Assembly (NCBI GenBank): GCA_000092065.1
Contig: CP000585.1
Strand: one strand, 5' to 3'
Length of the DNA stretch: 64,000 bases
DNA from: Ostreococcus lucimarinus
Taxonomy: Eukaryota
A model generated the notes under the pieces. That model was given only the letters and a program-made list of their open reading frames with translations. It was not told the DNA's origin and searched no databases. Shown here piece by piece: positions 1 to 64,000 of this stretch; positions within the stretch are counted from its first letter, which is position 1, and every line of letters begins with the position of its first letter. A program made the position numbers and the translations under genes.

Positions 1-11776: not shown

Positions 11777-12025
11777 CGCGCGCGTCGTCGTCGTCGTGCG
11801 GTCGCTTCGACGCGTCGCGCTTATTTCTTTTCCCAACGTTCGCTTCGCGAGCGCGGCGCCCGCGTCGCGCGCGCGGCGGTGCACGATCTGCGCGGTCGCG
11901 CGCGCGAGCATGCGCCGGCCCGAGCGCGCCGGTGTGCGCCGTCGCGTCGCGAGACGCCCGTCGACGAATCCATCGCGCCCTCGAAAACACCCGCGTGTGT
12001 GAAACCCCACCAGGGTTTACACCGC

Positions 12026-12053
12026 GATCGATCGACCGATCGATCGATCGATC
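12026..12053. repeat. (GATC)n microsatellite in promoter region upstream of HORMA gene
   Basis: gatcgatcgaccgatcgatcgatcgatcc seen directly. Confidence 0.7.
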
Positions 12054-12176
12054 CGCCGTCTCGGCCGTCTCGGACGGCGACGCGAACCGTCCGAGACGGA
12101 CGCGGCACACCGCGACGCGACGCGCGACGACGACGCGACGCGCGACGACGACGCGACGAAGAGCGACGAAGAAACG

Positions 12177-13476
12177 ATGACGACGACGATCGACGCGTCC
12201 AAGCAACTGACGCGGGAAAAGTCCGCGGCGATGGTGACGAACATGCTGCGCGTGGCGCTGCACACGGTGACGTTTTGTCGAGGTGCGCACGAATCGACGA
12301 AACGCGAGACGACGAGGCGCGCGCGCGCGGACGACGACTGACGGCGGCGAGGACGAGAGGGCAGGGATATTCGACGCGGAGACGCACTTTAAGGAGTGTA
12401 AGAACATGAACGTGTCGATGCATAAGCTGGTGCCGGCGAGTAAGGGGGCGAAACGAATCTTGGACATGCTCGAGCGAGGCGTGGCGGACGCGCTGGAGCG
12501 GGGATATTTGAGGAGCGTGTCGTTCGCGCTGACGCGAGCGGTGGTGAAGGATGGAGTGAAGGATGCGACGATGCGGGAGACGGTGGAGGAGTATAAGTTT
12601 AACGTGCGCTATGGGAGCCGAGGCGAGGTGACGCTCGACGACGCGCGGTACATCGGCGGCGGCGATCGAGGCGACGTGAGCGTGGGGCTGAGCGATCGCA
12701 CGGGCAAGACGACGCGCATGGAACGATTGAGCGATGTGGATTACATTAAGAAGGCGGCAATCGCCATGACGCGCTGTTTGCTGTCGCTCGTGAAGACGTT
12801 GGAGAACGTTCCCGACGGGTGCGCGTTTAACATTCACGTTTCGTACGTCAACGGTACGCCGGCGGATTACGAGCCACCGTTCTTTGAGGCGGCGGACGCG
12901 ACGAGAGAAACGACTTGGTCGAAGAACCCGTTCAGTATGAGTGTTGGAAAAGTGGAAACCGAGTATCACGGGCTGTCGCTTCGCGTGCGTTCGGTGTTGG
13001 ATCCCGCTCAAGACACCGACAGCGGACAAAAGAGCAATCCCGGATCGTCGCAAACTTCTTCTTTGCTCGATGAGTCACCTTCGACGCCTGTCGGCGACAA
13101 AACGGCCGCTGACGACGCCATCGTTCCCATGTCGCAAGACGTTGTGGTGAATCTGTCACAACCGAAGGCGGAAGCCGCACCGACGTTCGACGACGGCGAA
13201 GTCGAAGCGCAAGTACTCGATTGGGTGAAAACGCGACGGAGCTCGGGCATCGTCGACGCCGTGGCGTGCTCCAATACATTCCGAGCGTACCCGTTCAAGG
13301 TGATAGATCGTGCGTTCGAGCGCTTGCTTGCCAAGGGGCTGGTTGAAAAGAACGGGGATCGAGGTTTTGTCTTGTCGTCAGCGCCAAAGACGAATGGTAA
13401 GAAGCGATCCGCGTCGACGAAGGCTATCGCGCCGCAGGCTACTCGTCGCTGCTTACGCTCGAATACGCGAAAATAA
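12177..13476 (+). CDS. HORMA-domain protein (Mad2/Rev7/Hop1 superfamily) with C-terminal winged-helix-like region, 2 exons (12177..12282, 12365..13476)
   Basis: Exon1 MTTTIDASKQLTREKSAAMVTNMLRVALHTVTFCR + exon2 GIFDAETHF... aligns with Mad2 N-terminus [33 protein letters not shown]; intron GTGCGC...CGACTGAC...GGGCAG. Confidence 0.55.
12283..12364 (+). other. intron (82 nt) of HORMA gene
   Basis: GTGCGCACG donor, CGACTGACGG branch, CAG acceptor at 12362-12364; phase-1 splice creates RG-IFD motif. Confidence 0.55.
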
Positions 13477-13572
13477 ATGTTGTGGACGAGAAACATATGA
13501 GAATGTTATATACACGCGTAAGATGAATGAGTTTAATGTGAATGATTGTTAATGAATGTCCATCCGTCGCGT

Positions 13573-16398
13573 CTACAAGTACTTCACGAAGGATGGGATG
13601 GAGCCAGTGATTTGGCGCAAGATTTTAACCGTGTACATCACCTTGCCGTGCATCGTCATATCAGTCATTGTCTTGAGCCGGATACCTGTGTCGATGATTT
13701 CCACGTCGTACGCATCGCTAATACCTTCGACGAGAAGTTCTTTCACCATGATCGACGCATCCGTGATCAAATCGATGATGGGAGCGGTGGGACTGTCGAG
13801 CAAAATTCCTTGAATGCCGAGATCACCAGCCAGTATGCGCATTTCCCTGGCAAAGACGCATGACAGGCTGAATTCGTCAGGTTCACCAAACGTATCACGC
13901 ATCAGCGCGAGGACGTCGTGCACTTGTTCGTGCGCGGTGATTGAGTCAATCGTCGCCTTGACTTCGTCGCTCGCCTCCGTGGTGGCGATGTAGAACGGCG
14001 TGATCCCGAATTCATAACCAGCGGCACCGACTCGAACGTCATCGGCATCAATCGTCTTGATTCTTAGATTATCGATGCGTTGCAGCTGTTTGTAGAGAAG
14101 CTCCAGGTATAAATCGGCTCCGACACTATCGACGTCTCCGCTTTGCTTTTCGCCAAACATCGTGCCGACACCTCGAATGCCCATATCTCGCTCTGACAGA
14201 CGGAACCCTTCGCCCAATCCGCAGCATTCCTCCAGCGCGGCCAAGCGCTCCTGCGCGCCCGTCGTCAGCTCACTCTCGTCTGCGGAGTAGAACATGTAAG
14301 CGTACGCCTGGCGACCGGCCCGACCAACGCGACCGCGAAGCTGATACAACGAAGCGAGCCCAAAAAACTGCACATTTTCGATGATGATCGTGTTACAGTT
14401 GGGAATGTCCAAACCAGACTCGACGATCGTCGTCGCGATCAGTACGTCCGCCGAACCGTTTGAAAATGACTCCATGGCGTCGTCGATGGCTTCGCCGTCC
14501 ATTTGTCCGTGCGCCGTCATGATTTGTAAATTCGGGAAAAGGCGCAACAGTCGATCGCATGCGTCGCGCATCATATTGATCCGCGGTACGATGTAATATA
14601 TCTGCCCATTCCGCGAGATTTCGTACTCGATCGCCTTTCTGATGTCGTCGTCGTTCTGCGGCGCGAGCACCGTGTTAATTGGACGGCGCTCCGGTGGCGG
14701 CGTCTGCACCAGCGACGCGTCGCGGAATCCCGACATGGCCATGTGCAGCGTGCGCGGGATTGGCGTCGCCGACAACGTGAGAACATCGACTTCAGCTTTC
14801 AACGCACTTATCTGGTCCTTGTGCTTGACACCGAATCTTTGTTCTTCGTCTATAACGAGTAATCTGAGCTGCTTGTAATACTCTTGCTCCAAGTTCACCA
14901 GCTTATGCGTACCGACGATGATTTGCACTTTACCGTCCCTAAAATCATCGAAGATTGTGTTTTGCTTTGCGGCTTGGATGTGCCTAGTGACTAATTCAAC
15001 GTTTATACCCAACGGGCGAAATCGAACGGCGAGGTTTGCCGCGTGCTGCTTCGCTAAGACGGTGGTCGGCGCCATCATGAATACGCCCCCTCCGCTGCTT
15101 GCCACATGAAACATCGCGCGCATGGCGACTTCCGTCTTCCCAAAACCGACGTCACCAATAACTAATCGATCCATCGGAGCGTCTTGCTGCAAATCTTCGG
15201 TGATTTCTTGAATCGCGCTCGTTTGATCTGGCGTGAGCGTAAACGGGAACGACGCGTCAAACTGCTTCGCCCTCTCGGGGTCAGGCAACGGGTACGGCTC
15301 TCGCACACATTGCAACCTTTGGAGATACACCACCATTTGGTTCACCACTAGACGACGAATCGTTGCCTCGGTCTTCCTTTCCCTCAAATCCCAAGTCGAT
15401 TTGTCGTTGAGCTTGTTGAGCTTTGGTGGTTTCACCAATCCTCCAGGAGAACAAAAGCGGTAGAGCAATCGCCTCGACGCCTCTGGACTAATCTTCGCCG
15501 TCGCATCCTGATACTTCAGGAACAAGAACGGTTTGTTTTGCGTACCTTCATTGGCTGACTCCACGGCTAATACCTTCATGCCGAGAAACTGACCTATGCC
15601 GTACTTTCGATGCACCACGTACTCACCCGTGACGAGTTTAAAAGGATCAATCGCGTTGTTCACCCCGAACGCATCTTCCACATAACCGTCTCGCACGCGT
15701 CTATTCTTTTCTTCTACTTCCGCCGCGCTTTCAAGCATGTCATCCACCTGTTCATCGGCTTCAGAGCTATCCATGCTCGTTCTAAACGTGTCCCATGCCG
15801 AAATCGCGCCGCCGTCGTTAAACTTATCTCGCACCATCCCCATGCCCCGCTCGCGACGCTCCGCAAACAACCGCCTCAACCGATCTCCCGCCGCTTCTCC
15901 CCCGATCGTTGTCTCTTCTCTAAGCGCTGAGGACAACTCGACCTCTTGCGCCGCGGCGCCGACGGACGCGTCCCCGAGCGTCGCGCCGCTCGCCGCCGGC
16001 GCCAGAATTCTCCCTCGTTTCTTCACGAAACTTTCCAACGCGAGCGCTTCTCTTTCCCGGCGATCGACGCTGATCACCTGTCGCGTCTTCGAGCTCTCTT
16101 TCACCGACCGCGCGAGCTTGCGAACTTTGCGAACCTTCGGCGCGCTCTCGCTCTCGCTCGTAGATTTCGTCCCCGACGCCTTGGAGCCGTTCTCCGTCTT
16201 CGGCGCGCGTCGCGCGACGCGTCGAGGCGTCGCGGACGATTTCCCTTGGTCATCTTTCCCCGCCGCGCGCGCGCCGACGTCGCGCGACGTCGCCGCGCGG
16301 CGCGTTCGCGACGTCGAGGTCGCCGGCGGCGGCAGGCGCGGTCGCGTCGTCGTCGCCGCATCGCGCGTCGCCGCGCGCGCGAACGCGAGGGCGGACAT
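13573..16398 (-). CDS. transcription-repair coupling factor (Mfd) homolog, organelle-targeted
   Basis: 941 aa; UvrB-interaction/CarD-like region, DEAD/DEAH-like helicase motifs (GDVGFGKTEVA, DEEQRFGV, LSATPIPRTL), TRCF C-terminal domain; S/T/R-rich N-terminal presequence. Confidence 0.85.
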   Translation of the reverse strand: MSALAFARAATRDAATTTRPRLPPPATSTSRTRRAATSRDVGARAAGKDDQGKSSATPRRVARRAPKTENGSKASGTKSTSESESAPKVRKVRKLARSVKESSKTRQVISVDRREREALALESFVKKRGRILAPAASGATLGDASVGAAAQEVELSSALREETTIGGEAAGDRLRRLFAERRERGMGMVRDKFNDGGAISAWDTFRTSMDSSEADEQVDDMLESAAEVEEKNRRVRDGYVEDAFGVNNAIDPFKLVTGEYVVHRKYGIGQFLGMKVLAVESANEGTQNKPFLFLKYQDATAKISPEASRRLLYRFCSPGGLVKPPKLNKLNDKSTWDLRERKTEATIRRLVVNQMVVYLQRLQCVREPYPLPDPERAKQFDASFPFTLTPDQTSAIQEITEDLQQDAPMDRLVIGDVGFGKTEVAMRAMFHVASSGGGVFMMAPTTVLAKQHAANLAVRFRPLGINVELVTRHIQAAKQNTIFDDFRDGKVQIIVGTHKLVNLEQEYYKQLRLLVIDEEQRFGVKHKDQISALKAEVDVLTLSATPIPRTLHMAMSGFRDASLVQTPPPERRPINTVLAPQNDDDIRKAIEYEISRNGQIYYIVPRINMMRDACDRLLRLFPNLQIMTAHGQMDGEAIDDAMESFSNGSADVLIATTIVESGLDIPNCNTIIIENVQFFGLASLYQLRGRVGRAGRQAYAYMFYSADESELTTGAQERLAALEECCGLGEGFRLSERDMGIRGVGTMFGEKQSGDVDSVGADLYLELLYKQLQRIDNLRIKTIDADDVRVGAAGYEFGITPFYIATTEASDEVKATIDSITAHEQVHDVLALMRDTFGEPDEFSLSCVFAREMRILAGDLGIQGILLDSPTAPIIDLITDASIMVKELLVEGISDAYDVEIIDTGIRLKTMTDMTMHGKVMYTVKILRQITGSIPSFVKYL

Positions 16399-16665
16399 CG
16401 CGCGAACGGCTATAGAGCGCGCCGCGTCGGCGAGACCGAGACCGCGGCGCGGAGGACCGCGGCGTTGTGAGGGAGCCGTGTCGCGTCGCGCGAAACGAGG
16501 CGGTTCTCCGCGCCGCGAGGGGCGGGCGATGCGAGGGGAGGGCGGCGACGACGTGCGATTAATTGTTTAACTTGTTTTGTTCCTTCAATATATACGCGTG
16601 AGTACGAGTCTCACGATCGCTAGGTCGAATCCCGCGGGGTTCGCTCGAAAGCTCGACGCGAACGC

Positions 16666-18063
16666 TTAGAAGCCAAACGAACCGCCGAAGCCTGTCGCGC
16701 CACCCCACATGCTTTGCGGCTGGCCTTGCGCCTGTTGCCCAACACTTTCGGGCTGCGGAGCGGCGGCGGGAGAGAAAAGCGAGTAGCCCAGGCCGACACC
16801 AAACGGAGACCGACCGCCGAGAGCGTCGTACGCTCCAACGTTGCTATAGACGTCCTCGGCGAGACCTTCCATGCCCATGCCGCTCACGCCCCACGCCGCT
16901 CCAAGCTGCGAGCTTCCATCCGCTGCAGCCACGCCCCCGTTCGGCCGCGCGTTTCTATCCCAAGCGTTCGCGTGCGGCGCCGATTTCTCGGGCGTCGCGA
17001 CGCCGAAACCGCCGGGTTGAGAAAATCCGAAACCCGGCGCCACAGGTTGAGCGCGTTGATTCGCCTCCGGCGGTGGGCCCGCGGGTACGGGAGGAACGAA
17101 GCCTTCACCGACATTCGGCATACGGCTCGGCGCTTCCGCTCCCGCACCGAACGCAAACTCAGGCTTCGGGTACTTTGGGTACGTCTTCGGCGACGACGCG
17201 TTCCCAAAGCTTATCGCATTCGGCGAATCGTCCGCGGCTTGATCGCTAGCTAACATCGAACCAGTACCGAACTGAAACGTAGGTCCACCCATCACCGCCG
17301 GCTTTGCGCCGTTAGCGCCCGCTACGGGCGCCGCGGACGCACCGTTCGGTGTCGGGAAGCGTGGCGTCGGCACCGACGCCCCGCTCGTCGTGAGCGTCGG
17401 CGACTTCTCCAAAGCCGCCACCGCGGGCATCGGTGCCGTGGGTAACGGTGGATCCAAGCTCGCCTTTCTTCCGACCAACGCCGCCGCGAACGAGCCTTCA
17501 GTCGCGACGGTCACTCCAGCTTTGGCGGCGGACGCGTAGTCTATCGCCCCGCTTCGCTGCGCGATCGGCGCCGGCGTCGGCTCCTTCGCCATCGTCACCG
17601 GTCTCGCCACCGCGTTCAGCCCTCCCGCTATCGGCAGCGGCTTCGGAATGCTCACCCCACCTACTCTACCGTTCGTCGGCGATCCCGTCGGCGACCCGCT
17701 CGCCGAGGCGATTTTCGCGAACGCCGCCACCGCGGCGACGTCGTGAGAAAACCGACACTGATCCCCCCGCTTACACGTCCCTTTCGCGTGATCGAAGCAC
17801 ACGCCCGCCGCCGCTCTGTGCGGCGACCCCACGCCGCGTCCCATCACCCCCCCCGCCGCGGGATTCCCTCCCGCTTCGCCCTCGTGCGAAAACCGACAGT
17901 CGGCGCGCGCGCACGATCCCCGCGACCAATCGAAGCACGCGTCCGACCGCTCGAACGACCCGTTCCGCGCCAGTCCGCCCGTCCCGGACGTCGGCGACAT
18001 CCGTCCCATCTCCAGCGCGCGTTTCGCGCGCTCTCGCGCCGCGCGCTGCGCCTCCGGCGTCAT
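16666..18063 (-). CDS. CCCH zinc-finger / FG-repeat protein, Nup42 (NUPL2/hCG1)-like nucleoporin
   Basis: Two C-x8-C-x5-C-x3-H fingers (CFDWSRGSCARADCRFSHEG; CFDHAKGTCKRGDQCRFSHD) followed by long low-complexity region ending in FG repeats (GFGFSQPGGFG, FGGSFGF). Confidence 0.45.
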   Translation of the reverse strand: MTPEAQRAARERAKRALEMGRMSPTSGTGGLARNGSFERSDACFDWSRGSCARADCRFSHEGEAGGNPAAGGVMGRGVGSPHRAAAGVCFDHAKGTCKRGDQCRFSHDVAAVAAFAKIASASGSPTGSPTNGRVGGVSIPKPLPIAGGLNAVARPVTMAKEPTPAPIAQRSGAIDYASAAKAGVTVATEGSFAAALVGRKASLDPPLPTAPMPAVAALEKSPTLTTSGASVPTPRFPTPNGASAAPVAGANGAKPAVMGGPTFQFGTGSMLASDQAADDSPNAISFGNASSPKTYPKYPKPEFAFGAGAEAPSRMPNVGEGFVPPVPAGPPPEANQRAQPVAPGFGFSQPGGFGVATPEKSAPHANAWDRNARPNGGVAAADGSSQLGAAWGVSGMGMEGLAEDVYSNVGAYDALGGRSPFGVGLGYSLFSPAAAPQPESVGQQAQGQPQSMWGGATGFGGSFGF

Positions 18064-18452
18064 CGCGGTCGAGGTCGCCGCCCTCGCGAGATCGCGTCCG
18101 CGTTCGCCGCGCGCGTCCGTTCGCCGCGCGTCCGTTCGCCGCGTTCGCCGCGCGACGCGCCGATCGACGCGCGACGCGCGCGCGGTGCGCTCGCGGCGCG
18201 CTCGCGACGCGCGCGCGGTGCTCTCGCGACGCGGACGCGCGCGCCGCGCGCGCGGCGATGCGACGAAATCGCACCCGCGCGCGGCGCTATTCTATATACC
18301 ATTTCGAATGCGTCCTTTACGTAGTAATGTAACTGCATGGGTGTTTACTGTGATACAATACGATACACGACGTTTATCGCGTGCGATCGGTCGGTCGGTC
18401 GCGACGCGTTCAAATCTCGACATCGCGACGCGCGACGCGCGAGCGGGCGACC

Positions 18453-20222
18453 ATGCGGCGCGCGCTGGCGCGGCGCGGATACGCCGACGCGAAACCGCTG
18501 AAGCGCGGCGCGACGGGACGCGTGTACGAGGCGACGCGGCGCGACGACGGCGCGCGGTGCGCGCTGAAGATGCTGGCGACGCGCGACGCGCGCGACGAAG
18601 ACGCGACGACGGCGACGACGCGCGAGGCGGACGCGCTGCGACGGTGCGGAGGACACGCGAACGTGATCGCGCTGCGCGAGGCGTGGATCGACGACGCGCG
18701 CGGCGTCGGGTGGATCGCGATGGAGCACGGCGGAGGAGACTTGACGACGCGCGCGGCGACGGCGGCGCGCGCGGCGAATTACGCGGCGCAGATCGGGATG
18801 GCGCTGCGACACGTGCACGAGAGGTGCGGGATGGTGCACGGGGACGTGAAACCGGAGAATGTGCTCGTGGACGAGGATGGGATGGTGAGACTGGGGGATT
18901 TCGGGAGCGCGCGCGCGCGGAGCGACGAAGACGGGCGGGCGCGGGCGGGAGGCACGCCGTTGTACGCGCCGCCGGAGGTGTGCTCGGGCGAAGGGCGCGC
19001 GTGCTCGACGGCGGGAGACATGTGGGGGTTGGGGTGCGTCATGTACCAGCTCGCCGCGGGCGCGCCGCCGTTCGACGGCGGTGATAAGGAAACGCTTCGA
19101 AGGAACATCGTCGAGACGGAGCCTCCGGCGCTCGAGGGGGAGTTCGCCGGAGAGTACGACGATGTCGTGCGGGCTTTGCTCGTCAAGGACCCGGCGCGGC
19201 GTTTGACCGCGGAGCAGTTTCTGTCTTTGCCGTACATGCGGGAGCGCGTGTCGCGGATTTTAGAAACTTCGAGGAACCATCGCGAGCGAGCTTCCGGGGC
19301 GGTTGAGTTCGATGCGGATGCCGACGCCGATGCCCTGAATTCAAACGCGACGGTGGCCACATTCGGCGACGCTGACTCGCTCGTCGAGCGCTTGGCCGCG
19401 CTTGAGGCGAAGAACGAAGTGTTGACGATGAAGCTCGAGGCGTCCGAGCGGGCAAGACGCGAACTGTGCGAAAAACTCGAACGCGCCATGTTTCGCGTGA
19501 AACACGACGAAATGAAGTCCCAAGCGAGTCCTTCGACGAGTTATGCAGACGGCACGCCCACGTCAGCAGCGACGGCTGTTCCTCGATGCGCGCACACGAT
19601 GTCTTTCATGGACTCGCCGTTTATCATGTCGAGCAGCGCCGAGCGCATGATTTCCAGCCATCGTTGGTTTGAAGACTCATTCCATTTGGCCCCGATATCG
19701 CCCATCGCGGCGAACGTGAACGGTGCACGTCGAGATGCCATGCATGCTGTGACTCCGGTGCAAAGAAAACACGATTTGGTGTCCTTGTTTGAAAAGGCGG
19801 AGATTTCGCCAGCGGGACCGCTAGATTTCAAATCGTCGCCAGGCGCGAACGATTCGAGCGTCATGAGCTCGCCACCAACGTCGGCGTCCAAATCACGCGA
19901 CGAGTACATCGATAGTCTCTTGCGCCGTGCGCGTAAGTCTCGCACCGCCGAGGCGAAAACTGACGACGCATCGTCGATGTCCGACGACGCCGAAAACGAC
20001 CCGCCGTCGCCTCGATCTGAAGACGCCCTCCCCATCTTCGAGAGCGATCTCGCGACTCCACCAACGGTGTCGCGCCGTCCAAAGACTCCGATGGCGCCGC
20101 TCCGTCATCAAAACCACCGTCACGACGACGACGACGTACACGGTGACATCGCGCTCGGGCGTTCGATTAAACACGGCGTCGCTCGCGAGCGATGGAACGT
20201 TCGCCCGCGAGCGCTTTTTTGA
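18453..20222 (+). CDS. serine/threonine protein kinase
   Basis: GxGxxG-like LKRGATGRVYEA, VAIK-like CALKML, HGDVKPENVL (catalytic loop), DFG (LGDFGSARA), APE-like YAPPEV; long low-complexity C-terminal tail. Confidence 0.8.
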   Translation: MRRALARRGYADAKPLKRGATGRVYEATRRDDGARCALKMLATRDARDEDATTATTREADALRRCGGHANVIALREAWIDDARGVGWIAMEHGGGDLTTRAATAARAANYAAQIGMALRHVHERCGMVHGDVKPENVLVDEDGMVRLGDFGSARARSDEDGRARAGGTPLYAPPEVCSGEGRACSTAGDMWGLGCVMYQLAAGAPPFDGGDKETLRRNIVETEPPALEGEFAGEYDDVVRALLVKDPARRLTAEQFLSLPYMRERVSRILETSRNHRERASGAVEFDADADADALNSNATVATFGDADSLVERLAALEAKNEVLTMKLEASERARRELCEKLERAMFRVKHDEMKSQASPSTSYADGTPTSAATAVPRCAHTMSFMDSPFIMSSSAERMISSHRWFEDSFHLAPISPIAANVNGARRDAMHAVTPVQRKHDLVSLFEKAEISPAGPLDFKSSPGANDSSVMSSPPTSASKSRDEYIDSLLRRARKSRTAEAKTDDASSMSDDAENDPPSPRSEDALPIFESDLATPPTVSRRPKTPMAPLRHQNHRHDDDDVHGDIALGRSIKHGVARERWNVRPRALF

Positions 20223-20460
20223 TACCCCTAATAGGCGCGCACACGCCGCTGTTGTAACTTAATAACCAAACGACGCGCAATTTGGAATGTTTTATTCCTC
20301 TCACCTTCGTCTCCTCGCCTCCGGGCGTCGTCTCGCGCGTCGTTCGCCTCGTCCCGCGTCGCCGCGCGCGTCGCCGCCGACGCGCGCCTAGGTCTTGCCG
20401 TTTGCGTGGCCACCGTCCATCGCGCGCCGCACTCCCCATCGCGCGCGCGCGCCGGTCGTC

Positions 20461-21570
20461 ATGCCCGCTGCGTGCGCTCAGAGCGCTCTTCGCGCCGCCG
20501 CGCCGTCCTCGAAGCGCGTCTCCGCGCCGTCGTCGCGTCTCCGCGCCGCGCGCCGCGCGTCCGGCCCCGCGTCCGCGCGAAACCTCGCGCGCGCGCCCCG
20601 CGGCGTGAGCGACGCCGGTGACTGGGCGTGCCCGCTGAACGGATGCTCCGTGAGTGACCTTCGCGCGAAGCGGTTGATCACGGCCATCAAGACGCCGTAC
20701 CTCGCGAGCGGCAAGGTGGACCTGTTCGCGTACGACGCGCTCGTCGAGCAACAGATCGCGGGCGGCGTCGAGGGACTGATCGTCGGGGGCACCACGGGCG
20801 AGGGACAGCTGATGTCGTGGGACGAACACATCATGCTGATCGCACACACGGCGCAGCGGTACGGCGGGAAGGTGAAGGTGATCGGAAACACCGGGAGTAA
20901 CTCGACGCGAGAGGCGGTGCACGCGACGCAGCAGGGCTTCGCGGTCGGAATGGACGCGAGCTTGCAAATCAATCCGTATTACGGAAAGACGTCGCGAGCG
21001 GGTCTTTTGGAACACTTTGAGGCGGTGATGGATCTCGGGCCGGCGATCGTGTACAACGTGCCGGCGAGAACGAGCCAAGATATCGTGCCGGACATAATGT
21101 TTGAGCTGGCCAAGCACGCGAACTTTGCCGGGGTGAAAGAGTGCGAAGGGAACGCGCGGATTAAGCAATACACCGATAATGGGGTGACGTGCTGGACTGG
21201 AAACGATGACGAGTGCCATGATGCGCGCTACGACGCCGGGGCGGTGGGGGTGATCAGCGTCACCTCCAACCTCGTCCCAGAGCTCATGCGCGAGATGTTA
21301 TTCGACGGCCCGAACCCGGAGCTTCGCGACAGGCTCCTACCGCTCATGAATTGGCTCTTCGCTGAACCCAACCCCACGGGCATCAACACCGCGTGCGCCA
21401 TGCTCGGCGTCGCACAGCCCGTGTTCCGCCTTCCCTACGTTCCGTACGCCGCGGCGTTGCGCGCGCAGGGCGCCGAGCACCTCCGCGCGGTCGGCTTGGA
21501 CGCCGTCGCCGGCGACGGCGCCATTCGCGATCTCAGCGACGCCGACTTCACCATCCTTCGCGACTGGTGA
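20461..21570 (+). CDS. DAPA: 4-hydroxy-tetrahydrodipicolinate synthase (DHDPS), plastid-targeted
   Basis: LITAIKTPY...[22 protein letters not shown]...[12 protein letters not shown]...INPYYGK... canonical DapA motifs incl. active-site Lys region (GVKEC); R/A/S-rich presequence. Confidence 0.85.
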
Positions 21571-21787
21571 TCATCGATCATCATCTAAGCACACCTAGCA
21601 GGCTTTTATCTATTTAGCGATAACTGTTACAACTGTTCCCTTCGCACGCTCGAAGATTTGAAAAAACCTAACACGCGGGTGTTTTCTTGTTGACAGTCTG
21701 TCGCCGAGCGCGGCGCGACGCCACCGCGCGACGCCGAGTCGCACGCGCGTGATTTCCGCGCTCAACACTTCTCACGACACCGTATCG

Positions 21788-23595
21788 ATGATGCACGCGC
21801 GCGCGCTGACGTTCACGCGCGCCGTCGGCGGCGATCGTCGCGCGATGCGCGCCGAGCACAAAAAACCGGCGGCGGGACGAATCCGCGCGGTGACGCGCGC
21901 GTCCGGTGAAGACGACGAGATCGCGCTGCTCGAAAAGGCGCTGAAGATGGCGAAGACGCGCAAGGCGAACGGCGAGGCGAGCGCGGCGCCGGCGGCGCCC
22001 GCGGCAGGTGGTGCGTACAGCGGCTCATCATTCAACGTCAAGACGTTCAACGCGATTTCACCGGTGGGTTTGAACAAGTTCCCGAAAGGGAAGTACGCGG
22101 TGAGTGGAGACGATAAGGAGCTGCCGGGAGACCCGATGGCGATGATGCTGCGGTCGCACAAACTGCAAGTGAGTGAGGTACCGTCGACGGTGCGAGGCAT
22201 CGTGCGCTGCGGCGCCGGTACGAATAACATTCCGGTGAAGGAGATGAGCGAGCTTGGTATTCCGGTATTTAACACCCCGGGTGCGAACGCGAACGCGGTG
22301 AAGGAGCTCGTGGTGTGCTCTTTGCTCCTGGCGAGCCGTGGGATCATCGAGGGTAACAAGCACGTGAACGATGTCATCAACGTTGAAGAAAACGGCGACT
22401 ACGCCAAGATTAGCGTGCGCATCGAAAAGGACAAGGCTATGTTCGGTGGTACTGAAATCGAGGGCAAGACGCTCGGCGTCATCGGTTTAGGCGCTATCGG
22501 TTCTCGGTACGTTTCGTTTCGCTCGCGCGTTCGCCGGTTAAATTCGCCGGTTAAATTTCGTCGCTCGACGAGCGACGAGTCTTCCTTCTCAAAGGAATGA
22601 TGATTCTCAATTAGATGTTTGATGGCGTTCAATCGACGGTCATCGTCGACGGACGTCGCTGAGACTACAAAATTGAGGCATATCCATTCTTTACCTGACC
22701 TTTGAGTCGTTTTCGAACTCTCGCGGCCGTGTGGTTGACTCTCACTCGGCTTTTGACTAACCGCGTCTCTCGTTTTTCGCTTTGTCGCAGTGTCGTAAAC
22801 GCCGCGCTTGGGCTCGGCATGAACGTCATCGGTTATGATCCGGTGCTTTCTCTCGAAGCCGCGTGGCGTCTTCCGGGGGACAAGATGTCCCGAGCGGACG
22901 ACTTGGATGAACTCTTCGCTTTGGCGGATTACATCACCATCCACGTCCCGTACATCAAGGGTGTCACCCACCACTTGATCGACGCCAAGTCTTTGGCGAA
23001 GTGCAAGCCGGGCGTGAACTTGCTCAACTTTGCTCGCGGTGAAATCATTGATGGTTCCGCTGTGCGTGCGGGCTACGACGCGGGCAAGCTCACGGGCAAG
23101 TACGTGTCTGATTTCTCGGATCCGGATTTGATGGGTCACCCGAGGCACATCGTGCTTCCGCACTTGGGCGCGTCGACAGAGGAGGCGGAAGAAAACTCCG
23201 CCGCCATGGCGGCTGATACGATGATGGATTTCCTTGAAACCGGTACGATCCGCAACTCGGTGAACTTCCCCACCACCATTTTACCGCCTCACAAGAACTC
23301 CTCCGGTGCCCGTCTCTGCATCGTCAATAAGAACGAATCCGGCGCCCTCGGTGAGATCACCACCTTCCTCGGCACGCAAAACTGCAACATTCTTCAACAG
23401 ATCAACACCTCTCGCGACAGCGTTGCGTACACGGTGATCGATTTGGAAACCTGCCCCGAAGATCCGGGTGCTTTGCAAGACTCCCTCGCCGCGGCGTGCC
23501 CGATGGTGATCTCTTCTCGCTTCATCGGCTCCGTCTTCAACGACGAGCTCGGTCAACCGGGGACGTACTTTTGGGTTCGCGAAAACGGCAACTAA
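21788..23595 (+). CDS. D-3-phosphoglycerate dehydrogenase-like (D-2-hydroxyacid dehydrogenase + C-terminal ACT domain), 2 exons (21788..22506, 22791..23595)
   Basis: NAD-binding GKTLGVIGLGAIGSR|VVNAALGLGMNVIGYDP restored across intron; catalytic R/E/H region (NFARGEIIDG, HIVLPHLGASTEE); ACT-like C-terminus ARLCIVNKNESGALGEITTFLG. Confidence 0.75.
22507..22790 (+). other. intron (284 nt) of phosphoglycerate dehydrogenase gene
   Basis: GTACGT donor at 22507, TTTTGACTAAC branch, TTGTCGCAG acceptor ending 22790; phase-2 junction (cg|t = Arg) fuses ORFs 21749..22600 and 22702..23595 into one Rossmann fold. Confidence 0.75.
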
Positions 23596-23797
23596 GCTTT
23601 CGTCCCCGCGAGTATTCCTCGCGTCGAAGATCTATCTTTCTTTAATACAGCACTTTAGCACGAGCACCAATCGCAGATGCATCCATAAGGAGTCTGACTC
23701 AGCCTTGATATTTGAGTGGTGCGACCGAGCATTACTCGTGAGAGTTTGCCCATACGACGTCAAAATATCCCGAAAAAAGGGCTCGTCCCGACACAGC

Positions 23798-26700
23798 ATG
23801 GAGCGCCGATCGACGCGCCGCGCGACGAGTAGCGCCCCCGCGCGCGCGAAGCGCACGCCCAAGATTAATTCCCAGTTTGCCCGCGATTTTGTCGTGGGAG
23901 AAGTCGCGCGACGCACGCGCGACGACGCCGATGGGAAATCCCGGGTCTCTGGCGTCGGCAAACTGTCGAGAAAAAGTGCATCGAAGAAGAAGAAGGTCGC
24001 GAACGCACTGCGTAAGCGCTTGTTACGCCAGAAAAGAGCGTCGGACAACGCAACGCGATGGCGCGTGGGATTACGGGCGCGCGCGCCGGCGATGAAGGCG
24101 ACGAGTTGTCGAAATCTGGTCAAAGCGGTCACCGCGGGGTTACTGCACGAAGCCAACGCCGTAAAGGCGACGTGGTTGAACGGCGCGGGCGTGACGATCG
24201 CTACCGAACGACGGTCGCGAATGCGTGTTCGGACGAGTGCGTGGCATTTGGAACGTCTGTCGTCGTTTATCGGGGACACGAGTTCGTCGTTTTGGGAAAA
24301 TCATCCGGATTTCGTCGTCGGCGGCGACGCGACGAGCGACGGCGACGAGCCGAAACGCGACCCGTTCGTGCAGTGGATGTGTCGAGCGAAGGAACTGGCG
24401 CCGGATGTGTTTAGTCGTGAAATGTCTTTTGCGCGGGAGTTTTCGCGTGATGGCGCTCGACCGTTTACGACGGCGATACGTATGATTGATGAGTGGACGA
24501 CGTCGAGTCTTCGCCGATTGCACGCGCACTTTCCAGGATGTGTCGATGATAGCTGGAGAACTGGCATTCCAAGAGACATACCGCTCTTGCCGGACCCCGA
24601 GAGCGTCGACAGAGAGCATGCTGCGGGAGAAAGTGAAAATGTGATCGCATCTGATGTGTCGGCAGACGCGAGTGCAAACGCTCTTCAAGGCTTCGTCGCC
24701 GCGCCGATGTCGCACGCGACGCCGGCGCCGGTCAGCGAGAGCGGCGCTCAGCTGAGTTTCGTCGCGCAGGTTGCCGCACAAAGCTTTGCGCTCGACGCAT
24801 TTCCTATTCTCCCACTCGAAATCTTACCCGTAGAACACTTCGTGCTCGGGCTCTGGAGTTCTAAGAACGCGACGACACCCGGATCACCGCCGTCAAAGCC
24901 AAATGATACGTTTTCGCTACCCTGGCTGGATTCGGCGTGGATCGACCTGATGGATTCAACCCCAAAATCTCCACGAAAGCAGCGAGCGCGAGTATGGCGA
25001 GGAAAAAATTTGGACATGATCGTGTACGGCGAAGATGAAAAGCAAACGTGGGCTTCGAAGATTGCCGCGTTTCTCAAGCGCGCTCGATCGGCACTTGGTA
25101 ATAGAGTGCTCGATCGTGGGGCTTGGGGAGGGTCCATTCTCGATAGTCTCATCGGCGCAAATCTCACACAAAACGTCAGCGATGTATTGTCGAGTACGGC
25201 GTTTATGAACCTTGCGGCGAGGTTTCCGTACAACGCATCGACGGCGGAGCAGCACGACTCTCGCGCGTACATTCACCGAATCGTCGGCGAAATGTTTGAC
25301 AGAATCCGCGAAGGCATCGAGCCGAAGGCGGTGGTTGTGCCCGATGAACTTCCAGGTAAACCCATCGATGAACTCTCATTACGCCCCAAACGCACGGTGG
25401 TGAAGAAGAAACTCAATGCGAAGAAGGCGAAGAAGGGTCCACTGCGCAAGTCGAGAAAGGTGGCGGCGGGCGTCATCGAGCAGGTCCTGGCGAGGCCAGA
25501 TCCGCCTCGAACGGAACACACGACTGATCAGGTAGACTGGTACGCCGTTTTGGACGCACCGCTCGTTGAAATCGTCAAGTGCATCAGATGCCGTGGCATG
25601 CACTGGATGCTCGCGCGACGCATCAAAGGTATTTTGAAACGAGTCATGGCGCAACGTGGATGTCTTTCGCTTGAATTTTTGCGCGACACGCCGACAAGAG
25701 ATGCCAACGAATATCTGCTCGCTCTCGACGGTATGGGCGTGAAGACGACGTCTTGTGTGCTACTTCTTGCGTTGCATCGCACAGACTTCCCCGTCGACGT
25801 TAACGTCGGGCGTATCATGGCTCGTTTGGGTTGGGTGCCACTCGAGAGCGAAACTGCTCTTGAAGAGCTCGCGCAATACGCTCCTGAACCTGCGGTGTAT
25901 ACTTTCTTGCGCGAACGTCTTAACTCTTTCGGCGTTGAGATGCTTTACGAGTTACACTACCACATGATTACACTGGGAAAAGTTTTCTGCGGTAAGCGCC
26001 TGCCAAACTGCGGTGCGTGTCCACTTCGGGATGTTTGCGAATACGCCAAGCAAGGCGGCAAGTGCGTTGATCGACCAGACGGGCACTCTGGTCTCGCGTC
26101 TCTGCAACCAGAACTTCCCACCAGAGCTCGACCATTGAATGACATCGAGGATATTGGAGGTCAAACTGTGCCGCGCACTTCGAATGTACACGAAAACGTC
26201 GCGAAAGATGGCTCGTCGTACGTGCTGAAAGCCATCATCGCCGCCGGCGTGGAATGGGACAAGAAGGGGCGACCCGAAGGTGCACTCGCGACGAATGTTT
26301 TACTCTTGAGCGCGGCAACATCGAGAGAAGATGTTCAACTTGCATACGTCCGCCTCTCTCGTGTGGTTCACCCGGACAAGAACTCTCACCCCGACGCTTC
26401 GCTGGCGTTCAATTACATCACCATGGCGCGTAAAGTTGCGCTCAACATCACAAACAACGACACGTTGGCTCAGAATATCGAAGCTGAGCTCGAAGAAATG
26501 ATCCGATTATCGGTGGAAGACGTAGAGGAAGTGCCCATGGATGAATTTACGGGCATGGAGCTCAGTGAAACAGTCATCAAAGCAAGCAAAGTTCGCGCCG
26601 AAACACTCGGATGGTCGGTGCCGACGACTTTACTCCCGCGACAAATCATTGACGAACTTGGCGGTGAGTCGAGTGCGTGTGGCTGCATCATGGTTCCCTT

Positions 26701-27469
26701 GGACTCGAACTTGAAATCACTTGACGAAATCACAGCCAAAACGGTAGACGTCGCAATTCTGGTTCCTTGTATCTCGGCGATGAAGAAAAAGTTCCCACTG
26801 CACGGCACGTACTTTCAAGTCAACGAGGTCTTCCTCGACGAAGTTTCGTCGAATGTTCCGCTCAAAGTCGAAAAGACACAACTCTCGAAATGCAAGCGCA
26901 TAAGAGTGCTCGTCGGAACGTCCATCGGAAGCATTGCTCGTGGAATGTCGCGCGTGCAAGTCACGGCGGCGTTTGCGAGTCAACGCATCTGTGTTCGAAC
27001 GTGGAACAGAACGACCAAGCGTCCCGGACCGCTACCGCGATGGCTGTGTCCGTTCTTCCCGCAACCCGTGGAGAGACCTCTCGAGCCCGAGCCATCGCCT
27101 TTGACGAAGAACGGTCGACCGATGAACCCGACGCCTTTGTCGCCGGTATCAGTGCTAACATTGGCGCAGAGTCCGCAAATCGCGACCATGGCCGCCGCAG
27201 CGCCGGTGGATTCCGTCGAGCACAGACTCCTCGAAGAATTTCAGCGAATGTTCAAGGGCAAATCAAAGCCCAAGATGCCACCTGGCCTCAAGCGCGCGTT
27301 CAACGAGTCCAACGATGGTTCATCGCGCAAACGTCGCGCACTGTTCCCAAAAGTTCTTCGGCACCAGAAATGCGGATTCTGCCGCAATTGTCTCAATCCC
27401 AGTTTTAAACAAGCGTGTCTCACGCGGCGTAATCAGATGCGTCTGAGCATGGCGTCGCCTACCGCGTGA
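23798..27469 (+). CDS. multidomain DNA glycosylase: HhH-GPD/[4Fe-4S] (EndoIII/DEMETER-like) + J-domain + C-terminal CXXC-like zinc finger
   Basis: HhH-GPD region (~25530-26040) with Fe-S ligands CGKRLPNCGACPLRDVC; J-domain (~26300-26460) LAYVRLSRVVHPDKNSHPDASLAFNYITMARKV with HPD; C-terminal KCGFCRNCLNPSFKQAC (CGxCxxC). Lower GC than neighbours. Confidence 0.65.
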   Translation: MERRSTRRATSSAPARAKRTPKINSQFARDFVVGEVARRTRDDADGKSRVSGVGKLSRKSASKKKKVANALRKRLLRQKRASDNATRWRVGLRARAPAMKATSCRNLVKAVTAGLLHEANAVKATWLNGAGVTIATERRSRMRVRTSAWHLERLSSFIGDTSSSFWENHPDFVVGGDATSDGDEPKRDPFVQWMCRAKELAPDVFSREMSFAREFSRDGARPFTTAIRMIDEWTTSSLRRLHAHFPGCVDDSWRTGIPRDIPLLPDPESVDREHAAGESENVIASDVSADASANALQGFVAAPMSHATPAPVSESGAQLSFVAQVAAQSFALDAFPILPLEILPVEHFVLGLWSSKNATTPGSPPSKPNDTFSLPWLDSAWIDLMDSTPKSPRKQRARVWRGKNLDMIVYGEDEKQTWASKIAAFLKRARSALGNRVLDRGAWGGSILDSLIGANLTQNVSDVLSSTAFMNLAARFPYNASTAEQHDSRAYIHRIVGEMFDRIREGIEPKAVVVPDELPGKPIDELSLRPKRTVVKKKLNAKKAKKGPLRKSRKVAAGVIEQVLARPDPPRTEHTTDQVDWYAVLDAPLVEIVKCIRCRGMHWMLARRIKGILKRVMAQRGCLSLEFLRDTPTRDANEYLLALDGMGVKTTSCVLLLALHRTDFPVDVNVGRIMARLGWVPLESETALEELAQYAPEPAVYTFLRERLNSFGVEMLYELHYHMITLGKVFCGKRLPNCGACPLRDVCEYAKQGGKCVDRPDGHSGLASLQPELPTRARPLNDIEDIGGQTVPRTSNVHENVAKDGSSYVLKAIIAAGVEWDKKGRPEGALATNVLLLSAATSREDVQLAYVRLSRVVHPDKNSHPDASLAFNYITMARKVALNITNNDTLAQNIEAELEEMIRLSVEDVEEVPMDEFTGMELSETVIKASKVRAETLGWSVPTTLLPRQIIDELGGESSACGCIMVPLDSNLKSLDEITAKTVDVAILVPCISAMKKKFPLHGTYFQVNEVFLDEVSSNVPLKVEKTQLSKCKRIRVLVGTSIGSIARGMSRVQVTAAFASQRICVRTWNRTTKRPGPLPRWLCPFFPQPVERPLEPEPSPLTKNGRPMNPTPLSPVSVLTLAQSPQIATMAAAAPVDSVEHRLLEEFQRMFKGKSKPKMPPGLKRAFNESNDGSSRKRRALFPKVLRHQKCGFCRNCLNPSFKQACLTRRNQMRLSMASPTA

Positions 27470-27516
27470 GAGCGCGAGAAATAATCAATGTTACATCACG
27501 ATTACAACAAACGTTT

Positions 27517-28176
27517 CTACACTCTGTACGATCTTCGCATTGCGAGCGTTTGCGCCAGCGTCTGCCGAATGTAGGGCACAACCAACGCCTCGGCGTATTC
27601 CACGACAAAGTCCGCGAGCGAAGGATGATGCAAACCGTCATTCAACGGTTTCATCTCATCAATCGCGCGCTGAATCGCTCCCGGCTCCTCAAACAGCACC
27701 TCCGCCGTCGACTCCACGACCGCTCGCAACCGTTCATCGTCCAACGACACGTCCATCGCCGCCGCCAACGCTCTCGTCGCGTCTCCCAACCCCTTCATCG
27801 CGTCGGCGTCGCCCGCCGCGAGCAAGCATCGCGGCGCGCGTTCGACGACGCGTCCCAAACACACCTCCTTCATCGGCAACGCCGCGCGCACGTTTACCAG
27901 CGCTCGCTGAATCTTCGCCGCGTCCACGCACACCAACGCCGCCTCCGGGCACTTATGAAACACCTCCCCCGCGCGAACGCCCTCTCCGCAAAATCTCTCG
28001 AGCGCCTCGCACATCGTCGCGATGGCGTGATGATCTCTAAAAATCTCCCCGACCTCGTCCTTTCGATGTCGATTCCCGAGTATGAGCAACCGCGTGACCC
28101 TGGTCTCCGAGTCCACGCCCACTTCGCGCCACGCGCGTCGCGCGTCGCTCTCCCACGCCCCGCTCATCGCGTGCAT
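27517..28176 (-). CDS. hypothetical protein (start uncertain)
   Basis: C-terminal ~220 aa of ORF 27517..29394(-) has non-repetitive composition; upstream part of that ORF is R/A-rich antisense of the PX gene and likely artefact. Confidence 0.3.
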   Translation of the reverse strand: MHAMSGAWESDARRAWREVGVDSETRVTRLLILGNRHRKDEVGEIFRDHHAIATMCEALERFCGEGVRAGEVFHKCPEAALVCVDAAKIQRALVNVRAALPMKEVCLGRVVERAPRCLLAAGDADAMKGLGDATRALAAAMDVSLDDERLRAVVESTAEVLFEEPGAIQRAIDEMKPLNDGLHHPSLADFVVEYAEALVVPYIRQTLAQTLAMRRSYRV

Positions 28177-28389
28177 CGCGAGCGAGTTCTGCGCGATGCC
28201 GTCGACGCCCCACTCGCCGTAACTCCGTCGGTCGTCGTCCCTGAAGTCGACCGCGCGCGGACGGCGCGCGCGCGTCGTCGCGCGCGCGGACCCGCGCGCG
28301 AGCGCGACGCGCGTCGCGACGCGCGAGCGCATCGCGCGCGCGCGAGTGACGAAAGTCGTTAGCGCCGCAAACGACGACGCGCGCGCGCG

Positions 28390-29793
28390 ATGGCGACGCG
28401 CGACGGCGCGAGCGCGCGCGCGACGTCGCGCGCGACGAGCGCGACGTCGCGCGCGACGACGGAGTTCTGGCTGACGATCCCGCGCGCGACGCGACGCCCC
28501 GACCCGACGCGCGCGGGCAGGGAGACGATCTTCTACGACGTCGCGTGCGCGCTCCACGGCGATCGCGGCGACGGCGCGAACGCGCGCGGACGAGACGCGG
28601 CGCGCGTCGAACGCGTCACGCGACGGCGGTACCGCGAGTTCGTGGCGCTGAAGGAAGATTTGGATGAGGAGTGCGGCCGCGGGGCGGCGCCGGAGGCGCC
28701 GCCGCGAGAACGGTTTCGTCGAGTGAACGCGGACGAGGGTAAGGTGGAGGCGCGAAGACGGCGGTTGGAGAGTTGGTTGTGGGGGGTGCTGGCGAACGAG
28801 GCGTGCGCGAAGAGCGAGGCTTTGGGACGGTTCGTACGGTTGGGGGCGTGCGAGCGGGCGCTGCGGCGCGCCGAGGCGGCGGCGGCGGCGGAGGCGGTCG
28901 AGGCGAACGCGGAGGGGGGAGAGATCGCGATGACGCCGGAGTCGACGTCGGTGCGCAAGATGGACGCAGTGACGCCGGAGATGGTGACGAATCCGAGCGC
29001 GATTCTGTCGTCGCCCGAGAGCGAGGCGAGTCCGTATGAGCCGCGGCGGCGAGCGATCGAGGAGAGCGAAGCGGCGGCAGCCACCGCCGTTGATGCGCTG
29101 AATGCGACAAATGAAGAGATGCGGTCTCTCAGGGAAGAGCTCGAGGCGACGAGGGAGTGCTTGAAGGATGCGCGCGCGACCGCGGCGGCGGCGGAGGAAA
29201 AGTTTTCCGATTTCGAAGTCACATCGCGGAAGGAAAAGAAAGTGTTGAGCAAGGAGATTCGCTCGCTGCGGCGCCAGCTCGAAGCAGCGAAGTTGGATAA
29301 AAACGAACAGGCAAACATCATATCCGCGGAAGATCGCACGGCGGTGCTGCGAGACGTCATGCACGAGGTGAGCGTGTTGCGCAATCGAGTTCAAGAGTGT
29401 ACGTATGAGAAATTACTGTCCGTGGAAGCGAGTAGCCCGCACGGACACGCAGGTGGAGATCCGAACGAGCTGCTTGCTGTGAGCGATAACCGATTGGCCG
29501 TGTTGCTCGCCGAGACGCAGATTATGATATTAGGCGGCGAGGACGCTCAGCCCTCGATTTCGGATTCCCCAGAGAGCGCCGAGGCAGAACAAGAGCTCCT
29601 GAACGCCGAGCGCGAGACCCGACAGACGTTCGCAGACTTGCTGTCGGATCTCATCAACACGCGCAAGAGTATCAATTCGCTCTTACGCAAACACTTTGCG
29701 AGAAAGAACGAACCGGCTTCGACGACAGGACTTAGCAGTCGCGTGACGAATCTCGTGGGCGCGATAGAAAAGAAACTGACCATTCCTCAATAG
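28390..29793 (+). CDS. PX-domain protein (sorting-nexin-like) with coiled-coil C-terminus
   Basis: PX-like RRRYREFVALKEDL...PPRERF...RRRRLESWLWGVL followed by long coiled-coil (EE/LR heptads). Confidence 0.55.
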   Translation: MATRDGASARATSRATSATSRATTEFWLTIPRATRRPDPTRAGRETIFYDVACALHGDRGDGANARGRDAARVERVTRRRYREFVALKEDLDEECGRGAAPEAPPRERFRRVNADEGKVEARRRRLESWLWGVLANEACAKSEALGRFVRLGACERALRRAEAAAAAEAVEANAEGGEIAMTPESTSVRKMDAVTPEMVTNPSAILSSPESEASPYEPRRRAIEESEAAAATAVDALNATNEEMRSLREELEATRECLKDARATAAAAEEKFSDFEVTSRKEKKVLSKEIRSLRRQLEAAKLDKNEQANIISAEDRTAVLRDVMHEVSVLRNRVQECTYEKLLSVEASSPHGHAGGDPNELLAVSDNRLAVLLAETQIMILGGEDAQPSISDSPESAEAEQELLNAERETRQTFADLLSDLINTRKSINSLLRKHFARKNEPASTTGLSSRVTNLVGAIEKKLTIPQ

Positions 29794-29857
29794 CGAACGG
29801 TCGTGTAAAATAAATTGCTTCTACTATTACGTGCTAATCTAAGACCGCAGCCGCACA

Positions 29858-31579
29858 TCACAGACCGGTTTGCTGCATTTTCTTCCCTTGCGCGTCGAAG
29901 ACGTACTTCTTGAATCGCAACGTGAGCTTTCCGTTCCCTGCACCTTTCTTGATGCCGTTCGAAAAGTAAACCTTGTACTTGCCGCTCTTCCCGAAACCGC
30001 CCTCTATTGTGCCGCACTCTTGATTCGACGTCCACACGCGCATGCCCAAGAACGCAGTCAGGTCGGATTCTTTTTTAAACATGCCTTTGCCGATGACGGT
30101 GCGCTCATCTTGCACGCGTTCGATCGCACCCTCGCGAGATTTCATTTTGAACACGCGAAGCGAACGAATCGCGTCTGGTTCGCGCTGCGTGTTAATGTGC
30201 TGAAGCATTCTCCCGTGAAACGCGAGTCGACACGTGTTTTGATGGATGTCGGTGTCGAGACGCGACGCGATGTACAGCTCGTCCGTCGGCACCGTAATCG
30301 GTTGCTCAAACTCCAACAGCGCATACTTCGCGAACGTCGGAGCGTCGAACGCGTCGACGCCCCCAGCCTCATCGACGATCGCCCTAGCCTCAGTTTCGGT
30401 CAAAAGCTCCTCGCAGTGCTTGTACTCCTTGGACGCGTCAAAGCCAACTTCGGTCAACTGCATACTCGCCAAAGCATCCGAGAGAGCGTTTTCACCACCT
30501 CGTGAGACGTCGCCGAAGAAATGAACCGTCGCCATCACCGTCGTGTGCCCGATCGTGATGTGAAACTTTGCGCCGCATTTCACAGCGCTCTTGAAAAACC
30601 GAATTTTACTCGCGCTCACGATGGCCGCGTCGAATGTGGGCACCGTGTTCGGTTCGCACACTAAACCGCGCTCGAGGACTTTCGCATCCAACCCCGCGAC
30701 GCAAATCCCCAATCGATCGCCGCGCGCGCACGAATCGACTGACTTCTTGAACATCTGCATGGACTTGATCTTCTTCTCAAGTTTCAGATGCGGAATCTCA
30801 ATCGTATCCCCCACGGCGACGGAGCCCCGAAGCGTCGTCCCCGTGAGCACCGTCCCTTGCCCTTTCACCGGAAAGCAGTGATCGACGGCGAACAAAAACG
30901 CTCCTTCCGCTTCGCGCTTCTTCTTCACCTCCGGTATTAACTCCAACAGCTTCGTTTTCAGCGCCTCGATCCCGATCGGTGGGTCCCCGCCCGAGTCCAG
31001 CGCCTGCGAATCCGCCCCGCCCGGCCTCGCGCTCACCGGCAACATCGCGCATCCCTTAAACTTTGTCTTCGCGAACACGCTCGCCAATTTCGCCTGCATC
31101 TTCGCCACCTTTTCCTCTCTCACCTCCTCCGCGAACGCATCGATCTTATTCACCGCCACGATCAGTCTATCCGTCGTTATTTCCCCCACCACCAAGCACT
31201 CCGCCGTCTGCGTCTGCACGCCCTTTTGCGCGTCCACGACCAAAATCATCAAATCGATGATCGACGCCCCCCCCAGGACCGTCTTTATCAGCGACGCGTG
31301 TCCCGGGCAATCCACCAGCGTGAACTGCGCGCCGTCGTACGCCTCGCGCGTCGCGTCGTCGACGTCATCAGGAAACTCGGCGAGAAACGACGAAAATCCA
31401 AGGTCGAGCGTGATGCCCCGCGCCGCGCTCTGCGGGCACTTATCCAGGCTCGCCGTGCTGAACGCCGTGCTGATCGCGCGCGCGAGCGACGTCTTCCCGC
31501 TGTCGATGTGCCCGAGGACGCCGACGTTGACGTTCAGTCGAGGTTTCATTGCGCCGCGCGCGACGCGCTCTGATGCCAT
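29858..31579 (-). CDS. selenocysteine-specific elongation factor (eEFSec/SelB)
   Basis: GTP-binding G1-G4 motifs (VLGHIDSGKTSL, DCPGH, NKID), EF-Tu-like domains plus C-terminal extension typical of eEFSec. Confidence 0.8.
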   Translation of the reverse strand: MASERVARGAMKPRLNVNVGVLGHIDSGKTSLARAISTAFSTASLDKCPQSAARGITLDLGFSSFLAEFPDDVDDATREAYDGAQFTLVDCPGHASLIKTVLGGASIIDLMILVVDAQKGVQTQTAECLVVGEITTDRLIVAVNKIDAFAEEVREEKVAKMQAKLASVFAKTKFKGCAMLPVSARPGGADSQALDSGGDPPIGIEALKTKLLELIPEVKKKREAEGAFLFAVDHCFPVKGQGTVLTGTTLRGSVAVGDTIEIPHLKLEKKIKSMQMFKKSVDSCARGDRLGICVAGLDAKVLERGLVCEPNTVPTFDAAIVSASKIRFFKSAVKCGAKFHITIGHTTVMATVHFFGDVSRGGENALSDALASMQLTEVGFDASKEYKHCEELLTETEARAIVDEAGGVDAFDAPTFAKYALLEFEQPITVPTDELYIASRLDTDIHQNTCRLAFHGRMLQHINTQREPDAIRSLRVFKMKSREGAIERVQDERTVIGKGMFKKESDLTAFLGMRVWTSNQECGTIEGGFGKSGKYKVYFSNGIKKGAGNGKLTLRFKKYVFDAQGKKMQQTGL

Positions 31580-32121
31580 CGCGTCGCGTCGCGCGCGCCG
31601 AGGACGCGTCGAGCGCGGCGCGCGCGCGCGCGGCGACGCTCGTCGACGCGCGCTGGCCGCGTCGGGGCGACGGGCGCGGGTTCACGGGCGCGCGCGCGGC
31701 GCGCGAGCGCGACGGGGCGACGCGGTGCGCGCGCTTCGTGCTCGAGGTGGCGAGCGACGACGACGACGACGAGGGCGACGAGGGTTGGCGTTGCGCGGGC
31801 GCGTGCGTGGTGGAGGATTCGTGCGCGGTGCGCGGGCGCGAGGGCGCGAGGAACGGGATGATGCGGAGCGTGGTGGTGGACGACGCGATGAGACGACGCG
31901 GGCACGGCGCGGCGCTCGTGCGACGAGCGACGGCGCTCGCGCTCGCGGAGTGGGACGTCGTCACGGTGTGGTGCGAAAAGGGATTGGTGAAGTTTTATGA
32001 GAGCTGTGGGTACGTGTACGAGCCGGCGAAGGGGCGAAGGTACGCGGAAGACGACGAGGCGGTGCTGCGAGCGACGCGCGATTCGGTTAGAGACGCTCGC
32101 GGGATATCTACCGGTGGGTGA
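31573..32121 (+). CDS. GNAT-family N-acetyltransferase (start uncertain)
   Basis: Acetyl-CoA binding motif A RRRGHGAALVRRA and C-terminal VKFYESCGY; listed ORF start overlaps SelB start codon so true start likely differs. Confidence 0.4.
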   Translation: MPSRRVARAEDASSAARARAATLVDARWPRRGDGRGFTGARAARERDGATRCARFVLEVASDDDDDEGDEGWRCAGACVVEDSCAVRGREGARNGMMRSVVVDDAMRRRGHGAALVRRATALALAEWDVVTVWCEKGLVKFYESCGYVYEPAKGRRYAEDDEAVLRATRDSVRDARGISTGG

Positions 32122-32146
32122 TTAGAATTAGAAGTGCAATCGGAGT

Positions 32147-34480
32147 TTAGACGGAGTAAGTCTTCGAGCCGTCCTGGCGAACGTCGCCGCGCAGAACGAG
32201 CTCGGCGATGTCCTCGCACGAGCCGAGGAAGAGCGGCGAGCGCTCGTGAAGCGTCGTCGGTTTCTTGTCGAGTATGGTTTCGACGCCGTTTGTCGCTTCG
32301 TCCGAGCAACGAATGCCATCAGAAGATGCCGCACCGGCGGCGCGAGCGACGAAGGCGAGTGGAGCCGCTTCGAAGACAACGCGAAGGTGCGGTCGCGGGT
32401 TGCCACACCATCCGCCGTAAATCAGCGTTCGGTGCGCATCCCCGACGAGCGAACAGATGTATCGCGCGCTGTACTGAGAGCCGCTCTCGCCTCGACCGTT
32501 ACGAATATCATTAATGTACGACTTCAAGCCTTCGGGCCAGTCATCAAATCTGGCGTCGTTGAGCGAGTACACTTGACCTCTGGGAGGGCACGACATACGT
32601 TTGTTTGCCACGGCGAATTCGCCGTCAAACAACGTGTACTCGACCGCTGGACCTTCATCGCCGCACGCAAGAACTAACGTTGTCGCGCCGCTATAGTGCG
32701 CGTATCCAGCGGCGACTTGCTCGCGCCCTGGTTGCACGGCGTTCTCTTCGGCAGAAGCTCCCTCGATAGCGCGATATACGCCGAAGATTGACCCCACTGG
32801 AACATTGCAGGCAATGTTTCGCGAGCCATCGAGCGGATCAATGCACACGACGTAACCACCGTCGACATTCAACACAACAGGCGTGTCATCTTCCTCGCTA
32901 GCGTAGTACTTGACACCTCCACACTCCGTAAGGTGCCTTTTAAAGATGTCATTCGCCACGACGTCGAGCTTTTGCTGCGAATCGCCGGAAGCGTTACTTC
33001 CACCTGCGGCGCCGAGAAGTTCGCTGCCTCGCAAAGGCGCGCTCGCTAAAGCACTTGCGAGCTCTTTACTTGCGTTCGCCAGGGCGACGAGGACTTTACT
33101 CAGCATCAAGCGTTCTGTGGGCGAGCTATCGCGACCGGCGAAAGATTCGCATTCATGAATTTGTGAACCGACGGCGAACTGTCTTGCCGGATTGGAGTTC
33201 CATTGGACAACGCCGTACTTACCGGTGACCATCCAGCTTTCTTCCTTCTTGGCCATTTCTTGACGTTCACGAGAAATACCGCACCCCAGCTCAGCTTTCA
33301 ACGTACGCAAAGCTAATAGTGGTGCGGGAAAATACGCCGAGACGTCTTCGAAAGGCGTGTCCAGCTCCCACAAACAATCATTAAGAAGCCGCCGATAGTT
33401 CGCGTCTCCCTTGATGATGACGAGATCTGAAGACTTCAAGTCATCGTGAGCTTTCCGCGGGAGCGCCCATAACGGTTGTGGCTGGCACCATGCAAAGTCC
33501 GGTGTGATCGCCCACGCGCCACTACTGAGATGCGCCGCCCATCGACGGCCCATGACAGCCGTGTCCTCGTCCTCGCTCTTCATCATCGCGTCGATGGTAT
33601 CTCTGCAATCCTTGTCCATCGCATCCGACACAAAGACAGGGTGCGCCTTGACGCGAAGGATTACTCGTTGCACAGCACCGCTGGTGATCAGCGCATCCGC
33701 GAGTGCGAGGTCGCTCACAAGCTCGAAGCCGGCGTTGTCAACGACGATCGACACGTCACGCATGCCCTTCGCGAGCGCTGTGGACACCCGTTCGCTATCG
33801 TCCCACAGAAGGTACTCTTCACCAGCGTGTAGCGCTTCGACAAATGCCTCGCTTGCGCGATTCGATCCATCGCCATCCGATCCAGACTCAGGCCATATAC
33901 TCAGATCCATTCGGTTTCCCCAAAGTGCCACCATAACAAAGAGTCGAAGTTCTTCGGCGAGCGTCGACGCAGTCTTGGCTCGTTTTGAGAAAGAGTTGGC
34001 CTTCTTCGCCAGAGACGCCGCTGCCTGCGCGCCTGCACGCAGGCCATTCATTTTATCTACCGAGAACGGGTCGAAGTTAAAGAGCTTGGACTCTGAATCG
34101 AAGTAACCGATGGCGTTCAGGATGCGTCGATAAAAGTAAAACTCGACCAGAAGCCAAGGCGCGTCTAACCACGTCGTTCCAATCCACGGATCAAGGATTT
34201 CGCGCCACGTCTCGATATCAGGACCACCATCCGGTGTGATGTGTTCGATGACACTCGTCGACGCCGTGGAGAGCTCAGCCTCGAGTCTACGTAGTTTAAT
34301 CTCTGCGTCGCTCCCGGGCGTGAGTACAGTGGCATTGTCCCTGAAAACTCTTCCAAGAATGTCTTCACGAAGACGGCGATTCACAGTGTCGTACGACCAC
34401 GTTCCCGGGACGTTGTTCACGATCACGGGTGGCGTGGAACCGTCCCAAGTGCGCGGGCCCGCTGCGGCGCCATTATCCAT
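32147..34480 (-). CDS. fusion protein: N-terminal DUF89/ARMT1-type metal-dependent sugar-phosphate phosphatase + C-terminal fructose-1,6-bisphosphatase-like domain
   Basis: N-terminal half: VVDNAGFELVSDLALAD..., IIKGDANYRRL (DUF89 hallmarks). C-terminal half: FBPase motifs VCIDPLDGSRNI, VGSIFGVYR, ICSLVGDAHRTLIYGGWCGNP. ORF open to 34606 but that is 12 bp from upstream gene stop; internal Met (MDNGAAAG, 34480) chosen. Confidence 0.65.
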   Translation of the reverse strand: MDNGAAAGPRTWDGSTPPVIVNNVPGTWSYDTVNRRLREDILGRVFRDNATVLTPGSDAEIKLRRLEAELSTASTSVIEHITPDGGPDIETWREILDPWIGTTWLDAPWLLVEFYFYRRILNAIGYFDSESKLFNFDPFSVDKMNGLRAGAQAAASLAKKANSFSKRAKTASTLAEELRLFVMVALWGNRMDLSIWPESGSDGDGSNRASEAFVEALHAGEEYLLWDDSERVSTALAKGMRDVSIVVDNAGFELVSDLALADALITSGAVQRVILRVKAHPVFVSDAMDKDCRDTIDAMMKSEDEDTAVMGRRWAAHLSSGAWAITPDFAWCQPQPLWALPRKAHDDLKSSDLVIIKGDANYRRLLNDCLWELDTPFEDVSAYFPAPLLALRTLKAELGCGISRERQEMAKKEESWMVTGKYGVVQWNSNPARQFAVGSQIHECESFAGRDSSPTERLMLSKVLVALANASKELASALASAPLRGSELLGAAGGSNASGDSQQKLDVVANDIFKRHLTECGGVKYYASEEDDTPVVLNVDGGYVVCIDPLDGSRNIACNVPVGSIFGVYRAIEGASAEENAVQPGREQVAAGYAHYSGATTLVLACGDEGPAVEYTLFDGEFAVANKRMSCPPRGQVYSLNDARFDDWPEGLKSYINDIRNGRGESGSQYSARYICSLVGDAHRTLIYGGWCGNPRPHLRVVFEAAPLAFVARAAGAASSDGIRCSDEATNGVETILDKKPTTLHERSPLFLGSCEDIAELVLRGDVRQDGSKTYSV

Positions 34481-34618
34481 CCGTCCCGCTCGTCTTCGCA
34501 GAGACGCTCGACTCTCCCTGAGCATCGACGACGACGTGCGACGCGACGAAGGAGACGCCGTTGATGCCGTCGACGCGCGCTCGTGCGCGCTCAGTGCTGC
34601 GCGCATCTTTGTAGCGCG

Positions 34619-36427
34619 TCACTCACCACTCTCGCGCATGGCGACAAAGCGCGCTAAAAAAGACTCCAGAATGAAAACTCGATAGGCGAGCAATTCGCTA
34701 AACTCGTCGTCTTCGAGGGATCGAATTTTCTCTAACATTATCTGCGCCAAGAACGGGTGAGACTTGAAGATTTCTTCGATGGCCGATGCGCGCGCGCGCC
34801 AGAGTTCGCACACGGTGAGCGCCGAAGCGCGGACTGATTTTCTTCGTTCGGGTGGAATGAGTTCGTCCAATCCAAAGTAGCACAAGTACGCATCGGCTTG
34901 CCCAGTGAGAACAGCGATCATTTTGCGCTCGTTGGGACTTGAAATTGCCACGACTCCTTCGGTGACGACGTAAAAGTAACCAGAATCTATGACCATTCCA
35001 GGCTCGATGACGACTAGCTCGAATACACTCACGATGTGCTGACAAAGGCCGTTCGAGACGTTCCCGAATATTCGACCAACGTTCGGCGCGAGCATGTGGT
35101 GCGCCATGGACGCCATTAAATCAGTCGGCAATGACTTCATGATTTCTTCGTTTTCTCGTAGGAACGTGCGCCGTGGCTCGACTTCTGAAATGAACGACAT
35201 GATGTGCCTCCTGATGTGCGTCGGTGCGTGTTGCCGATCGAGAAATGCGTGCACACGCGTCACGCGTTCTCGAAATTTGCGCTGTCGCGACATCGTTGTT
35301 GAAAGTGCCTGAATCGATGCTCCCATGCTCCCAACGAGATAGGCGAAGAAGATCGCGCCCACGATCATCGCTACGGTCGATATGCAACGCTCGAGGTCAT
35401 TCGATCCCGCAGAGATGTCGCCAAAACCGACGGTCGTGATCGTGGCAGTGGCAAAATATAGTGCAACGATGTAGATTTCGGAGTTTGACCCATCTGCCAA
35501 GTCCGCCTGCGTGAGCCAGCTTTGATTACGGCCTTCCTGAATCGCAACGAAGATGTAGACGCACGCCACAGAATGGACCAAAAGCGCAAACACGAGCAGC
35601 GTCTGCGCGATGAATATCACCATCGGAGTCATACGAAACAGCTTCATGAACAAAATCTCCGGCGTCGTCAACGATGAACCAGTCACTCGAAGAACTCGCA
35701 AAAGACGTAGAATTCTCGTTAGGCGTTCCACCGGTGTGGATTCGCCTTTAATCGAGGCGATTATTTGCACGACAAACGGGACGCTCACTATCACGTCCGT
35801 GACAAATGAACCTTCAAGGATGTATATCTTACGGATGAGTCTGGGAGTCGTGATGAGCTTCCGTCGCCCCGTGGAGCGACACGTCAAAACTTTGGCTTCT
35901 AAGAAGTTGACCACAAACGTATCGATGAAGAAGAGCGCTCCTGCGACGAAATCGATAATCGGCGCAGCACTCAACCCTCTCCCTTTGAGCTTCATCGGGT
36001 AATCAAACGCTATGACAAACGGTTCAATGACAGACATCATCACTGTTACCGCCACGATGATCACGTTCCAAGCAAGCTGAAATCGCGACGACGGGAGAAA
36101 AAGAGATTCCCACCGTGGCCGACGATGCCGCGTTCTTCGCGCGTCCTCTTTCACGTACGCGTAGAACCTACTCGAATTCACCAACACGCCGTGTTTATAC
36201 GATTCTCGCACAAGTGTAGACTCGAGATCATCTTCTTCTATCACGAAACCTTCGATATCTTCCTCTTGCTCAAGACATTGTGACAACGGCGTGGCTCTGC
36301 GCTCTACGACTCCTGGTCCACCGTGCGCAAGCCTTATCGCAGCAGAGATGGCTGTGCCGCCCCAAGGTAAACGATCGCGCGTGCGATCAGAGGATAGCAG
36401 TGCTTGCTCGAGCGATCGGAATGACAT
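34619..36427 (-). CDS. cyclic-nucleotide-binding-domain K+ channel
   Basis: Six-TM voltage-sensor-like region with R-spaced S4 (RILRLLRVLRV), pore TTVGFGDI (K+ selectivity GFGD), C-terminal cNMP-binding fold. Lower GC. Confidence 0.7.
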   Translation of the reverse strand: MSFRSLEQALLSSDRTRDRLPWGGTAISAAIRLAHGGPGVVERRATPLSQCLEQEEDIEGFVIEEDDLESTLVRESYKHGVLVNSSRFYAYVKEDARRTRHRRPRWESLFLPSSRFQLAWNVIIVAVTVMMSVIEPFVIAFDYPMKLKGRGLSAAPIIDFVAGALFFIDTFVVNFLEAKVLTCRSTGRRKLITTPRLIRKIYILEGSFVTDVIVSVPFVVQIIASIKGESTPVERLTRILRLLRVLRVTGSSLTTPEILFMKLFRMTPMVIFIAQTLLVFALLVHSVACVYIFVAIQEGRNQSWLTQADLADGSNSEIYIVALYFATATITTVGFGDISAGSNDLERCISTVAMIVGAIFFAYLVGSMGASIQALSTTMSRQRKFRERVTRVHAFLDRQHAPTHIRRHIMSFISEVEPRRTFLRENEEIMKSLPTDLMASMAHHMLAPNVGRIFGNVSNGLCQHIVSVFELVVIEPGMVIDSGYFYVVTEGVVAISSPNERKMIAVLTGQADAYLCYFGLDELIPPERRKSVRASALTVCELWRARASAIEEIFKSHPFLAQIMLEKIRSLEDDEFSELLAYRVFILESFLARFVAMRESGE

Positions 36428-36511
36428 GCGAAACGGTTAGGAAGGAGCGCGAGGTATACTGTGGGGGCACCGGCGTCGTAACTACGATGTGTTTGGAATA
36501 CAATACTATAC

Positions 36512-38872
36512 TCAAAGTTTGAGAGATGGCTTGTTCTTCGCGGAGTCTGACTTGCTCTTCTTCGCCACACCGCCGCGCGCGGCGTCTGCGTCTTTGGCAT
36601 CTTGGAGCATGCCGAAAACCTTGCTCGATTTGGAGAAATCGGATTTGGATTTCCCAGCCGCCGAACCGACGGCGAGCATCGCAACTTTCGGCGCCTTGCG
36701 CGTGAAACCAGCATCTTCTTCTGCCTTGTGCTGGGCCTCGCGTGCGCGGTCTCGTTTGGCCTTGACGCGATCTTTCTCTTCTTGCGCGGCTTTGGACTTC
36801 CGTTTTCGCTTGGCACGACCAGCCTTGCGTTCCTCCTTGGTGAGTTCGTCGTCCGCCTTGACGGCGCCAGCGGCGGAGCCGCGCTGTCCGCCCTTGCCTT
36901 CGCCTCCCGCGAAGACTTCCTCGGGCGCCAGACGTTTGGACTCGTCGAACGTCAACGGCACAATATTCCCCTTCGCACGCGCGGCGAGTTCCCGATCGAT
37001 CTTCTTTTCGAGATCCTTCGGATCCTCCACCTCGCCCGTTTGCAAGAGCACGTCCAAGCGATACGAAAGCGTGGCCCAGAGCTTCTTCACCTCGGCAACC
37101 ATGGGGTCTTCCTTCTCGCCGAGCGCGACGCCAGCCTTTTGACGCATGTACTCATCGGCGTAAATATCACCTAAACCCTTGGTAGACTTGGTGTCGTCGA
37201 GTTGTGGGAGCTCCTTGCGTTCGCGCTCCTCCACGGGTTCGACACGCTCGACGTCGTCGAATCGGCCTTCGATGATTCGCTGCTTGATGATTTCCTCGAG
37301 CTTCTGGGTTATCTCTGCGCTGATCACCGGCGCAGGTGCCATGACGTGCTCGAACTCGAGATCAGTTTCCAACGCGCTATTCATCGGCCGCTCTTTTGCT
37401 GCGGCTTCACCCTTGAGAAGCCAAGACTTTTCGCCGATGGCCGCGGCTTCGAGCTTTTCGATTTGGCGCCCGAGCGCTTCTTGTTGGCGCTGGAACGCCG
37501 ACTTCGGACCCGACCGCGGCACTTCCTTCTCGTCGTCGTCGATGGCGTCGCTATCGCCGTCTTCGCCCTCCGCCTCCGCACGAGCAAGCTCGGCGTCCAA
37601 ATCCGCGTCCAGCTTTCTATCCAACTCATCGAGCTCTTCTTCGTCGCCAGCGACGAGTTCGTCTTCTTCGTCCTCTTCTTCCTCGTCGTCGTACTCGTCC
37701 GCGTCATCGTCATGGTTTTCGATTCCACGACTACCGGCGATACCGGTCTCCAACTCCCCATCCAAATCGTCATCCTCTTCGTCGTCGTCTTCGCCGTCCT
37801 CAAGTTCGTTGAACATGTCCTCCTCCTCGTCGCTCAACTCGTTCAGTTCAGCGTCTGTCGAAGCGCCGAGCTTGCCACCCTTGCGCCCACCGAGAGGCTG
37901 CCCCTGGCGCTTGCCGAAAAAGTCTTCAAACATTAAATCTTGCGCCTTCTTGCCCTTGGTGGCTTTCCTCGTCGATTTTTTCTTGCGCGCGCTCGCGCTC
38001 ACGCCGGCGAGTTTCGCCGTGTACGCCAACGCGTCATCAAGGTCATCCTCCTCGTCAGAGTTCTCGTTTTCGTCCCCATCTTCGTCGCTGTCGCTCATGT
38101 CTCCGTATATGTCGAGCATATCGTCGTCTGACTCGCCCTCTTCGTCCGCCGAGCCGCCGTCTACTTCTTCGTTCGCGCGACGGCGCTTCTCCTCCTCGAC
38201 GTCTCCTTGATCCATGAAGCTCTCCATCTCGTCCAAACTAAACATTCCAGGCTTTTGAAAGATCTGCGCGGTGCGATCACTTCCGCTCGATTTCTTACCG
38301 CTCTTCGCGCGTCGATCGTCCCGTCCTTCGTCGTCGTCTTCGCTTTCGTCTTCGCCGCCGCCTTCGTCGCTTTCGCCCTCGTCTTCGCTCTCGTCGTCAT
38401 CGCTCCCTCCCTCACCCTCATCGATCGACACTCGAAACAACTTATCGACGTCTATCTCGCCCCCCCGCGCGCCTTTCCCGCCCAACGCTCGCACCGCGCG
38501 CTTACACGCCGCCAACACCGGCGCCGTCTGCGCGTCCACCTGCGTCCACACCTGCTCGCAATCCAACCCATCGACCACGAGTTCGTCCCCCAGCGGCAGC
38601 GCGATCGTCCGCGCGCCCTCTCCCGCGATCACCGCTCGCGTGAGCCGCGCGAACAGCGCGCGCGCGGCGTCCCGCACCGCCTCGCGCGCCTTCGTCGCCG
38701 TCGCCTCCGTCGAGCCGCCGCCGCCGACCGCGCGTTTCCGCCGCGCGCCGGGCGCGCGCGACGCGCGCGGCGTCGCCCCCGAGTCCGCGAGCGTCGTCGC
38801 GAGCGTCGTCGCCCATCGCGCGTCGGGCACCGCGGGCGCCGCCGCGGGCGCGCCGCGCCGCCGCGCGCCCAT
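36512..38872 (-). CDS. MPP10: U3 snoRNP protein MPP10
   Basis: Long acidic (D/E-rich) stretches; conserved C-terminal block EKSWLLKGEAAAKERPMNSALETDLEFEHVMAPAPVISAEITQKLEEIIKQRI matching Mpp10 family. Confidence 0.7.
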   Translation of the reverse strand: MGARRRGAPAAAPAVPDARWATTLATTLADSGATPRASRAPGARRKRAVGGGGSTEATATKAREAVRDAARALFARLTRAVIAGEGARTIALPLGDELVVDGLDCEQVWTQVDAQTAPVLAACKRAVRALGGKGARGGEIDVDKLFRVSIDEGEGGSDDDESEDEGESDEGGGEDESEDDDEGRDDRRAKSGKKSSGSDRTAQIFQKPGMFSLDEMESFMDQGDVEEEKRRRANEEVDGGSADEEGESDDDMLDIYGDMSDSDEDGDENENSDEEDDLDDALAYTAKLAGVSASARKKKSTRKATKGKKAQDLMFEDFFGKRQGQPLGGRKGGKLGASTDAELNELSDEEEDMFNELEDGEDDDEEDDDLDGELETGIAGSRGIENHDDDADEYDDEEEEDEEDELVAGDEEELDELDRKLDADLDAELARAEAEGEDGDSDAIDDDEKEVPRSGPKSAFQRQQEALGRQIEKLEAAAIGEKSWLLKGEAAAKERPMNSALETDLEFEHVMAPAPVISAEITQKLEEIIKQRIIEGRFDDVERVEPVEERERKELPQLDDTKSTKGLGDIYADEYMRQKAGVALGEKEDPMVAEVKKLWATLSYRLDVLLQTGEVEDPKDLEKKIDRELAARAKGNIVPLTFDESKRLAPEEVFAGGEGKGGQRGSAAGAVKADDELTKEERKAGRAKRKRKSKAAQEEKDRVKAKRDRAREAQHKAEEDAGFTRKAPKVAMLAVGSAAGKSKSDFSKSSKVFGMLQDAKDADAARGGVAKKSKSDSAKNKPSLKL

Positions 38873-39502
38873 CGCCGCGCGTCGCGAAGTCGCGCGTCGG
38901 CGGGCGCGTCCACACTACGAGGATGCGCGCTATCTGTACAGGCAAACAGTGAGAGATGGTGGTCGGTCGGACGCGCGGGCTCGGCGACCGCCGCGCGCGC
39001 GCGCGCCGTCTCTTCACGACGCGCGACTTCACGCGATGGGTGCGTCCTCGACGAGCGCGCGCGAGCGACGCGAGCGCGACGACGCGGAGGCGCCGCGGCG
39101 CGCGCGCGGACGTCGCGCGCGACGGCGACGCGACGCGCGCGGACGTCGCGCGGGCGCGACGATCGCGCGTAGGGTCGCGGTGACGCGCGCGATGACGCGC
39201 GCGCGGGGCGCGACGCCGCGCGTCGGACGCGGCGCGCGCGCGATGGGTGTGGATGATATCGCGCGCGCGCGGTGCGCGCGGGTCGACGCGCGCGGGCGCG
39301 CGCGGGCGACGCAGGCGAGGATGACGGGGGCGACGCTGGGATGGGGCGAAAGCCCTAACCTCGCGATGGCGCGATGGACGCGGGGCGACCGCGGCGCGCG
39401 GACGGCGCGCGGACGCGCGGAGATGGGTGAATGCGTGAAGCATAAATATTTCGCGCGCGCGATCGATGACTGACGACGACTCGCGAACGTTTTATCGACG
39501 CA

Positions 39503-39871
39503 GTGCACCTTCGATGCCACGAACTCCGCGAGCGCTCCAAGCACGACTTGAAGCAGCAGCTGGAACAGTTGAAGACGGAACTCGCGGCGCTGCGAGTCGC
39601 GAAAGTCACGGGTGGTGCGCCCGGTAAGCTTAGTAAGATTAAGCAAGTGAGACTGGCGATCGCGCAAACGCTCACGGTGATGCGTCACAAGCAGTTGAAC
39701 TCGTTGCGCGAGGCGTACGCGGGGGCGAAGTACACGCCGCTCGACTTGCGACAAAAGAAGACGCGCGCGATTCGCCGCGCGTTGACCAAGTCCGAGAAGG
39801 GTGCGAAGACTGTTCGCCAGGCGAAGAAGGACGCCGCGTTCCCGAAGCGCAAGTACGCGCTCAAGGCGTAA
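39503..39871 (+). CDS. RPL35: 60S ribosomal protein L35 (uL29), downstream exon; short 5' exon with ATG not resolved
   Basis: [45 protein letters not shown]... canonical uL29; ORF begins at GTG immediately after a CAG acceptor preceded by ACTGAC branch (39466-39471). Confidence 0.8.
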
Positions 39872-40054
39872 AGGAACTGCGATTCTTTTTCGTAGAAAAC
39901 TTCTTTAGGATGGACGTGACGAGATAGCTTTGTAATCGAATTCCGGCGAGATTTCGACATTCCCGGCGCGTTCGACCATGACCCGCGCGCCGCGCAAGCT
40001 CGTGTTTGCTGTCGTTGAATGAATTAAATCGTTGCTACGCGACGCGTGTACAAT

Positions 40055-41185
40055 TCACGCCGCTCTGCTATTTGGGGAGTCGTCGTCGTCGGCTTGCGGC
40101 GCCGGCGCGTTTTTGCGCGTCTCTTCCTCGGCAAACTCTTTCAAGAGCTCTTCTTGCCGCGGCGACAAATTTGCGGGCGTCGAAACGCTAAACCTAACAA
40201 ACAAATCACCGACGAGAGCGGTGCCGAGAACCGGCAAACCGCGCCCGCGCAATCGTAACTGGTCTCCGTGTTGCGTCGCCTTGCGAACCTTGACCTCGAC
40301 TTCGCCGTCCATCGTCGGCGCCTTCACCGTGCCCCCCAAAGCGGCGGTAGGGAAGGGAATATCGATGCTCGTGACCAAATCGCTTCCGACGCGTCTAAAT
40401 CGCGGATCCATCCTGACCTGGACGTTGATATATAAGCTACCTACGCGCCCTCCGACGCCGCGAATGCCTTCGCCGGCGACGCGCAGTCTTTGCCCATCCT
40501 CGACGCCCTTTGGGATGTCCACCTTGACCTCTCGCGCGGGCTGCGTCTCACGCTTCCCTCGCACGTTCGTCACCGTCTCTGGAATGTTGATTTCTCGGCT
40601 CACGCCGCGGCGGACGTCATCCAGGGTTATTTGAACGTTTGCCTGAATATCGCGAGCGCCGCCGCGACCGCCGCCGAAGAAGTCTTGCAAAACTTCCTCG
40701 AACGGATCGAACCCACCCGCGCCGCCGCCGCTCTGGTAAAACCCTTGGAATCCACCTCGTCCGCCGAAATCTTGGAACCCGCTGAACCCTCCTCCCCCGG
40801 CCCCGCCCCCGCCGTTCTCCATGCTCTCGTAATTCGCGTGTCCGACTTGGTCGTACGCGCTTCGCGTCTTCGCGTCCCTCAACACCTCGTACGCCTTCTG
40901 CACCTCCTGAAACCGCTTCTCCGTCTCCTCGTCGCCCTTATTCGTGTCCGGGTGATACTTCTTCGCCAACGCGTAGTACGCCTTTTTAATCTCCCCCGCG
41001 CTCGCGCCGCGCTCCACGCCCAGCACCTCGTAATAGCTCCGTCCCGCCGCCTCCGCCCGCGCGCTCGCGCGAAATCCTCGCGCCCGCGCCGCCGCCGCCG
41101 CCACCGCGCTCCCGATCGTCGTCGTCGCCGCCGTCGACCGTCTCGCGAACCCATCGCGCGCGCCGCGCGTCGCCGTCGTCGACAT
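40055..41185 (-). CDS. DnaJ/Hsp40 (J-domain, G/F-rich, C-terminal substrate-binding domains; no CxxCxGxG finger), likely mitochondrial
   Basis: J-domain [54 protein letters not shown]; G/F region; DnaJ C-terminal beta domains. Listed 759-aa ORF is extended upstream by R-rich artefact; start set at MSTTATRG (41185). Confidence 0.75.
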
Positions 41186-41464
41186 CGTTCGCCGCGCGTC
41201 GCGCGCGCCCGCGCGTTCGATCGCGCGCGCGGCGCGTCGCGCGACCGCGATCGCTCTCGCGCGCGACATGTTCGTCGCGTCGTTCGACGCGCCGCGCGTC
41301 GCGCGACGCGAAGTGCGCGCGACGACGCGAATTCGCGCCGACGCATCCGTCGAATCGCTCGCGCGGCGAAAACCTCGACCGCCGACGACGCGACGCATCG
41401 CGACGCGCGAGCGCACGCGCGAGCGCTCGACGCGCGACGGCGCGCGAACGAACGCGCGCGAGCG

Positions 41465-42292
41465 ATGCACCTGGCGCGCGCGATGGCGTTCAGAACCGCC
41501 GCGCGAGGCGGAGGCGCGCGCGTGGCGATGCCCTCGAACGCGCCGGCGCGAGCGCGAACGTACCGCGCGAGCGACGTGACGTGCGGACGCAAGGCGGCGA
41601 AGATCGCGCAGAAGAAGGGCAAGACGGACGCGGCGCGCACGAAGCTGTACGGAAGGTACGGGAAGCTGATCGCGCAGACGGTGAAGCAGGGAGGGAGCGC
41701 GGACCCGGTGGCGAACGCGGCGCTGGGGAAACTGCTGAAGCAGGCGCAAGCGGCGAACGTGCCGAGAGATTTGATCGAAAGAAACATAAAAAAGGCGGCG
41801 GAAGGGAAATCTGGGGATTACTTTGAGCTGACGTACGAGGTGTACGGGGCGGGAGGGGTCGGGATCGTGTGCGAGGTGCTGACGGATAACGTCAACCGCG
41901 CGGCGAGCGAGACGAGAACCGCGGCGACGAAGGCTGGGGGCAAGATGGCCGAATCGGGAAGCGTTATGTTTAACTTTAATCGACGCGGCGTGTGCGTGCT
42001 CGACGGTGGCGACGAAGAGGCGGTGTTTGAGGCGGCGATGGAAGCCGGCGCCGAGGACATCGTTCCGCGACGCGACGGCGCCGAGGGTTGGGACGTCGTC
42101 TGCGAGCTGGACGATTTCTCCGCCGTGCAGGACGCGCTCAGCGAAGCGGGATTCACGATCAACGAAGACACCGGGCTGAAGTGCATCCCGATCAACGAGA
42201 TCGAGACGAGCGACGAAGACGCCGACGTCAACGACAAGATCATCGACGCGCTGCTCGATCTCGACGACGTCGACGCGGTGTACTCGCAATAA
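41465..42292 (+). CDS. YebC/PmpR-family protein (TACO1-like)
   Basis: [29 protein letters not shown]...[18 protein letters not shown]...DDVDAVY matches DUF28/YebC; divergent from DnaJ gene across 280-bp intergenic. Confidence 0.75.
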
Positions 42293-42522
42293 AATTCGCG
42301 TCGAATCCATTCTTAACTCATTTAATACGCACATCTTCGCGTTTCTTCCGTTTTCGCGTCGCCGCGCCGCGAAAGATGCCGATTACCCGCGCGCGGCGCC
42401 GCCGCCGCGCAAAGTCTTCCCAATCCCCGCCCTCGGCGACGCGTTTTCCCTCACAGTCACGCGCGTCGCGCCCCTCGCCCTTCCGCGTCGCGCGCGGACG
42501 AACGCGAACGCGTTCGCGCGAT

Positions 42523-44301
42523 ATGTCCGCGCTCGATGTCTGCGTCGCCGCGTGCGGCGCCGCCGCGGACGCGACGTGCGCGACGGCTTGCTTCACCGCG
42601 TCCGGCTGGGAGATTCCCGCCGAACCGTTCCTCCCGAGGACGCCGAGCCTGATCCTGGGGTGCTGCCTCATCCTGCTCTCCGCCCTGTTCAGCGGCCTCA
42701 CGCTCGGGCTGATGTCGCTCGATCCCGTGGGGCTGGAGATCATCGCCGAGGGCGGCGACGCCGAGGAGCGCGAGTACGCGAAGCAAATCATTCCGGTGAG
42801 GAAAAACGGAAACCTGTTGCTGTGCACGCTGCTGCTCGGAAACACGGCGGTGAACTCCATGATATCGATTTTGATGGCGAGCGTGACGAATGGGATCATG
42901 GGCTTGTTGGTGTCGACGCTGAGCATCGTGATTTTGGGGGAGATTACGCCGCAGGCGCTGTGCTCGCGGCACGGGTTGTACATCGGGGCGAAGACGATTT
43001 GGATCATGAAGTTTTTCATAATGTTACTGTTCGTCGTCGCGTGGCCGATATCGCTCGTGCTCGATCGCATACTCGGGGTCGACATAGGGACCTTTCACAC
43101 GACGGAGGAGTTGAAGCACTTGGTGCGCGTGCACGTGGAGAAGCCGCAAGGCCAGGAGGAATCGGGGTTGAATCAACAAGACGCCACGATGCTCACGGGG
43201 GTTTTGGAGTACAAGCACATGACGGTGGCGGACGTGATGACGGATCTAGACAAGGTTTACATGATTGAACTGAACACGAAAATGTCTTTCGCCGTGTTGA
43301 TGGATATTTACAAGAGCGGGTTCACACGCATTCCCGTGTACGAGGGCACTCGCTCAAACATCGTGGGGATTTTGTTCACGAAAGATTTGATTCTCATCGA
43401 CCCAGACGATGAAATCGAATTGTCCGCAATCTTAGCGTTCCACGGCGGTAAGAATGGTGGGTACATTCGCTATGTTAGCGATAACACGACTTTGGACAAG
43501 GTGTTCCTCGAGTTCAAGACGGCTCGCATGCACTTGCTATGCGCGCACTCCGAAGACGGGCCGCCGCGCAAGGATGGATCAAACGCTCAAGTCACGGGTA
43601 TAATCACGCTCGAAGATGTGCTCGAAGCGCTCATCAAGGACGAAATTATCGACGAGACGGACAACTTGATTGACGTAAACGAGCCAACGTCAATCGTGGA
43701 AAGGCGAGTGACGTTTCGCGGCGCCGATCCGACCAAGTTTATGAGCGTCTTCGAACACAAGATGAACGAAGAAGAGAAACTCGGCGAGAATGAAGTGAGT
43801 GCGATCGTCGCGTTCTTATCGTCGAACGTGGCGGAGTTTAAAACTCTCGGCGAATACCACAAAGTGCTGCGCAAACTCATCGAAACATCAAATGTCGTAG
43901 AAAACGATGACACGAGCAGTAGCGATAGCGAAAATAGTACGATGGGGACACCGGGCGTGCACAGGGGACGCGAATACGACGAAGACCTCTTGTACAGAGC
44001 TGGAGAGCCATCAGACGTTTTTACGCTCGTCCTTCAAGGTCAAGTCAAAATCTTCGCCGGCTCCGAAGACTTTGAGTCTGAGCTCGGTCCTTGGTCGTAC
44101 ATAGGACAAAATGCGCTCATCACAGACCCGTACGTTCCTGATTTCCGCGCGTACAGTTGCGGTGGAACGAGGGTGTTGAAGATTGCTCGTGCGGACTATA
44201 AAGCCGCGCTGGCGAGCGCGGCGGTGAAAGCCATGGGCGCGGGCGCGAAGAAAAGAGTGCAGCTCGTGGGATCGAAAAGCTTTTCCGAGACCGAGCGCTG
44301 A
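42523..44301 (+). CDS. CNNM-family metal (Mg2+) transporter: DUF21 TM domain + CBS pair + cNMP-binding-like domain
   Basis: DUF21 membrane region (LSALFSGLTLGLMSLD, LLCTLLLGNT), tandem CBS, C-terminal cNMP-like fold (FTLVLQGQVKIFAG). Confidence 0.75.
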   Translation: MSALDVCVAACGAAADATCATACFTASGWEIPAEPFLPRTPSLILGCCLILLSALFSGLTLGLMSLDPVGLEIIAEGGDAEEREYAKQIIPVRKNGNLLLCTLLLGNTAVNSMISILMASVTNGIMGLLVSTLSIVILGEITPQALCSRHGLYIGAKTIWIMKFFIMLLFVVAWPISLVLDRILGVDIGTFHTTEELKHLVRVHVEKPQGQEESGLNQQDATMLTGVLEYKHMTVADVMTDLDKVYMIELNTKMSFAVLMDIYKSGFTRIPVYEGTRSNIVGILFTKDLILIDPDDEIELSAILAFHGGKNGGYIRYVSDNTTLDKVFLEFKTARMHLLCAHSEDGPPRKDGSNAQVTGIITLEDVLEALIKDEIIDETDNLIDVNEPTSIVERRVTFRGADPTKFMSVFEHKMNEEEKLGENEVSAIVAFLSSNVAEFKTLGEYHKVLRKLIETSNVVENDDTSSSDSENSTMGTPGVHRGREYDEDLLYRAGEPSDVFTLVLQGQVKIFAGSEDFESELGPWSYIGQNALITDPYVPDFRAYSCGGTRVLKIARADYKAALASAAVKAMGAGAKKRVQLVGSKSFSETER

Positions 44302-44494
44302 TGAGCACGAAGTAACAGTACATTATAGCGGCACACGACGACGAACGATAGGGTCACGCATGTGATAAAATTTACAGCAACGAACGCATTCTCTTAAACC
44401 GAACGCGCGTTTTGGCCGACGAAGACGTTCTCCGTCGCGATTAAAACGTACAACAACGCGTCACTGGTGCGCGATTCAGACGATCTCTCCATCT

Positions 44495-45097
44495 TCAGCG
44501 CGCACCGCTTCCCTCGTCCATCGACTTTGTCGACGATTGCTTTTCAAAATCCGCGAAAATATTCCTTCTAACCTCAATCTTCTTCTCCGGCTCCGCGTCG
44601 TGTCGAGGAAAATGTTCGAAAGCCGCCGCCTCCGAGTCCCCTCCCTCGAAATCCGCCGGCACCCTCGACGACGCCACGCGCACGTACCCCGTCCCTCCGC
44701 ACGCCTGACACGTGCTGATCGTCTCTTGGTGCCGTCCTCCCCGTCGCGTCGTCGACATCACCAACTTATTCCCGCCGCACTTGCCGCACCTGCGGTCGTA
44801 CACCTCCGTCGACTGTTGAATCGTGCACGTGTCCAGCTCCTCCGCCGACGGCTCGCACTTCGCGTCGCCGAACGTGCTCTTACCATCGGACGGTCGAGGC
44901 GGGGCGACGTGGTACGTTATCGGCAGACCGAGCGGTCCGTCGCGCGGCGATGACGACGATGACGACGTCGATGCCTTTGACGATGACGAGGCGACGCGCG
45001 GCGCGCGCGCGACGCGCGCGCGGCGATCGACGACGCGATGGACGCGACGATGCGACACCGCGCGCGTCGTGGACGCGGGCGCGAGTCGGGCGCGCAT
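44495..45097 (-). CDS. small DnaJ-type zinc-finger protein (two CxxCxGxG motifs), organelle-targeted
   Basis: CGKCGGNK and CQACGGTG motifs; S/R-rich presequence. Resembles plastid DnaJ-like Zn-finger assembly factors (inference). Confidence 0.4.
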   Translation of the reverse strand: MRARLAPASTTRAVSHRRVHRVVDRRARVARAPRVASSSSKASTSSSSSSPRDGPLGLPITYHVAPPRPSDGKSTFGDAKCEPSAEELDTCTIQQSTEVYDRRCGKCGGNKLVMSTTRRGGRHQETISTCQACGGTGYVRVASSRVPADFEGGDSEAAAFEHFPRHDAEPEKKIEVRRNIFADFEKQSSTKSMDEGSGAR

Positions 45098-45275
45098 GGC
45101 GAACGCGCGCGGTCGTGTGCGGGCGATCGCGGTCGTTGCGGTCGGTCGTTGCGGTCGGTCGATTTTTGGGAGAGAGCGCGCGCGGGCGAAAAACGACGCG
45201 GACGACGATCGCGCGCGGCGGAGGGACGAGTCGCGGAGACGAGCGTAAAGTACAGCGGATGTGGCAACACGCGCG

Positions 45276-46190
45276 CTACGGGCGCTCCGACGGCGCGCTC
45301 GCGGCGCTCGATCGCTTGAGACGCTTCGGCGGCGCTTCGGCGGCGGCGCGACGAGATTTCGCGCTCTCGCGCGCGCCGGTGAACGGCGCGCCCATCGGTG
45401 GGAGCAGCGTCACCGGTGGACGCGACGTCCAAGGTTCGTCGATGACCGGAAGCGGCGGCTCGCGCGACTCGGCGGCGTCGGCGCGGCGACGCGCCGCCGT
45501 CTTCTTCGTCGCGCCCCTTCGCGCCTTCGTCGAGGACGGCAATCCATCGGACGGCATCCCGTCCGACGGAAACCCATCGGAAGGGAACCCATCGACGAGC
45601 GCCGCGACATCGCCGGTCAACACCGCCTCCTCGAGCGTCTTCGCGCGTCCCCTCAATTTCGCGTTTTCCTTTCTCAACCGCTCGCACGTCGTCTTCGTCG
45701 TCTTCAACTCCCGCCTCAACTCCTCCGACGCCTTCGCCGCGTCTCCCGTCGTTTCCGCGTCCTCACCGCTCGCTCTTCGCGCGCTCTCCGCCGCCTCGCG
45801 CGCTCCTCGCGCGCTCCACGCCTCCCTCGCGCTTCGCTCCGCCGCGTCTCTCGCCGCCTCCGCCTGCATCCGCCGTCCCCGTTCCTCGCTCGCCATCTGT
45901 CGCGCCACCGCCACTTGCTCCACCGCGTCCGCGTCCGACAGCACCACCTTCCTCTGCGACGCGCATCCCGCGTGCAGCAGCTCCAGCGCCTCGTACTTCG
46001 TCTTCAGCGCCACCAGCGCGTCGCGCATCTTCGACCGAATCGTCTCGCTCTCTCGCAGCGCCTCCCGCACGTCCGCGAGCGTCGCGCCGCGCTTCGGCGG
46101 CGACGTCGTCGCCGGCGCGTTCGTCCGCGTCGCGCGGTGCGCCGCGCGCGTCGCCGGCGCCTGCGCGGGGTTGCGCGCGCGCGCCGTCAT
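45276..46190 (-). CDS. hypothetical coiled-coil protein with (DGxPS)4 peptide repeat
   Basis: Heptad-rich segment ALKTKYEALELLHAG...RRELKTTKTTCERLRKENAKLRGRAKTLEEAV; 15-nt tandem repeat encoding DGFPSDGFPSDGMPSDGLPS around 45540-45600. Confidence 0.3.
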   Translation of the reverse strand: MTARARNPAQAPATRAAHRATRTNAPATTSPPKRGATLADVREALRESETIRSKMRDALVALKTKYEALELLHAGCASQRKVVLSDADAVEQVAVARQMASEERGRRMQAEAARDAAERSAREAWSARGAREAAESARRASGEDAETTGDAAKASEELRRELKTTKTTCERLRKENAKLRGRAKTLEEAVLTGDVAALVDGFPSDGFPSDGMPSDGLPSSTKARRGATKKTAARRRADAAESREPPLPVIDEPWTSRPPVTLLPPMGAPFTGARESAKSRRAAAEAPPKRLKRSSAASAPSERP

Positions 46191-46208
46191 TCGTCGTCGC
46201 GCGCCGAA

Positions 46209-47054
46209 ATGCCGCCGACGCGCTCGACGACGCCGACGCGCTCGACGACGCGCGCGCGCGTCGCGACGCGCGCGAAAAGACGCGGGCGCGCGTCGCGCCG
46301 ACCGGCGCCCGGCGCGCCGACGACGCGCGCGCGCGAGGACGCGAACGACGACGACGACGACGTCGGCGCGCTCGACGACGTCGAGCGCGCGGTGTTCGAC
46401 CGCGCGGACGGCGCGTACGCGACGCCCGAACCGGTGGCGATGGACGCGATGCGAGAGATCGAGCGAGCGAACGCGCGCGCGATGCCGGCGGCGGAACGGG
46501 CGCGCGAGGAGGCGTTCAGGACGATGATGCGACGCGCGAAGGCGCGAGAGGATAAGTTGAACGCGGCGGAGCGAGCGCTGAGCGTGGACTCGTTGTTGGT
46601 GTTCGGCGCGGATGGGGTGCTGCCGGAGCTGGTGAACGCGAGAGTGGCGATGTTCGGCGTGCTCACGGGACTGGTGGTGGAGGTGACGACGGGGAAGAGT
46701 TTCTTCGAGCAGTTGGCGTGGAACGCGACGCACGGCGTGAGCGAACTCGTCGTGGGGGCGGTGATTCTGGCGAGTTGCTTGCCGAGTTTTAGGGCTGAGA
46801 GCGATGGAGAGACGATTTTTGGGTCCGGGGCGTGTAAGTGGAGGCGGGATAAGACGGCGCGCGCGGAGAGAGGGTACTTGGTGGATCCTTTGAATCTGGA
46901 CGTGCGAACGCTGCCGGGGAAGGACACCGTGCTCGGACGCGTCGGATGGGTGCCTTTCGTCGAACTGCTCAACGGGCGGTTGGCGATGATCACGATCATC
47001 GTTCTGTTCGCGGGCGAACCGCTACTCGGACATCCGTTCTTCACGTCCCCGTGA
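46209..47054 (+). CDS. light-harvesting-like (LIL/ELIP/SEP family) two-helix chlorophyll-binding-motif protein, plastid
   Basis: Two LHC motifs: PELVNARVAMFGVLTGLVVE and ELLNGRLAMITIIVLFAGE (ExxNGRxAM); T/R-rich presequence. Confidence 0.55.
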   Translation: MPPTRSTTPTRSTTRARVATRAKRRGRASRRPAPGAPTTRAREDANDDDDDVGALDDVERAVFDRADGAYATPEPVAMDAMREIERANARAMPAAERAREEAFRTMMRRAKAREDKLNAAERALSVDSLLVFGADGVLPELVNARVAMFGVLTGLVVEVTTGKSFFEQLAWNATHGVSELVVGAVILASCLPSFRAESDGETIFGSGACKWRRDKTARAERGYLVDPLNLDVRTLPGKDTVLGRVGWVPFVELLNGRLAMITIIVLFAGEPLLGHPFFTSP

Positions 47055-47113
47055 GCGTTTAGGAGATTTGCACGATTTTAATTACAACGAGCGCGTCGGC
47101 TCCTCTTTTTGTT

Positions 47114-48454
47114 CTATTTTTTCGCGTCGCGTTTCGCGCGAAACGCCTCGCGAAGCAGACTAATTTTTTCGTCCGTCACAGGATTACTCTCCACGGCGGA
47201 CTCGTTTTGAAGGAACAACACGCTCGTGTCGCTCGTCGCTAATCGATATCGAGATTTCTTCCGATGCTGCGCTCCTTCGTAATAACCATGCTCGCGAACC
47301 GATATCACTTCGGCGCGAGAGCAAAACTTTGAGCGTCTCATCTTTTCCCAACACGGGCGATTGGGCCAATGCGGGGTGACGACGACAAAAGTCAGCGCGG
47401 AAGACGCTGCGTCCAAGCACTCGAACAAATGTTCAGCCATGCGCGCGACGACGTCTTCGTCGAACGGAGGATTGGCTTCGAACGCGCCTCCTGAGGGCTT
47501 GCATGCGCGAAAGTCCCCCAGCGACCCGAAGGGCTTGTCCACGTCACCGTATTTGCTGTAATACATGGGCCAGCGACAGTTCAACGGCGAGGCGAAGAGC
47601 TCGCACTCGACTTTAAAGCAGTCACGCAGCACGTCGAAAACTTGCCCGTGTAACGAAGCTTGAGAACCACCGGAAAAACGAAACTGCCCGCCAGCCGCCG
47701 CGTCGTACCGACACACCATCGCGAACGCGTCGAACAGGAAATCATTTTCGACAAACTCTTTGGACGACGCATTCGCGTAAAGCGTTTTCAATTTCTCAAA
47801 GTGATCACCGTTCAACCGCACCTCGGTCTTTCCTACGCGCAGCGAAACGACGCCGTCGGCGCGTTCCTCCTTCGACACCGACGTCGCCGGTCCGCGAAAC
47901 TCATTTCTCATCACGCGCGCGCACTCCGTGGCTTTCATCATCATAACGCGCACGACCGCGTCGACTGCCTCATCGCTCGCGTCTTTCTTCTTCGCCCGTA
48001 ACTTCTTCGCCAACGCGTCGCCGCCGCCGTCTCCCGCCGGCACCAGCGGTTCGTCCTCCGACGCCGACGCCAACCACTCCTCGAACGCCGAGCACCACCG
48101 CTTGCCCAAATGCGGTCCCGCGACCCTCTCAAAGTCCATGCACAGGTGCGAGATCGCCCGCAATCGACACGCCTCGATCGCCGCGCGCGTCGCGCGTTCG
48201 TCGCTCGAGCTCGTCGCCTTCGCCGCGCGCTCGCGTCGCGCCCTCGCGCGCGCTTCGTCGACGTGCGCCGCGTCGAGCAACCCCTCGCGATAGTCGACGA
48301 CGACGCCGTCGTCGCGCGCCGTCGTCGCGGTCCTCGCGCGCTTCCGCGCGTCGTCGTCGTCGCGTCGTCCCTCGTCGCGCGCGCGTCGTCCGACCGGCGC
48401 CTTCGCGTCGTCGCCGCCGCGCGCGCGCGCGCGCATCGCCGCCCAGTTCGACAT
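47114..48454 (-). CDS. PCIF1/CAPAM-like mRNA cap N6-adenosine methyltransferase
   Basis: C-terminal domain with catalytic NPPF motif (GGAFEANPPFDEDVV) in helical/MTase-like context typical of PCIF1; start set at MSNWAAM. Confidence 0.55.
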   Translation of the reverse strand: MSNWAAMRARARGGDDAKAPVGRRARDEGRRDDDDARKRARTATTARDDGVVVDYREGLLDAAHVDEARARARRERAAKATSSSDERATRAAIEACRLRAISHLCMDFERVAGPHLGKRWCSAFEEWLASASEDEPLVPAGDGGGDALAKKLRAKKKDASDEAVDAVVRVMMMKATECARVMRNEFRGPATSVSKEERADGVVSLRVGKTEVRLNGDHFEKLKTLYANASSKEFVENDFLFDAFAMVCRYDAAAGGQFRFSGGSQASLHGQVFDVLRDCFKVECELFASPLNCRWPMYYSKYGDVDKPFGSLGDFRACKPSGGAFEANPPFDEDVVARMAEHLFECLDAASSALTFVVVTPHWPNRPCWEKMRRSKFCSRAEVISVREHGYYEGAQHRKKSRYRLATSDTSVLFLQNESAVESNPVTDEKISLLREAFRAKRDAKK

Positions 48455-48578
48455 CGCGCGCGCGGACGCCTCGCGCGCGCGTCGTCGACGCGCGTCGCGC
48501 GCGCGCGTCGCGCGCGGCGCCGCGATGTCCCGGCGACGTTCCGCGTCGGGCGCGCGCCGCCGCACACGACGACGACGC

Positions 48579-49304
48579 ATGGCGCGCGCGGCGACGACGC
48601 CGACGCGCGCGACGACGCCGACGCCGACGCGCGGCGTCGCGCGACCGCGACGCGGCGACGCGCGCGCGCGACCGCGACGCGCGACGCGCGCGAGCGCGAA
48701 AAAGCGAAAAGGTTTCGCCGAACTCTTGGGCGGCGCGGCGAGCGACGACGGAGACGCGCGAGCGGAGCGCGCGGGCGCGACGACGAGCGCGAAGGGAAAA
48801 GCGGCGCGGAGCGCGGAGGCGCGATGCCCGTGCGGGGGAGGGCGCGATGGGCTGACGTACGCGAGCTGTTGCAAGAGGTTTCACGACGGCGACGCGTACC
48901 CGGAGGATCCGGTGACGCTGATGCGCACGCGGTTTAGCGCGTACGCCAAGGGAAAAGGACTTTATGTGGTGAAAACAACGCATCCGGATAACCCGCTGCT
49001 GATGGAGGGGGCGAAGACGAAGACGGGGAAGGTGGTGAGCACGCTGGCGCGAGACGTCGAGGCGACGTGTAAAAAGGTTCGGTTTTACGACTTGGACATC
49101 GTGCGCGACGTCAAGGGCAAGGGTAAGGGCGACGCGCGCGAGCATTTGGTTGGGTTTCGTTACAAGTGTCGGGTCGTCGGGCAACAGGGGTTCAACGAGC
49201 TTCCCGAGGAGAAACACGCGGAGCTCTCGACGTTTCGCACGACGAGGGACGACGACGGGAACGAGGTGTGGAAATTCGTCGACGGAATCCAAGGATCGAC
49301 TTAG
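48579..49304 (+). CDS. YchJ/UPF0225-family SEC-C motif protein, organelle-targeted
   Basis: CPCGGGRDGLTYASCCKRFHDG...LMRTRFSAYAKG matches YchJ N-terminal SEC-C metal-binding motif; NTF2-like remainder. Confidence 0.55.
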   Translation: MARAATTPTRATTPTPTRGVARPRRGDARARPRRATRASAKKRKGFAELLGGAASDDGDARAERAGATTSAKGKAARSAEARCPCGGGRDGLTYASCCKRFHDGDAYPEDPVTLMRTRFSAYAKGKGLYVVKTTHPDNPLLMEGAKTKTGKVVSTLARDVEATCKKVRFYDLDIVRDVKGKGKGDAREHLVGFRYKCRVVGQQGFNELPEEKHAELSTFRTTRDDDGNEVWKFVDGIQGST

Positions 49305-49439
49305 TACTTTTCTCGATTGTATTTGAATATTTGATTTTTGTTCCACCGCGTGTTCGCGTCCGACGTTTGAGGGCTCTCGGTTGGGCGTCGTCTCGTCCCG
49401 GCGGCGTCGCGGATAACCTTCACAGTCACGCTCGCGTCG

Positions 49440-50057
49440 ATGCCCGCGCTGACTTCGACCGCGCGCGCGGCCACGCACGCGTTCGCCACGCATCGCGGCG
49501 TCAACTCCCGTCGCAATCCGCGCTCGATGCAAGCCGTTCGCGCCTTCTTCGGCGGCGCCGCCACGTCATCAAAGTCCGCGCACGAGTTCACCGTGAAAGA
49601 CATCGACGGCAAGGACGTCTCGATGTCCAAGTACGCCGGAAAGGTGTGCCTCGTCGTGAACGTCGCCTCCGAGTGAGGCTTGACGGACCAAAACTACAAG
49701 GAGCTCGTCGCGCTGGACGCGAAGTACGCCAACCTTGAAGTTTTGGCTTTCCCGTCGAACGAGTTCGGCGGACAAGAACCGGGAAGCGCGGCGCAGATCA
49801 AGGCGTTCGCTCGGGAAAAGTACGGGGCAAAGTTCCCGCTGTTCGAAAAGACCACGGTAAACGGTGCGAGTGCGAGCCCGTTGTACAAGCATTTGAAGGA
49901 ATCCGCGCCCGAGTCTGGTTTGCTCGCGATGGCTGGTTCAGAAATCAAGTGGAACTTTGCCAAGTTTTTGCTCGATAAGGACGGCAAGACGATCGCGCGT
50001 TACGCGCCGACGTCTAGCCCTTTTAGTATCGAGGGGGACATCATCAAGGCGCTTTAA
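49440..50057 (+). CDS. GPX: glutathione peroxidase, selenocysteine-containing (in-frame TGA at 49674..49676 read as Sec)
   Basis: ORFs 49440..49676 and 49680..50057 are same frame, separated only by TGA in NVASE-U-GLT, exactly the GPX redox-centre position; downstream WNF(A/T)KFL and FPxNEFG... motifs conserved. Confidence 0.8.
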
Positions 50058-50104
50058 TACGTCATACTGTCACGACAAAGACAGTCGCAACAGCGCAAGA
50101 TTTG

Positions 50105-50174
50105 CCGCGGAGAGGTGACGCTTCATCCAATAAATCGACGTCTGTCGAGGGGATGGGCCGAGTTAACATCCGCG
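50105..50174 (+). promoter_or_regulatory. candidate SECIS element in GPX 3'UTR
   Basis: CCGCGG(50105-10)/CCGCG(50170-74) helix I; UGAC (50116-19) opposite cGA (50159-61); helix II gcuucaucc/ggaugggc (8/9 pairs incl. GU); unpaired AA (50129-30) followed by mini-stem ucgac-gucug-ucga (type II). Confidence 0.5.
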
Positions 50175-50257
50175 TCGTTTCGCTCGCGCTAACATTCTTT
50201 TACATTCTCTGAACACAGTAATACAATCTACGCTATGCGGCTGCGCAATGCTCTAAA

Positions 50258-51535
50258 CTATTCTAAAAAATCGGCGACGTATTCTGCCACCGCGAGGCTC
50301 GACGTCAAGCCGGGTGACTCAAAGCCAAACAGATGCACCAAACCAACCGCACCGTGCTGACTTTCAGTTTGAAATACAAAGTCAGTCGTCGCGCCGGGCT
50401 CATCAGTGTCACCTGCTTCGTTGATGAGCTTAGGTCGGATACCCGTGAACGCCGGTCGAAGCGCGCCGTCTTGCAAACCAGGCCAGTACTCGCGAATCGC
50501 CTCGTAAAACGAACGCACGCGCGCTGGGTTCATCGTGTAATCGATGTCGTCTATCCATTCAATGTCAGGACCAAACTTGCACTTGTCGTAAACATCGCGA
50601 GTGAAGTGCACACCCAGACCTCCTTCTCTCGGCAAAGGATACACGAGCCGCTGAAAAGGCGCCGAGTAGCCTTTTTTCAGCTCACAATACATCCCTCGCG
50701 CGAAATACAAAGGCGGTGGCGGCGTCACGGAGATGTCGTAAACATCTAACAACCGATCGCACAACCGGTGTGCGTATAGCCCGGCGGCGTTCACTAAGCG
50801 CGGCGTAGAAATTACGCGACGCGACTTTGTCTTCACCTGAAACGTTTTGCTCAGCCCGCGCGTGATCTCAACCACTTCATCCCCGAGCGCCACCGTTGTT
50901 CGCCCATCTCGCACGCAATCGCGACGAAACGACTCCATGAGCTCTTGAACGTCGACGATACTCGTCGAAGGCGACAAAACCCCAGCGTAACCTCGCACAT
51001 TTTTCTCGTACGCCGTGAGTTGCTCCGACGTGAGCAACGCCAAGTCGTCGACGTCGTTCATCTGCGCTCTCGTAATCATCGCCTCGAGCGCGTCCATCTG
51101 ACTCTCATCCCGCGCGACGATGAGTTTACCTATGTTTTCCCACTTTACATCTTTCTTCTCACAGTATTTCACAATCTTTCGCCGCCCTTCGACGCAAAAC
51201 TTTGCCTTCGCGCTTCCCGGGACGTAATGCATCCCCGCGTGTAACACCTCCGAGTTCTTTGAGCTCGTCTCCGCGCCGATGCTCTCCGCTTTATCGATGA
51301 CGCACACGCGCATACCACGCAAAGACAAGGCGCGCGCGCACGCCAGTCCGATGACACCGGCTCCGACGACGACGGCGTCGTAGCGTTCATCAGCGTCAAA
51401 GCCGCGAAGGGCGCCCGGACGGAACGTCGTCGCGCGCGCTGTGCGGGCGCGCCCGTGCGGTAGCGCGCGCGCGCGTGACGTCAATACATCACGAGACACG
51501 CGTTGCGCATCGTGGACCCGCATGTAGGGCGTCAA
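50258..51535 (-). CDS. L-2-hydroxyglutarate dehydrogenase-like FAD-dependent oxidoreductase, mitochondrial
   Basis: FAD-binding DAVVVGAGVIGLACARAL...; L2HGDH-family blocks SKNSEVLHAGMHYVPGSAKAKFCVEG, GKLIVA; presequence. Confidence 0.7.
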   Translation of the reverse strand: MTPYMRVHDAQRVSRDVLTSRARALPHGRARTARATTFRPGALRGFDADERYDAVVVGAGVIGLACARALSLRGMRVCVIDKAESIGAETSSKNSEVLHAGMHYVPGSAKAKFCVEGRRKIVKYCEKKDVKWENIGKLIVARDESQMDALEAMITRAQMNDVDDLALLTSEQLTAYEKNVRGYAGVLSPSTSIVDVQELMESFRRDCVRDGRTTVALGDEVVEITRGLSKTFQVKTKSRRVISTPRLVNAAGLYAHRLCDRLLDVYDISVTPPPPLYFARGMYCELKKGYSAPFQRLVYPLPREGGLGVHFTRDVYDKCKFGPDIEWIDDIDYTMNPARVRSFYEAIREYWPGLQDGALRPAFTGIRPKLINEAGDTDEPGATTDFVFQTESQHGAVGLVHLFGFESPGLTSSLAVAEYVADFLE

Positions 51536-51570
51536 CGTCTGCCGCTGCGCGCGCGAACGCTCGTCGACTC

Positions 51571-52758
51571 CTACGCCCGAGGGTCCTCGTCAACCTTTGC
51601 GAAGTTCGTGGCGACCTTTTGTCGCAAGAAGTCGGCGTATCGCACCTCGCGCGGAGATGAGTAACCCGATTCCAAAGCACTTTGATCCGTGAGATGCCTG
51701 TTCGATATCACAGCGTCGTAGTTGGGTTCATAAAAGAACGCAATCGAAATACGAGGACGCGCGCAGTTTTCGTCGCTCGGCTTTCGGACGACGCGATGCC
51801 GGGTGGCTTTGAGACTGTCGTCCGTGAAGAGCTGAAGCATCTCGCCAACGTTACAGACCATGTGTTCTGGATGGTGAGGAACATCGATAATCTTGCCTGA
51901 TACTTCGATTTGTAAGCCTGGATGCGTGGCGTGAATGAAAGTCAGCAAACCGTAGTCGGTGTGCCAACCGCACGAAGTTTTCTCGCCATCGGAATCGCAA
52001 CCGGGCGAGTTTATGAGCCGTAAGATCCAAAACGGACATCCCGCGATGTCATCCTCGAGTATGTCCTCTGTGAAGTCGTCCGCTATGCGATAGTGGAGGT
52101 ATTCTTTCCGAATCGCGCCCAATAGCGCGCGCAAAATATATTTACCAATGCGCGTCATCCCTTTCGCGTATCTGTCGACGCGCTCGTTCAAATCGTTCGG
52201 ACCAATGTACGGATGCGGCGCGCGCAAACCACCATCACTAACGGCACACGGTCGATAAAAATCAATGGCTTCGTGCTGATCTCGTCTCCCATTCGTCACA
52301 TTCTCCCCTATTCGTTGATATCCTCTTCCGTTCGTCATCGCGTACGCGTCCTTGTCAGCCTGTTTCTGTGAAAACCACGCGTCGACGTGTGCAAAGGTCA
52401 AATCTTTCCCCTCGATCAGACACCCTTCTGACCGGTCATGCCGCGCGTACTCCCAGAGAAAGTCGTCGGGCAAATCATCACGGGTGTTCAGCGTTAACAG
52501 GTCAACGACGTCGGCCCACGGGATTGATTCCTTTTGAATGGTGCATACGATGGAAAAGAAGCCGAACCGTTCGCACGCGGCGAGAAGCGCTCGACCGACC
52601 TCGCGTCGTCGGGCAAGAATGAAGCGAACGTCCTCGTTCGGATCGCCGGCGCTGAGTAAAGGGCCGACATCGATGACGGGGTACTCGGACGCTGCGTCTT
52701 CGCGCGCGGCGGGCATGCCGTCGAAAGCCGCCGCCGCGCGAGGCGCGTACTGACGCAC
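51571..52758 (-). CDS. 2-oxoglutarate/Fe(II)-dependent dioxygenase
   Basis: HxD...H facial triad context (WHTDYGLLTFIHA...HRVV) and RxS 2OG-binding (RISIAFFYEP). Confidence 0.55.
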   Translation of the reverse strand: MRQYAPRAAAAFDGMPAAREDAASEYPVIDVGPLLSAGDPNEDVRFILARRREVGRALLAACERFGFFSIVCTIQKESIPWADVVDLLTLNTRDDLPDDFLWEYARHDRSEGCLIEGKDLTFAHVDAWFSQKQADKDAYAMTNGRGYQRIGENVTNGRRDQHEAIDFYRPCAVSDGGLRAPHPYIGPNDLNERVDRYAKGMTRIGKYILRALLGAIRKEYLHYRIADDFTEDILEDDIAGCPFWILRLINSPGCDSDGEKTSCGWHTDYGLLTFIHATHPGLQIEVSGKIIDVPHHPEHMVCNVGEMLQLFTDDSLKATRHRVVRKPSDENCARPRISIAFFYEPNYDAVISNRHLTDQSALESGYSSPREVRYADFLRQKVATNFAKVDEDPRA

Positions 52759-52813
52759 GAAGGCTCGGTCAAAGCGTCTATACGTATCACAAGGGCATAT
52801 TCGAGAGCAACTA

Positions 52814-54238
52814 TCAGTTTGGTCGTTCGGAGTAATCGAGAGTGGTCCAATCGTCGAGATCGAGGAGCGCCAAGACGTCTAAAATTTGCTCGTCCTCGAC
52901 GTCTACAATTTCCTCGTCCTCGACGTCCTCGACGTCATCTGTGGCGGGTGGTTCTTCGGGTGAGTCAATCAACGTCGACGTCGACGGCTCGCCAGTCGTC
53001 TTTTTCTTGTTCTTCTTTTTCTTCTTAGAGGGTGCGGGGGATATGACTCGTGGTACGTCATCCTTTGCCAGCGCTTCGGCGTCCATGCGTCTGACTGCTT
53101 CGTCGGTGAGCTCGGCCATGGCGAGCGCGCTTTCCATGACGGCGTTCAAGCGTTCTCGGGGCCAAGCTCTAGGTTCTGTCTTCAGGTACACCACAATTGC
53201 TTCGAAGTCGTCGAGTTTGAGTAAATCCACCGCGGCTTCGTTCAGAAAGGATATACAGATGCGCATGATGAGCGACGGAGAACGTTGCGCTAAGAGACAG
53301 TCCATGACGCGTCCACTGAATCGAACGGGAAAGTCAGAAGCAAAGGCAGACATGAACCACCCCGACGCGTATAACACAGGTGCAACGTCATGCTTTTCTA
53401 AGTGTTGCGCCAGTGTAGCGTTCTTCACGCGAAGTACGACGGCGAGTTGGCGTAGACGCGTCTTCAAGCCTTCCATCGAGCGTAGGTACATCGAGCGGAA
53501 ATCGCTGCTCTCCATGAGCGTGACGAACGCCGCGAACGCACGATTTTCGGATAGGTATATCAGAAGCACGCCCGCGACGAAAGCCATGCCTTGGCAGTAA
53601 CCAACTTTTGTGTCGTGTATCGCGTACGCCTTCAGTATGTTGGCCAACGCCCGTCGCCCGTCGGCGCCCTTCGTCGTCGCCGCGGCGAAAAATTCATGAT
53701 TCGGAAACGTCCTCGACAGATCCCGCTCGATAGCCGCACCGACGTTCTCGTCCCAGCCTTTCGATGCTTTAACGCACGCACCATCCCCAGCGCTCGTCTC
53801 CGCCACGCGCGCGCGTTCGCTCTTCGCCTCGAAGGCCTCTCGCAACACTTCGTAGTACCCGCCGTCCGCCGTCAGCACCGCCGCCATGTCGTCCAAGATA
53901 TCGCCCTCCGCGCCGTCGCTCGAGCTCGCCAATCCGTGCCCACCCTCGCGCTCGGCGCGATCGAGCAGGGACTCCCACAACTGCGTCCGCATGAACCCGG
54001 GCGAGTCGGCGTAACAGTTCGCGCCCACTTGCAAATCACAAAGTTCATCCGTCTCCAACTCCCGATTCTTTCGACTCAGCGTCGCCGCGTGCTGCAGCGC
54101 GCGACCGAGCCGTTCGCCAAACTCTCCGCCAACCTTTCCGAGCGCGCTCGTCGTCGATTTCGCCGCGCGCGCGCGTATCGTGGCGTCGTTTATCAGTGAA
54201 TTAAGCCCAGCCGACGCGCGTTCGAAAAAGTTCGGCAT
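52814..54238 (-). CDS. TBC-domain Rab GTPase-activating protein
   Basis: TBC motifs: IERDLSRTFP (Arg finger), YCQGMAFVAGVLL (Gln finger YxQ). Confidence 0.7.
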   Translation of the reverse strand: MPNFFERASAGLNSLINDATIRARAAKSTTSALGKVGGEFGERLGRALQHAATLSRKNRELETDELCDLQVGANCYADSPGFMRTQLWESLLDRAEREGGHGLASSSDGAEGDILDDMAAVLTADGGYYEVLREAFEAKSERARVAETSAGDGACVKASKGWDENVGAAIERDLSRTFPNHEFFAAATTKGADGRRALANILKAYAIHDTKVGYCQGMAFVAGVLLIYLSENRAFAAFVTLMESSDFRSMYLRSMEGLKTRLRQLAVVLRVKNATLAQHLEKHDVAPVLYASGWFMSAFASDFPVRFSGRVMDCLLAQRSPSLIMRICISFLNEAAVDLLKLDDFEAIVVYLKTEPRAWPRERLNAVMESALAMAELTDEAVRRMDAEALAKDDVPRVISPAPSKKKKKNKKKTTGEPSTSTLIDSPEEPPATDDVEDVEDEEIVDVEDEQILDVLALLDLDDWTTLDYSERPN

Positions 54239-54369
54239 GGCGCCGTCGCGTCGCGTCGCGCGTCGTCGACGCGCGCGATTCGCGCCGCGATATCGTCGAC
54301 GAAATTAATCCCGCGTCGCGCGAGCGCGCGCCGCGAGATGACGATTGCAAACGCGTTTGCTACGAGTCT

Positions 54370-54888
54370 CTAACCGCCGGCGAGCGGCCACACCTCCGCG
54401 ACGCACGCGGGCTCGGAATCGTCCCTGAACTCCGTGCCGCATCCTCGACAGTGCGCGACGTACACCGCGTACCGCCCGGTCTCTCGATCGAGCGGGACGA
54501 ACGCGCAGCTCTTCTGCCGTTGCTTGTCGCGCGCGACAAAGGCGCCCGAGCCGTCGTCCTCGTCGAGCGCGAACGCGGTGACGCACGACAGCGCGGGCAC
54601 CGGCACGCCGCACCAGCACCAGATCGCGTCCGTGCATCCGTCGCCGCACGAGACGTTGTAGGCGCAGATCGGACAGGCGCGGCAGACCGCGCGGCAGGCG
54701 CCCCCGCACTCGTCGCCGGTGCCACCGCGGCAGCGATGGAAACCGCGAAAATCGCGCGCCGTCGTTCGACCGAGCGCGCGCGCGCGCGCGGTCGCCTCGG
54801 CGTACGTCGGGTCGCGCTCTTCCACGCCTTTGCGCATGTCGAGGGCGTCGGGCGCGCGCGTGCGCGTCGTCGACTTCGCGTCAGTCAT
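54370..54888 (-). CDS. hypothetical cysteine-rich (putative zinc-binding) protein
   Basis: 172 aa with >20 Cys in CxxC/CxC arrays (CRACPICAYNVSCGDGC..., HCRGCG); no confident family match. Confidence 0.3.
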   Translation of the reverse strand: MTDAKSTTRTRAPDALDMRKGVEERDPTYAEATARARALGRTTARDFRGFHRCRGGTGDECGGACRAVCRACPICAYNVSCGDGCTDAIWCWCGVPVPALSCVTAFALDEDDGSGAFVARDKQRQKSCAFVPLDRETGRYAVYVAHCRGCGTEFRDDSEPACVAEVWPLAGG

Positions 54889-54951
54889 GGAACAACATGC
54901 GAACCGTCGAGTGGCGTCTAAAGGCGAGCGCGACCGCGAGTGTTTTGGTAT

Positions 54952-57834
54952 TCAATCACCGGACGCGACCAACTCTTCTATGATGGCTTGCATCGCGCGC
55001 GTCTCGTCCTTGGCGTCGGGCTTGGCTTGATCGCCCTCGGCGAGAATCGTGCTGCCGAGGTTCAGCTTTTGCTCGGCGATGGCGACGATTTTTTCATCGA
55101 CGCTGCCTTCGGTGACGAGACGGTAGACGGTGACTGTCTTCGTTTGGCCGAGACGGTGGCAACGGTCTTCGGCTTGACGATCTATCTGTGGGTTGAAGTC
55201 GCAGTCGTGCAAGATGACGGTGTCGGCGCCGGTGAGGTTTAAGCCTTGGCCGCCGGCGCGCGTGGATAGGATGAAAGTGTCGAGGTATGAATCCTTGGCG
55301 TTGAATCTGTCGACCAACTCTTGTCTGTTATCCACCGCGGTGTCTCCGTCAAGTCGGGCGTATTTCCAACCCATGTGATGAAGGACCCACTCTAGGATGT
55401 CGAGCATGATTTTCCACTGAGAAAATATCAGCGGGCGAGAGCCTTTCGCCTTCAACTCGACGAGAAGTTCCTGCAAGCGTTGCACCTTAGCGCTCTGCAA
55501 ACCGATCTCGGGGTCCAGCATCTTGTCCTTAAGCGCGCCGTCAAGCATGTAATCGCCGCAGAGCTGATGTAAACCGAAATCGCTCAAGCCGCTCACGTGC
55601 TCCTTGACGCGCTCGAGTCGAGCGTCGGGGCCGAAAACTCGTTTTTTGTGACAGATGTCGGCGATTTCAATCAAGTCCTCGTCGGTGTATTCGTTTCGCA
55701 CGAGTAAAGGATGATTCGCAACCTTGCGTAAATGCACGAAAATTGCTTTCAACCTTGACTGGGCCAAACCGATGCCATTCGCACTTCGCGCCTTGCCTTC
55801 TAACGCCTCACGACGAATTCGATCGACGGCGAGCTTATATGCCTCAGCTTGTCTTCCGCTCATCGCGATGACATCCTTCACTTGCACCTTCGGCGCCAAT
55901 TGCTTCGCGACAGTTTCTTTGAGGCGTCTGAGCACGAAAGGTTCCAGAATGCGTCGCACTTTCTTGACCCTACGTTCGGATTGGTCGTCTTCTTCGAGGC
56001 CCTCGCCAAGTTCGCCGTGTTTCAGTAAGCCTGGTAACACGAATTCAATCAACGCCTCGAGTTCGCGAAGGTTGTTTTGAAGAGGAGTTCCGGTGAGCAG
56101 GAGACGATAGTGCGCCTTGCGCGCCGTTCTTGTCAACCTTATTGTTCTCTGCGCGTCTCTGTTCTTTAGCAAGTGCGCCTCGTCTAGGATTAAGTGAGAA
56201 AACTCCATGCGTTGTAACCACGAACGATTATCTTGCGACTCGATAGAGTCACGTTCGAATAAAGAATAGCAAACAATGATGACGTCGTAGCAGCATTCGC
56301 CGGTTCGCTCTCGATGATATTCTTCCGTTTGTCGGACGTCTGCGCGACTTTCGCCGTGAAACACACCAACGCGCATATTTGGGGCCCACATGCCGAGTTC
56401 ACGCTTCCAGTTTTCCAGAAGACTCGCCGGAGAGACTACGAGGACGGGATTTGGCTTGGAGACCACGCGCGGCCAACGCACGCCGTTCTCGGCAAGCGCG
56501 CCAGTGTCTGGGTGATATCGACTCGTCGCTATGAACGCAATCGCTTGGGCGGTCTTTCCAAGACCCATTTCGTCTGCCAAGATAGCGCCTGGAATCGCGT
56601 TTTGCTGTAAAAGCATGAGAAAGTTTACGCCGACCATTTGATACGGTTTAAGATTGACCGAAAACGTTCCGCTGTCCATACCTCCCGTCGCCTCGACGAC
56701 GTTGTCAACTGAAAACACTGGCAATCGACCATTCTCAGCGTGCGCCGCTTCCTTCAGCGTATTTCGCAACCGCTTCGACATGTTCTTACACTCTTCGTAC
56801 GCTCGGTCCTCATCCTCCGTCGCGTCTCCCCCGGCGTTTTTCCAATCCTCCTGATCCGGACGATAATCATCAAACTCATCATCCTCTCGCTGCATGACGT
56901 AGTCTTCGCGCTGTCTGTAACTTGGCGCGCCTCTCGCGTCCCTAGCTTCCTGCGCGAGCGCGTCCAGCCGCGCCTTAGTTTCGCTCCTTTGCCTCGCGCC
57001 TGCGTCCTCTTCTTCGCTCTCCTCGTCCGACGTGCTTCCGCTATCGCTATCTTCATCCTCCGATCGCACGACCGCTCTCGCCGCAACCGGCTTCTTCACG
57101 CTAAACTTCAACGTAGGCTTCGTTCCCGGGGGATAGCGCTTCGGGTCGACGTTCTTTAACACCACGCCCTTCACCGCCGGCGCCCGAAATCTGCTCGCCA
57201 CGGGATTCGTAGAAAAATCCTCCGCGTAGTGCGCCCCCCCTCCGCCGAATCCCGCGCCCTCGTCCTCATCGCTCGCGCTTCCAAGCGACGACTCGCTCGC
57301 CGCGTCCGCATCGCTCTCTTCCGCCATCTCGCTCTCGCTCGCGTCTTCGCTCAAATCCTCGTCGTCGTCCGCCAGGAAGGAATCGTCGTCGCCGCCGCCC
57401 GCCTCCCGCGCTCTCTTCCTCGACTGCGTCTTCGCCTTCGTCTCCCCCTTCCGCATCCAGGGCGGCGACGACTGCGACGGCGCGTCTAACGATCCGACCG
57501 CGCGCGTCTCCGCGCCTTCGTCGCCGCCGACGCGCGCTAAAACACCGTTCGAGTGTCGAAACTCGTCGAAGACGGCGTCGTCATCTTGCGCCGGTCGCGC
57601 GCGGTTTTCGTCGTCGCTCGCGGGATCGGCGTCGCGCGCGCGCGAGGGATCGATCGGGGCGAGCGCGGCGGCGTCCATCGCGCGCGCGAGCGGTCGGACG
57701 CGCGCGCGCGGCGAGGTCTGACGCCGACGTGGGGTGGGCGCGGCCGGGGCTGGGCTGGTTTGAATCTCGGCGCGAAGACGAGGGCGACGACGACGCGGCG
57801 AAGAGGACGCGGCGATGCGGTGAATAAAATACAA
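54952..57834 (-). CDS. SNF2-family ATP-dependent chromatin remodeler (Fun30/SMARCAD1/ETL1-like)
   Basis: Helicase motifs I (DEMGLGKTAQAI), II (DEAHLLKN), III (LLLTGTPLQNNL), HELICc (ILHDCDFNPQIDRQAEDRCHRLGQ); acidic N-terminus. Confidence 0.8.
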   Translation of the reverse strand: MYFIHRIAASSSPRRRRPRLRAEIQTSPAPAAPTPRRRQTSPRARVRPLARAMDAAALAPIDPSRARDADPASDDENRARPAQDDDAVFDEFRHSNGVLARVGGDEGAETRAVGSLDAPSQSSPPWMRKGETKAKTQSRKRAREAGGGDDDSFLADDDEDLSEDASESEMAEESDADAASESSLGSASDEDEGAGFGGGGAHYAEDFSTNPVASRFRAPAVKGVVLKNVDPKRYPPGTKPTLKFSVKKPVAARAVVRSEDEDSDSGSTSDEESEEEDAGARQRSETKARLDALAQEARDARGAPSYRQREDYVMQREDDEFDDYRPDQEDWKNAGGDATEDEDRAYEECKNMSKRLRNTLKEAAHAENGRLPVFSVDNVVEATGGMDSGTFSVNLKPYQMVGVNFLMLLQQNAIPGAILADEMGLGKTAQAIAFIATSRYHPDTGALAENGVRWPRVVSKPNPVLVVSPASLLENWKRELGMWAPNMRVGVFHGESRADVRQTEEYHRERTGECCYDVIIVCYSLFERDSIESQDNRSWLQRMEFSHLILDEAHLLKNRDAQRTIRLTRTARKAHYRLLLTGTPLQNNLRELEALIEFVLPGLLKHGELGEGLEEDDQSERRVKKVRRILEPFVLRRLKETVAKQLAPKVQVKDVIAMSGRQAEAYKLAVDRIRREALEGKARSANGIGLAQSRLKAIFVHLRKVANHPLLVRNEYTDEDLIEIADICHKKRVFGPDARLERVKEHVSGLSDFGLHQLCGDYMLDGALKDKMLDPEIGLQSAKVQRLQELLVELKAKGSRPLIFSQWKIMLDILEWVLHHMGWKYARLDGDTAVDNRQELVDRFNAKDSYLDTFILSTRAGGQGLNLTGADTVILHDCDFNPQIDRQAEDRCHRLGQTKTVTVYRLVTEGSVDEKIVAIAEQKLNLGSTILAEGDQAKPDAKDETRAMQAIIEELVASGD

Positions 57835-57852
57835 CGGCCCGAATGCGGGCGG

Positions 57853-58974
57853 TCAATCGTCGTCGGAGTCATCGGTGTCGGAGACGAAGTGAATCGCGGC
57901 GGGAGAGCGGTCGGCGAGCGCGGCGGTGGGCTGCGCGGAGCAGCCGCGGCCGTCGACGCCGACGAGGGCGCGGGTGCCGTCGTAGGTGCGTTCGAGCGAC
58001 TTTCCGAGCTCGTAGACGAGCTCAGACGTGCGACTGGCGGTGAACGAGATGTAGTCGAACACGCCGAACGGCTTCGGGGACTTGCGATGGGGATTGGCTT
58101 CGCCGAGCGCGGCGTGATGGACCTCGAGAACGTCGAGCGTGCGCTCGCGGAGCGACGACGCGACGCGAATGAGACCGCCGGCGTAGGACGCCAAGGCGGC
58201 CAAAGCCACGTTGTCGTTCCTCGCGAGTTTCATCTGTTGGAGTGAAGTGAACTCGGCGTTGGGGTATCTCGCATAGAGCACTCTGCGGTACGCGCTCGAG
58301 TTTCGAAGTCGTCGAGCGAGCGTCTTCGCGCGAGAACCGTGTCCCCAAGTCTTCAGAGTTTCCAACGAGTCGATCGTTTGTTGCTCCTTCAACTTCGCAC
58401 TCCACACCGCTTCCGCTTTTTCTAGCGCGTCTAATTGCGCTACGACGTCGATGTCGCTCATCACCGCGTGTTCTTCCGTCAAATCGCTCCCCCAGAAGGA
58501 CTCGCGATCCGCCAACGCCTCGGGATCGAACCCGTAACTCACGCTCAGTTCGTTGTACAAACGCACCCCTATCGTCTCTTTCGCGTTCGCCTGCAACGAT
58601 TCTTGCCACGCCGCCGGCACCGGCATCGCTTCTATGCTCAATAACGATATCCTCGTCGCCCCTTCGATGACGCCTCGAATCCACTGCGACGCGCCGATGA
58701 CCTTCTTATACTCCTCCTTGGACAACCCATTGGGAGATTTCAGCGTCGGTTTCGGCGCTTTAACCTCCAACACCACCCCGTTCCACTCCCTCGCCACTTC
58801 ATACGCGCTCGCGTACGTGAACGCGCCGTCATCGTCCGAAAACGACGCCGCCGCGTTCGCCAACTGCTTATCCAACGCCCGCAGGCATTCCCAGTGCTCG
58901 CGCAGCGTCTCTCCGCTCCGTCCGCGCTCTCCGGACGACGGCGACGGCATGGACTCCCTCTCACTCCCGGGCAT
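57853..58974 (-). CDS. hypothetical protein (possible PD-(D/E)xK-like motif; weak)
   Basis: Non-repetitive 373-aa C-terminal part of ORF 57853..60243(-); upstream remainder is R/A-rich and overlaps a plus-strand gene (artefact). Motif ...DDDGAF...VVLEVKAPKP... compatible with D...ExK nuclease core, unverified. Confidence 0.3.
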   Translation of the reverse strand: MPGSERESMPSPSSGERGRSGETLREHWECLRALDKQLANAAASFSDDDGAFTYASAYEVAREWNGVVLEVKAPKPTLKSPNGLSKEEYKKVIGASQWIRGVIEGATRISLLSIEAMPVPAAWQESLQANAKETIGVRLYNELSVSYGFDPEALADRESFWGSDLTEEHAVMSDIDVVAQLDALEKAEAVWSAKLKEQQTIDSLETLKTWGHGSRAKTLARRLRNSSAYRRVLYARYPNAEFTSLQQMKLARNDNVALAALASYAGGLIRVASSLRERTLDVLEVHHAALGEANPHRKSPKPFGVFDYISFTASRTSELVYELGKSLERTYDGTRALVGVDGRGCSAQPTAALADRSPAAIHFVSDTDDSDDD

Positions 58975-59326
58975 CGCCACCGACCCAACGCTCGGCGCCG
59001 CTTCGCACGCCCGCGCGTACGCGTCGTCCAACGTCTTCGCCGCGCTCGCGCGCGCCTCGCTCGCCGCCGCCCGCAGCAGCGGCACCCGTCCCCATCCTCG
59101 CGCGCACGCCTCCGCGACCGTCTCCGACGTCTCGCGCGCGTCGCGCGCGTCGCGCTCTCGCCGCGCGTCGCTCGTCGGCGTTCGAGGCGTCGCGCGTTCG
59201 CGTCGCGTCGTCGATCCGTCGTCGGCCGCGCCGGCGGCAATCGGCGTCGTCATCGCGCGCGCGTCTCGCGTCGCCGGCGCCGCGTCGCACGCGACCGCGC
59301 GCGCGCGATCCGGACCGTCGTCGCGC

Positions 59327-59357
<31 letters not shown>

Positions 59358-59416
59358 CGCCGCGGACGCGCGCGCGCGCGAGCGAGCGACGCCAAGTAAC
59401 GACGTAACGACCGCAC

Positions 59417-61669
59417 ATGACGACGCGCGAACCGACGACGTGGCGCGACGTCGACGCGCGCGACGTCGGCGCGCGCGCGCGCGCGCTCGCCGATCGTCGA
59501 CGTCGACGCGATGCGACGCGCGGCGCGTCGTCGAGCGCGCCGGACGCGCGACGCGCGAGCGATTCGTCGCGCGTGGAGGACGCGCTGGGATTCGAAGGCG
59601 TCGACGCCGTCGCGCTCGTCGAGCGCGCGCGCGCGACGGCGGGCGAAGACGTCGACGCGTGGGATGAGAAACGCGCGCGCCGCGCGACGCTGGCGAGGAT
59701 GACGACGACGGAGGAGGGGTTCGACGCGAGGGCGTATCTCGTCGCGGCGCACGGCGAGCGAACGCGCGAAGAGCTGGCGAGAGGGGCGACGAGGCTGGAG
59801 GCGGAGATCGACGCGGTGCGGGCGTCGACGCGAATGTCGGCGGCGGAGGAGTTGCCGACGGTGCTGGCGTGCTTGGACGCGATGGAGGACGCGAGAGGGG
59901 TGCTGCGAAGAGGGCGAGAGGAGGCGGGCGAATTCGGCGCGACGGCGGAGTTGGAGGCGCGACTGTCGCGAGCGTGGAAGAGCGCGAGGGAGAGCTTGAG
60001 GGAGGTCTTTGCGATCGAGGAGAGACGGGAGAAGATTGCGCGCGCGCTCGAGGCGATGGAGCGGCACGAGGACGTGTTCGGGATTCCGGGAGCGGTGCGA
60101 GAAGCGCTGTCGCGAGGAGAGTACGCGCGCGCGGCGGAGACGTATCGTCGCGCGCGCGCGGCTTTCAGCGGCAAACGCTCGCGCGTCTTAGATGCGGTCT
60201 TGGATGAAGTCGAAGAAAACGTGAAATCCGCGGAGGAGCGCATGTACGAACGCTTGTACGTGGGAGACCTCGACGACGCTCACGCGGAAAGAATCGTCAC
60301 GGCGCTGCAGACGTTGAAACTTTGCAGGCCCGCGTTGACGTCGAGTCAGGGTGAAGTCACGGCTGCCGGTAATGCCGTGCATATTTATTTAGATAGATTA
60401 GTGGAGTACGCGTGCGAGGAACTGACGAACACGGCCTCGAGCGATGACTTTGACGTCGAGACGCTCAGTCGAGGATATCGCGCGCTTTTCGTTCGCGTCT
60501 GGCGCTTCGTGACTCTCATGGACACGTGTGCGTCGTCATACGCGCGTGATGCGTCGACTAAGATCCAATCGGTATACGTTGGTTTCATGAAATCCAGGTT
60601 TGACAACAGTCTCAACAAGCGGACAATTGAAACTGACGCCGAGCAAGCGAATCGTCGCTTTGACGTCTTAATTGACAAGTGCGCGAAAATGTCTTGCATC
60701 GGCTTTTCGTTATCGTATTCATACGATATTCTTGGCACGCGATTAAGCTTACAACCGGACTTGCTCGAGGCACTGCAGCAACAATACACGCGTTTTAGCG
60801 TCAGTTTGCGCGTGCACTTGGAACAAGCGCTCAAGTTGGCGGCGCAACCGCTCGCGCAAGACCAACGCCTCGAGACGACCACACAGTCGTTCTTCCGTGA
60901 TGCACGCGTCGTATTTCAAATCACCGCGGAATACTGGCTCGATGAGCGGTTCACGCCTTGGATGATCAACGCCGGTTCACGAGACGTGGGAAGTTTGATT
61001 GACACCTTTTACGACGCTGCTCGCTCGCTCGTGGCGCTGGCACGCGAACTTCGGCGTGGTCCGTTGGCGTCGTTGGCCGCTCTGAAACAGATCGAAAATT
61101 GGTGCGCGGTATTTTTCGATGAGTTCAATTTTACTGGGACCGGAATAGGTAACGAGGCGAATCGCGTGGCGTTCAGAGACGACATCTCACGAACCACGCA
61201 AATGTTTCTGGACGAATTTGTCGGTGGCGAAATGAGCGCAATTATCGTCGCAGTGCGCCGTTGGTTCGCAGCACCGGTGGAGAAAACGTTAGAATCACGC
61301 CCGGAATGCGTCGATGTCTTGCATCGGGTGCGTTCAACGTACGAGTCTGCGACGTCCACGGTGCCCGAACTCGCCACGGCCATCTCGCAAGACATCGCGG
61401 CGCGACTCGTCGACGCGTTACGCTCCGAGTTCACCTCGAATCTCAGTCAGCTTAGACCGACGGCGAGTACACTTCGCGTAGAGTTCGAGCTTTTGAAGCT
61501 CGCGCTGGACGCGCGCTCGACGAAACAGGCGCGAGACGGCGCGTCTCGTCTCGTCGATTTGGCGGCGCGCGTCGCCCCCGACGACGACGCCATCGCGCGC
61601 GCGCGGGCAATCGCCAACGACGCTCAAAAACACAAACACCTCCTTGTCGCGCTCGGGAGATTAGCCTAG
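59417..61669 (+). CDS. possible exocyst Sec5/EXOC2-like tethering-complex subunit (start uncertain)
   Basis: Segment AVREALSRGEYARAAETYRRARAAF resembles Sec5-domain helix (ikeAi..gdY..A...Y..a..lF); rest helical; first ~95 residues R-rich. Confidence 0.35.
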   Translation: MTTREPTTWRDVDARDVGARARALADRRRRRDATRGASSSAPDARRASDSSRVEDALGFEGVDAVALVERARATAGEDVDAWDEKRARRATLARMTTTEEGFDARAYLVAAHGERTREELARGATRLEAEIDAVRASTRMSAAEELPTVLACLDAMEDARGVLRRGREEAGEFGATAELEARLSRAWKSARESLREVFAIEERREKIARALEAMERHEDVFGIPGAVREALSRGEYARAAETYRRARAAFSGKRSRVLDAVLDEVEENVKSAEERMYERLYVGDLDDAHAERIVTALQTLKLCRPALTSSQGEVTAAGNAVHIYLDRLVEYACEELTNTASSDDFDVETLSRGYRALFVRVWRFVTLMDTCASSYARDASTKIQSVYVGFMKSRFDNSLNKRTIETDAEQANRRFDVLIDKCAKMSCIGFSLSYSYDILGTRLSLQPDLLEALQQQYTRFSVSLRVHLEQALKLAAQPLAQDQRLETTTQSFFRDARVVFQITAEYWLDERFTPWMINAGSRDVGSLIDTFYDAARSLVALARELRRGPLASLAALKQIENWCAVFFDEFNFTGTGIGNEANRVAFRDDISRTTQMFLDEFVGGEMSAIIVAVRRWFAAPVEKTLESRPECVDVLHRVRSTYESATSTVPELATAISQDIAARLVDALRSEFTSNLSQLRPTASTLRVEFELLKLALDARSTKQARDGASRLVDLAARVAPDDDAIARARAIANDAQKHKHLLVALGRLA

Positions 61670-61756
61670 CTTTTAGTAGTAAGTAGCTCACAATCGCCGC
61701 GTCCCGCTCGACGTCCCGCTCCACCGTCGCCGCACAGCGCGGCCGCGCGAGGCGGC

Positions 61757-63010
61757 ATGCCTGCCCCCCTCCCCGCCCCTCGCCTCGCCCTCGTCGTCCT
61801 CACTTTCGCCGCCGCGTTCGCGTGTTACATCGACCGCGTCGGCTTCCCGATCGTGTACACCGCCATCGCGCGCGACGCTTGGATTCCGAAGACGATTCAA
61901 GGCTCGGTGCACTCGGCATTTTACAATGGATACACCGCCACGCAAGTCCCAGGAGGCGCGCTGGCGACGCGAATCGGCGGACAAAAGGTCATCGTGTGGG
62001 CGTTCGCGCTGTGGGGACTGATGAGCGCGCTCACGCCGAGCGATGGAAGCCGAACGAGGGCGATTTGGTGGTGCCGCGTCGGCGTCGGCGGCGCGATGGG
62101 GACGGTGTTCCCGTCGATGCACTCGATGCTGGCGCAAGCGATCCCGACGCAGGAAAGAAATCGAGCGGTGAGTTTTATGACGAGTGGGATGTATTTTGGC
62201 AGCGCGTTCGCGATGGTGGCGGTGCCGGTGGCGATGCGATTGGGCGGCGCGGCGTTCGCGACGACGGCGACGGGGTGTTGCGCGTTCGCGTGGTTGCTCG
62301 CGTGGAACGCGGTGAACGAGAAGATGTCGATCTTGCGGCCGTTTGAGGACACGACGGTGTTACCCGGGGCGATGGGGGCTAGGAAACCGCGCGGTACGCC
62401 GTGGGGGGGGTTGTTGACGTCGCCCGCGGTGCTGGTAATCATGTTGAACAACTTTACGTTTCATTACGCATTCTTCATTTTGATGTCGTGGATGCCGACG
62501 TTTTACGAGCAAAAGTTAGGACTCGACGCCGGGTCGTATACGTGGCTGAAGATGATACCGTACTTGGTCATGGGGACGTGTTCGAACGTCGGCGGGATCG
62601 TGGCGGACAAGATGATGTCGTCCAAGGCGTATTCGCCGACGTACGTGCGTAAATTATTGAACACTATCGGATTCGTCCTCGCGGCGTTGGCGCTATGGTC
62701 GTTGCCGCTGTGTACGAGCGTCGGCTCCGCCGCGTTCGTGAGCTCTATCGCTTTAGGCGCGCTCGCCGTCGCGCGCGGCGGTTACGCGGTGAACCACATG
62801 GACGTCGCCCCTCGACTGGCCGGCGTGCTCATGGGTATGAGCAACGGTTGCGGCGCTATGGCGGGCATGATCGGTCCTTGGTTCACGGGTTTAGTTTTAG
62901 ACACCGCTCGCGATCCTTGGGTCGCCGCGTTCAACATGCCCGGATATTTGTGCGTCGGCGGCGCTGCGGCGTACTTGAGATACGCCACGGCGGAGCAACT
63001 CTTCGATTAG
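61757..63010 (+). CDS. major facilitator superfamily transporter (SLC17/anion:cation symporter-like)
   Basis: 12 predicted TM segments; MFS signature loops (GxLADRxGxxKV-like GALATRIGGQKV; VNHMDVAPRLAG). Confidence 0.75.
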   Translation: MPAPLPAPRLALVVLTFAAAFACYIDRVGFPIVYTAIARDAWIPKTIQGSVHSAFYNGYTATQVPGGALATRIGGQKVIVWAFALWGLMSALTPSDGSRTRAIWWCRVGVGGAMGTVFPSMHSMLAQAIPTQERNRAVSFMTSGMYFGSAFAMVAVPVAMRLGGAAFATTATGCCAFAWLLAWNAVNEKMSILRPFEDTTVLPGAMGARKPRGTPWGGLLTSPAVLVIMLNNFTFHYAFFILMSWMPTFYEQKLGLDAGSYTWLKMIPYLVMGTCSNVGGIVADKMMSSKAYSPTYVRKLLNTIGFVLAALALWSLPLCTSVGSAAFVSSIALGALAVARGGYAVNHMDVAPRLAGVLMGMSNGCGAMAGMIGPWFTGLVLDTARDPWVAAFNMPGYLCVGGAAAYLRYATAEQLFD

Positions 63011-63091
63011 CATCACGCTTTGTAGTCAAACAATGCACGCGCGTTAGGAACCAAACGCCGTCGAACGTTTCAGACGCGCCCGTCGCGCGTC

Positions 63092-63457
63092 TCAGTGAAA
63101 GGAATAGTGCTTCTTTATCGCCTTCGTGACGTTCCACGTGCAAGACATGCCCGCGGGAAAAGTCGCGAGCGTTCCCGGCGTCAAGCGCACGGGCGCCGAT
63201 CCATCGTCCGGGGTCACGACGCACTCGCCCTCGATGACGTAGCAAGTCTCGCTCGAGCCGTACGTCCACGGGAACTCGCTCGCCTCGCACCCCCAGGTGG
63301 GCCAAGTCTTAGCCTTCGCGACGTCTTCGGCGCTCGGGGAGGCGTCGACGCGCGCTTCGGCGAGCGCGAACACGCGCGCGCATCGTCGATGATGCGCCCG
63401 ATGGCGTCGAGGGGCGAAAACGGCGGTGCGCGCGGTCGAGGTGGTGACGCACGTCAT
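63092..63457 (-). CDS. cupin-fold small protein (DUF861/cupin_3-like)
   Basis: CYVIEGECVVTPDDGSAPVRLTPGTLATFPAGMSCTWNV typical single-domain cupin. Confidence 0.5.
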   Translation of the reverse strand: MTCVTTSTARTAVFAPRRHRAHHRRCARVFALAEARVDASPSAEDVAKAKTWPTWGCEASEFPWTYGSSETCYVIEGECVVTPDDGSAPVRLTPGTLATFPAGMSCTWNVTKAIKKHYSFH

Positions 63458-63650
63458 CGCGAAGAAGAGGGACGAGCGCCGGCGAGTGCAGTTCGCGAAG
63501 TTTGTTACAACATTAAAGGTAAGGAGGGATTAAGGTACAGGAACGCTGCGTAAAAGAATGCGTTGCGCGCGCAAGAATTGTAGCTCGACGCGGAATCGTC
63601 GAAGCGCGATGCGTACGGCGTGCGAAGCAGCGCCTCGGCGCGGCTCGAGC

Positions 63651-64000
63651 TCACGCCGACTTCTGCTTCTTGACTCGGCCGTAAAGAATGACGCCGAAAA
63701 TCGCCAGGGCGGTGCCTATGATGTTCGTCGTGCTCACTGGATTACGGAAAATGATCACAGACGCGGCGATCACGGCGACGCGCTTGAGGGAGTTGCCGAC
63801 GCTGTGCGTCACGGGATTCACTCTCGAAAGCACCATGAAGCTCAGCTGCTGGTACAGTTGGAAGCAGAGCGCCGCCATGAAGAGATTTTTACCAGCCACC
63901 GCGAGCGGCATGCCGCCGGCGACGATACTAGCGACGTTCATCTTCGAGCTCTCAAACGCGAGCGCCAAGGGAAGCGCGAACACGGTCGACGCGATGGTGA
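63651..64000 (-). CDS. TPT/DMT-family sugar-phosphate or nucleotide-sugar transporter, C-terminal part (N-terminus beyond window)
   Basis: Hydrophobic helices ending ...NIIGTALAIFGVILYGRVKKQKSA, characteristic TPT-family C-terminus. Confidence 0.5.
   Translation of the reverse strand, partial: TIASTVFALPLALAFESSKMNVASIVAGGMPLAVAGKNLFMAALCFQLYQQLSFMVLSRVNPVTHSVGNSLKRVAVIAASVIIFRNPVSTTNIIGTALAIFGVILYGRVKKQKSA

What the first reader, a model, noticed from the sequence alone, without database searches (positions are those of the whole stretch)
23798..27469. DNA glycosylase (HhH-GPD + Fe-S) fused to a J-domain and a CXXC-like zinc finger
A 1,223-aa protein combines an EndoIII/DEMETER-type HhH-GPD domain with the 4Cys Fe-S motif (CGKRLPNCGACPLRDVC), a bona fide J-domain with HPD (VRLSRVVHPDKN), and a C-terminal CGFCRNC...C cluster resembling a CpG-reading CXXC finger. 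Recruiting Hsp70 via a J-domain to a base-excision or demethylation-type glycosylase is an unusual architecture. The gene also has markedly lower GC than its neighbours.
Basis: partly seen in the sequence, partly recalled or inferred. Interest (0 to 1): 0.6.

Follow-up and report, generated by a model that had tools for sequence, protein, structure and literature searches.

The report
Algal DEMETER-type glycosylase with built-in J-domain
This gene encodes a green-alga version of the plant DNA-demethylating enzyme DEMETER/ROS1 that carries a built-in Hsp70-recruiting J-domain and a small CXXC-type zinc knuckle; both are real, but the layout is shared across green algae and is already described in the literature.

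Summary
An uninterrupted + strand ORF (ATG 23798 to stop 27469, 1,223 aa) encodes a DEMETER/ROS1-family DNA glycosylase. It matches solved ROS1 at E=7e-81 and keeps the catalytic Lys and Asp and the 4-Cys Fe-S loop.

The J-domain is genuine:
- It scores 30.8 bits against Pfam's 27.8 cutoff when scanned as a domain.
- A 14-sequence profile retrieves almost only J-domain structures (best E=2e-9).
- The AlphaFold2 model matches J-domains.
- HPD is invariant.

It lies inside the protein, in the variable linker between the Fe-S loop and domain B, so it is not a gene-fusion artefact.

The C-terminal motif CGFCRNCLNPSFKQAC is a conserved four-Cys module. It aligns to the second zinc unit of canonical CXXC domains (hhalign P about 5e-6; 0 of 300 shuffles reach the score). 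It fails Pfam zf-CXXC thresholds and lacks the other four Cys.

The architecture is not unusual for its clade. 19 of the 150 best family representatives carry the J-domain at the same position, including Micromonas, Auxenochlorella, Ostreobium and Bryopsis. Zhang et al. 2019 (PMC6717269), citing Iyer et al. 2011, already describe DnaJ and CXXC domains in chlorophyte DME homologues.

The low-GC claim is weak. The function of the J-domain is untested.

The parts
23798..27469 (+). Complete single-exon coding sequence of the DME/ROS1-family glycosylase (1,223 aa plus stop)
   Evidence: ORF listing and translation. An identical product is in public collections (P0001 cluster, 202 members). Synteny with an orthologue of about 60% identity is conserved.
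23798..24172 (+). N-terminal basic region (aa 1-125; 28% K+R, pI 12). It is poorly conserved. By analogy it matches the Lys-rich DNA-sliding N-terminus of ROS1.
   Evidence: Composition, low conservation, and the ROS1 N-terminal basic domain described in PMC6801703. The function is inferred.
24173..24997 (+). N-terminal region conserved only among Ostreococcus-like orthologues (aa 126-400); no recognised domain
   Evidence: No Pfam hit. 42% identity among close orthologues and none to Micromonas-like proteins.
25022..25237 (+). DME 'domain A', the first segment of the split glycosylase domain (aa 409-480, includes LTQNVSD)
   Evidence: Aligned to ROS1. 88% and 67% identity across algal homologues. 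Invariant columns.
25238..25522 (+). IDR1, the variable basic insert that splits the glycosylase domain (aa 481-575)
   Evidence: Poorly aligned to ROS1. 37% and 26% identity. IDRs in the ROS1 family are described in PMC7617993.
25523..26047 (+). HhH-GPD glycosylase core with the [4Fe-4S] cluster loop (aa 576-750). Catalytic Lys649 is at nt 25742-25744, Asp667 at nt 25796-25798, and the Fe-S loop Cys731/738/741/747 at nt 25988-26038.
   Evidence: phmmer hits to ROS1 and Endonuclease III structures. Motif positions. The two ROS1 PDB constructs differ (D vs N) exactly at the column aligned to Asp667. 93% and 74% identity.
26213..26452 (+). J-domain module (aa 806-885). It has an extra conserved N-terminal helix (aa 806-822), helix I (829-834), helix II (843-857), HPD (858-860, nt 26369-26377) and helix III (867-881).
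   Evidence: Pfam DnaJ at 30.8 bits against the 27.8 cutoff, with 14 of 14 homologues hitting. PDB profile search best E=2e-9, nearly all hits J-domains. AF2 model pLDDT 76.5. Foldseek top hits are J-domains. pLDDT 82-90 in the context model, flanked by linkers below 50.
26603..27040 (+). DME domain B: the pre-RRM block (aa 936-985) plus the RRM_DME domain (aa 986-1081)
   Evidence: Pfam RRM_DME at 102.8 bits against the 34.6 cutoff. Aligned to the ROS1 CTD at E=1.7e-18.
27353..27442 (+). C-terminal single CXXC-type zinc unit (aa 1186-1215; Cys1192, 1195, 1198 and 1207; motif KCGFCRNCLNPSFKQAC)
   Evidence: Invariant C-G-x-C-x-x-C-L-x-P...C across homologues. hhalign to canonical CXXC gives prob 83-86% and P about 5e-6, mapping onto unit 2. 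0 of 300 shuffles reach the score. Pfam zf-CXXC hits are sub-threshold only.

Best explanation
The gene encodes the chlorophyte form of the DEMETER/ROS1 (DML) family of bifunctional DNA glycosylase/lyases, the enzymes that start active DNA demethylation in plants by excising 5-methylcytosine.

Shown here:
- It has the full DML catalytic core: domain A, a split HhH-GPD domain with the catalytic Lys and Asp, a four-Cys Fe-S loop, and domain B with RRM_DME.
- It has two accessory modules typical of green-algal members.
- One module is a real J-domain with an intact HPD loop. It is inserted as a separately folded unit on flexible linkers in the variable region (IDR2) between the Fe-S loop and domain B.
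- The other module is a C-terminal four-Cys knuckle homologous to one zinc unit of a CXXC domain. It takes the place of the permuted CXXC that land plants carry in front of RRM_DME.

Inferred:
- The enzyme excises 5mC (and probably T opposite G) from the CG-methylated genome of this picoalga.
- The basic N-terminus and the CXXC unit help it bind or scan CpG DNA.
- The tethered J-domain recruits nuclear Hsp70 and triggers its ATPase next to the glycosylase.

The most likely use of that Hsp70, at about 35-40%, is to strip the enzyme off its tightly bound nicked product so that it can turn over or hand over to downstream repair. ROS1 is a slow-turnover, product-inhibited enzyme. An alternative is that Hsp70 loosens local chromatin or partner complexes. 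That would parallel the J-proteins DNAJ1/2, which plant SUVH1/3 bring to methylated DNA to counteract silencing.
For: Family identity:
- ROS1 structure match at E=7e-81 in two blocks, with query aa 409-749 on the glycosylase domain and aa 973-1081 on the CTD.
- RRM_DME at 102.8 bits.
- GVKT, FPVD and the C-x6-C-x2-C-x5-C loop are present and invariant in the family alignment.

J-domain:
- Searches support the assignment.
- HPD(K/R) is kept in every full-length algal homologue and in all 19 J-positive representatives.
- The module is as conserved as RRM_DME (74% vs 76% and 39% vs 50%) and more conserved than its linkers.
- It forms a confident island between low-confidence linkers.

Position:
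- It is always between the Fe-S loop and RRM_DME.
- It is absent from the plant protein in the interdomain alignment.

CXXC unit.

Literature:
- Chlorophyte DME homologues carry classical CXXC copies and Hsp70-interacting DnaJ domains (PMC6717269).
- DML proteins are known in Ostreococcus (PMC6801703).
- DNMT5-type methyltransferases occur in Mamiellophyceae (PMC9861306).
- ROS1 binds its product tightly and turns over slowly (PMC6801703).
- SUVH1/3 recruit DNAJ1/2 to methylated DNA (PMC10396365).
Against: - No enzymatic or binding activity is shown for this protein or for any algal DME homologue that I found.
- J-domain helix IV is only weakly predicted (pLDDT 52-64). The whole-protein Pfam score is just under threshold (26.1 vs 27.8).
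- The CXXC unit fails Pfam and PDB sequence thresholds. A RecQ zinc knuckle scores as well as the CXXC structures do.
- Nothing here says what Hsp70 would act on. The product-release idea is an analogy, not a result.
- The 824-aa AF2 model was poor (mean pLDDT 54.9). It gives no information on contacts between the J-domain and the core.
Confidence: 0.8

Rival explanations
1. The J-like segment is a degenerate or purely structural 'J-like' fold that no longer talks to Hsp70 and acts only as a spacer or as a contact surface for the glycosylase core.
For: The whole-protein Pfam score is below the gathering cutoff (26.1 vs 27.8). Helix IV is poorly predicted. An extra conserved N-terminal helix with an invariant W..G(R/K)P turn is attached, which could be a non-canonical interface.
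Against: HPD is invariant in all homologues from Mamiellophyceae to Trebouxiophyceae and Ulvophyceae. The helix II Arg and the helix III Phe are conserved, and they align with the corresponding DnaJ positions. From established knowledge, known inactive J-like domains typically lose HPD.
Confidence: 0.1
2. The J-domain serves Fe-S cluster maturation or repair of the adjacent [4Fe-4S] loop, in the way HscB/Jac1-type J-proteins work with Hsp70, rather than acting on DNA-bound enzyme.
For: The module is inserted about 60 aa after the Fe-S loop. Mutating the Fe-S cysteines of DME abolishes its glycosylase activity (PMC6801703).
Against: The best matches are generic cytosolic or nuclear J-domains (DNAJC27, DNAJB12, DNAJC8, DnaJ), with no HscB-type hit. 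Land-plant DME/ROS1 proteins mature the same cluster without a J-domain.
Confidence: 0.08
3. The C-terminal Cys motif is a generic zinc knuckle, for example of the RecQ type, that gives structure or non-specific DNA binding. It is not a CpG-reading CXXC relative.
For: No significant Pfam or PDB sequence hit to CXXC. RecQ's CGNCDVCLNP knuckle is the best PDB hit at E=0.12. Parts of the CXXC PDB alignments fall on expression-tag residues. There are only four Cys.
Against: Profile-profile alignment to verified CXXC domains gives P about 5e-6. It maps the motif onto unit 2, with K-Q on the K-Q/H-Q loop, and 0 of 300 column shuffles reach the score. zf-CXXC is the Pfam family hit by the most members, 5 of 12. 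The literature calls the chlorophyte modules CXXC.
Confidence: 0.25
4. The protein is mainly a repair glycosylase, for T:G or oxidised pyrimidines, and not a 5mC demethylase.
For: DML enzymes also excise T mispaired with G (PMC6801703). No algal member has been assayed.
Against: The DML-specific features are fully conserved: domain A with LTQNVSD, and RRM_DME, which in ROS1 helps form the 5mC pocket (PMC7617993). DNMT5-type cytosine methyltransferases are reported in Mamiellophyceae (PMC9861306).
Confidence: 0.15
5. The fusion is an artefact: two genes run together, or an unspliced intron is read through.
For: None found. The genome does contain spliceosomal introns.
Against: The J module lies between two blocks homologous to a single ROS1 chain. 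The same order is found in 19 independent representative clusters and in curated NCBI and UniProt entries. The segment is conserved at the protein level.
Confidence: 0.01

Closest known systems
Chlorophyte DEMETER-like glycosylases with DnaJ and CXXC modules (Iyer, Abhiman & Aravind 2011, as cited in Zhang et al. 2019, PMC6717269 Fig. 5). Examples: Micromonas commoda XP_002500051.1 'DNA glycosylase', Auxenochlorella protothecoides XP_011399155.1 'Transcriptional activator DEMETER', Ostreobium quekettii CAD7701147.1 (UniProt name 'J domain-containing protein').
   Same: Same catalytic core. The J-domain is at the same position, between the Fe-S loop and RRM_DME. HPD is intact. Many also share the C-terminal CGxCxxCLxPxxKxxC unit. 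The window gene is an orthologue or member of this group.
   Different: The differences are in accessory N-terminal domains. Micromonas-type proteins add Tudor, zf-CW, HARE-HTH and a Pfam mono-CXXC, and place the CGxCxxC unit in the N-terminal half. The window protein has a basic tail and an unassigned region conserved only in close orthologues instead.
Arabidopsis ROS1 / DME (DML family; solved structures 7yho, 7yhp, 7yhq)
   Same: Domain A, split HhH-GPD, catalytic Lys and Asp, Fe-S loop, domain B with RRM_DME, two variable linkers and a basic N-terminus (PMC6801703, PMC7617993).
   Different: Land-plant proteins have a permuted CXXC directly before RRM_DME and no J-domain. The window protein has no Perm-CXXC hit, lacks that Cys-rich block, and has a J-domain in IDR2 and a C-terminal CXXC unit.
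Arabidopsis SUVH1/SUVH3-DNAJ1/DNAJ2 methyl-DNA reader complex
   Same: A J-domain protein is brought to methylated DNA to counteract silencing (PMC10396365). This is a functional analogy for coupling a J-domain to the 5mC pathway.
   Different: In Arabidopsis the J-protein is a separate polypeptide recruited by an SRA-domain reader, and no base excision is involved. Homology between the two J-domains was not tested.
Canonical zf-CXXC domains (KMT2A/B, TET1/3, CXXC4/5; PDB 2jyi, 4pzi, 6asd, 5vc9, 4hp1)
   Same: C-G-x-C-x-x-C ... (K/H)-Q-x-C spacing and residues of the second zinc unit. The short loop resembles the TET/CXXC4 type, which lacks KFGG.
   Different: Only one of the two zinc units is present (four Cys, not eight). 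Hits are below Pfam thresholds. CpG binding is untested.

Membership tests
DEMETER/ROS1 (DML) 5mC DNA glycosylase/lyase family | HhH-GPD glycosylase domain with catalytic Lys and Asp | tested here: met
   ROS1 E=7e-81 and EndoIII structures E=1e-22. GVKT (K649) and FPVD (D667) are present and invariant.
DEMETER/ROS1 (DML) 5mC DNA glycosylase/lyase family | Four-Cys [4Fe-4S] cluster loop after the HhH-GPD domain | tested here: met
   C731-x6-C738-x2-C741-x5-C747. These Cys columns are invariant in the 13-sequence alignment. The Pfam EndIII_4Fe-2S hit is weak (14 bits).
DEMETER/ROS1 (DML) 5mC DNA glycosylase/lyase family | Discontinuous glycosylase domain: conserved domain A separated from the HhH core by a variable insert | tested here: met
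   The ROS1 alignment spans aa 409-749 with a poorly aligned middle. Segment identities are 88% / 37% / 93% for domain A, IDR1 and the core.
DEMETER/ROS1 (DML) 5mC DNA glycosylase/lyase family | Family-specific C-terminal domain (domain B / RRM_DME) | tested here: met
   PF15628 at 102.8 bits against the 34.6 cutoff. ROS1 CTD block E=1.7e-18.
DEMETER/ROS1 (DML) 5mC DNA glycosylase/lyase family | Permuted CXXC before RRM_DME. This defines streptophyte members only, not the family as a whole (PMC6717269). | tested here: not met
   No PF15629 hit, whereas the plant protein P0021 has one. The Cys-rich block is absent in the interdomain alignment.
DEMETER/ROS1 (DML) 5mC DNA glycosylase/lyase family | Excision of 5-methylcytosine with AP-lyase activity | not testable with these tools
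   Needs a biochemical assay.
J-domain (DnaJ/Hsp40) family, PF00226 | Significant match to the J-domain profile | tested here: met
   30.8 bits (110-aa segment) and 29.0 bits (220-aa segment) against the 27.8 cutoff. 26.1 bits in the whole-protein scan. 14 of 14 homologues hit, best E=3.4e-9. PDB profile search best E=2e-9.
J-domain (DnaJ/Hsp40) family, PF00226 | Invariant His-Pro-Asp loop between helices II and III | tested here: met
   HPD at aa 858-860, in the loop between predicted helices 843-857 and 867-881. Invariant in the alignment and in distant representatives.
J-domain (DnaJ/Hsp40) family, PF00226 | Four-helix J fold | tested here: inconclusive
   Helices I-III superimpose on solved J-domains at 0.7-1.4 A over 47-51 columns. 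The putative helix IV region has pLDDT 52-64. The Pfam match covers profile positions 5-52 of 63.
J-domain (DnaJ/Hsp40) family, PF00226 | Stimulation of Hsp70 ATPase | not testable with these tools
   Needs a biochemical assay.
zf-CXXC (PF02008) CpG-binding zinc finger | Eight Cys forming two interleaved zinc clusters | tested here: not met
   Only four Cys in the last 100 aa. This is conserved as four in distant homologues.
zf-CXXC (PF02008) CpG-binding zinc finger | Match to the Pfam profile above threshold | tested here: not met
   Best E=0.057, 5 of 12 members, all sub-threshold. No hit for the window sequence itself.
zf-CXXC (PF02008) CpG-binding zinc finger | Homology of the unit: CGxCxxC ... 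(K/H)Q-x-C | tested here: met
   hhalign prob 86% and 83%, P=4.8e-6 and 8.5e-6, best to unit 2. 0 of 300 shuffles reach the score.
zf-CXXC (PF02008) CpG-binding zinc finger | Selective binding of unmethylated CpG DNA | not testable with these tools
   Needs a binding assay.

The most novel reading that the evidence does not exclude
The cis-tethered J-domain may make green-algal DEMETER an Hsp70-powered demethylase. In this reading Hsp70 is loaded next to the enzyme to pull it off its nicked product, or off nucleosomal DNA, which converts a near single-turnover glycosylase into a recycling one. Land plants, which lost the J insert, would then supply the equivalent chaperone step in trans, through the SUVH-DNAJ1/2 complex or the alpha-crystallin proteins of the IDM complex. 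The domain has been catalogued, but I found no test or explicit proposal of this mechanism in the papers I searched.
Probability: 0.2. Interest if true: 0.6.

Novelty: already known. Interest (0 to 1): 0.25.

Why it matters
DML glycosylases are the only known enzymes that remove 5-methylcytosine directly, and their slow, product-inhibited kinetics are a long-noted oddity. A chaperone-recruiting domain built into the algal enzymes hints that Hsp70 takes part in demethylation. That would be easy to test in Ostreococcus-type algae, which have dense CG methylation and tractable genetics. As a discovery it adds little, because the domain combination is published and is annotated in public protein databases. 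The new contributions here are:
- the exact placement of the J module, in IDR2 on flexible linkers;
- the finding that the C-terminal element is a single CXXC unit;
- the finding that the J-in-IDR2 placement spans Mamiellophyceae, Trebouxiophyceae and Ulvophyceae, with the C-terminal CXXC unit confirmed by name only in Auxenochlorella and otherwise seen in unnamed clusters.

Tried and rejected
1. Whole-protein Pfam scan. DnaJ came out just under threshold. I resolved this by domain-level scans and a family profile.

2. Direct sequence searches for CXXC. Pfam on the C-terminus and PDB profile searches gave nothing significant. Some apparent CXXC hits partly aligned to ENLYFQG expression tags, so I discounted them. 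Only profile-profile comparison with shuffle controls gave usable evidence.

3. Pfam mono-CXXC (PF15626) and Perm-CXXC (PF15629). Neither hits the window protein. In Micromonas, mono-CXXC hits a different Cys cluster from the CGxCxxC motif.

4. AF2 of aa 400-1223. Mean pLDDT was 54.9, and even conserved catalytic segments were poorly modelled. I did not use it for fold search and took from it only the contrast between the J module and its linkers.

5. Gene-fusion or read-through-intron artefact. Rejected.

6. Foreign origin or special status inferred from low GC. Rejected. Synteny is also conserved.

7. Literature. The search for DEMETER + DnaJ + Ostreococcus found nothing, and the Pfam-name search found only land-plant gene-family surveys. 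The decisive paper surfaced only with DEMETER + DnaJ.

8. First hhalign control script. It timed out and was rerun.

Not attempted: the origin of the J-domain, meaning which J-protein subfamily it is closest to and whether it is related to plant DNAJ1/2.

Full report
**1. Observation**

The + strand carries an open frame from 23705 to 27469. Its first ATG is at 23798, giving 1,223 aa. All quoted motifs are there:
- the Fe-S loop CGKRLPNCGACPLRDVC at aa 731-747;
- HPD at aa 858-860, within VRLSRVVHPDKN;
- CGFCRNC at aa 1192-1198, with a fourth Cys at aa 1207.

The frame is uninterrupted. This genome does splice, because the neighbouring 2-hydroxyacid dehydrogenase gene has a GT..AG intron at 22507-22790 that an orthologous locus lacks.

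**2. What the protein is**

- phmmer against all PDB chains gives Arabidopsis ROS1 at E=7e-81 in two blocks. Query aa 409-749 aligns to the glycosylase domain and aa 973-1081 to the C-terminal domain.
- Pfam gives RRM_DME at 102.8 bits against a cutoff of 34.6.
- The catalytic Lys (GVKT, K649) and Asp (FPVD, D667) are present.
- The two deposited ROS1 constructs differ (D vs N) exactly at the column aligned to D667. I read the N form as the catalytically dead trapping mutant; this is an inference.
- The Fe-S cysteines and the domain A motif LTQNVSD are invariant in a 13-sequence alignment that includes two land-plant DME proteins.

So this is a full DML core, not merely an EndoIII-like enzyme.

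**3. The J-domain**

In the whole-protein Pfam scan DnaJ scored 26.1 bits, just under the 27.8 gathering score. Several results settle it:
- Scanned as a domain, the segment scores 29.0 bits (220 aa) and 30.8 bits (110 aa).
- All 14 algal homologues in alignment A1 hit DnaJ, best E=3.4e-9.
- A profile of A1 searched against the PDB returns 59 sequences, nearly all of them J-domains. The best are DNAJC27 at E=2e-9 and DNAJB12 at E=4.8e-9.
- An AlphaFold2 model of aa 800-909 (pLDDT 76.5) has helices at 806-822, 829-834, 843-857 and 867-881, with HPD in the loop between the last two.
- Foldseek's top 36 PDB hits are essentially all J-domains. Helix II-HPD-helix III superimposes at about 1 A. The E-values are modest (7e-3 at best) because the unit is small.
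- HPD, the helix II Arg and the helix III Phe are invariant or nearly so.

Helix IV is only weakly predicted. A conserved extra helix with an invariant W..G(R/K)P turn precedes helix I.

**4. Where the J-domain sits**

An alignment from the Fe-S loop to RRM_DME shows the J block in the variable linker (IDR2 of the DML literature). It lies between the Fe-S loop and the conserved 'DIED ... R(L/I)R.E...(Y/W).LP' block of domain B. The land-plant sequence has nothing at that position.

Because DME-homologous sequence flanks it on both sides in a single ORF, a two-gene artefact is excluded.

In a context model of aa 400-1223 (poor overall, mean pLDDT 54.9), the J module is a confident island (pLDDT 82-90) between linkers below 50. 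That fits a tethered, independently folded module.

Segment identities are 74% (J) against 76% (RRM_DME) and 59-64% (linkers) among Ostreococcus-like orthologues. Against Micromonas-like proteins they are 39%, 50% and about 20%. The module is under constraint.

**5. The C-terminal Cys motif**

The motif (K/R)CGxCxxCLxPxx(K/R)(K/Q)xC is invariant in its Cys, Gly, Leu and Pro positions across close and distant homologues. It is preceded by a conserved R.R..(F/Y)P stretch and always has exactly four Cys.

Direct searches are not significant:
- Pfam zf-CXXC gives a best E of 0.057, in 5 of 12 members.
- PDB CXXC chains come out at E=0.19-5.
- A RecQ zinc knuckle scores as well, and some CXXC alignments run into tag residues.

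I therefore took authentic CXXC sequences from the PDB (KMT2A, KMT2B, TET1, TET3 x2, CXXC4, CXXC5) and ran profile-profile comparison:
- Probability is 86% with P=4.8e-6, and 83% with P=8.5e-6 for the broader alignment.
- The motif maps onto the second zinc unit, with its K-Q on the K-Q/H-Q loop.
- Column-shuffle controls gave scores averaging about 10, with a maximum of 19, against 29 for the real alignment. 0 of 300 shuffles reached it.

The element is best described as a single CXXC-type unit with one zinc. It is not a canonical eight-Cys CXXC domain. The window protein has no Perm-CXXC and no Pfam mono-CXXC hit.

**6. Distribution**

The word-indexed search found 23 clusters. Fourteen of them carry precomputed DnaJ, thirteen of those together with RRM_DME. 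One corresponds to Micromonas commoda XP_002500051.1 'DNA glycosylase'.

An exhaustive phmmer of the core against 1.84 billion representatives found 3,042 relatives, 350 of them at E<=1e-30.

Of the best 150:
- 19 carry the J-domain. In every one that spans both landmarks it lies between the Fe-S loop and RRM_DME (three are fragments lacking one landmark), and all keep HPD.
- 7 of these also carry the C-terminal CXXC unit after RRM_DME.

Named members include Auxenochlorella protothecoides 'Transcriptional activator DEMETER', [Myrmecia] bisecta, Bryopsis sp., and Ostreobium quekettii, whose protein UniProt already calls 'J domain-containing protein'. The J-in-IDR2 layout is therefore chlorophyte-wide, and the C-terminal CXXC unit is frequent but not universal; it is named only in Auxenochlorella, and the other carriers are unnamed clusters. 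The remaining 131 representatives lack the J-domain. Their lengths and the named plant examples suggest most are land-plant proteins, but I did not check their taxonomy.

Gene order (DHDPS, 2-hydroxyacid dehydrogenase, DME-J, small ORF, PX-domain gene) is conserved with an orthologue of about 60% identity.

**7. Prior knowledge**

- Reviews state that DML proteins occur in Ostreococcus (PMC6801703, PMC9861306).
- Zhang et al. 2019 (PMC6717269, section on evolutionary history and Fig. 5), citing Iyer, Abhiman & Aravind 2011, say that chlorophyte and stramenopile DME homologues have classical CXXC copies at distinct positions. [quoted passage not shown] They add that the permuted CXXC arose only in streptophytes.

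I found no experimental work on what the J-domain does.

**8. GC**

The gene has GC 0.561 and GC3 0.616, against 0.609 for the window. It is lower than the two genes downstream. It is similar to the upstream gene and to six other long ORFs. One of those (34619-36427) has an even lower GC3 of 0.596. With conserved synteny, nothing suggests a special origin.

**9. Mechanism**

Shown: an intact DML catalytic core, a J-domain with the residues needed for Hsp70 contact, a CXXC-type unit, and a very basic N-terminus (28% K+R).

Inferred:
- The enzyme excises 5mC, and probably T:G. DNMT5-type methyltransferases are reported in Mamiellophyceae, so CG-methylated substrate should exist.
- The basic tail and the CXXC unit contribute DNA or CpG binding. 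ROS1's Lys-rich N-terminus mediates sliding.
- The J-domain loads Hsp70 locally.

[quoted passage not shown] The most economical role for Hsp70 is therefore release or recycling of the product-bound enzyme, or hand-over to downstream repair. I put this at about 35-40%.

Alternatives are chromatin or complex remodelling, analogous to the DNAJ1/2 proteins that SUVH1/3 recruit to methylated DNA; Fe-S cluster maturation; or a purely structural role.

**10. Verdict**

The finding is a regular member of an already described chlorophyte DME subfamily. Interest is modest. It rests on the untested idea that Hsp70 takes part in glycosylase-based demethylation.

Noticed in passing
window 22507-22790 (+ strand), inside the gene spanning about 21749-23595: The upstream 2-hydroxyacid (phosphoglycerate-type) dehydrogenase gene is split by a 284-nt GT..AG intron (GTACGT donor, TCGCAG acceptor). 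Joining the exons restores ...GAIGSR|VVNAALGLG... The orthologue in L002 has no intron there.
   Followed up: yes
P0010, P0011, P0012 (homologues at about 60% identity), just after the motif FPLHGTYFQVN in RRM_DME: In these clusters the called protein diverges into unrelated sequence (VRFSR...) right after GTYFQVN. This looks like an unrecognised intron (GT donor) or a frameshift in that lineage. The window gene reads straight through.
   Followed up: no
window 26213-26290 (aa 806-831): A conserved extra helix followed by an invariant W-x-x-x-G-(R/K)-P turn precedes J-domain helix I in all algal homologues, and is predicted with pLDDT about 90. It is not part of a canonical J-domain. The GRP core faintly recalls an AT-hook, but it may simply pack on the J fold.
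   Followed up: partly
P0019 / P0062 (Micromonas commoda XP_002500051.1), aa ~674 / ~825: The same CGxCxxCLxPxxKKxC unit sits in the N-terminal half instead of at the C-terminus, next to Tudor, HARE-HTH and a separate Pfam mono-CXXC hit. The unit therefore behaves as a mobile module within the family.
   Followed up: partly
window 24173-24997 (aa 126-400): An N-terminal region of about 275 aa is conserved (42% identity) only among Ostreococcus-like orthologues. It has no Pfam or PDB match and no counterpart in Micromonas-like proteins. Its function is unknown.
   Followed up: no
window-wide, e.g. 18000-19000, 28000-29000, 38502-39443, 44950-46527: GC content swings between about 0.52 and 0.78 over a few kb. 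The GC-rich stretches generate many long overlapping ORFs on both strands that are probably not genes (for example 27466-28362 on the + strand opposite 27517-29394 on the - strand).
   Followed up: no
cluster of P0084: Two short fragments of this algal DME-like cluster are deposited in NCBI as 'hypothetical protein, partial [Pseudomonas aeruginosa]' (WP_162978850.1, WP_162949632.1), on contigs of 310-524 bp. This is most likely contamination in bacterial assemblies.
   Followed up: no
window 27517-28332 (- strand): A 271-aa ORF with high GC3 (0.80) converges on the DME-J gene, ending 48 nt from its stop codon. It is called as a gene in public assemblies but has no Pfam hit. A similar small ORF occupies the same position in L002.
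   Followed up: no

Follow-up and report, generated by a model that had tools for sequence, protein, structure and literature searches.

A redox-independent chloroplast fructose-1,6-bisphosphatase (FBPase), named cpFBPase2, cpFBPaseII, or cFBP2, was reportedly described by Serrato et al. in 2009 and by Ogawa et al. in 2015. Its stand-alone members in green and red algae, Euglena, and land plants are about 330-430 aa long and carry their own transit peptide. Thioredoxin-independent FBP 1-phosphatase activity has been reported for the strawberry and Euglena enzymes. The cpFBPase2 type is widespread in photosynthetic eukaryotes and binds FBP weakly (PMC4986871, PMC7195585). The affinity of cpFBPaseII for FBP is 6.6-fold below that of cFBP1, and the enzyme contributes little measurable FBPase activity in Arabidopsis (PMC4986871); therefore, FBP may not be its true substrate. 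Ostreococcus lucimarinus also encodes a separate cyFBPase and cpFBPase1 (PMC7195585).

The DUF89 subfamily III enzymes include YMR027W, human ARMT1 (C6orf211), and the S. pombe Duf89 and Duf8901. The known members stand alone and are ~380-480 aa long; the subfamily is recognised by a domain of ~380-480 aa and an RTxK motif some 40-50 aa before the C-terminus (PMC9062747). YMR027W and human ARMT1 show their strongest activity with fructose-1-phosphate (PMC9062747; PMC8669784); the S. pombe subfamily III enzymes favour pNPP and PPi with Co/Ni, and the in vivo targets of the subfamily were called "challenging" to establish (PMC9062747). DUF89 domains are also found in the PanK-DUF89 proteins (such as human PANK4 and Arabidopsis PANK2), in which DUF89 is linked to an enzyme of the pathway whose phosphorylated intermediates it would police, a logic like that of the present fusion (PMC4921024; preprint).

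The O. lucimarinus gene described here links a DUF89 domain to an FBPase. Unlike the PanK fusions, which combine a kinase with a C-terminal DUF89 domain of subfamily II and are very widely distributed, it joins an N-terminal DUF89 domain of subfamily III to a second phosphatase and occurs in one algal clade. Compared with stand-alone subfamily III enzymes, it adds a presequence-like extension and a C-terminal FBPase; compared with stand-alone cpFBPase2, it has ~430 aa of DUF89 in place of the transit peptide. The DUF89-cpFBPase2 protein joins two known families in a new architectural variant. The preliminary description of the locus did not recognise it as a described one, and no published description was found in the literature searched (Huang et al. 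2016, Nat Chem Biol, lies outside it); the fused state goes unmentioned in the cpFBPase2 literature searched. A Besnoitia protein named 'DUF89/Fructose bisphosphatase' was rejected as a known fusion, as it carries PF01937 only; no explanation for its name was found in the literature searched.

Reading frame, start codon, and gene models

The window is a stretch of 64,000 nt from contig CP000585.1. ORF analysis of the window showed that the fusion gene (32147..34606, minus strand) runs free of interruption for 819 codons plus a stop codon (32147-32149). Three Pfam domains lie in this one frame, and fused orthologs were identified. The gene is apparently a single exon, as judged from the sequence. 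The preliminary description was right about an uninterrupted 819-codon ORF, and all the motifs it quoted were found in the translation, within the stretches VVDNAGFEL, KGDANYRRL, DPLDGSRNI, GSIFGVY, and GDAHRTLIYGG. The end that it placed at 34480 corresponds to Met43, the second in-frame Met, and so does not fully match its codon count; translation from there gives 777 aa, identical to protein P0001. Translation probably begins at Met1 (34606), giving the protein an extension that resembles a transit peptide.

This extension (residues 1-42, MRAALSAHERASTASTASPSSRRTSSSMLRESRASLRRRAGR; 34481..34606, minus strand) is a putative organellar (plastid) transit peptide, as deduced from the ortholog loci. 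All eight of these loci have an upstream in-frame Met, located 33-46 codons ahead of the conserved core; the distance is 69 codons in L014, whose called start falls within the core. The extension frame contains 0 stops in the eight loci, versus 4 and 4 in the other two frames, a modest statistic given an expectation of ~4. The extensions are not conserved in sequence; they are basic and S/T/A/R-rich (R+K 73 vs D+E 11), which suggests plastid targeting of the fusion. One Bathycoccus-like N-terminus (L024) is acidic. Met1 lies 12 nt downstream of the stop codon of the upstream channel gene. This short gap, the modest open-frame statistic, and the acidic L024 N-terminus are points against targeting or a Met1 start.

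The gene packing is very tight, with spacers of 12-138 nt and 25 nt. The neighbour is a convergent GNAT acetyltransferase gene (31573..32121, plus strand), with the two stop codons 25 nt apart; most loci of the Ostreococcus- and Micromonas-like types have a gene at this place and in this orientation. The window was also scanned for Rfam families and tRNAs, with no matches.

The existing gene models raise the question of whether the fusion is an annotation or assembly artefact. The two halves might be adjacent genes, or the FBPase gene might contain an intron, as in RefSeq XP_001417955.1, with a separate DUF89-like ORF. The RefSeq model is 305 aa long and splices over the DUF89 half, and the two halves are called separately on some metagenomic contigs (L010, L011, and L014). 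However, the ~1.17 kb 'intron' holds a conserved 390-codon ORF that matches PF01937 with an E-value of 9e-58. The RefSeq first exon (MVVLISRRGAKSLIRGLERR; 34171..34230, minus strand) is out of frame and lies outside the conserved reading frame of the orthologs; the model then enters the ORF at residue 535 (window 33004). This first exon is probably a mis-prediction. The 'split' calls were rejected as separate genes: the called halves run into or directly adjoin each other, on long-read contigs that carry frameshifts and on which neighbouring genes are also fragmented. An in-frame stop between the domains, raised as an objection in the preliminary description, is absent in the window and in 8 identical metagenomic/genomic copies. 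In O. tauri, RefSeq has the full fusion as a single 763-aa protein (XP_022838959.1 / A0A090N3D1), named only as FBPase. Moreover, the fusion recurs in a single frame in about 29 protein clusters, with fused orthologs down to 45% identity, which indicates neither an assembly nor an ORF artefact. An artefact is therefore considered highly improbable.

The 285 residues from 535 to 819 are 100% identical to XP_001417955.1, which is the Olu_cpFBPase2 of Li et al. 2019 (PMC7195585). The protein taken in the literature as O. lucimarinus cpFBPase2 would thus be a truncated, mis-spliced gene model, and localisation predictions from database N-termini of Mamiellales cpFBPase2 proteins need revisiting. 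Some short Logan contigs end 53-55 nt past the stop codon. They were rejected as transcript ends, as all of them halt at an (AACG)n microsatellite with no poly(A) site, and the ends are attributed to an assembly break.

The DUF89 and FBPase modules

The DUF89 subfamily III (ARMT1-like) metal-dependent phosphatase domain spans residues 43-472 (33191..34480, minus strand). The Pfam match to PF01937 (residues 121-448, 33263-34246) scored 196.3 bits against a cut-off of 25, with an E-value of 9e-58. In a PDB sequence search, DUF89 structures were found with E-values of about 1e-45, and the best relatives all belong to subfamily III. The residue roles were transferred from the S. pombe enzyme Duf8901 (PMC9062747). 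The lid residues Asn231 and Asp234 (WGNRMDLS; 33905..33916, minus strand) correspond to Asn192/Asp195 of Duf8901. Asp290-Asn291 of the DNAG motif (33734..33739, minus strand) correspond to Asp248/Asn249, and are predicted to be the aspartyl-phosphate nucleophile and metal ligand and the Asn ligand, respectively. Asp328 (FVSD; 33623..33625, minus strand), equivalent to Asp286, is predicted to bind the metal. Asp401 (KGD; 33404..33406, minus strand) corresponds to Asp363, a proposed general acid/base. The preliminary description had read a "DNAG..E metal site": the DNAG part holds, the Glu does not, and the remaining metal ligand is Asp328. All of the residues matched to Duf8901 above, together with Lys437, are invariant in the 29 fused sequences.

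The RTxK motif, a hallmark of the subfamily, is found at R434-T-L-K437 (33296..33307, minus strand), where Lys437 corresponds to Lys401 of Duf8901. In the 29 fused sequences, the R and K are invariant and the T is replaced by S in 6. From the motif it is 35 aa to residue 469 (GVVQW), where the DUF89 fold ends, in a domain of ~430 aa. Like the known subfamily III enzymes, the module combines PF01937, RTxK, the catalytic residues, and a mobile lid. This sequence evidence places the N-terminal module in DUF89 subfamily III.

The C-terminal module is a cpFBPase2-type class I FBPase domain (residues 498-819; 32150..33115, minus strand), as assigned from Pfam and PDB searches, the tree, the signature residues, and the identity to Olu_cpFBPase2. 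PF00316 scored 139.2 bits against a cut-off of 34.8 (E 2e-40, aa 501-664), and PF18913, which occurs with PF00316 in class I FBPases, scored 94.9 bits against 27 (E 4e-27, aa 674-803). FBPases in the PDB were matched with E-values of about 1e-56; matches of this strength, in both halves of the protein, are well outside what chance would give. Residues are numbered by a pig FBPase reference sequence, whose numbering reproduces the literature positions of the metal and catalytic residues. N64, D68, D74, E97, E98, D118, D121, N212, Y244, R276, and E280 are invariant in the 29 fused sequences. The metal/1-phosphate motif IDPLDGSRNI (32813..32842, minus strand) contains Asp118 and Asp121 and, like the cpFBPase2 subfamily, has Arg instead of Ser124. 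In RPHLRVVFEAAP (32360..32395, minus strand), His replaces Lys274, Arg276 and Glu280 are conserved, and the preceding 265-273 loop is shortened.

The canonical class I FBPases (pig and human FBP1, spinach and pea cpFBPase1) share the fold and all metal-binding and catalytic residues with this module; however, the fusion has no conserved AMP site or thioredoxin-regulated loop, and its pocket carries S124R, Y215R, and K274H. At the AMP-site positions (pig T27, G28, E29, T31, K112, and Y113), the fused family has variable or substituted residues. The inserted residues of the 'Loop 170' of spinach and pea cpFBPase1 are absent, and the GVYRAIEGASAEENAVQPG stretch contains no Cys. Like cpFBPase2, the module has a full catalytic site without regulatory cysteines, and a shortened 265-273 loop. 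The fusion shares the signature R124/N-D-A-R(212-215)/H274 with almost all the stand-alone proteins among its 120 best relatives, some of them from land plants, whereas pig FBPase and spinach cpFBPase1 have S124 and K274. The altered 6-phosphate pocket (R215, H274) was considered as a fusion-specific trait and rejected, as it is a signature of the entire cpFBPase2 subfamily. In a neighbour-joining tree, the domain clusters with stand-alone cpFBPase2-type proteins. It belongs to the cpFBPase2 clade according to these comparisons. The "FBPase-like" C-terminal domain of the preliminary description does belong to the FBPases, though not as a generic one: it is of the cpFBPase2 type, the redox-insensitive plastid isoform.

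One of the two domains might be a catalytically dead regulatory or scaffolding module. Nothing specific points to this, except that the NCBIfam class 1 FBPase models did not reach their cut-offs (best NF006778, 238.5 bits vs 368). These scores fall short because the models are bacterial equivalogs and the domain belongs to a divergent eukaryotic subfamily; it is accordingly not assigned to those equivalogs. On the other side, the catalytic and metal residues of the two domains are, without exception, invariant across the 29 sequences, and the Pfam thresholds were surpassed 4- to 8-fold; the sub-threshold HMM scores that the preliminary description had named as grounds for refutation were not seen for any of the three Pfam models. 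We regard a dead module as extremely improbable.

The two domains meet at residues 473-497 (33116..33190, minus strand). The junction consists of a conserved 'PARQxAVASQ' that aligns with the N-terminal helix H1 of FBPase, and then a short loop that is variable and contains indels. In the alignment, DUF89 therefore runs directly into helix H1, at the position of the transit peptide. The AlphaFold model of the fusion protein has a pLDDT of 90.8 and a pTM of 0.91, and the junction has a pLDDT of 92-95; the DUF89 lid is the sole internal segment with low pLDDT. A Foldseek comparison of the model gave a TM-score of 0.84 and an rmsd of 2.8 Å between the DUF89 module and human DUF89 (6umq/6umr); the FBPase module matched FBPase structures with TM-scores of 0.82-0.86, and R-state structures with an rmsd of ~1.8-2.5 Å. 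The predicted model points to two genuine domains, each sufficiently complete for folding.

Distribution and origin of the fusion

In each of the two domain trees, the fused sequences form a single clade. An exhaustive search among 1.84 billion (1.84e9) representative proteins identified only three fused clusters and one fragment. The eEFSec gene lies downstream of the fusion gene in loci of the Ostreococcus-, Micromonas-, and Bathycoccus-like types, and in most cases a minus-strand acetyltransferase gene separates the two. The domain trees, synteny, and exhaustive search indicate one fusion event, in the clade of Ostreococcus, Micromonas-like, and Bathycoccus-like algae. In the ancestor of this clade, a DUF89 gene would have come to read into FBPase helix H1, displacing the FBPase's own transit peptide. 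Two loci (L009 and L015) retain DUF89 in this syntenic place but lack the FBPase half, which indicates that this half was lost later in at least two lineages. The preliminary description had proposed tracing the fusion across algae: it does recur, limited to one prasinophyte green-algal clade and undone there at least twice.

Several candidates were rejected. P0356 (766 aa, with two matched stretches) is a tandem FBPase-FBPase, not a distant second fusion. P0229, P0231, P0232, and P0248 appeared to be unfused FBPases within the fused clade; they are fragments that start in the DUF89 tail or linker.

The fusion might be one of convenience: two independent plastid phosphatases may have become one protein when a stop codon and the sequence between them were lost, and the fusion would be kept because a shared promoter and transit peptide serve both in a highly compact genome, with no metabolic coupling between them. 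The compact gene packing, the position of the DUF89 module exactly at the place of the FBPase transit peptide, and the independent loss of the FBPase half with DUF89 kept are consistent with such an origin. However, both active sites are intact across lineages that are only 45% identical and range from 49-69% G+C; the junction is conserved and confidently structured, with no floppy linker; and the in vitro substrates of DUF89 subfamily III, the fructose phosphates, overlap with what the FBPase produces, and this is hardly due to chance. We consider an uncoupled fusion unlikely, though deserving some weight.

Candidate roles of the linked phosphatases

We favour, with moderate confidence, a bifunctional plastid phosphatase acting on fructose phosphates, which arose by a single fusion and serves an overflow or damage-control role. 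One nuclear gene would give rise to a two-enzyme polypeptide, of 819 aa from Met1 or 777 aa from Met43, and the N-terminal extension would now probably direct both modules to the plastid. The DUF89 phosphomonoesterase, of the ARMT1/YMR027W type, is predicted to act via an aspartyl-phosphate intermediate on Asp290; it may hydrolyse fructose monophosphates (its characterised relatives show F1P > F6P) or similar reactive sugar phosphates. The C-terminal module is the cpFBPase2 of the alga; its metal/catalytic site is intact, and it lacks both a conserved AMP site and a regulatory cysteine loop. It may yield the 6-phosphate from fructose-1,6-bisphosphate or from a closely related ketose bisphosphate. 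Both modules together might form an overflow or damage-control valve beside a thioredoxin-independent FBPase.

Both partners are enzymes of known biochemistry. The conserved covalent link, with both active sites under selection, provides independent comparative-genomic evidence that DUF89 subfamily III acts on the fructose-phosphate pool, probably located in the plastid. The two activities are not obligatorily coupled, given that some lineages lack the FBPase half, and that Arabidopsis has DUF89 of subfamily II only (preprint) while land plants have cpFBPase2-type enzymes.

A closer coupling would be a two-step disposal, in which the cpFBPase2 module, instead of backing up the Calvin-cycle FBPase, strips the C1 phosphate from a non-canonical or unwanted ketose bisphosphate and the DUF89 module removes the phosphate that is left, yielding a free sugar; the fusion would channel these successive steps. 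The distal-phosphate pocket departs systematically from that of canonical FBPases (S124R, Y215R, K274H, and the shortened loop), and does so across the whole cpFBPase2 subfamily; cpFBPaseII has low affinity for FBP, negligible activity in planta, and an unclear role; ketose monophosphates are substrates of the DUF89 subfamily III enzymes; the model predicts a fixed arrangement of the two domains (pTM 0.91); and cyFBPase and cpFBPase1 are already present in O. lucimarinus. All of these would fit such a route. However, the recombinant plant and Euglena cpFBPase2 hydrolyse FBP, the land plants and Arabidopsis show no phyletic co-occurrence of the two families, two lineages kept DUF89 and lost the FBPase half, and no candidate substrate emerged. 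Two-step disposal therefore appears quite unlikely.

The fusion may also be read as a Rosetta stone, in which cpFBPase2 would be half of a plastid sugar-bisphosphate clean-up route and not a spare Calvin-cycle FBPase; this is a speculative proposal of low probability. In this proposal, the Arg124/Arg215/His274 pocket would select a non-canonical or damaged ketose bisphosphate, from which DUF89 subfamily III would remove the remaining phosphate. Such a route might render a side-product of the plastid harmless, above all when conditions are oxidising and cpFBPase1 is inactive. The fusion offers a tractable single-polypeptide system for probing the real role of either enzyme, as O. tauri is transformable.

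The fusion ORF and its two phosphatase domains

A single unbroken ORF of 819 codons occupies 32147..34606 on the minus strand of the window. The preliminary description had placed these 819 uninterrupted codons at 32147-34480; the length and continuity stand, but 34480 corresponds to Met43, the second Met in frame, and the full ORF reaches 34606. A product starting at Met43 has 777 aa and is identical to the database protein P0001. The Pfam domains all lie in one frame, far over the curated cut-offs: PF01937 (ARMT1-like/DUF89; aa 121-448, E 9.3e-58), PF00316 (FBPase N-domain; aa 501-664, E 1.6e-40), and PF18913 (FBPase C-domain; aa 674-803, E 4.4e-27). The pairing of PF01937 with PF00316 proposed earlier is borne out, each motif quoted for it was found in the translation, and the presence of a DUF89-FBPase fusion ORF in the window is confirmed. 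Among PDB sequences, the N-terminal half matched human DUF89 (6umq) and S. pombe Duf89/Duf8901 (E 1e-33 to 1e-45); the C-terminal half matched the spinach, pea, pig, and human FBPases (E about 1e-52 to 1e-56). Sequence comparison shows two complete phosphatase domains, whose active sites are intact and have been under long-term selection.

In DUF89 subfamily III, the nucleophile is an Asp that also binds the metal (Asp248 in Duf8901); Asn249 and Asp286 are further metal ligands, Asn192 and Asp195 are lid residues, Asp363 is the likely general acid/base, and Lys401 sits in RTxK, the hallmark motif of the subfamily (Sanchez et al., PMC9062747). HMMER alignments placed Asp248/Asn249/Asp286 at Asp290/Asn291/Asp328 of the ORF, and Asn192/Asp195/Asp363/Lys401 at Asn231/Asp234/Asp401/Lys437; the RTxK motif reads R434-T-L-K437. 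This catalytic set and RTxK are invariant in 29 fused sequences, except that the Thr of RTxK is Ser in six. For YMR027W and human ARMT1, fructose-1-phosphate is reported as the best substrate, and fructose-6-phosphate is used less. Internally, the AlphaFold model is poorly predicted only at model residues ~190-220, where subfamily III proteins are described as having a mobile lid.

The FBPase half is given in pig FBPase numbering, which agrees with the residue positions in the literature. No variation occurs in the fused family at the metal and catalytic residues (N64, D68, D74, E97, E98, D118, D121, R276, and E280) or at the substrate residues N212 and Y244; one sequence has Leu for R243. Alignment to pig FBPase showed no conservation of the AMP-site residues in the family, and the ORF lacks the insertion that is regulated by thioredoxin in spinach and pea cpFBPase1. 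The distal-phosphate pocket carries fixed changes (S124R, E213D, G214A, Y215R, and K274H), and the 265-273 loop is shortened. This altered pocket was considered as a trait peculiar to the fusion, and rejected, since it is also present in stand-alone relatives. The 120 best of these (~330-430 aa) come from green algae, Porphyridium, Euglena, a chlorarachniophyte, and many land plants; R215/H274 is common to nearly all of them, R124 and N-D-A to most. The FBPase half belongs to the cpFBPase2 subfamily. S124R, Y215R, K274H, and the shortened loop occur in most of this subfamily, from red algae to land plants (P0229-P0348).

According to the literature, cpFBPaseII is not regulated by thioredoxin f, tolerates oxidation better than cpFBPase1, and has a 6.6-fold weaker FBP affinity than cFBP1. 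Its share of FBPase activity is negligible in Arabidopsis cyfbp cfbp1 mutants, and its physiological role is described as unclear. The altered distal-phosphate ligands might explain the low affinity, or might indicate another preferred substrate; no discussion of their replacement was found in the literature examined.

Junction, N-terminus and gene packing

The last DUF89 strand (GKYGVVQW) ends at residue 469, followed by a conserved PARQxAVASQ segment, a short variable loop with indels, and helix H2. The conserved segment aligns with FBPase helix H1 (TLTRFVMEE in pig; TL..F/YL in stand-alone cpFBPase2); thus, the DUF89 domain joins the mature FBPase fold almost directly. It occupies the place of the transit peptide in stand-alone cpFBPase2 proteins. 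AlphaFold2 prediction of the 777-aa chain from a 50-sequence alignment gave a mean pLDDT of 90.8 and a pTM of 0.91, with a junction pLDDT of 92-95. Both domain folds are confidently predicted, and the model suggests a defined inter-domain arrangement. Foldseek searches of the PDB confirmed both folds: FBPases gave TM 0.82-0.86 (the best being R-state structures, rmsd 1.8-2.5 Å) and 6umq gave TM 0.84; no solved chain spanning both domains was found.

At each of the eight loci examined, an in-frame Met is present upstream of the conserved core (GPRTWDGSTPPV...). It precedes the called start by 33-46 codons, or by 69 in L014, where that start falls inside the core. The segment after this Met is basic and rich in S, T, A, R, and P. 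Over the eight loci, these segments contain no in-frame stop, where each of the other two frames has 4, and 73 R+K against 11 D+E; the sequence is unconserved, and the N-terminus of one Bathycoccus-like sequence is acidic. These features point with moderate confidence to an organellar presequence, which would fit a plastidial cpFBPase2 and argues, again moderately, that Met1 (34606) is the true start, despite its closeness to the upstream gene.

Met1 is only 12 nt past the stop of the upstream channel gene. At the other end, the fusion gene converges on a GNAT gene, with 25 nt between their stop codons, and GNAT (31573, +) and eEFSec (31549, -) diverge from start codons about 23 nt apart. With such tight packing (31549-32147; 34606-34619), promoters and UTRs must overlap the adjoining genes. 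The eEFSec gene (euk_SelB_III and eEFSec_4th domains; 29858-31579, -) lies two genes downstream of the fusion. The common end of Logan contigs from seven sequencing runs was rejected as a transcript 3' end, since all stop at an (AACG)n microsatellite, 25-55 nt past the stop of the P0008 ortholog (L017-L023). Elsewhere in the window, a 1254-aa ORF (23705-27469, +) matches the 'RRM in Demeter' domain (PF15628, E 1e-29) and, weakly, DnaJ; it may be a relative of the Demeter-like DNA glycosylases.

Distribution of the fusion and loss of the FBPase half

Among 5.8 billion clustered proteins, about 29 clusters carry PF01937 and PF00316 (with PF18913) in one protein, at 100% down to 45% identity to the query. 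The identical fusion gene with the same neighbours was found on eight independent metagenomic or genomic contigs. HMMER searches of 1.84 billion 50%-identity representatives returned as fused clusters only P0001, P0028, and P0034, plus the junction-spanning fragment P0352; the other top hits, apart from P0356, matched a single domain each. Because two-domain proteins would outscore single-domain hits, the fusion appears confined to one clade. P0356 (766 aa), with two matched stretches, was rejected as a further candidate: it is a tandem of two complete class I FBPase units, each of the FBPase and FBPase_C Pfam domains being matched twice.

The fused sequences all fall in one clade in both neighbour-joining domain trees. 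Seemingly unfused FBPases within it were rejected as fragments, since they start in the DUF89 tail or the linker. The eEFSec gene lies downstream of the fusion gene in Bathycoccus-like (49% G+C), Ostreococcus-like (56-61%), and Micromonas-like (59-68%) loci, and most of these loci have a minus-strand acetyltransferase gene in between. Other than Ostreococcus, the genus names are tentative assignments based on G+C, divergence, and the species listed by Li et al. The shared synteny also supports a single origin. The sequence evidence shows that the fusion arose once and has a restricted distribution.

Two groups of stand-alone DUF89 proteins are nested within the fused clade of the domain tree. 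P0031-35 are sister to the fused P0009-12, and their locus L009 is syntenic with L014 (DEAD_2 helicase ... TRM10). In L014, the FBPase follows DUF89 directly; in L009, about 40 nt separate the end of the DUF89 gene from its convergent neighbour. The second group is P0036 (L015, from a short-read assembly), which retains the Micromonas-type neighbours Surp, CYP38, eEFSec, and a protein kinase, with 43 nt from the DUF89 gene end to the next gene. On at least two occasions, then, the FBPase half was either lost or relocated, and DUF89 can function without FBPase in cis. An obligatory two-step pathway by the two modules is argued against by these independent losses, by the land plants, which have cpFBPase2-type proteins although Arabidopsis at least has only subfamily II DUF89, and by reports that stand-alone cpFBPase2 has FBPase activity. 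Live alternatives are that the two modules are more loosely associated in function, or that the fusion is one of convenience, by which they share targeting and expression in a very compact genome.

In L014, sister of an FBPase-losing lineage, the FBPase (5001-5963; P0237) has a long branch, and the conserved N212-D-A motif is missing from its aligned sequence; either decay ahead of a loss or errors in long-read sequencing could account for this. In the Micromonas-like L015, a DJ-1/PfpI-family gene (3994-4677, +), absent at the other syntenic loci (L011-L013), is immediately upstream of the unfused DUF89 gene (5001-6413). The DJ-1/PfpI family includes glyoxalase/deglycase-type damage-control enzymes, and this adjacency may be coincidence or a damage-control pairing.

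Gene models and possible function

The 90%-identity cluster of P0001 includes the O. lucimarinus CCE9901 RefSeq protein XP_001417955.1, which is only 305 aa; its last 285 residues are 100% identical to the window ORF, which places the window in O. lucimarinus or a near-identical strain. Its 20-residue first exon (MVVLISRRGAKSLIRGLERR) lies at ~34230 (-), in another frame inside the DUF89 region, and it joins the fusion ORF at residue 535 (33004, -). The model spans 33004-34230 (-), and its implied intron of ~1.17 kb would cut out conserved DUF89 coding sequence. It is probably a gene-prediction error, so that localisation prediction from its N-terminus is unsafe. This protein is 'Olu_cpFBPase2' in Li et al. 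2019, which also lists a separate cyFBPase (XP_001419675.1) and cpFBPase1 (XP_001422674.1) for O. lucimarinus; the words DUF89, fusion, and fused are absent from that paper. The gene model used in the cpFBPase2 literature probably needs correcting.

In O. tauri, XP_022838959.1 (UniProt A0A090N3D1) and OUS48069.1 are each a single 763-aa protein with 76% identity to the window ORF across both domains. The sole name is 'Fructose-1,6-bisphosphatase class 1/Sedoheptulose-1,7-bisphosphatase', so the architecture is already in public protein sets, unlabelled; it will be listed in domain-architecture databases. No mention of the fusion was found in the literature searched (Huang et al. 2016 lying outside its coverage). 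Taken singly, the halves belong to known families, DUF89 subfamily III and cpFBPase2, respectively. The nearest precedent in logic is the PanK-DUF89 fusion, which differs in subfamily (II), partner, and domain order (reversed).

The fusion might be a Rosetta-stone clue to the physiological role of the two enzymes that it links. The protein would be imported into the plastid, where the FBPase module could remove the 1-phosphate from FBP, or from a closely similar ketose bisphosphate, under the control of neither AMP nor thioredoxin, and might stay active when the redox-regulated isoform is off. With Asp290 and a divalent metal, the DUF89 module may hydrolyse fructose monophosphates, or reactive sugar phosphates akin to them, and would act beside the FBPase as a valve for overflow or damage control.

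A protein from Besnoitia besnoiti (P0120, XP_029218272.1, 502 aa) bears the source name 'DUF89/Fructose bisphosphatase', yet only PF01937 is detectable in it. Other DUF89 III architectures include P0111 (724 aa; DUF89 with PF13840 and PF10000) and P0424 (957 aa), which has two DUF89 stretches and a fibronectin type III domain.

Follow-up and report, generated by a model that had tools for sequence, protein, structure and literature searches.

The GPX locus and its reading frame

Two open reading frames lie in close succession on the plus strand of the window, which is the whole 64,000-nt stretch of Ostreococcus lucimarinus DNA analysed here. The first (49440..49676) starts with ATG, specifies 78 amino acids and ends at the TGA at 49674-49676, and the second (49680..50057) specifies 125 amino acids from a start called at TTG. 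Their starts are 240 nt apart (49680 minus 49440), so that they share a frame, and translation of 49440-50057 as a whole gives 205 codons with one internal stop, in the context KVCLVVNVASE-stop-GLTDQNYKELV, and a terminal TAA at 50055-50057. The initial annotation had proposed that the TGA splits a glutathione peroxidase (GPX) gene in the track of open reading frames, with both halves in one frame, and the 240-nt offset and the one-piece translation bear this out. The locus is predicted to be a single intact gene that is intron-less, and an intron need not be invoked. The features of the coding region are:

49440..50057, + strand: full coding sequence for a glutathione peroxidase of GPX4 type, 205 residues, with residue 79 predicted to be selenocysteine (Sec79); single frame and Pfam GSHPx match
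49440..49574, + strand: N-terminal extension, about 45 residues with many Arg, Ala, Ser and Thr; the Pfam domain starts from residue 48
49674..49676, + strand: in-frame UGA, predicted Sec residue 79 at the peroxidatic position; invariance, and Cys in homologues

Protein family and active site

The joined protein, searched against Pfam with Cys placed at the stop position, matches PF00255 (GSHPx) with an E-value of 7.3e-36 and 122.5 bits (cut-off 27) over profile positions 2-108 of 108. Because this match spans the TGA, the two halves are parts of one domain. The match bears directly on a reading in which the locus holds two independent small genes, one for a 78-aa peptide and the other for a 125-aa GPX-like protein initiated at TTG 49680. 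Metagenome catalogues do annotate the halves in this way, but they are in frame and two codons apart, each is a portion of one thioredoxin-fold GSHPx domain with the Pfam profile continuous across the TGA, and the C-terminal piece would be without the peroxidatic residue. Further, the host is a eukaryote, where an internal TTG start right after a stop is unexpected, and the TTG "start" encodes the Leu conserved in the motif U-G-L-T. Two separate genes are judged to be exceedingly improbable.

The top solved structures for the single GPX protein are Schistosoma mansoni GPX (2v1m, E 9e-51) and human GPX4 (E about 1e-45), with which it aligns near-gaplessly over about 160 residues and without an oligomerisation loop. 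By these alignments the protein is assigned to the monomeric GPX4/PHGPx-type subfamily. The catalytic tetrad comprises the UGA79 position, Gln112 (GGQEPG) and Trp171-Asn172 (KWNF), and the Gln, Trp and Asn columns are invariant.

In the solved human GPX4 chain, the residue opposite UGA79 is the Cys at the active-site position (tnvasqCglte), which we take to be the engineered U46C substitution. UGA79 likewise falls opposite Cys in the homologues from Selaginella, Chara, Argentina and an algal transcriptome. Such pairing of Sec and Cys between homologues is typical of real selenoproteins. The proposal that the TGA sits at the GPX redox centre, for which alignment of the joined protein to Cys-containing homologues had been suggested as a check, is upheld: the TGA column is the Cys column of those homologues, facing the Cys of the plant proteins as well as the active-site Cys of the human chain.

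Outside the tetrad, the GPX described here reads FAREKYGAKFP where two land-plant homologues (Selaginella and Argentina) read FACTRYKAEFP. The second Cys of the land-plant proteins, in FACTR, is presumably the resolving Cys of thioredoxin-dependent CysGPx. No resolving Cys is present in the protein of the window, whose sole other Cys is in KVCLVV and which has FPSNEF replacing FPCNQF; FPSNEF occurs in most of the GPX lineages found, and one keeps FPCNQF. Since it lacks the resolving Cys, the enzyme is probably recycled, as GPX4 is, by glutathione or another external thiol.

The N-terminal extension also has conserved elements. The N-terminus MPALTS is kept in two further lineages, and the VRAFFGG motif of the extension is kept in orthologues. 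The nearest named homologues of the protein are plant "chloroplastic" PHGPx with long presequences and, from this likeness, the extension is probably an organelle-targeting presequence.

Conservation of the in-frame UGA

The closest database proteins are C-terminal halves of 124-127 amino acids that start MTDQNYKE, which is the same ORF-caller artefact as in the window. The contigs that encode them are from marine metagenomes, and their upstream sequence was read in frame from the C-terminal halves. The order PCIF1_WW (-), YchJ-like (+), GPX (+), DAO-type oxidase (-) is common to the window and the metagenome contigs, which identifies the metagenome GPX loci as orthologues. In these a conserved N-terminal half precedes the TGA, and the TGA is at the same codon in all seven orthologous or related lineages (window/L013, L001-6, L007-9, L010, L011, L012 and L014). 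The most distant of the seven, L014, with 60% protein identity, has Trp in its public translation; the DNA reads TGA.

Around the invariant TGA the sequence has changed. Synonymous differences lie beside it (GGC/GGT/GGA, CAA/CAG, AAG/AAA and GAG/GAA), and the residue that precedes it is E, Q, K or A, depending on the lineage. Relative to the window, dN/dS is 0.22-0.36 over the 33 codons upstream of the TGA and 0.12-0.18 downstream of it, with dS at 0.6-1.2; both halves are judged, on these comparisons, to be under purifying selection. A search just 3' of the UGA for a Sec redefinition element found no conserved stem-loop, the folds there differing by lineage and the synonymous sites varying.

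The same comparisons address the possibility of a pseudogene or a truncated GPX gene, with the TGA as a nonsense mutation that leaves a 78-residue fragment or nothing and with the 3' half in decay. ORF callers do stop at 49676 and call the remainder separately, and no SECIS is found by Rfam (see below). Yet the identical TGA has persisted in seven lineages at near-saturated synonymous divergence, the supposedly decaying 3' half has the lowest dN/dS and all catalytic residues are kept, and a conserved SECIS lies downstream. A pseudogene is effectively refuted by this conservation, its probability being close to nil.

A functional gene might still decode the UGA as something other than Sec, by near-cognate read-through to Cys or Trp or through an altered code. 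The inserted residue cannot be told from sequence alone, and one public gene call (P0073) gives Trp at the homologous TGA; that Trp, however, is the choice of the gene caller, the DNA there being TGA. Within the window TGA terminates 9 of the 21 genes that are confidently identified by Pfam support and, as it is an ordinary stop in these neighbours, the recoding is gene-specific and the genetic code standard. Further evidence against decoding by another residue is that the peroxidatic position demands a redox-active Cys or Sec, that the GPX has a dedicated SECIS and the window an eEFSec gene, and that selenoproteins of O. tauri have been shown by 75Se labelling (PMC2375036). Insertion of a residue other than Sec is considered very unlikely.

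Architecture of the SECIS element

The spacer between the GPX stop codon and the convergent oxidase gene is 200 nt. The predicted SECIS is one conserved block within an otherwise unalignable 3'UTR, and has the following parts:

50106..50174, + strand: predicted type II SECIS in the 3'UTR, 48 nt past the stop codon and 440 nt past the UGA; folds and covariance model
50106..50111, + strand: helix I, 5' strand CGCGGA; pairs with 50169-50174
50169..50174, + strand: helix I, 3' strand UCCGCG; folds
50115..50119, + strand: 5' side of the core, G-UGA-C, with UGA at 50116-50118; GTGA invariant in aligned orthologues
50159..50162, + strand: 3' side of the core, C-GA-G, with GA at 50160-50161; lowest constrained energy in every lineage
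50120..50128, + strand: helix II, 5' strand GCU-U-CAUCC; 8 bp with 50151-50158, U50123 bulged
50151..50158, + strand: helix II, 3' strand GGAUGGGC; folds and pair changes
50129..50135, + strand: A-rich internal loop AAUAAAU, with AAA at 50132-50134, 13-15 nt past the core UGA
50136..50147, + strand: apical mini-stem (helix III) CGAC/GUCG with loop GUCU; 50136-50139 pair with 50144-50147

The presence of the apical mini-stem makes the element type II. Helix I lies below the core, an internal loop setting the two apart. Unconstrained folding of 50095-50180 yields helix I (50106-50111/50169-50174), helix II and the mini-stem. In folds constrained to leave the UGA and a candidate GA unpaired, the SECIS-compatible GA had the lowest energy in 6 of 6 lineages, and by constrained folding the five-part architecture recurs in each of the six. 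Alignment positions A31, A33, A34, A35 and T36 of the loop are invariant, and are unpaired in all folds.

The helices vary in sequence among lineages. Helix I has been rewritten yet remains paired, as CUUCUCGG/CCGAGAGG in L001 and GGGAGAUUA/UGAUUUCU in L011. In helix II, three sequences have A-U and three have G-C at 50125/50154, a compensatory change, and further changes are C-G to U-G and, in L011, C-G to U-A. The mini-stem has 4-5 bp in every lineage, with a change of CG to UA in one sequence (L007). In the 3'UTR of L014, an AUGA-type element of similar build was read by eye.

The initial annotation had described a SECIS with canonical features, from the UGA/GA core and the unpaired A's to the two helices and an extra mini-stem, and these are present and conserved in sequence as well as in structure. 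Its position, given as about 45 nt into the 3'UTR, also stands, and the end coordinate 50174 is indeed the last base of helix I; a qualification is the core, GUGA here where textbooks give AUGA.

Detection of the SECIS element

The cleanest evidence that sets this element apart from chance comes from a covariance model trained on L001, L007, L008, L010 and L011 only, with the window excluded. This leave-out model finds 50102-50177 with 49.2 bits and an E-value of 4.7e-11, the sole significant site in 128 kb (both strands). The runner-up in the window has 13.9 bits, and the weak matches at 12615-12661, 16917-17012, 35837-35866, 32233-32270 and 19985-20010, all at 14 bits or less, were rejected as chance.

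Of the cells in the model-fitted alignment, 81% are paired, versus 34-50% when the partners are shifted by 1-3 columns, and the observed percentage paired was reached by none of 500 shuffles. Pairs with a double change number four, which was equalled in 37 of the 500 shuffles. The covariation is drawn from 6-7 distinct sequences, and the pair counts are conservative owing to mis-registration of L001 and L011; covariation appears supportive of the SECIS, not decisive. RNAalifold, run over a MAFFT alignment, produced a structure in which the core was paired and, because of indels, L001 and L011 were out of register. It was dropped in favour of a SECIS structure specified by hand and of constrained folds of each sequence.

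Two other measures are weak points. The fold energy of the SECIS (z = -1.63) is not unusual for its composition, and a loose SECIS pattern scanned over the whole window gives 3 sites versus 1.4 expected from shuffles. Two of these pattern sites were rejected as chance-level, one at 29368-29410 (+) inside a PX-domain gene and the other at 34581-34626 (-), overlapping the stop codon of an ion-channel gene. The pattern count is not beyond chance, and the SECIS pattern on its own proves nothing. The conserved position, the conservation across lineages and the leave-out covariance match are, by contrast with the pattern, far beyond chance.

With Rfam cmscan at E-values up to 10, no SECIS family was matched in 49000-50700, in 50090-50190 or in five orthologous loci, the matches obtained there being chance-level snoRNA and sRNA only. 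This miss is read as a limit to the sensitivity of the models for this lineage and not as absence of a SECIS; it fits with the published atypical SECIS of Ostreococcus (PMC2375036) and with SECIS elements missed by SECISearch3 (PMC6627142).

The eEFSec gene and its neighbourhood

A second component of Sec decoding is encoded on the opposite strand of the window:

29858..31579, - strand: eEFSec, complete ORF of 573 aa; Pfam domains

The Pfam matches are GTP_EFTU (3e-29), GTP_EFTU_D2 (3e-07), euk_SelB_III (1e-39) and eEFSec_4th (2.5e-25), and a protein identical to this one carries the JGI label "selenocysteine-specific elongation factor". eEFSec is trans-acting decoding machinery and lies outside the GPX locus; from the intact gene, the organism is probably equipped to decode UGA as Sec. 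Searches of the 64-kb window found no tRNA (ARAGORN) and no genes for SBP2, PSTK, SepSecS or SPS.

The initial annotation drew attention to the distance of about 18 kb between eEFSec and GPX. The gene is intact and the distance is as given, but nothing suggests functional linkage. If the two formed a functional, co-regulated selenium neighbourhood, the separation of about 18 kb would be its recommendation; between them, however, lie about nine unrelated genes on both strands. The Sec genes of eukaryotes are not known to be clustered. A selenoprotein gene is, moreover, expected by chance in about 13% of cases in a 64-kb window that holds eEFSec, by arithmetic from 29 genes in 13.2 Mb (PMC2375036). 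The proximity of eEFSec and GPX is probably due to chance, and a co-regulated neighbourhood is most doubtful.

As to its general character, the window is compact, mostly intron-free and about 55-60% GC, and holds the plant-lineage domains PRONE and Demeter RRM. Exact matches are found on hundreds of marine metagenome contigs. Together with the shape of the SECIS, these traits fit a marine green picoalga of the Mamiellophyceae, similar to Ostreococcus.

A model for decoding and function

The locus is very probably an intact GPX4/PHGPx-type gene in which residue 79 is Sec, directed by a type II SECIS in the 3'UTR. The steps that follow are drawn from established knowledge of the pathway, as regards Sec insertion and the binding events no less than the reductant and organelle targeting. 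Translation of the GPX mRNA would start at AUG 49440. The kink-turn core of the SECIS (50106-50174) would be bound by the SECIS-binding protein SBP2, which would bring eEFSec (29858-31579), together with GTP and Sec-tRNA(Sec), to a ribosome that has paused at UGA79. Sec would then be inserted at UGA 49674-49676, so that termination is avoided and translation proceeds to the UAA at 50055. The enzyme would be expected to reduce hydroperoxides via a selenol/selenenic acid cycle, aided by Gln112, Trp171 and Asn172.

Consequences for annotation

The warning that ORF-based annotation would miscall this gene has proved apt. In public catalogues the 125-aa C-terminal half is a separate protein on at least 793 contigs, the gene is split in every lineage and, in every public gene call retrieved, the GPX is either split at the UGA or has Trp written there. 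Because calls are split at the UGA and the Rfam models miss the SECIS, the selenoproteins of an abundant group of marine picoeukaryotes are wrongly annotated in the large protein catalogues. They would be recovered by a SECIS model specific to the lineage, like the present one.

A broader proposal, to which we give somewhat less than an even chance, is that this group of orthologues is a picoalga-specific, organelle-targeted, GPX4-like selenoenzyme with a GUGA-type SECIS, long in its mini-stem, that is beyond current curated models. If this were true, selenoproteins would be systematically under-called in metagenome catalogues. The biological import of the gene is small, as Sec-GPx genes, the unusual shape of their SECIS and the Sec machinery of Ostreococcus and other Mamiellophyceae were described in 2007 and then confirmed by labelling and proteomics; the worth of the present analysis is in annotation.

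Comparison with known systems

There is a close correspondence between the gene of the window and the published Sec-GPx of Ostreococcus. O. tauri has 26 and O. lucimarinus 29 selenoprotein genes, with five GPx homologues each (Lobanov et al. 2007, PMC2375036). The same study performed the 75Se labelling of O. tauri and described the SECIS of the genus, in which G takes the place of A ahead of the core and the mini-stem is long (PMC2375036). All five proteins, GPx A-E, have been quantified in O. tauri proteomics (PMC8834552). The full Sec machinery is encoded across Mamiellophyceae, in which some SECIS elements are missed by SECISearch3 (PMC6627142). The window gene likewise has a compact, GC-rich marine green picoalga as host, a UGA-encoded Sec predicted at the redox centre, a type II SECIS in the 3'UTR whose UGA core is preceded by an unpaired G, and eEFSec in the genome. 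It does not depart from the published description, and may be any of the five paralogues.

Human GPX4 (PDB 2obi, 7l8k) is alike in fold, length, the motif NVAS-x-U-G-x-T, the Gln/Trp/Asn residues and a type II SECIS in the 3'UTR, and is likewise without a tetramerisation loop or a resolving Cys, at about 50% identity. It differs in the SECIS core, which is AUGA in mammals versus GUGA in the window, in having FPCNQF where the window has FPSNEF, and in the N-terminal presequence; in addition, the window protein carries five extra residues in the region of 157-166 (APESGLLAMAG).

Among named proteins, the nearest homologues are the Cys-PHGPx of land plants and streptophytes (poplar GPX5 2p5q, chloroplastic PHGPx1), at 50-62% identity. 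They too belong to the monomeric GPX4-like subfamily, many with organellar presequences, but have Cys where the window has UGA, and it is the window gene that needs a SECIS. Plant PHGPx-like enzymes are thioredoxin-dependent. The resolving Cys (FACTR) is in the Selaginella and Argentina sequences, whereas the Chara homologue, like the window protein, is without it.

The SECIS families of Rfam (SECIS_1, RF00031, and related models) share with the window element the two helices (I and II), the kink-turn core, the unpaired A's and the apical structure, although none of them scores it at E-values up to 10. A Sec-GPx with a SECIS of this type is already known from Ostreococcus and marine picoalgae, and the gene of the window is an ordinary member of that set.

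Public annotation and codon context of the GPX gene

All public gene calls for the GPX orthologue group, as found in public protein catalogues and at marine metagenome loci L001-L014, miscall the UGA. The C-terminal half of the protein is filed in these catalogues as an entry of its own, a 124-127-aa 'glutathione peroxidase-family protein', and the exact C-terminal-half sequence of the window occurs in 793 contigs. For one relative (protein call P0073, from locus L014) the TGA is rendered as Trp in the public translation. Two positions downstream of the UGA, within 49677-49685 of the window and at the matching sites of its orthologues, Leu is encoded by TTG in all lineages, out of six possible Leu codons, and the synonymous sites around it vary between lineages. 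This constancy could reflect a context effect on recoding, or just codon bias.

Other SECIS-like elements

An AUGA-type element with the build of the window SECIS lies at 930-1015 in the 3'UTR of L014, the AT-rich distant relative of 60% identity. Its assignment is a by-eye reading, and the lineage-specific SECIS covariance model R2 gave it no score. The parts, as read by eye, are:

Helix I: GUGUGC/GCACAC
Core and loop: AUGA...GA, AAA
Mini-stem: UGCGA/UCGCA

Scanning the window with a loose SECIS pattern yielded two matches besides the GPX site:

29368-29410 (+), within the PX-domain gene
34581-34626 (-), overlapping the stop codon of the ion-channel gene

Both are probably due to chance, because their number is that predicted by shuffled sequence (1.4 pattern sites expected).

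Neighbouring genes

The GPX gene has a convergent neighbour:

50258-51535 (-), DAO-family FAD oxidoreductase gene

Only 200 nt separate the stop codons of the two genes, so the SECIS may fall in a stretch shared by both 3'UTRs. On the antisense strand of the oxidase coding region, at 50415-50462 (+), there is a weak match resembling a C/D-box snoRNA (SNORD101, E 1.1), present too in the near-identical locus L013. Its score is 19.7 bits, where the gathering score is 47, and it is most likely a chance match. The nearest non-algal relatives of the oxidase are bacterial proteins (~45% identity), many of which carry the JGI label L-2-hydroxyglutarate oxidase LhgO.

On the other side of the GPX gene, GC content reaches 0.79-0.82 in the interval 48200-48800, at the 5'-to-5' junction of two divergent genes, PCIF1_WW-like (-) and YchJ-like (+). 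It is uncertain which start codons the two genes really use, because their mechanical ORFs overlap by ~350 nt and encode N-termini of low complexity, rich in Arg and Ala.

Elsewhere in the window, two enzyme domains share one reading frame:

32147-34606 (-), single 819-aa ORF

An ARMT1-like damage-control phosphatase domain (residues 121-448, E 9e-58) is followed by a complete fructose-1,6-bisphosphatase that spans residues 501-803 and has both its N-terminal and its C-terminal domain. Such a fusion would be unusual, provided that the ORF represents a single gene.
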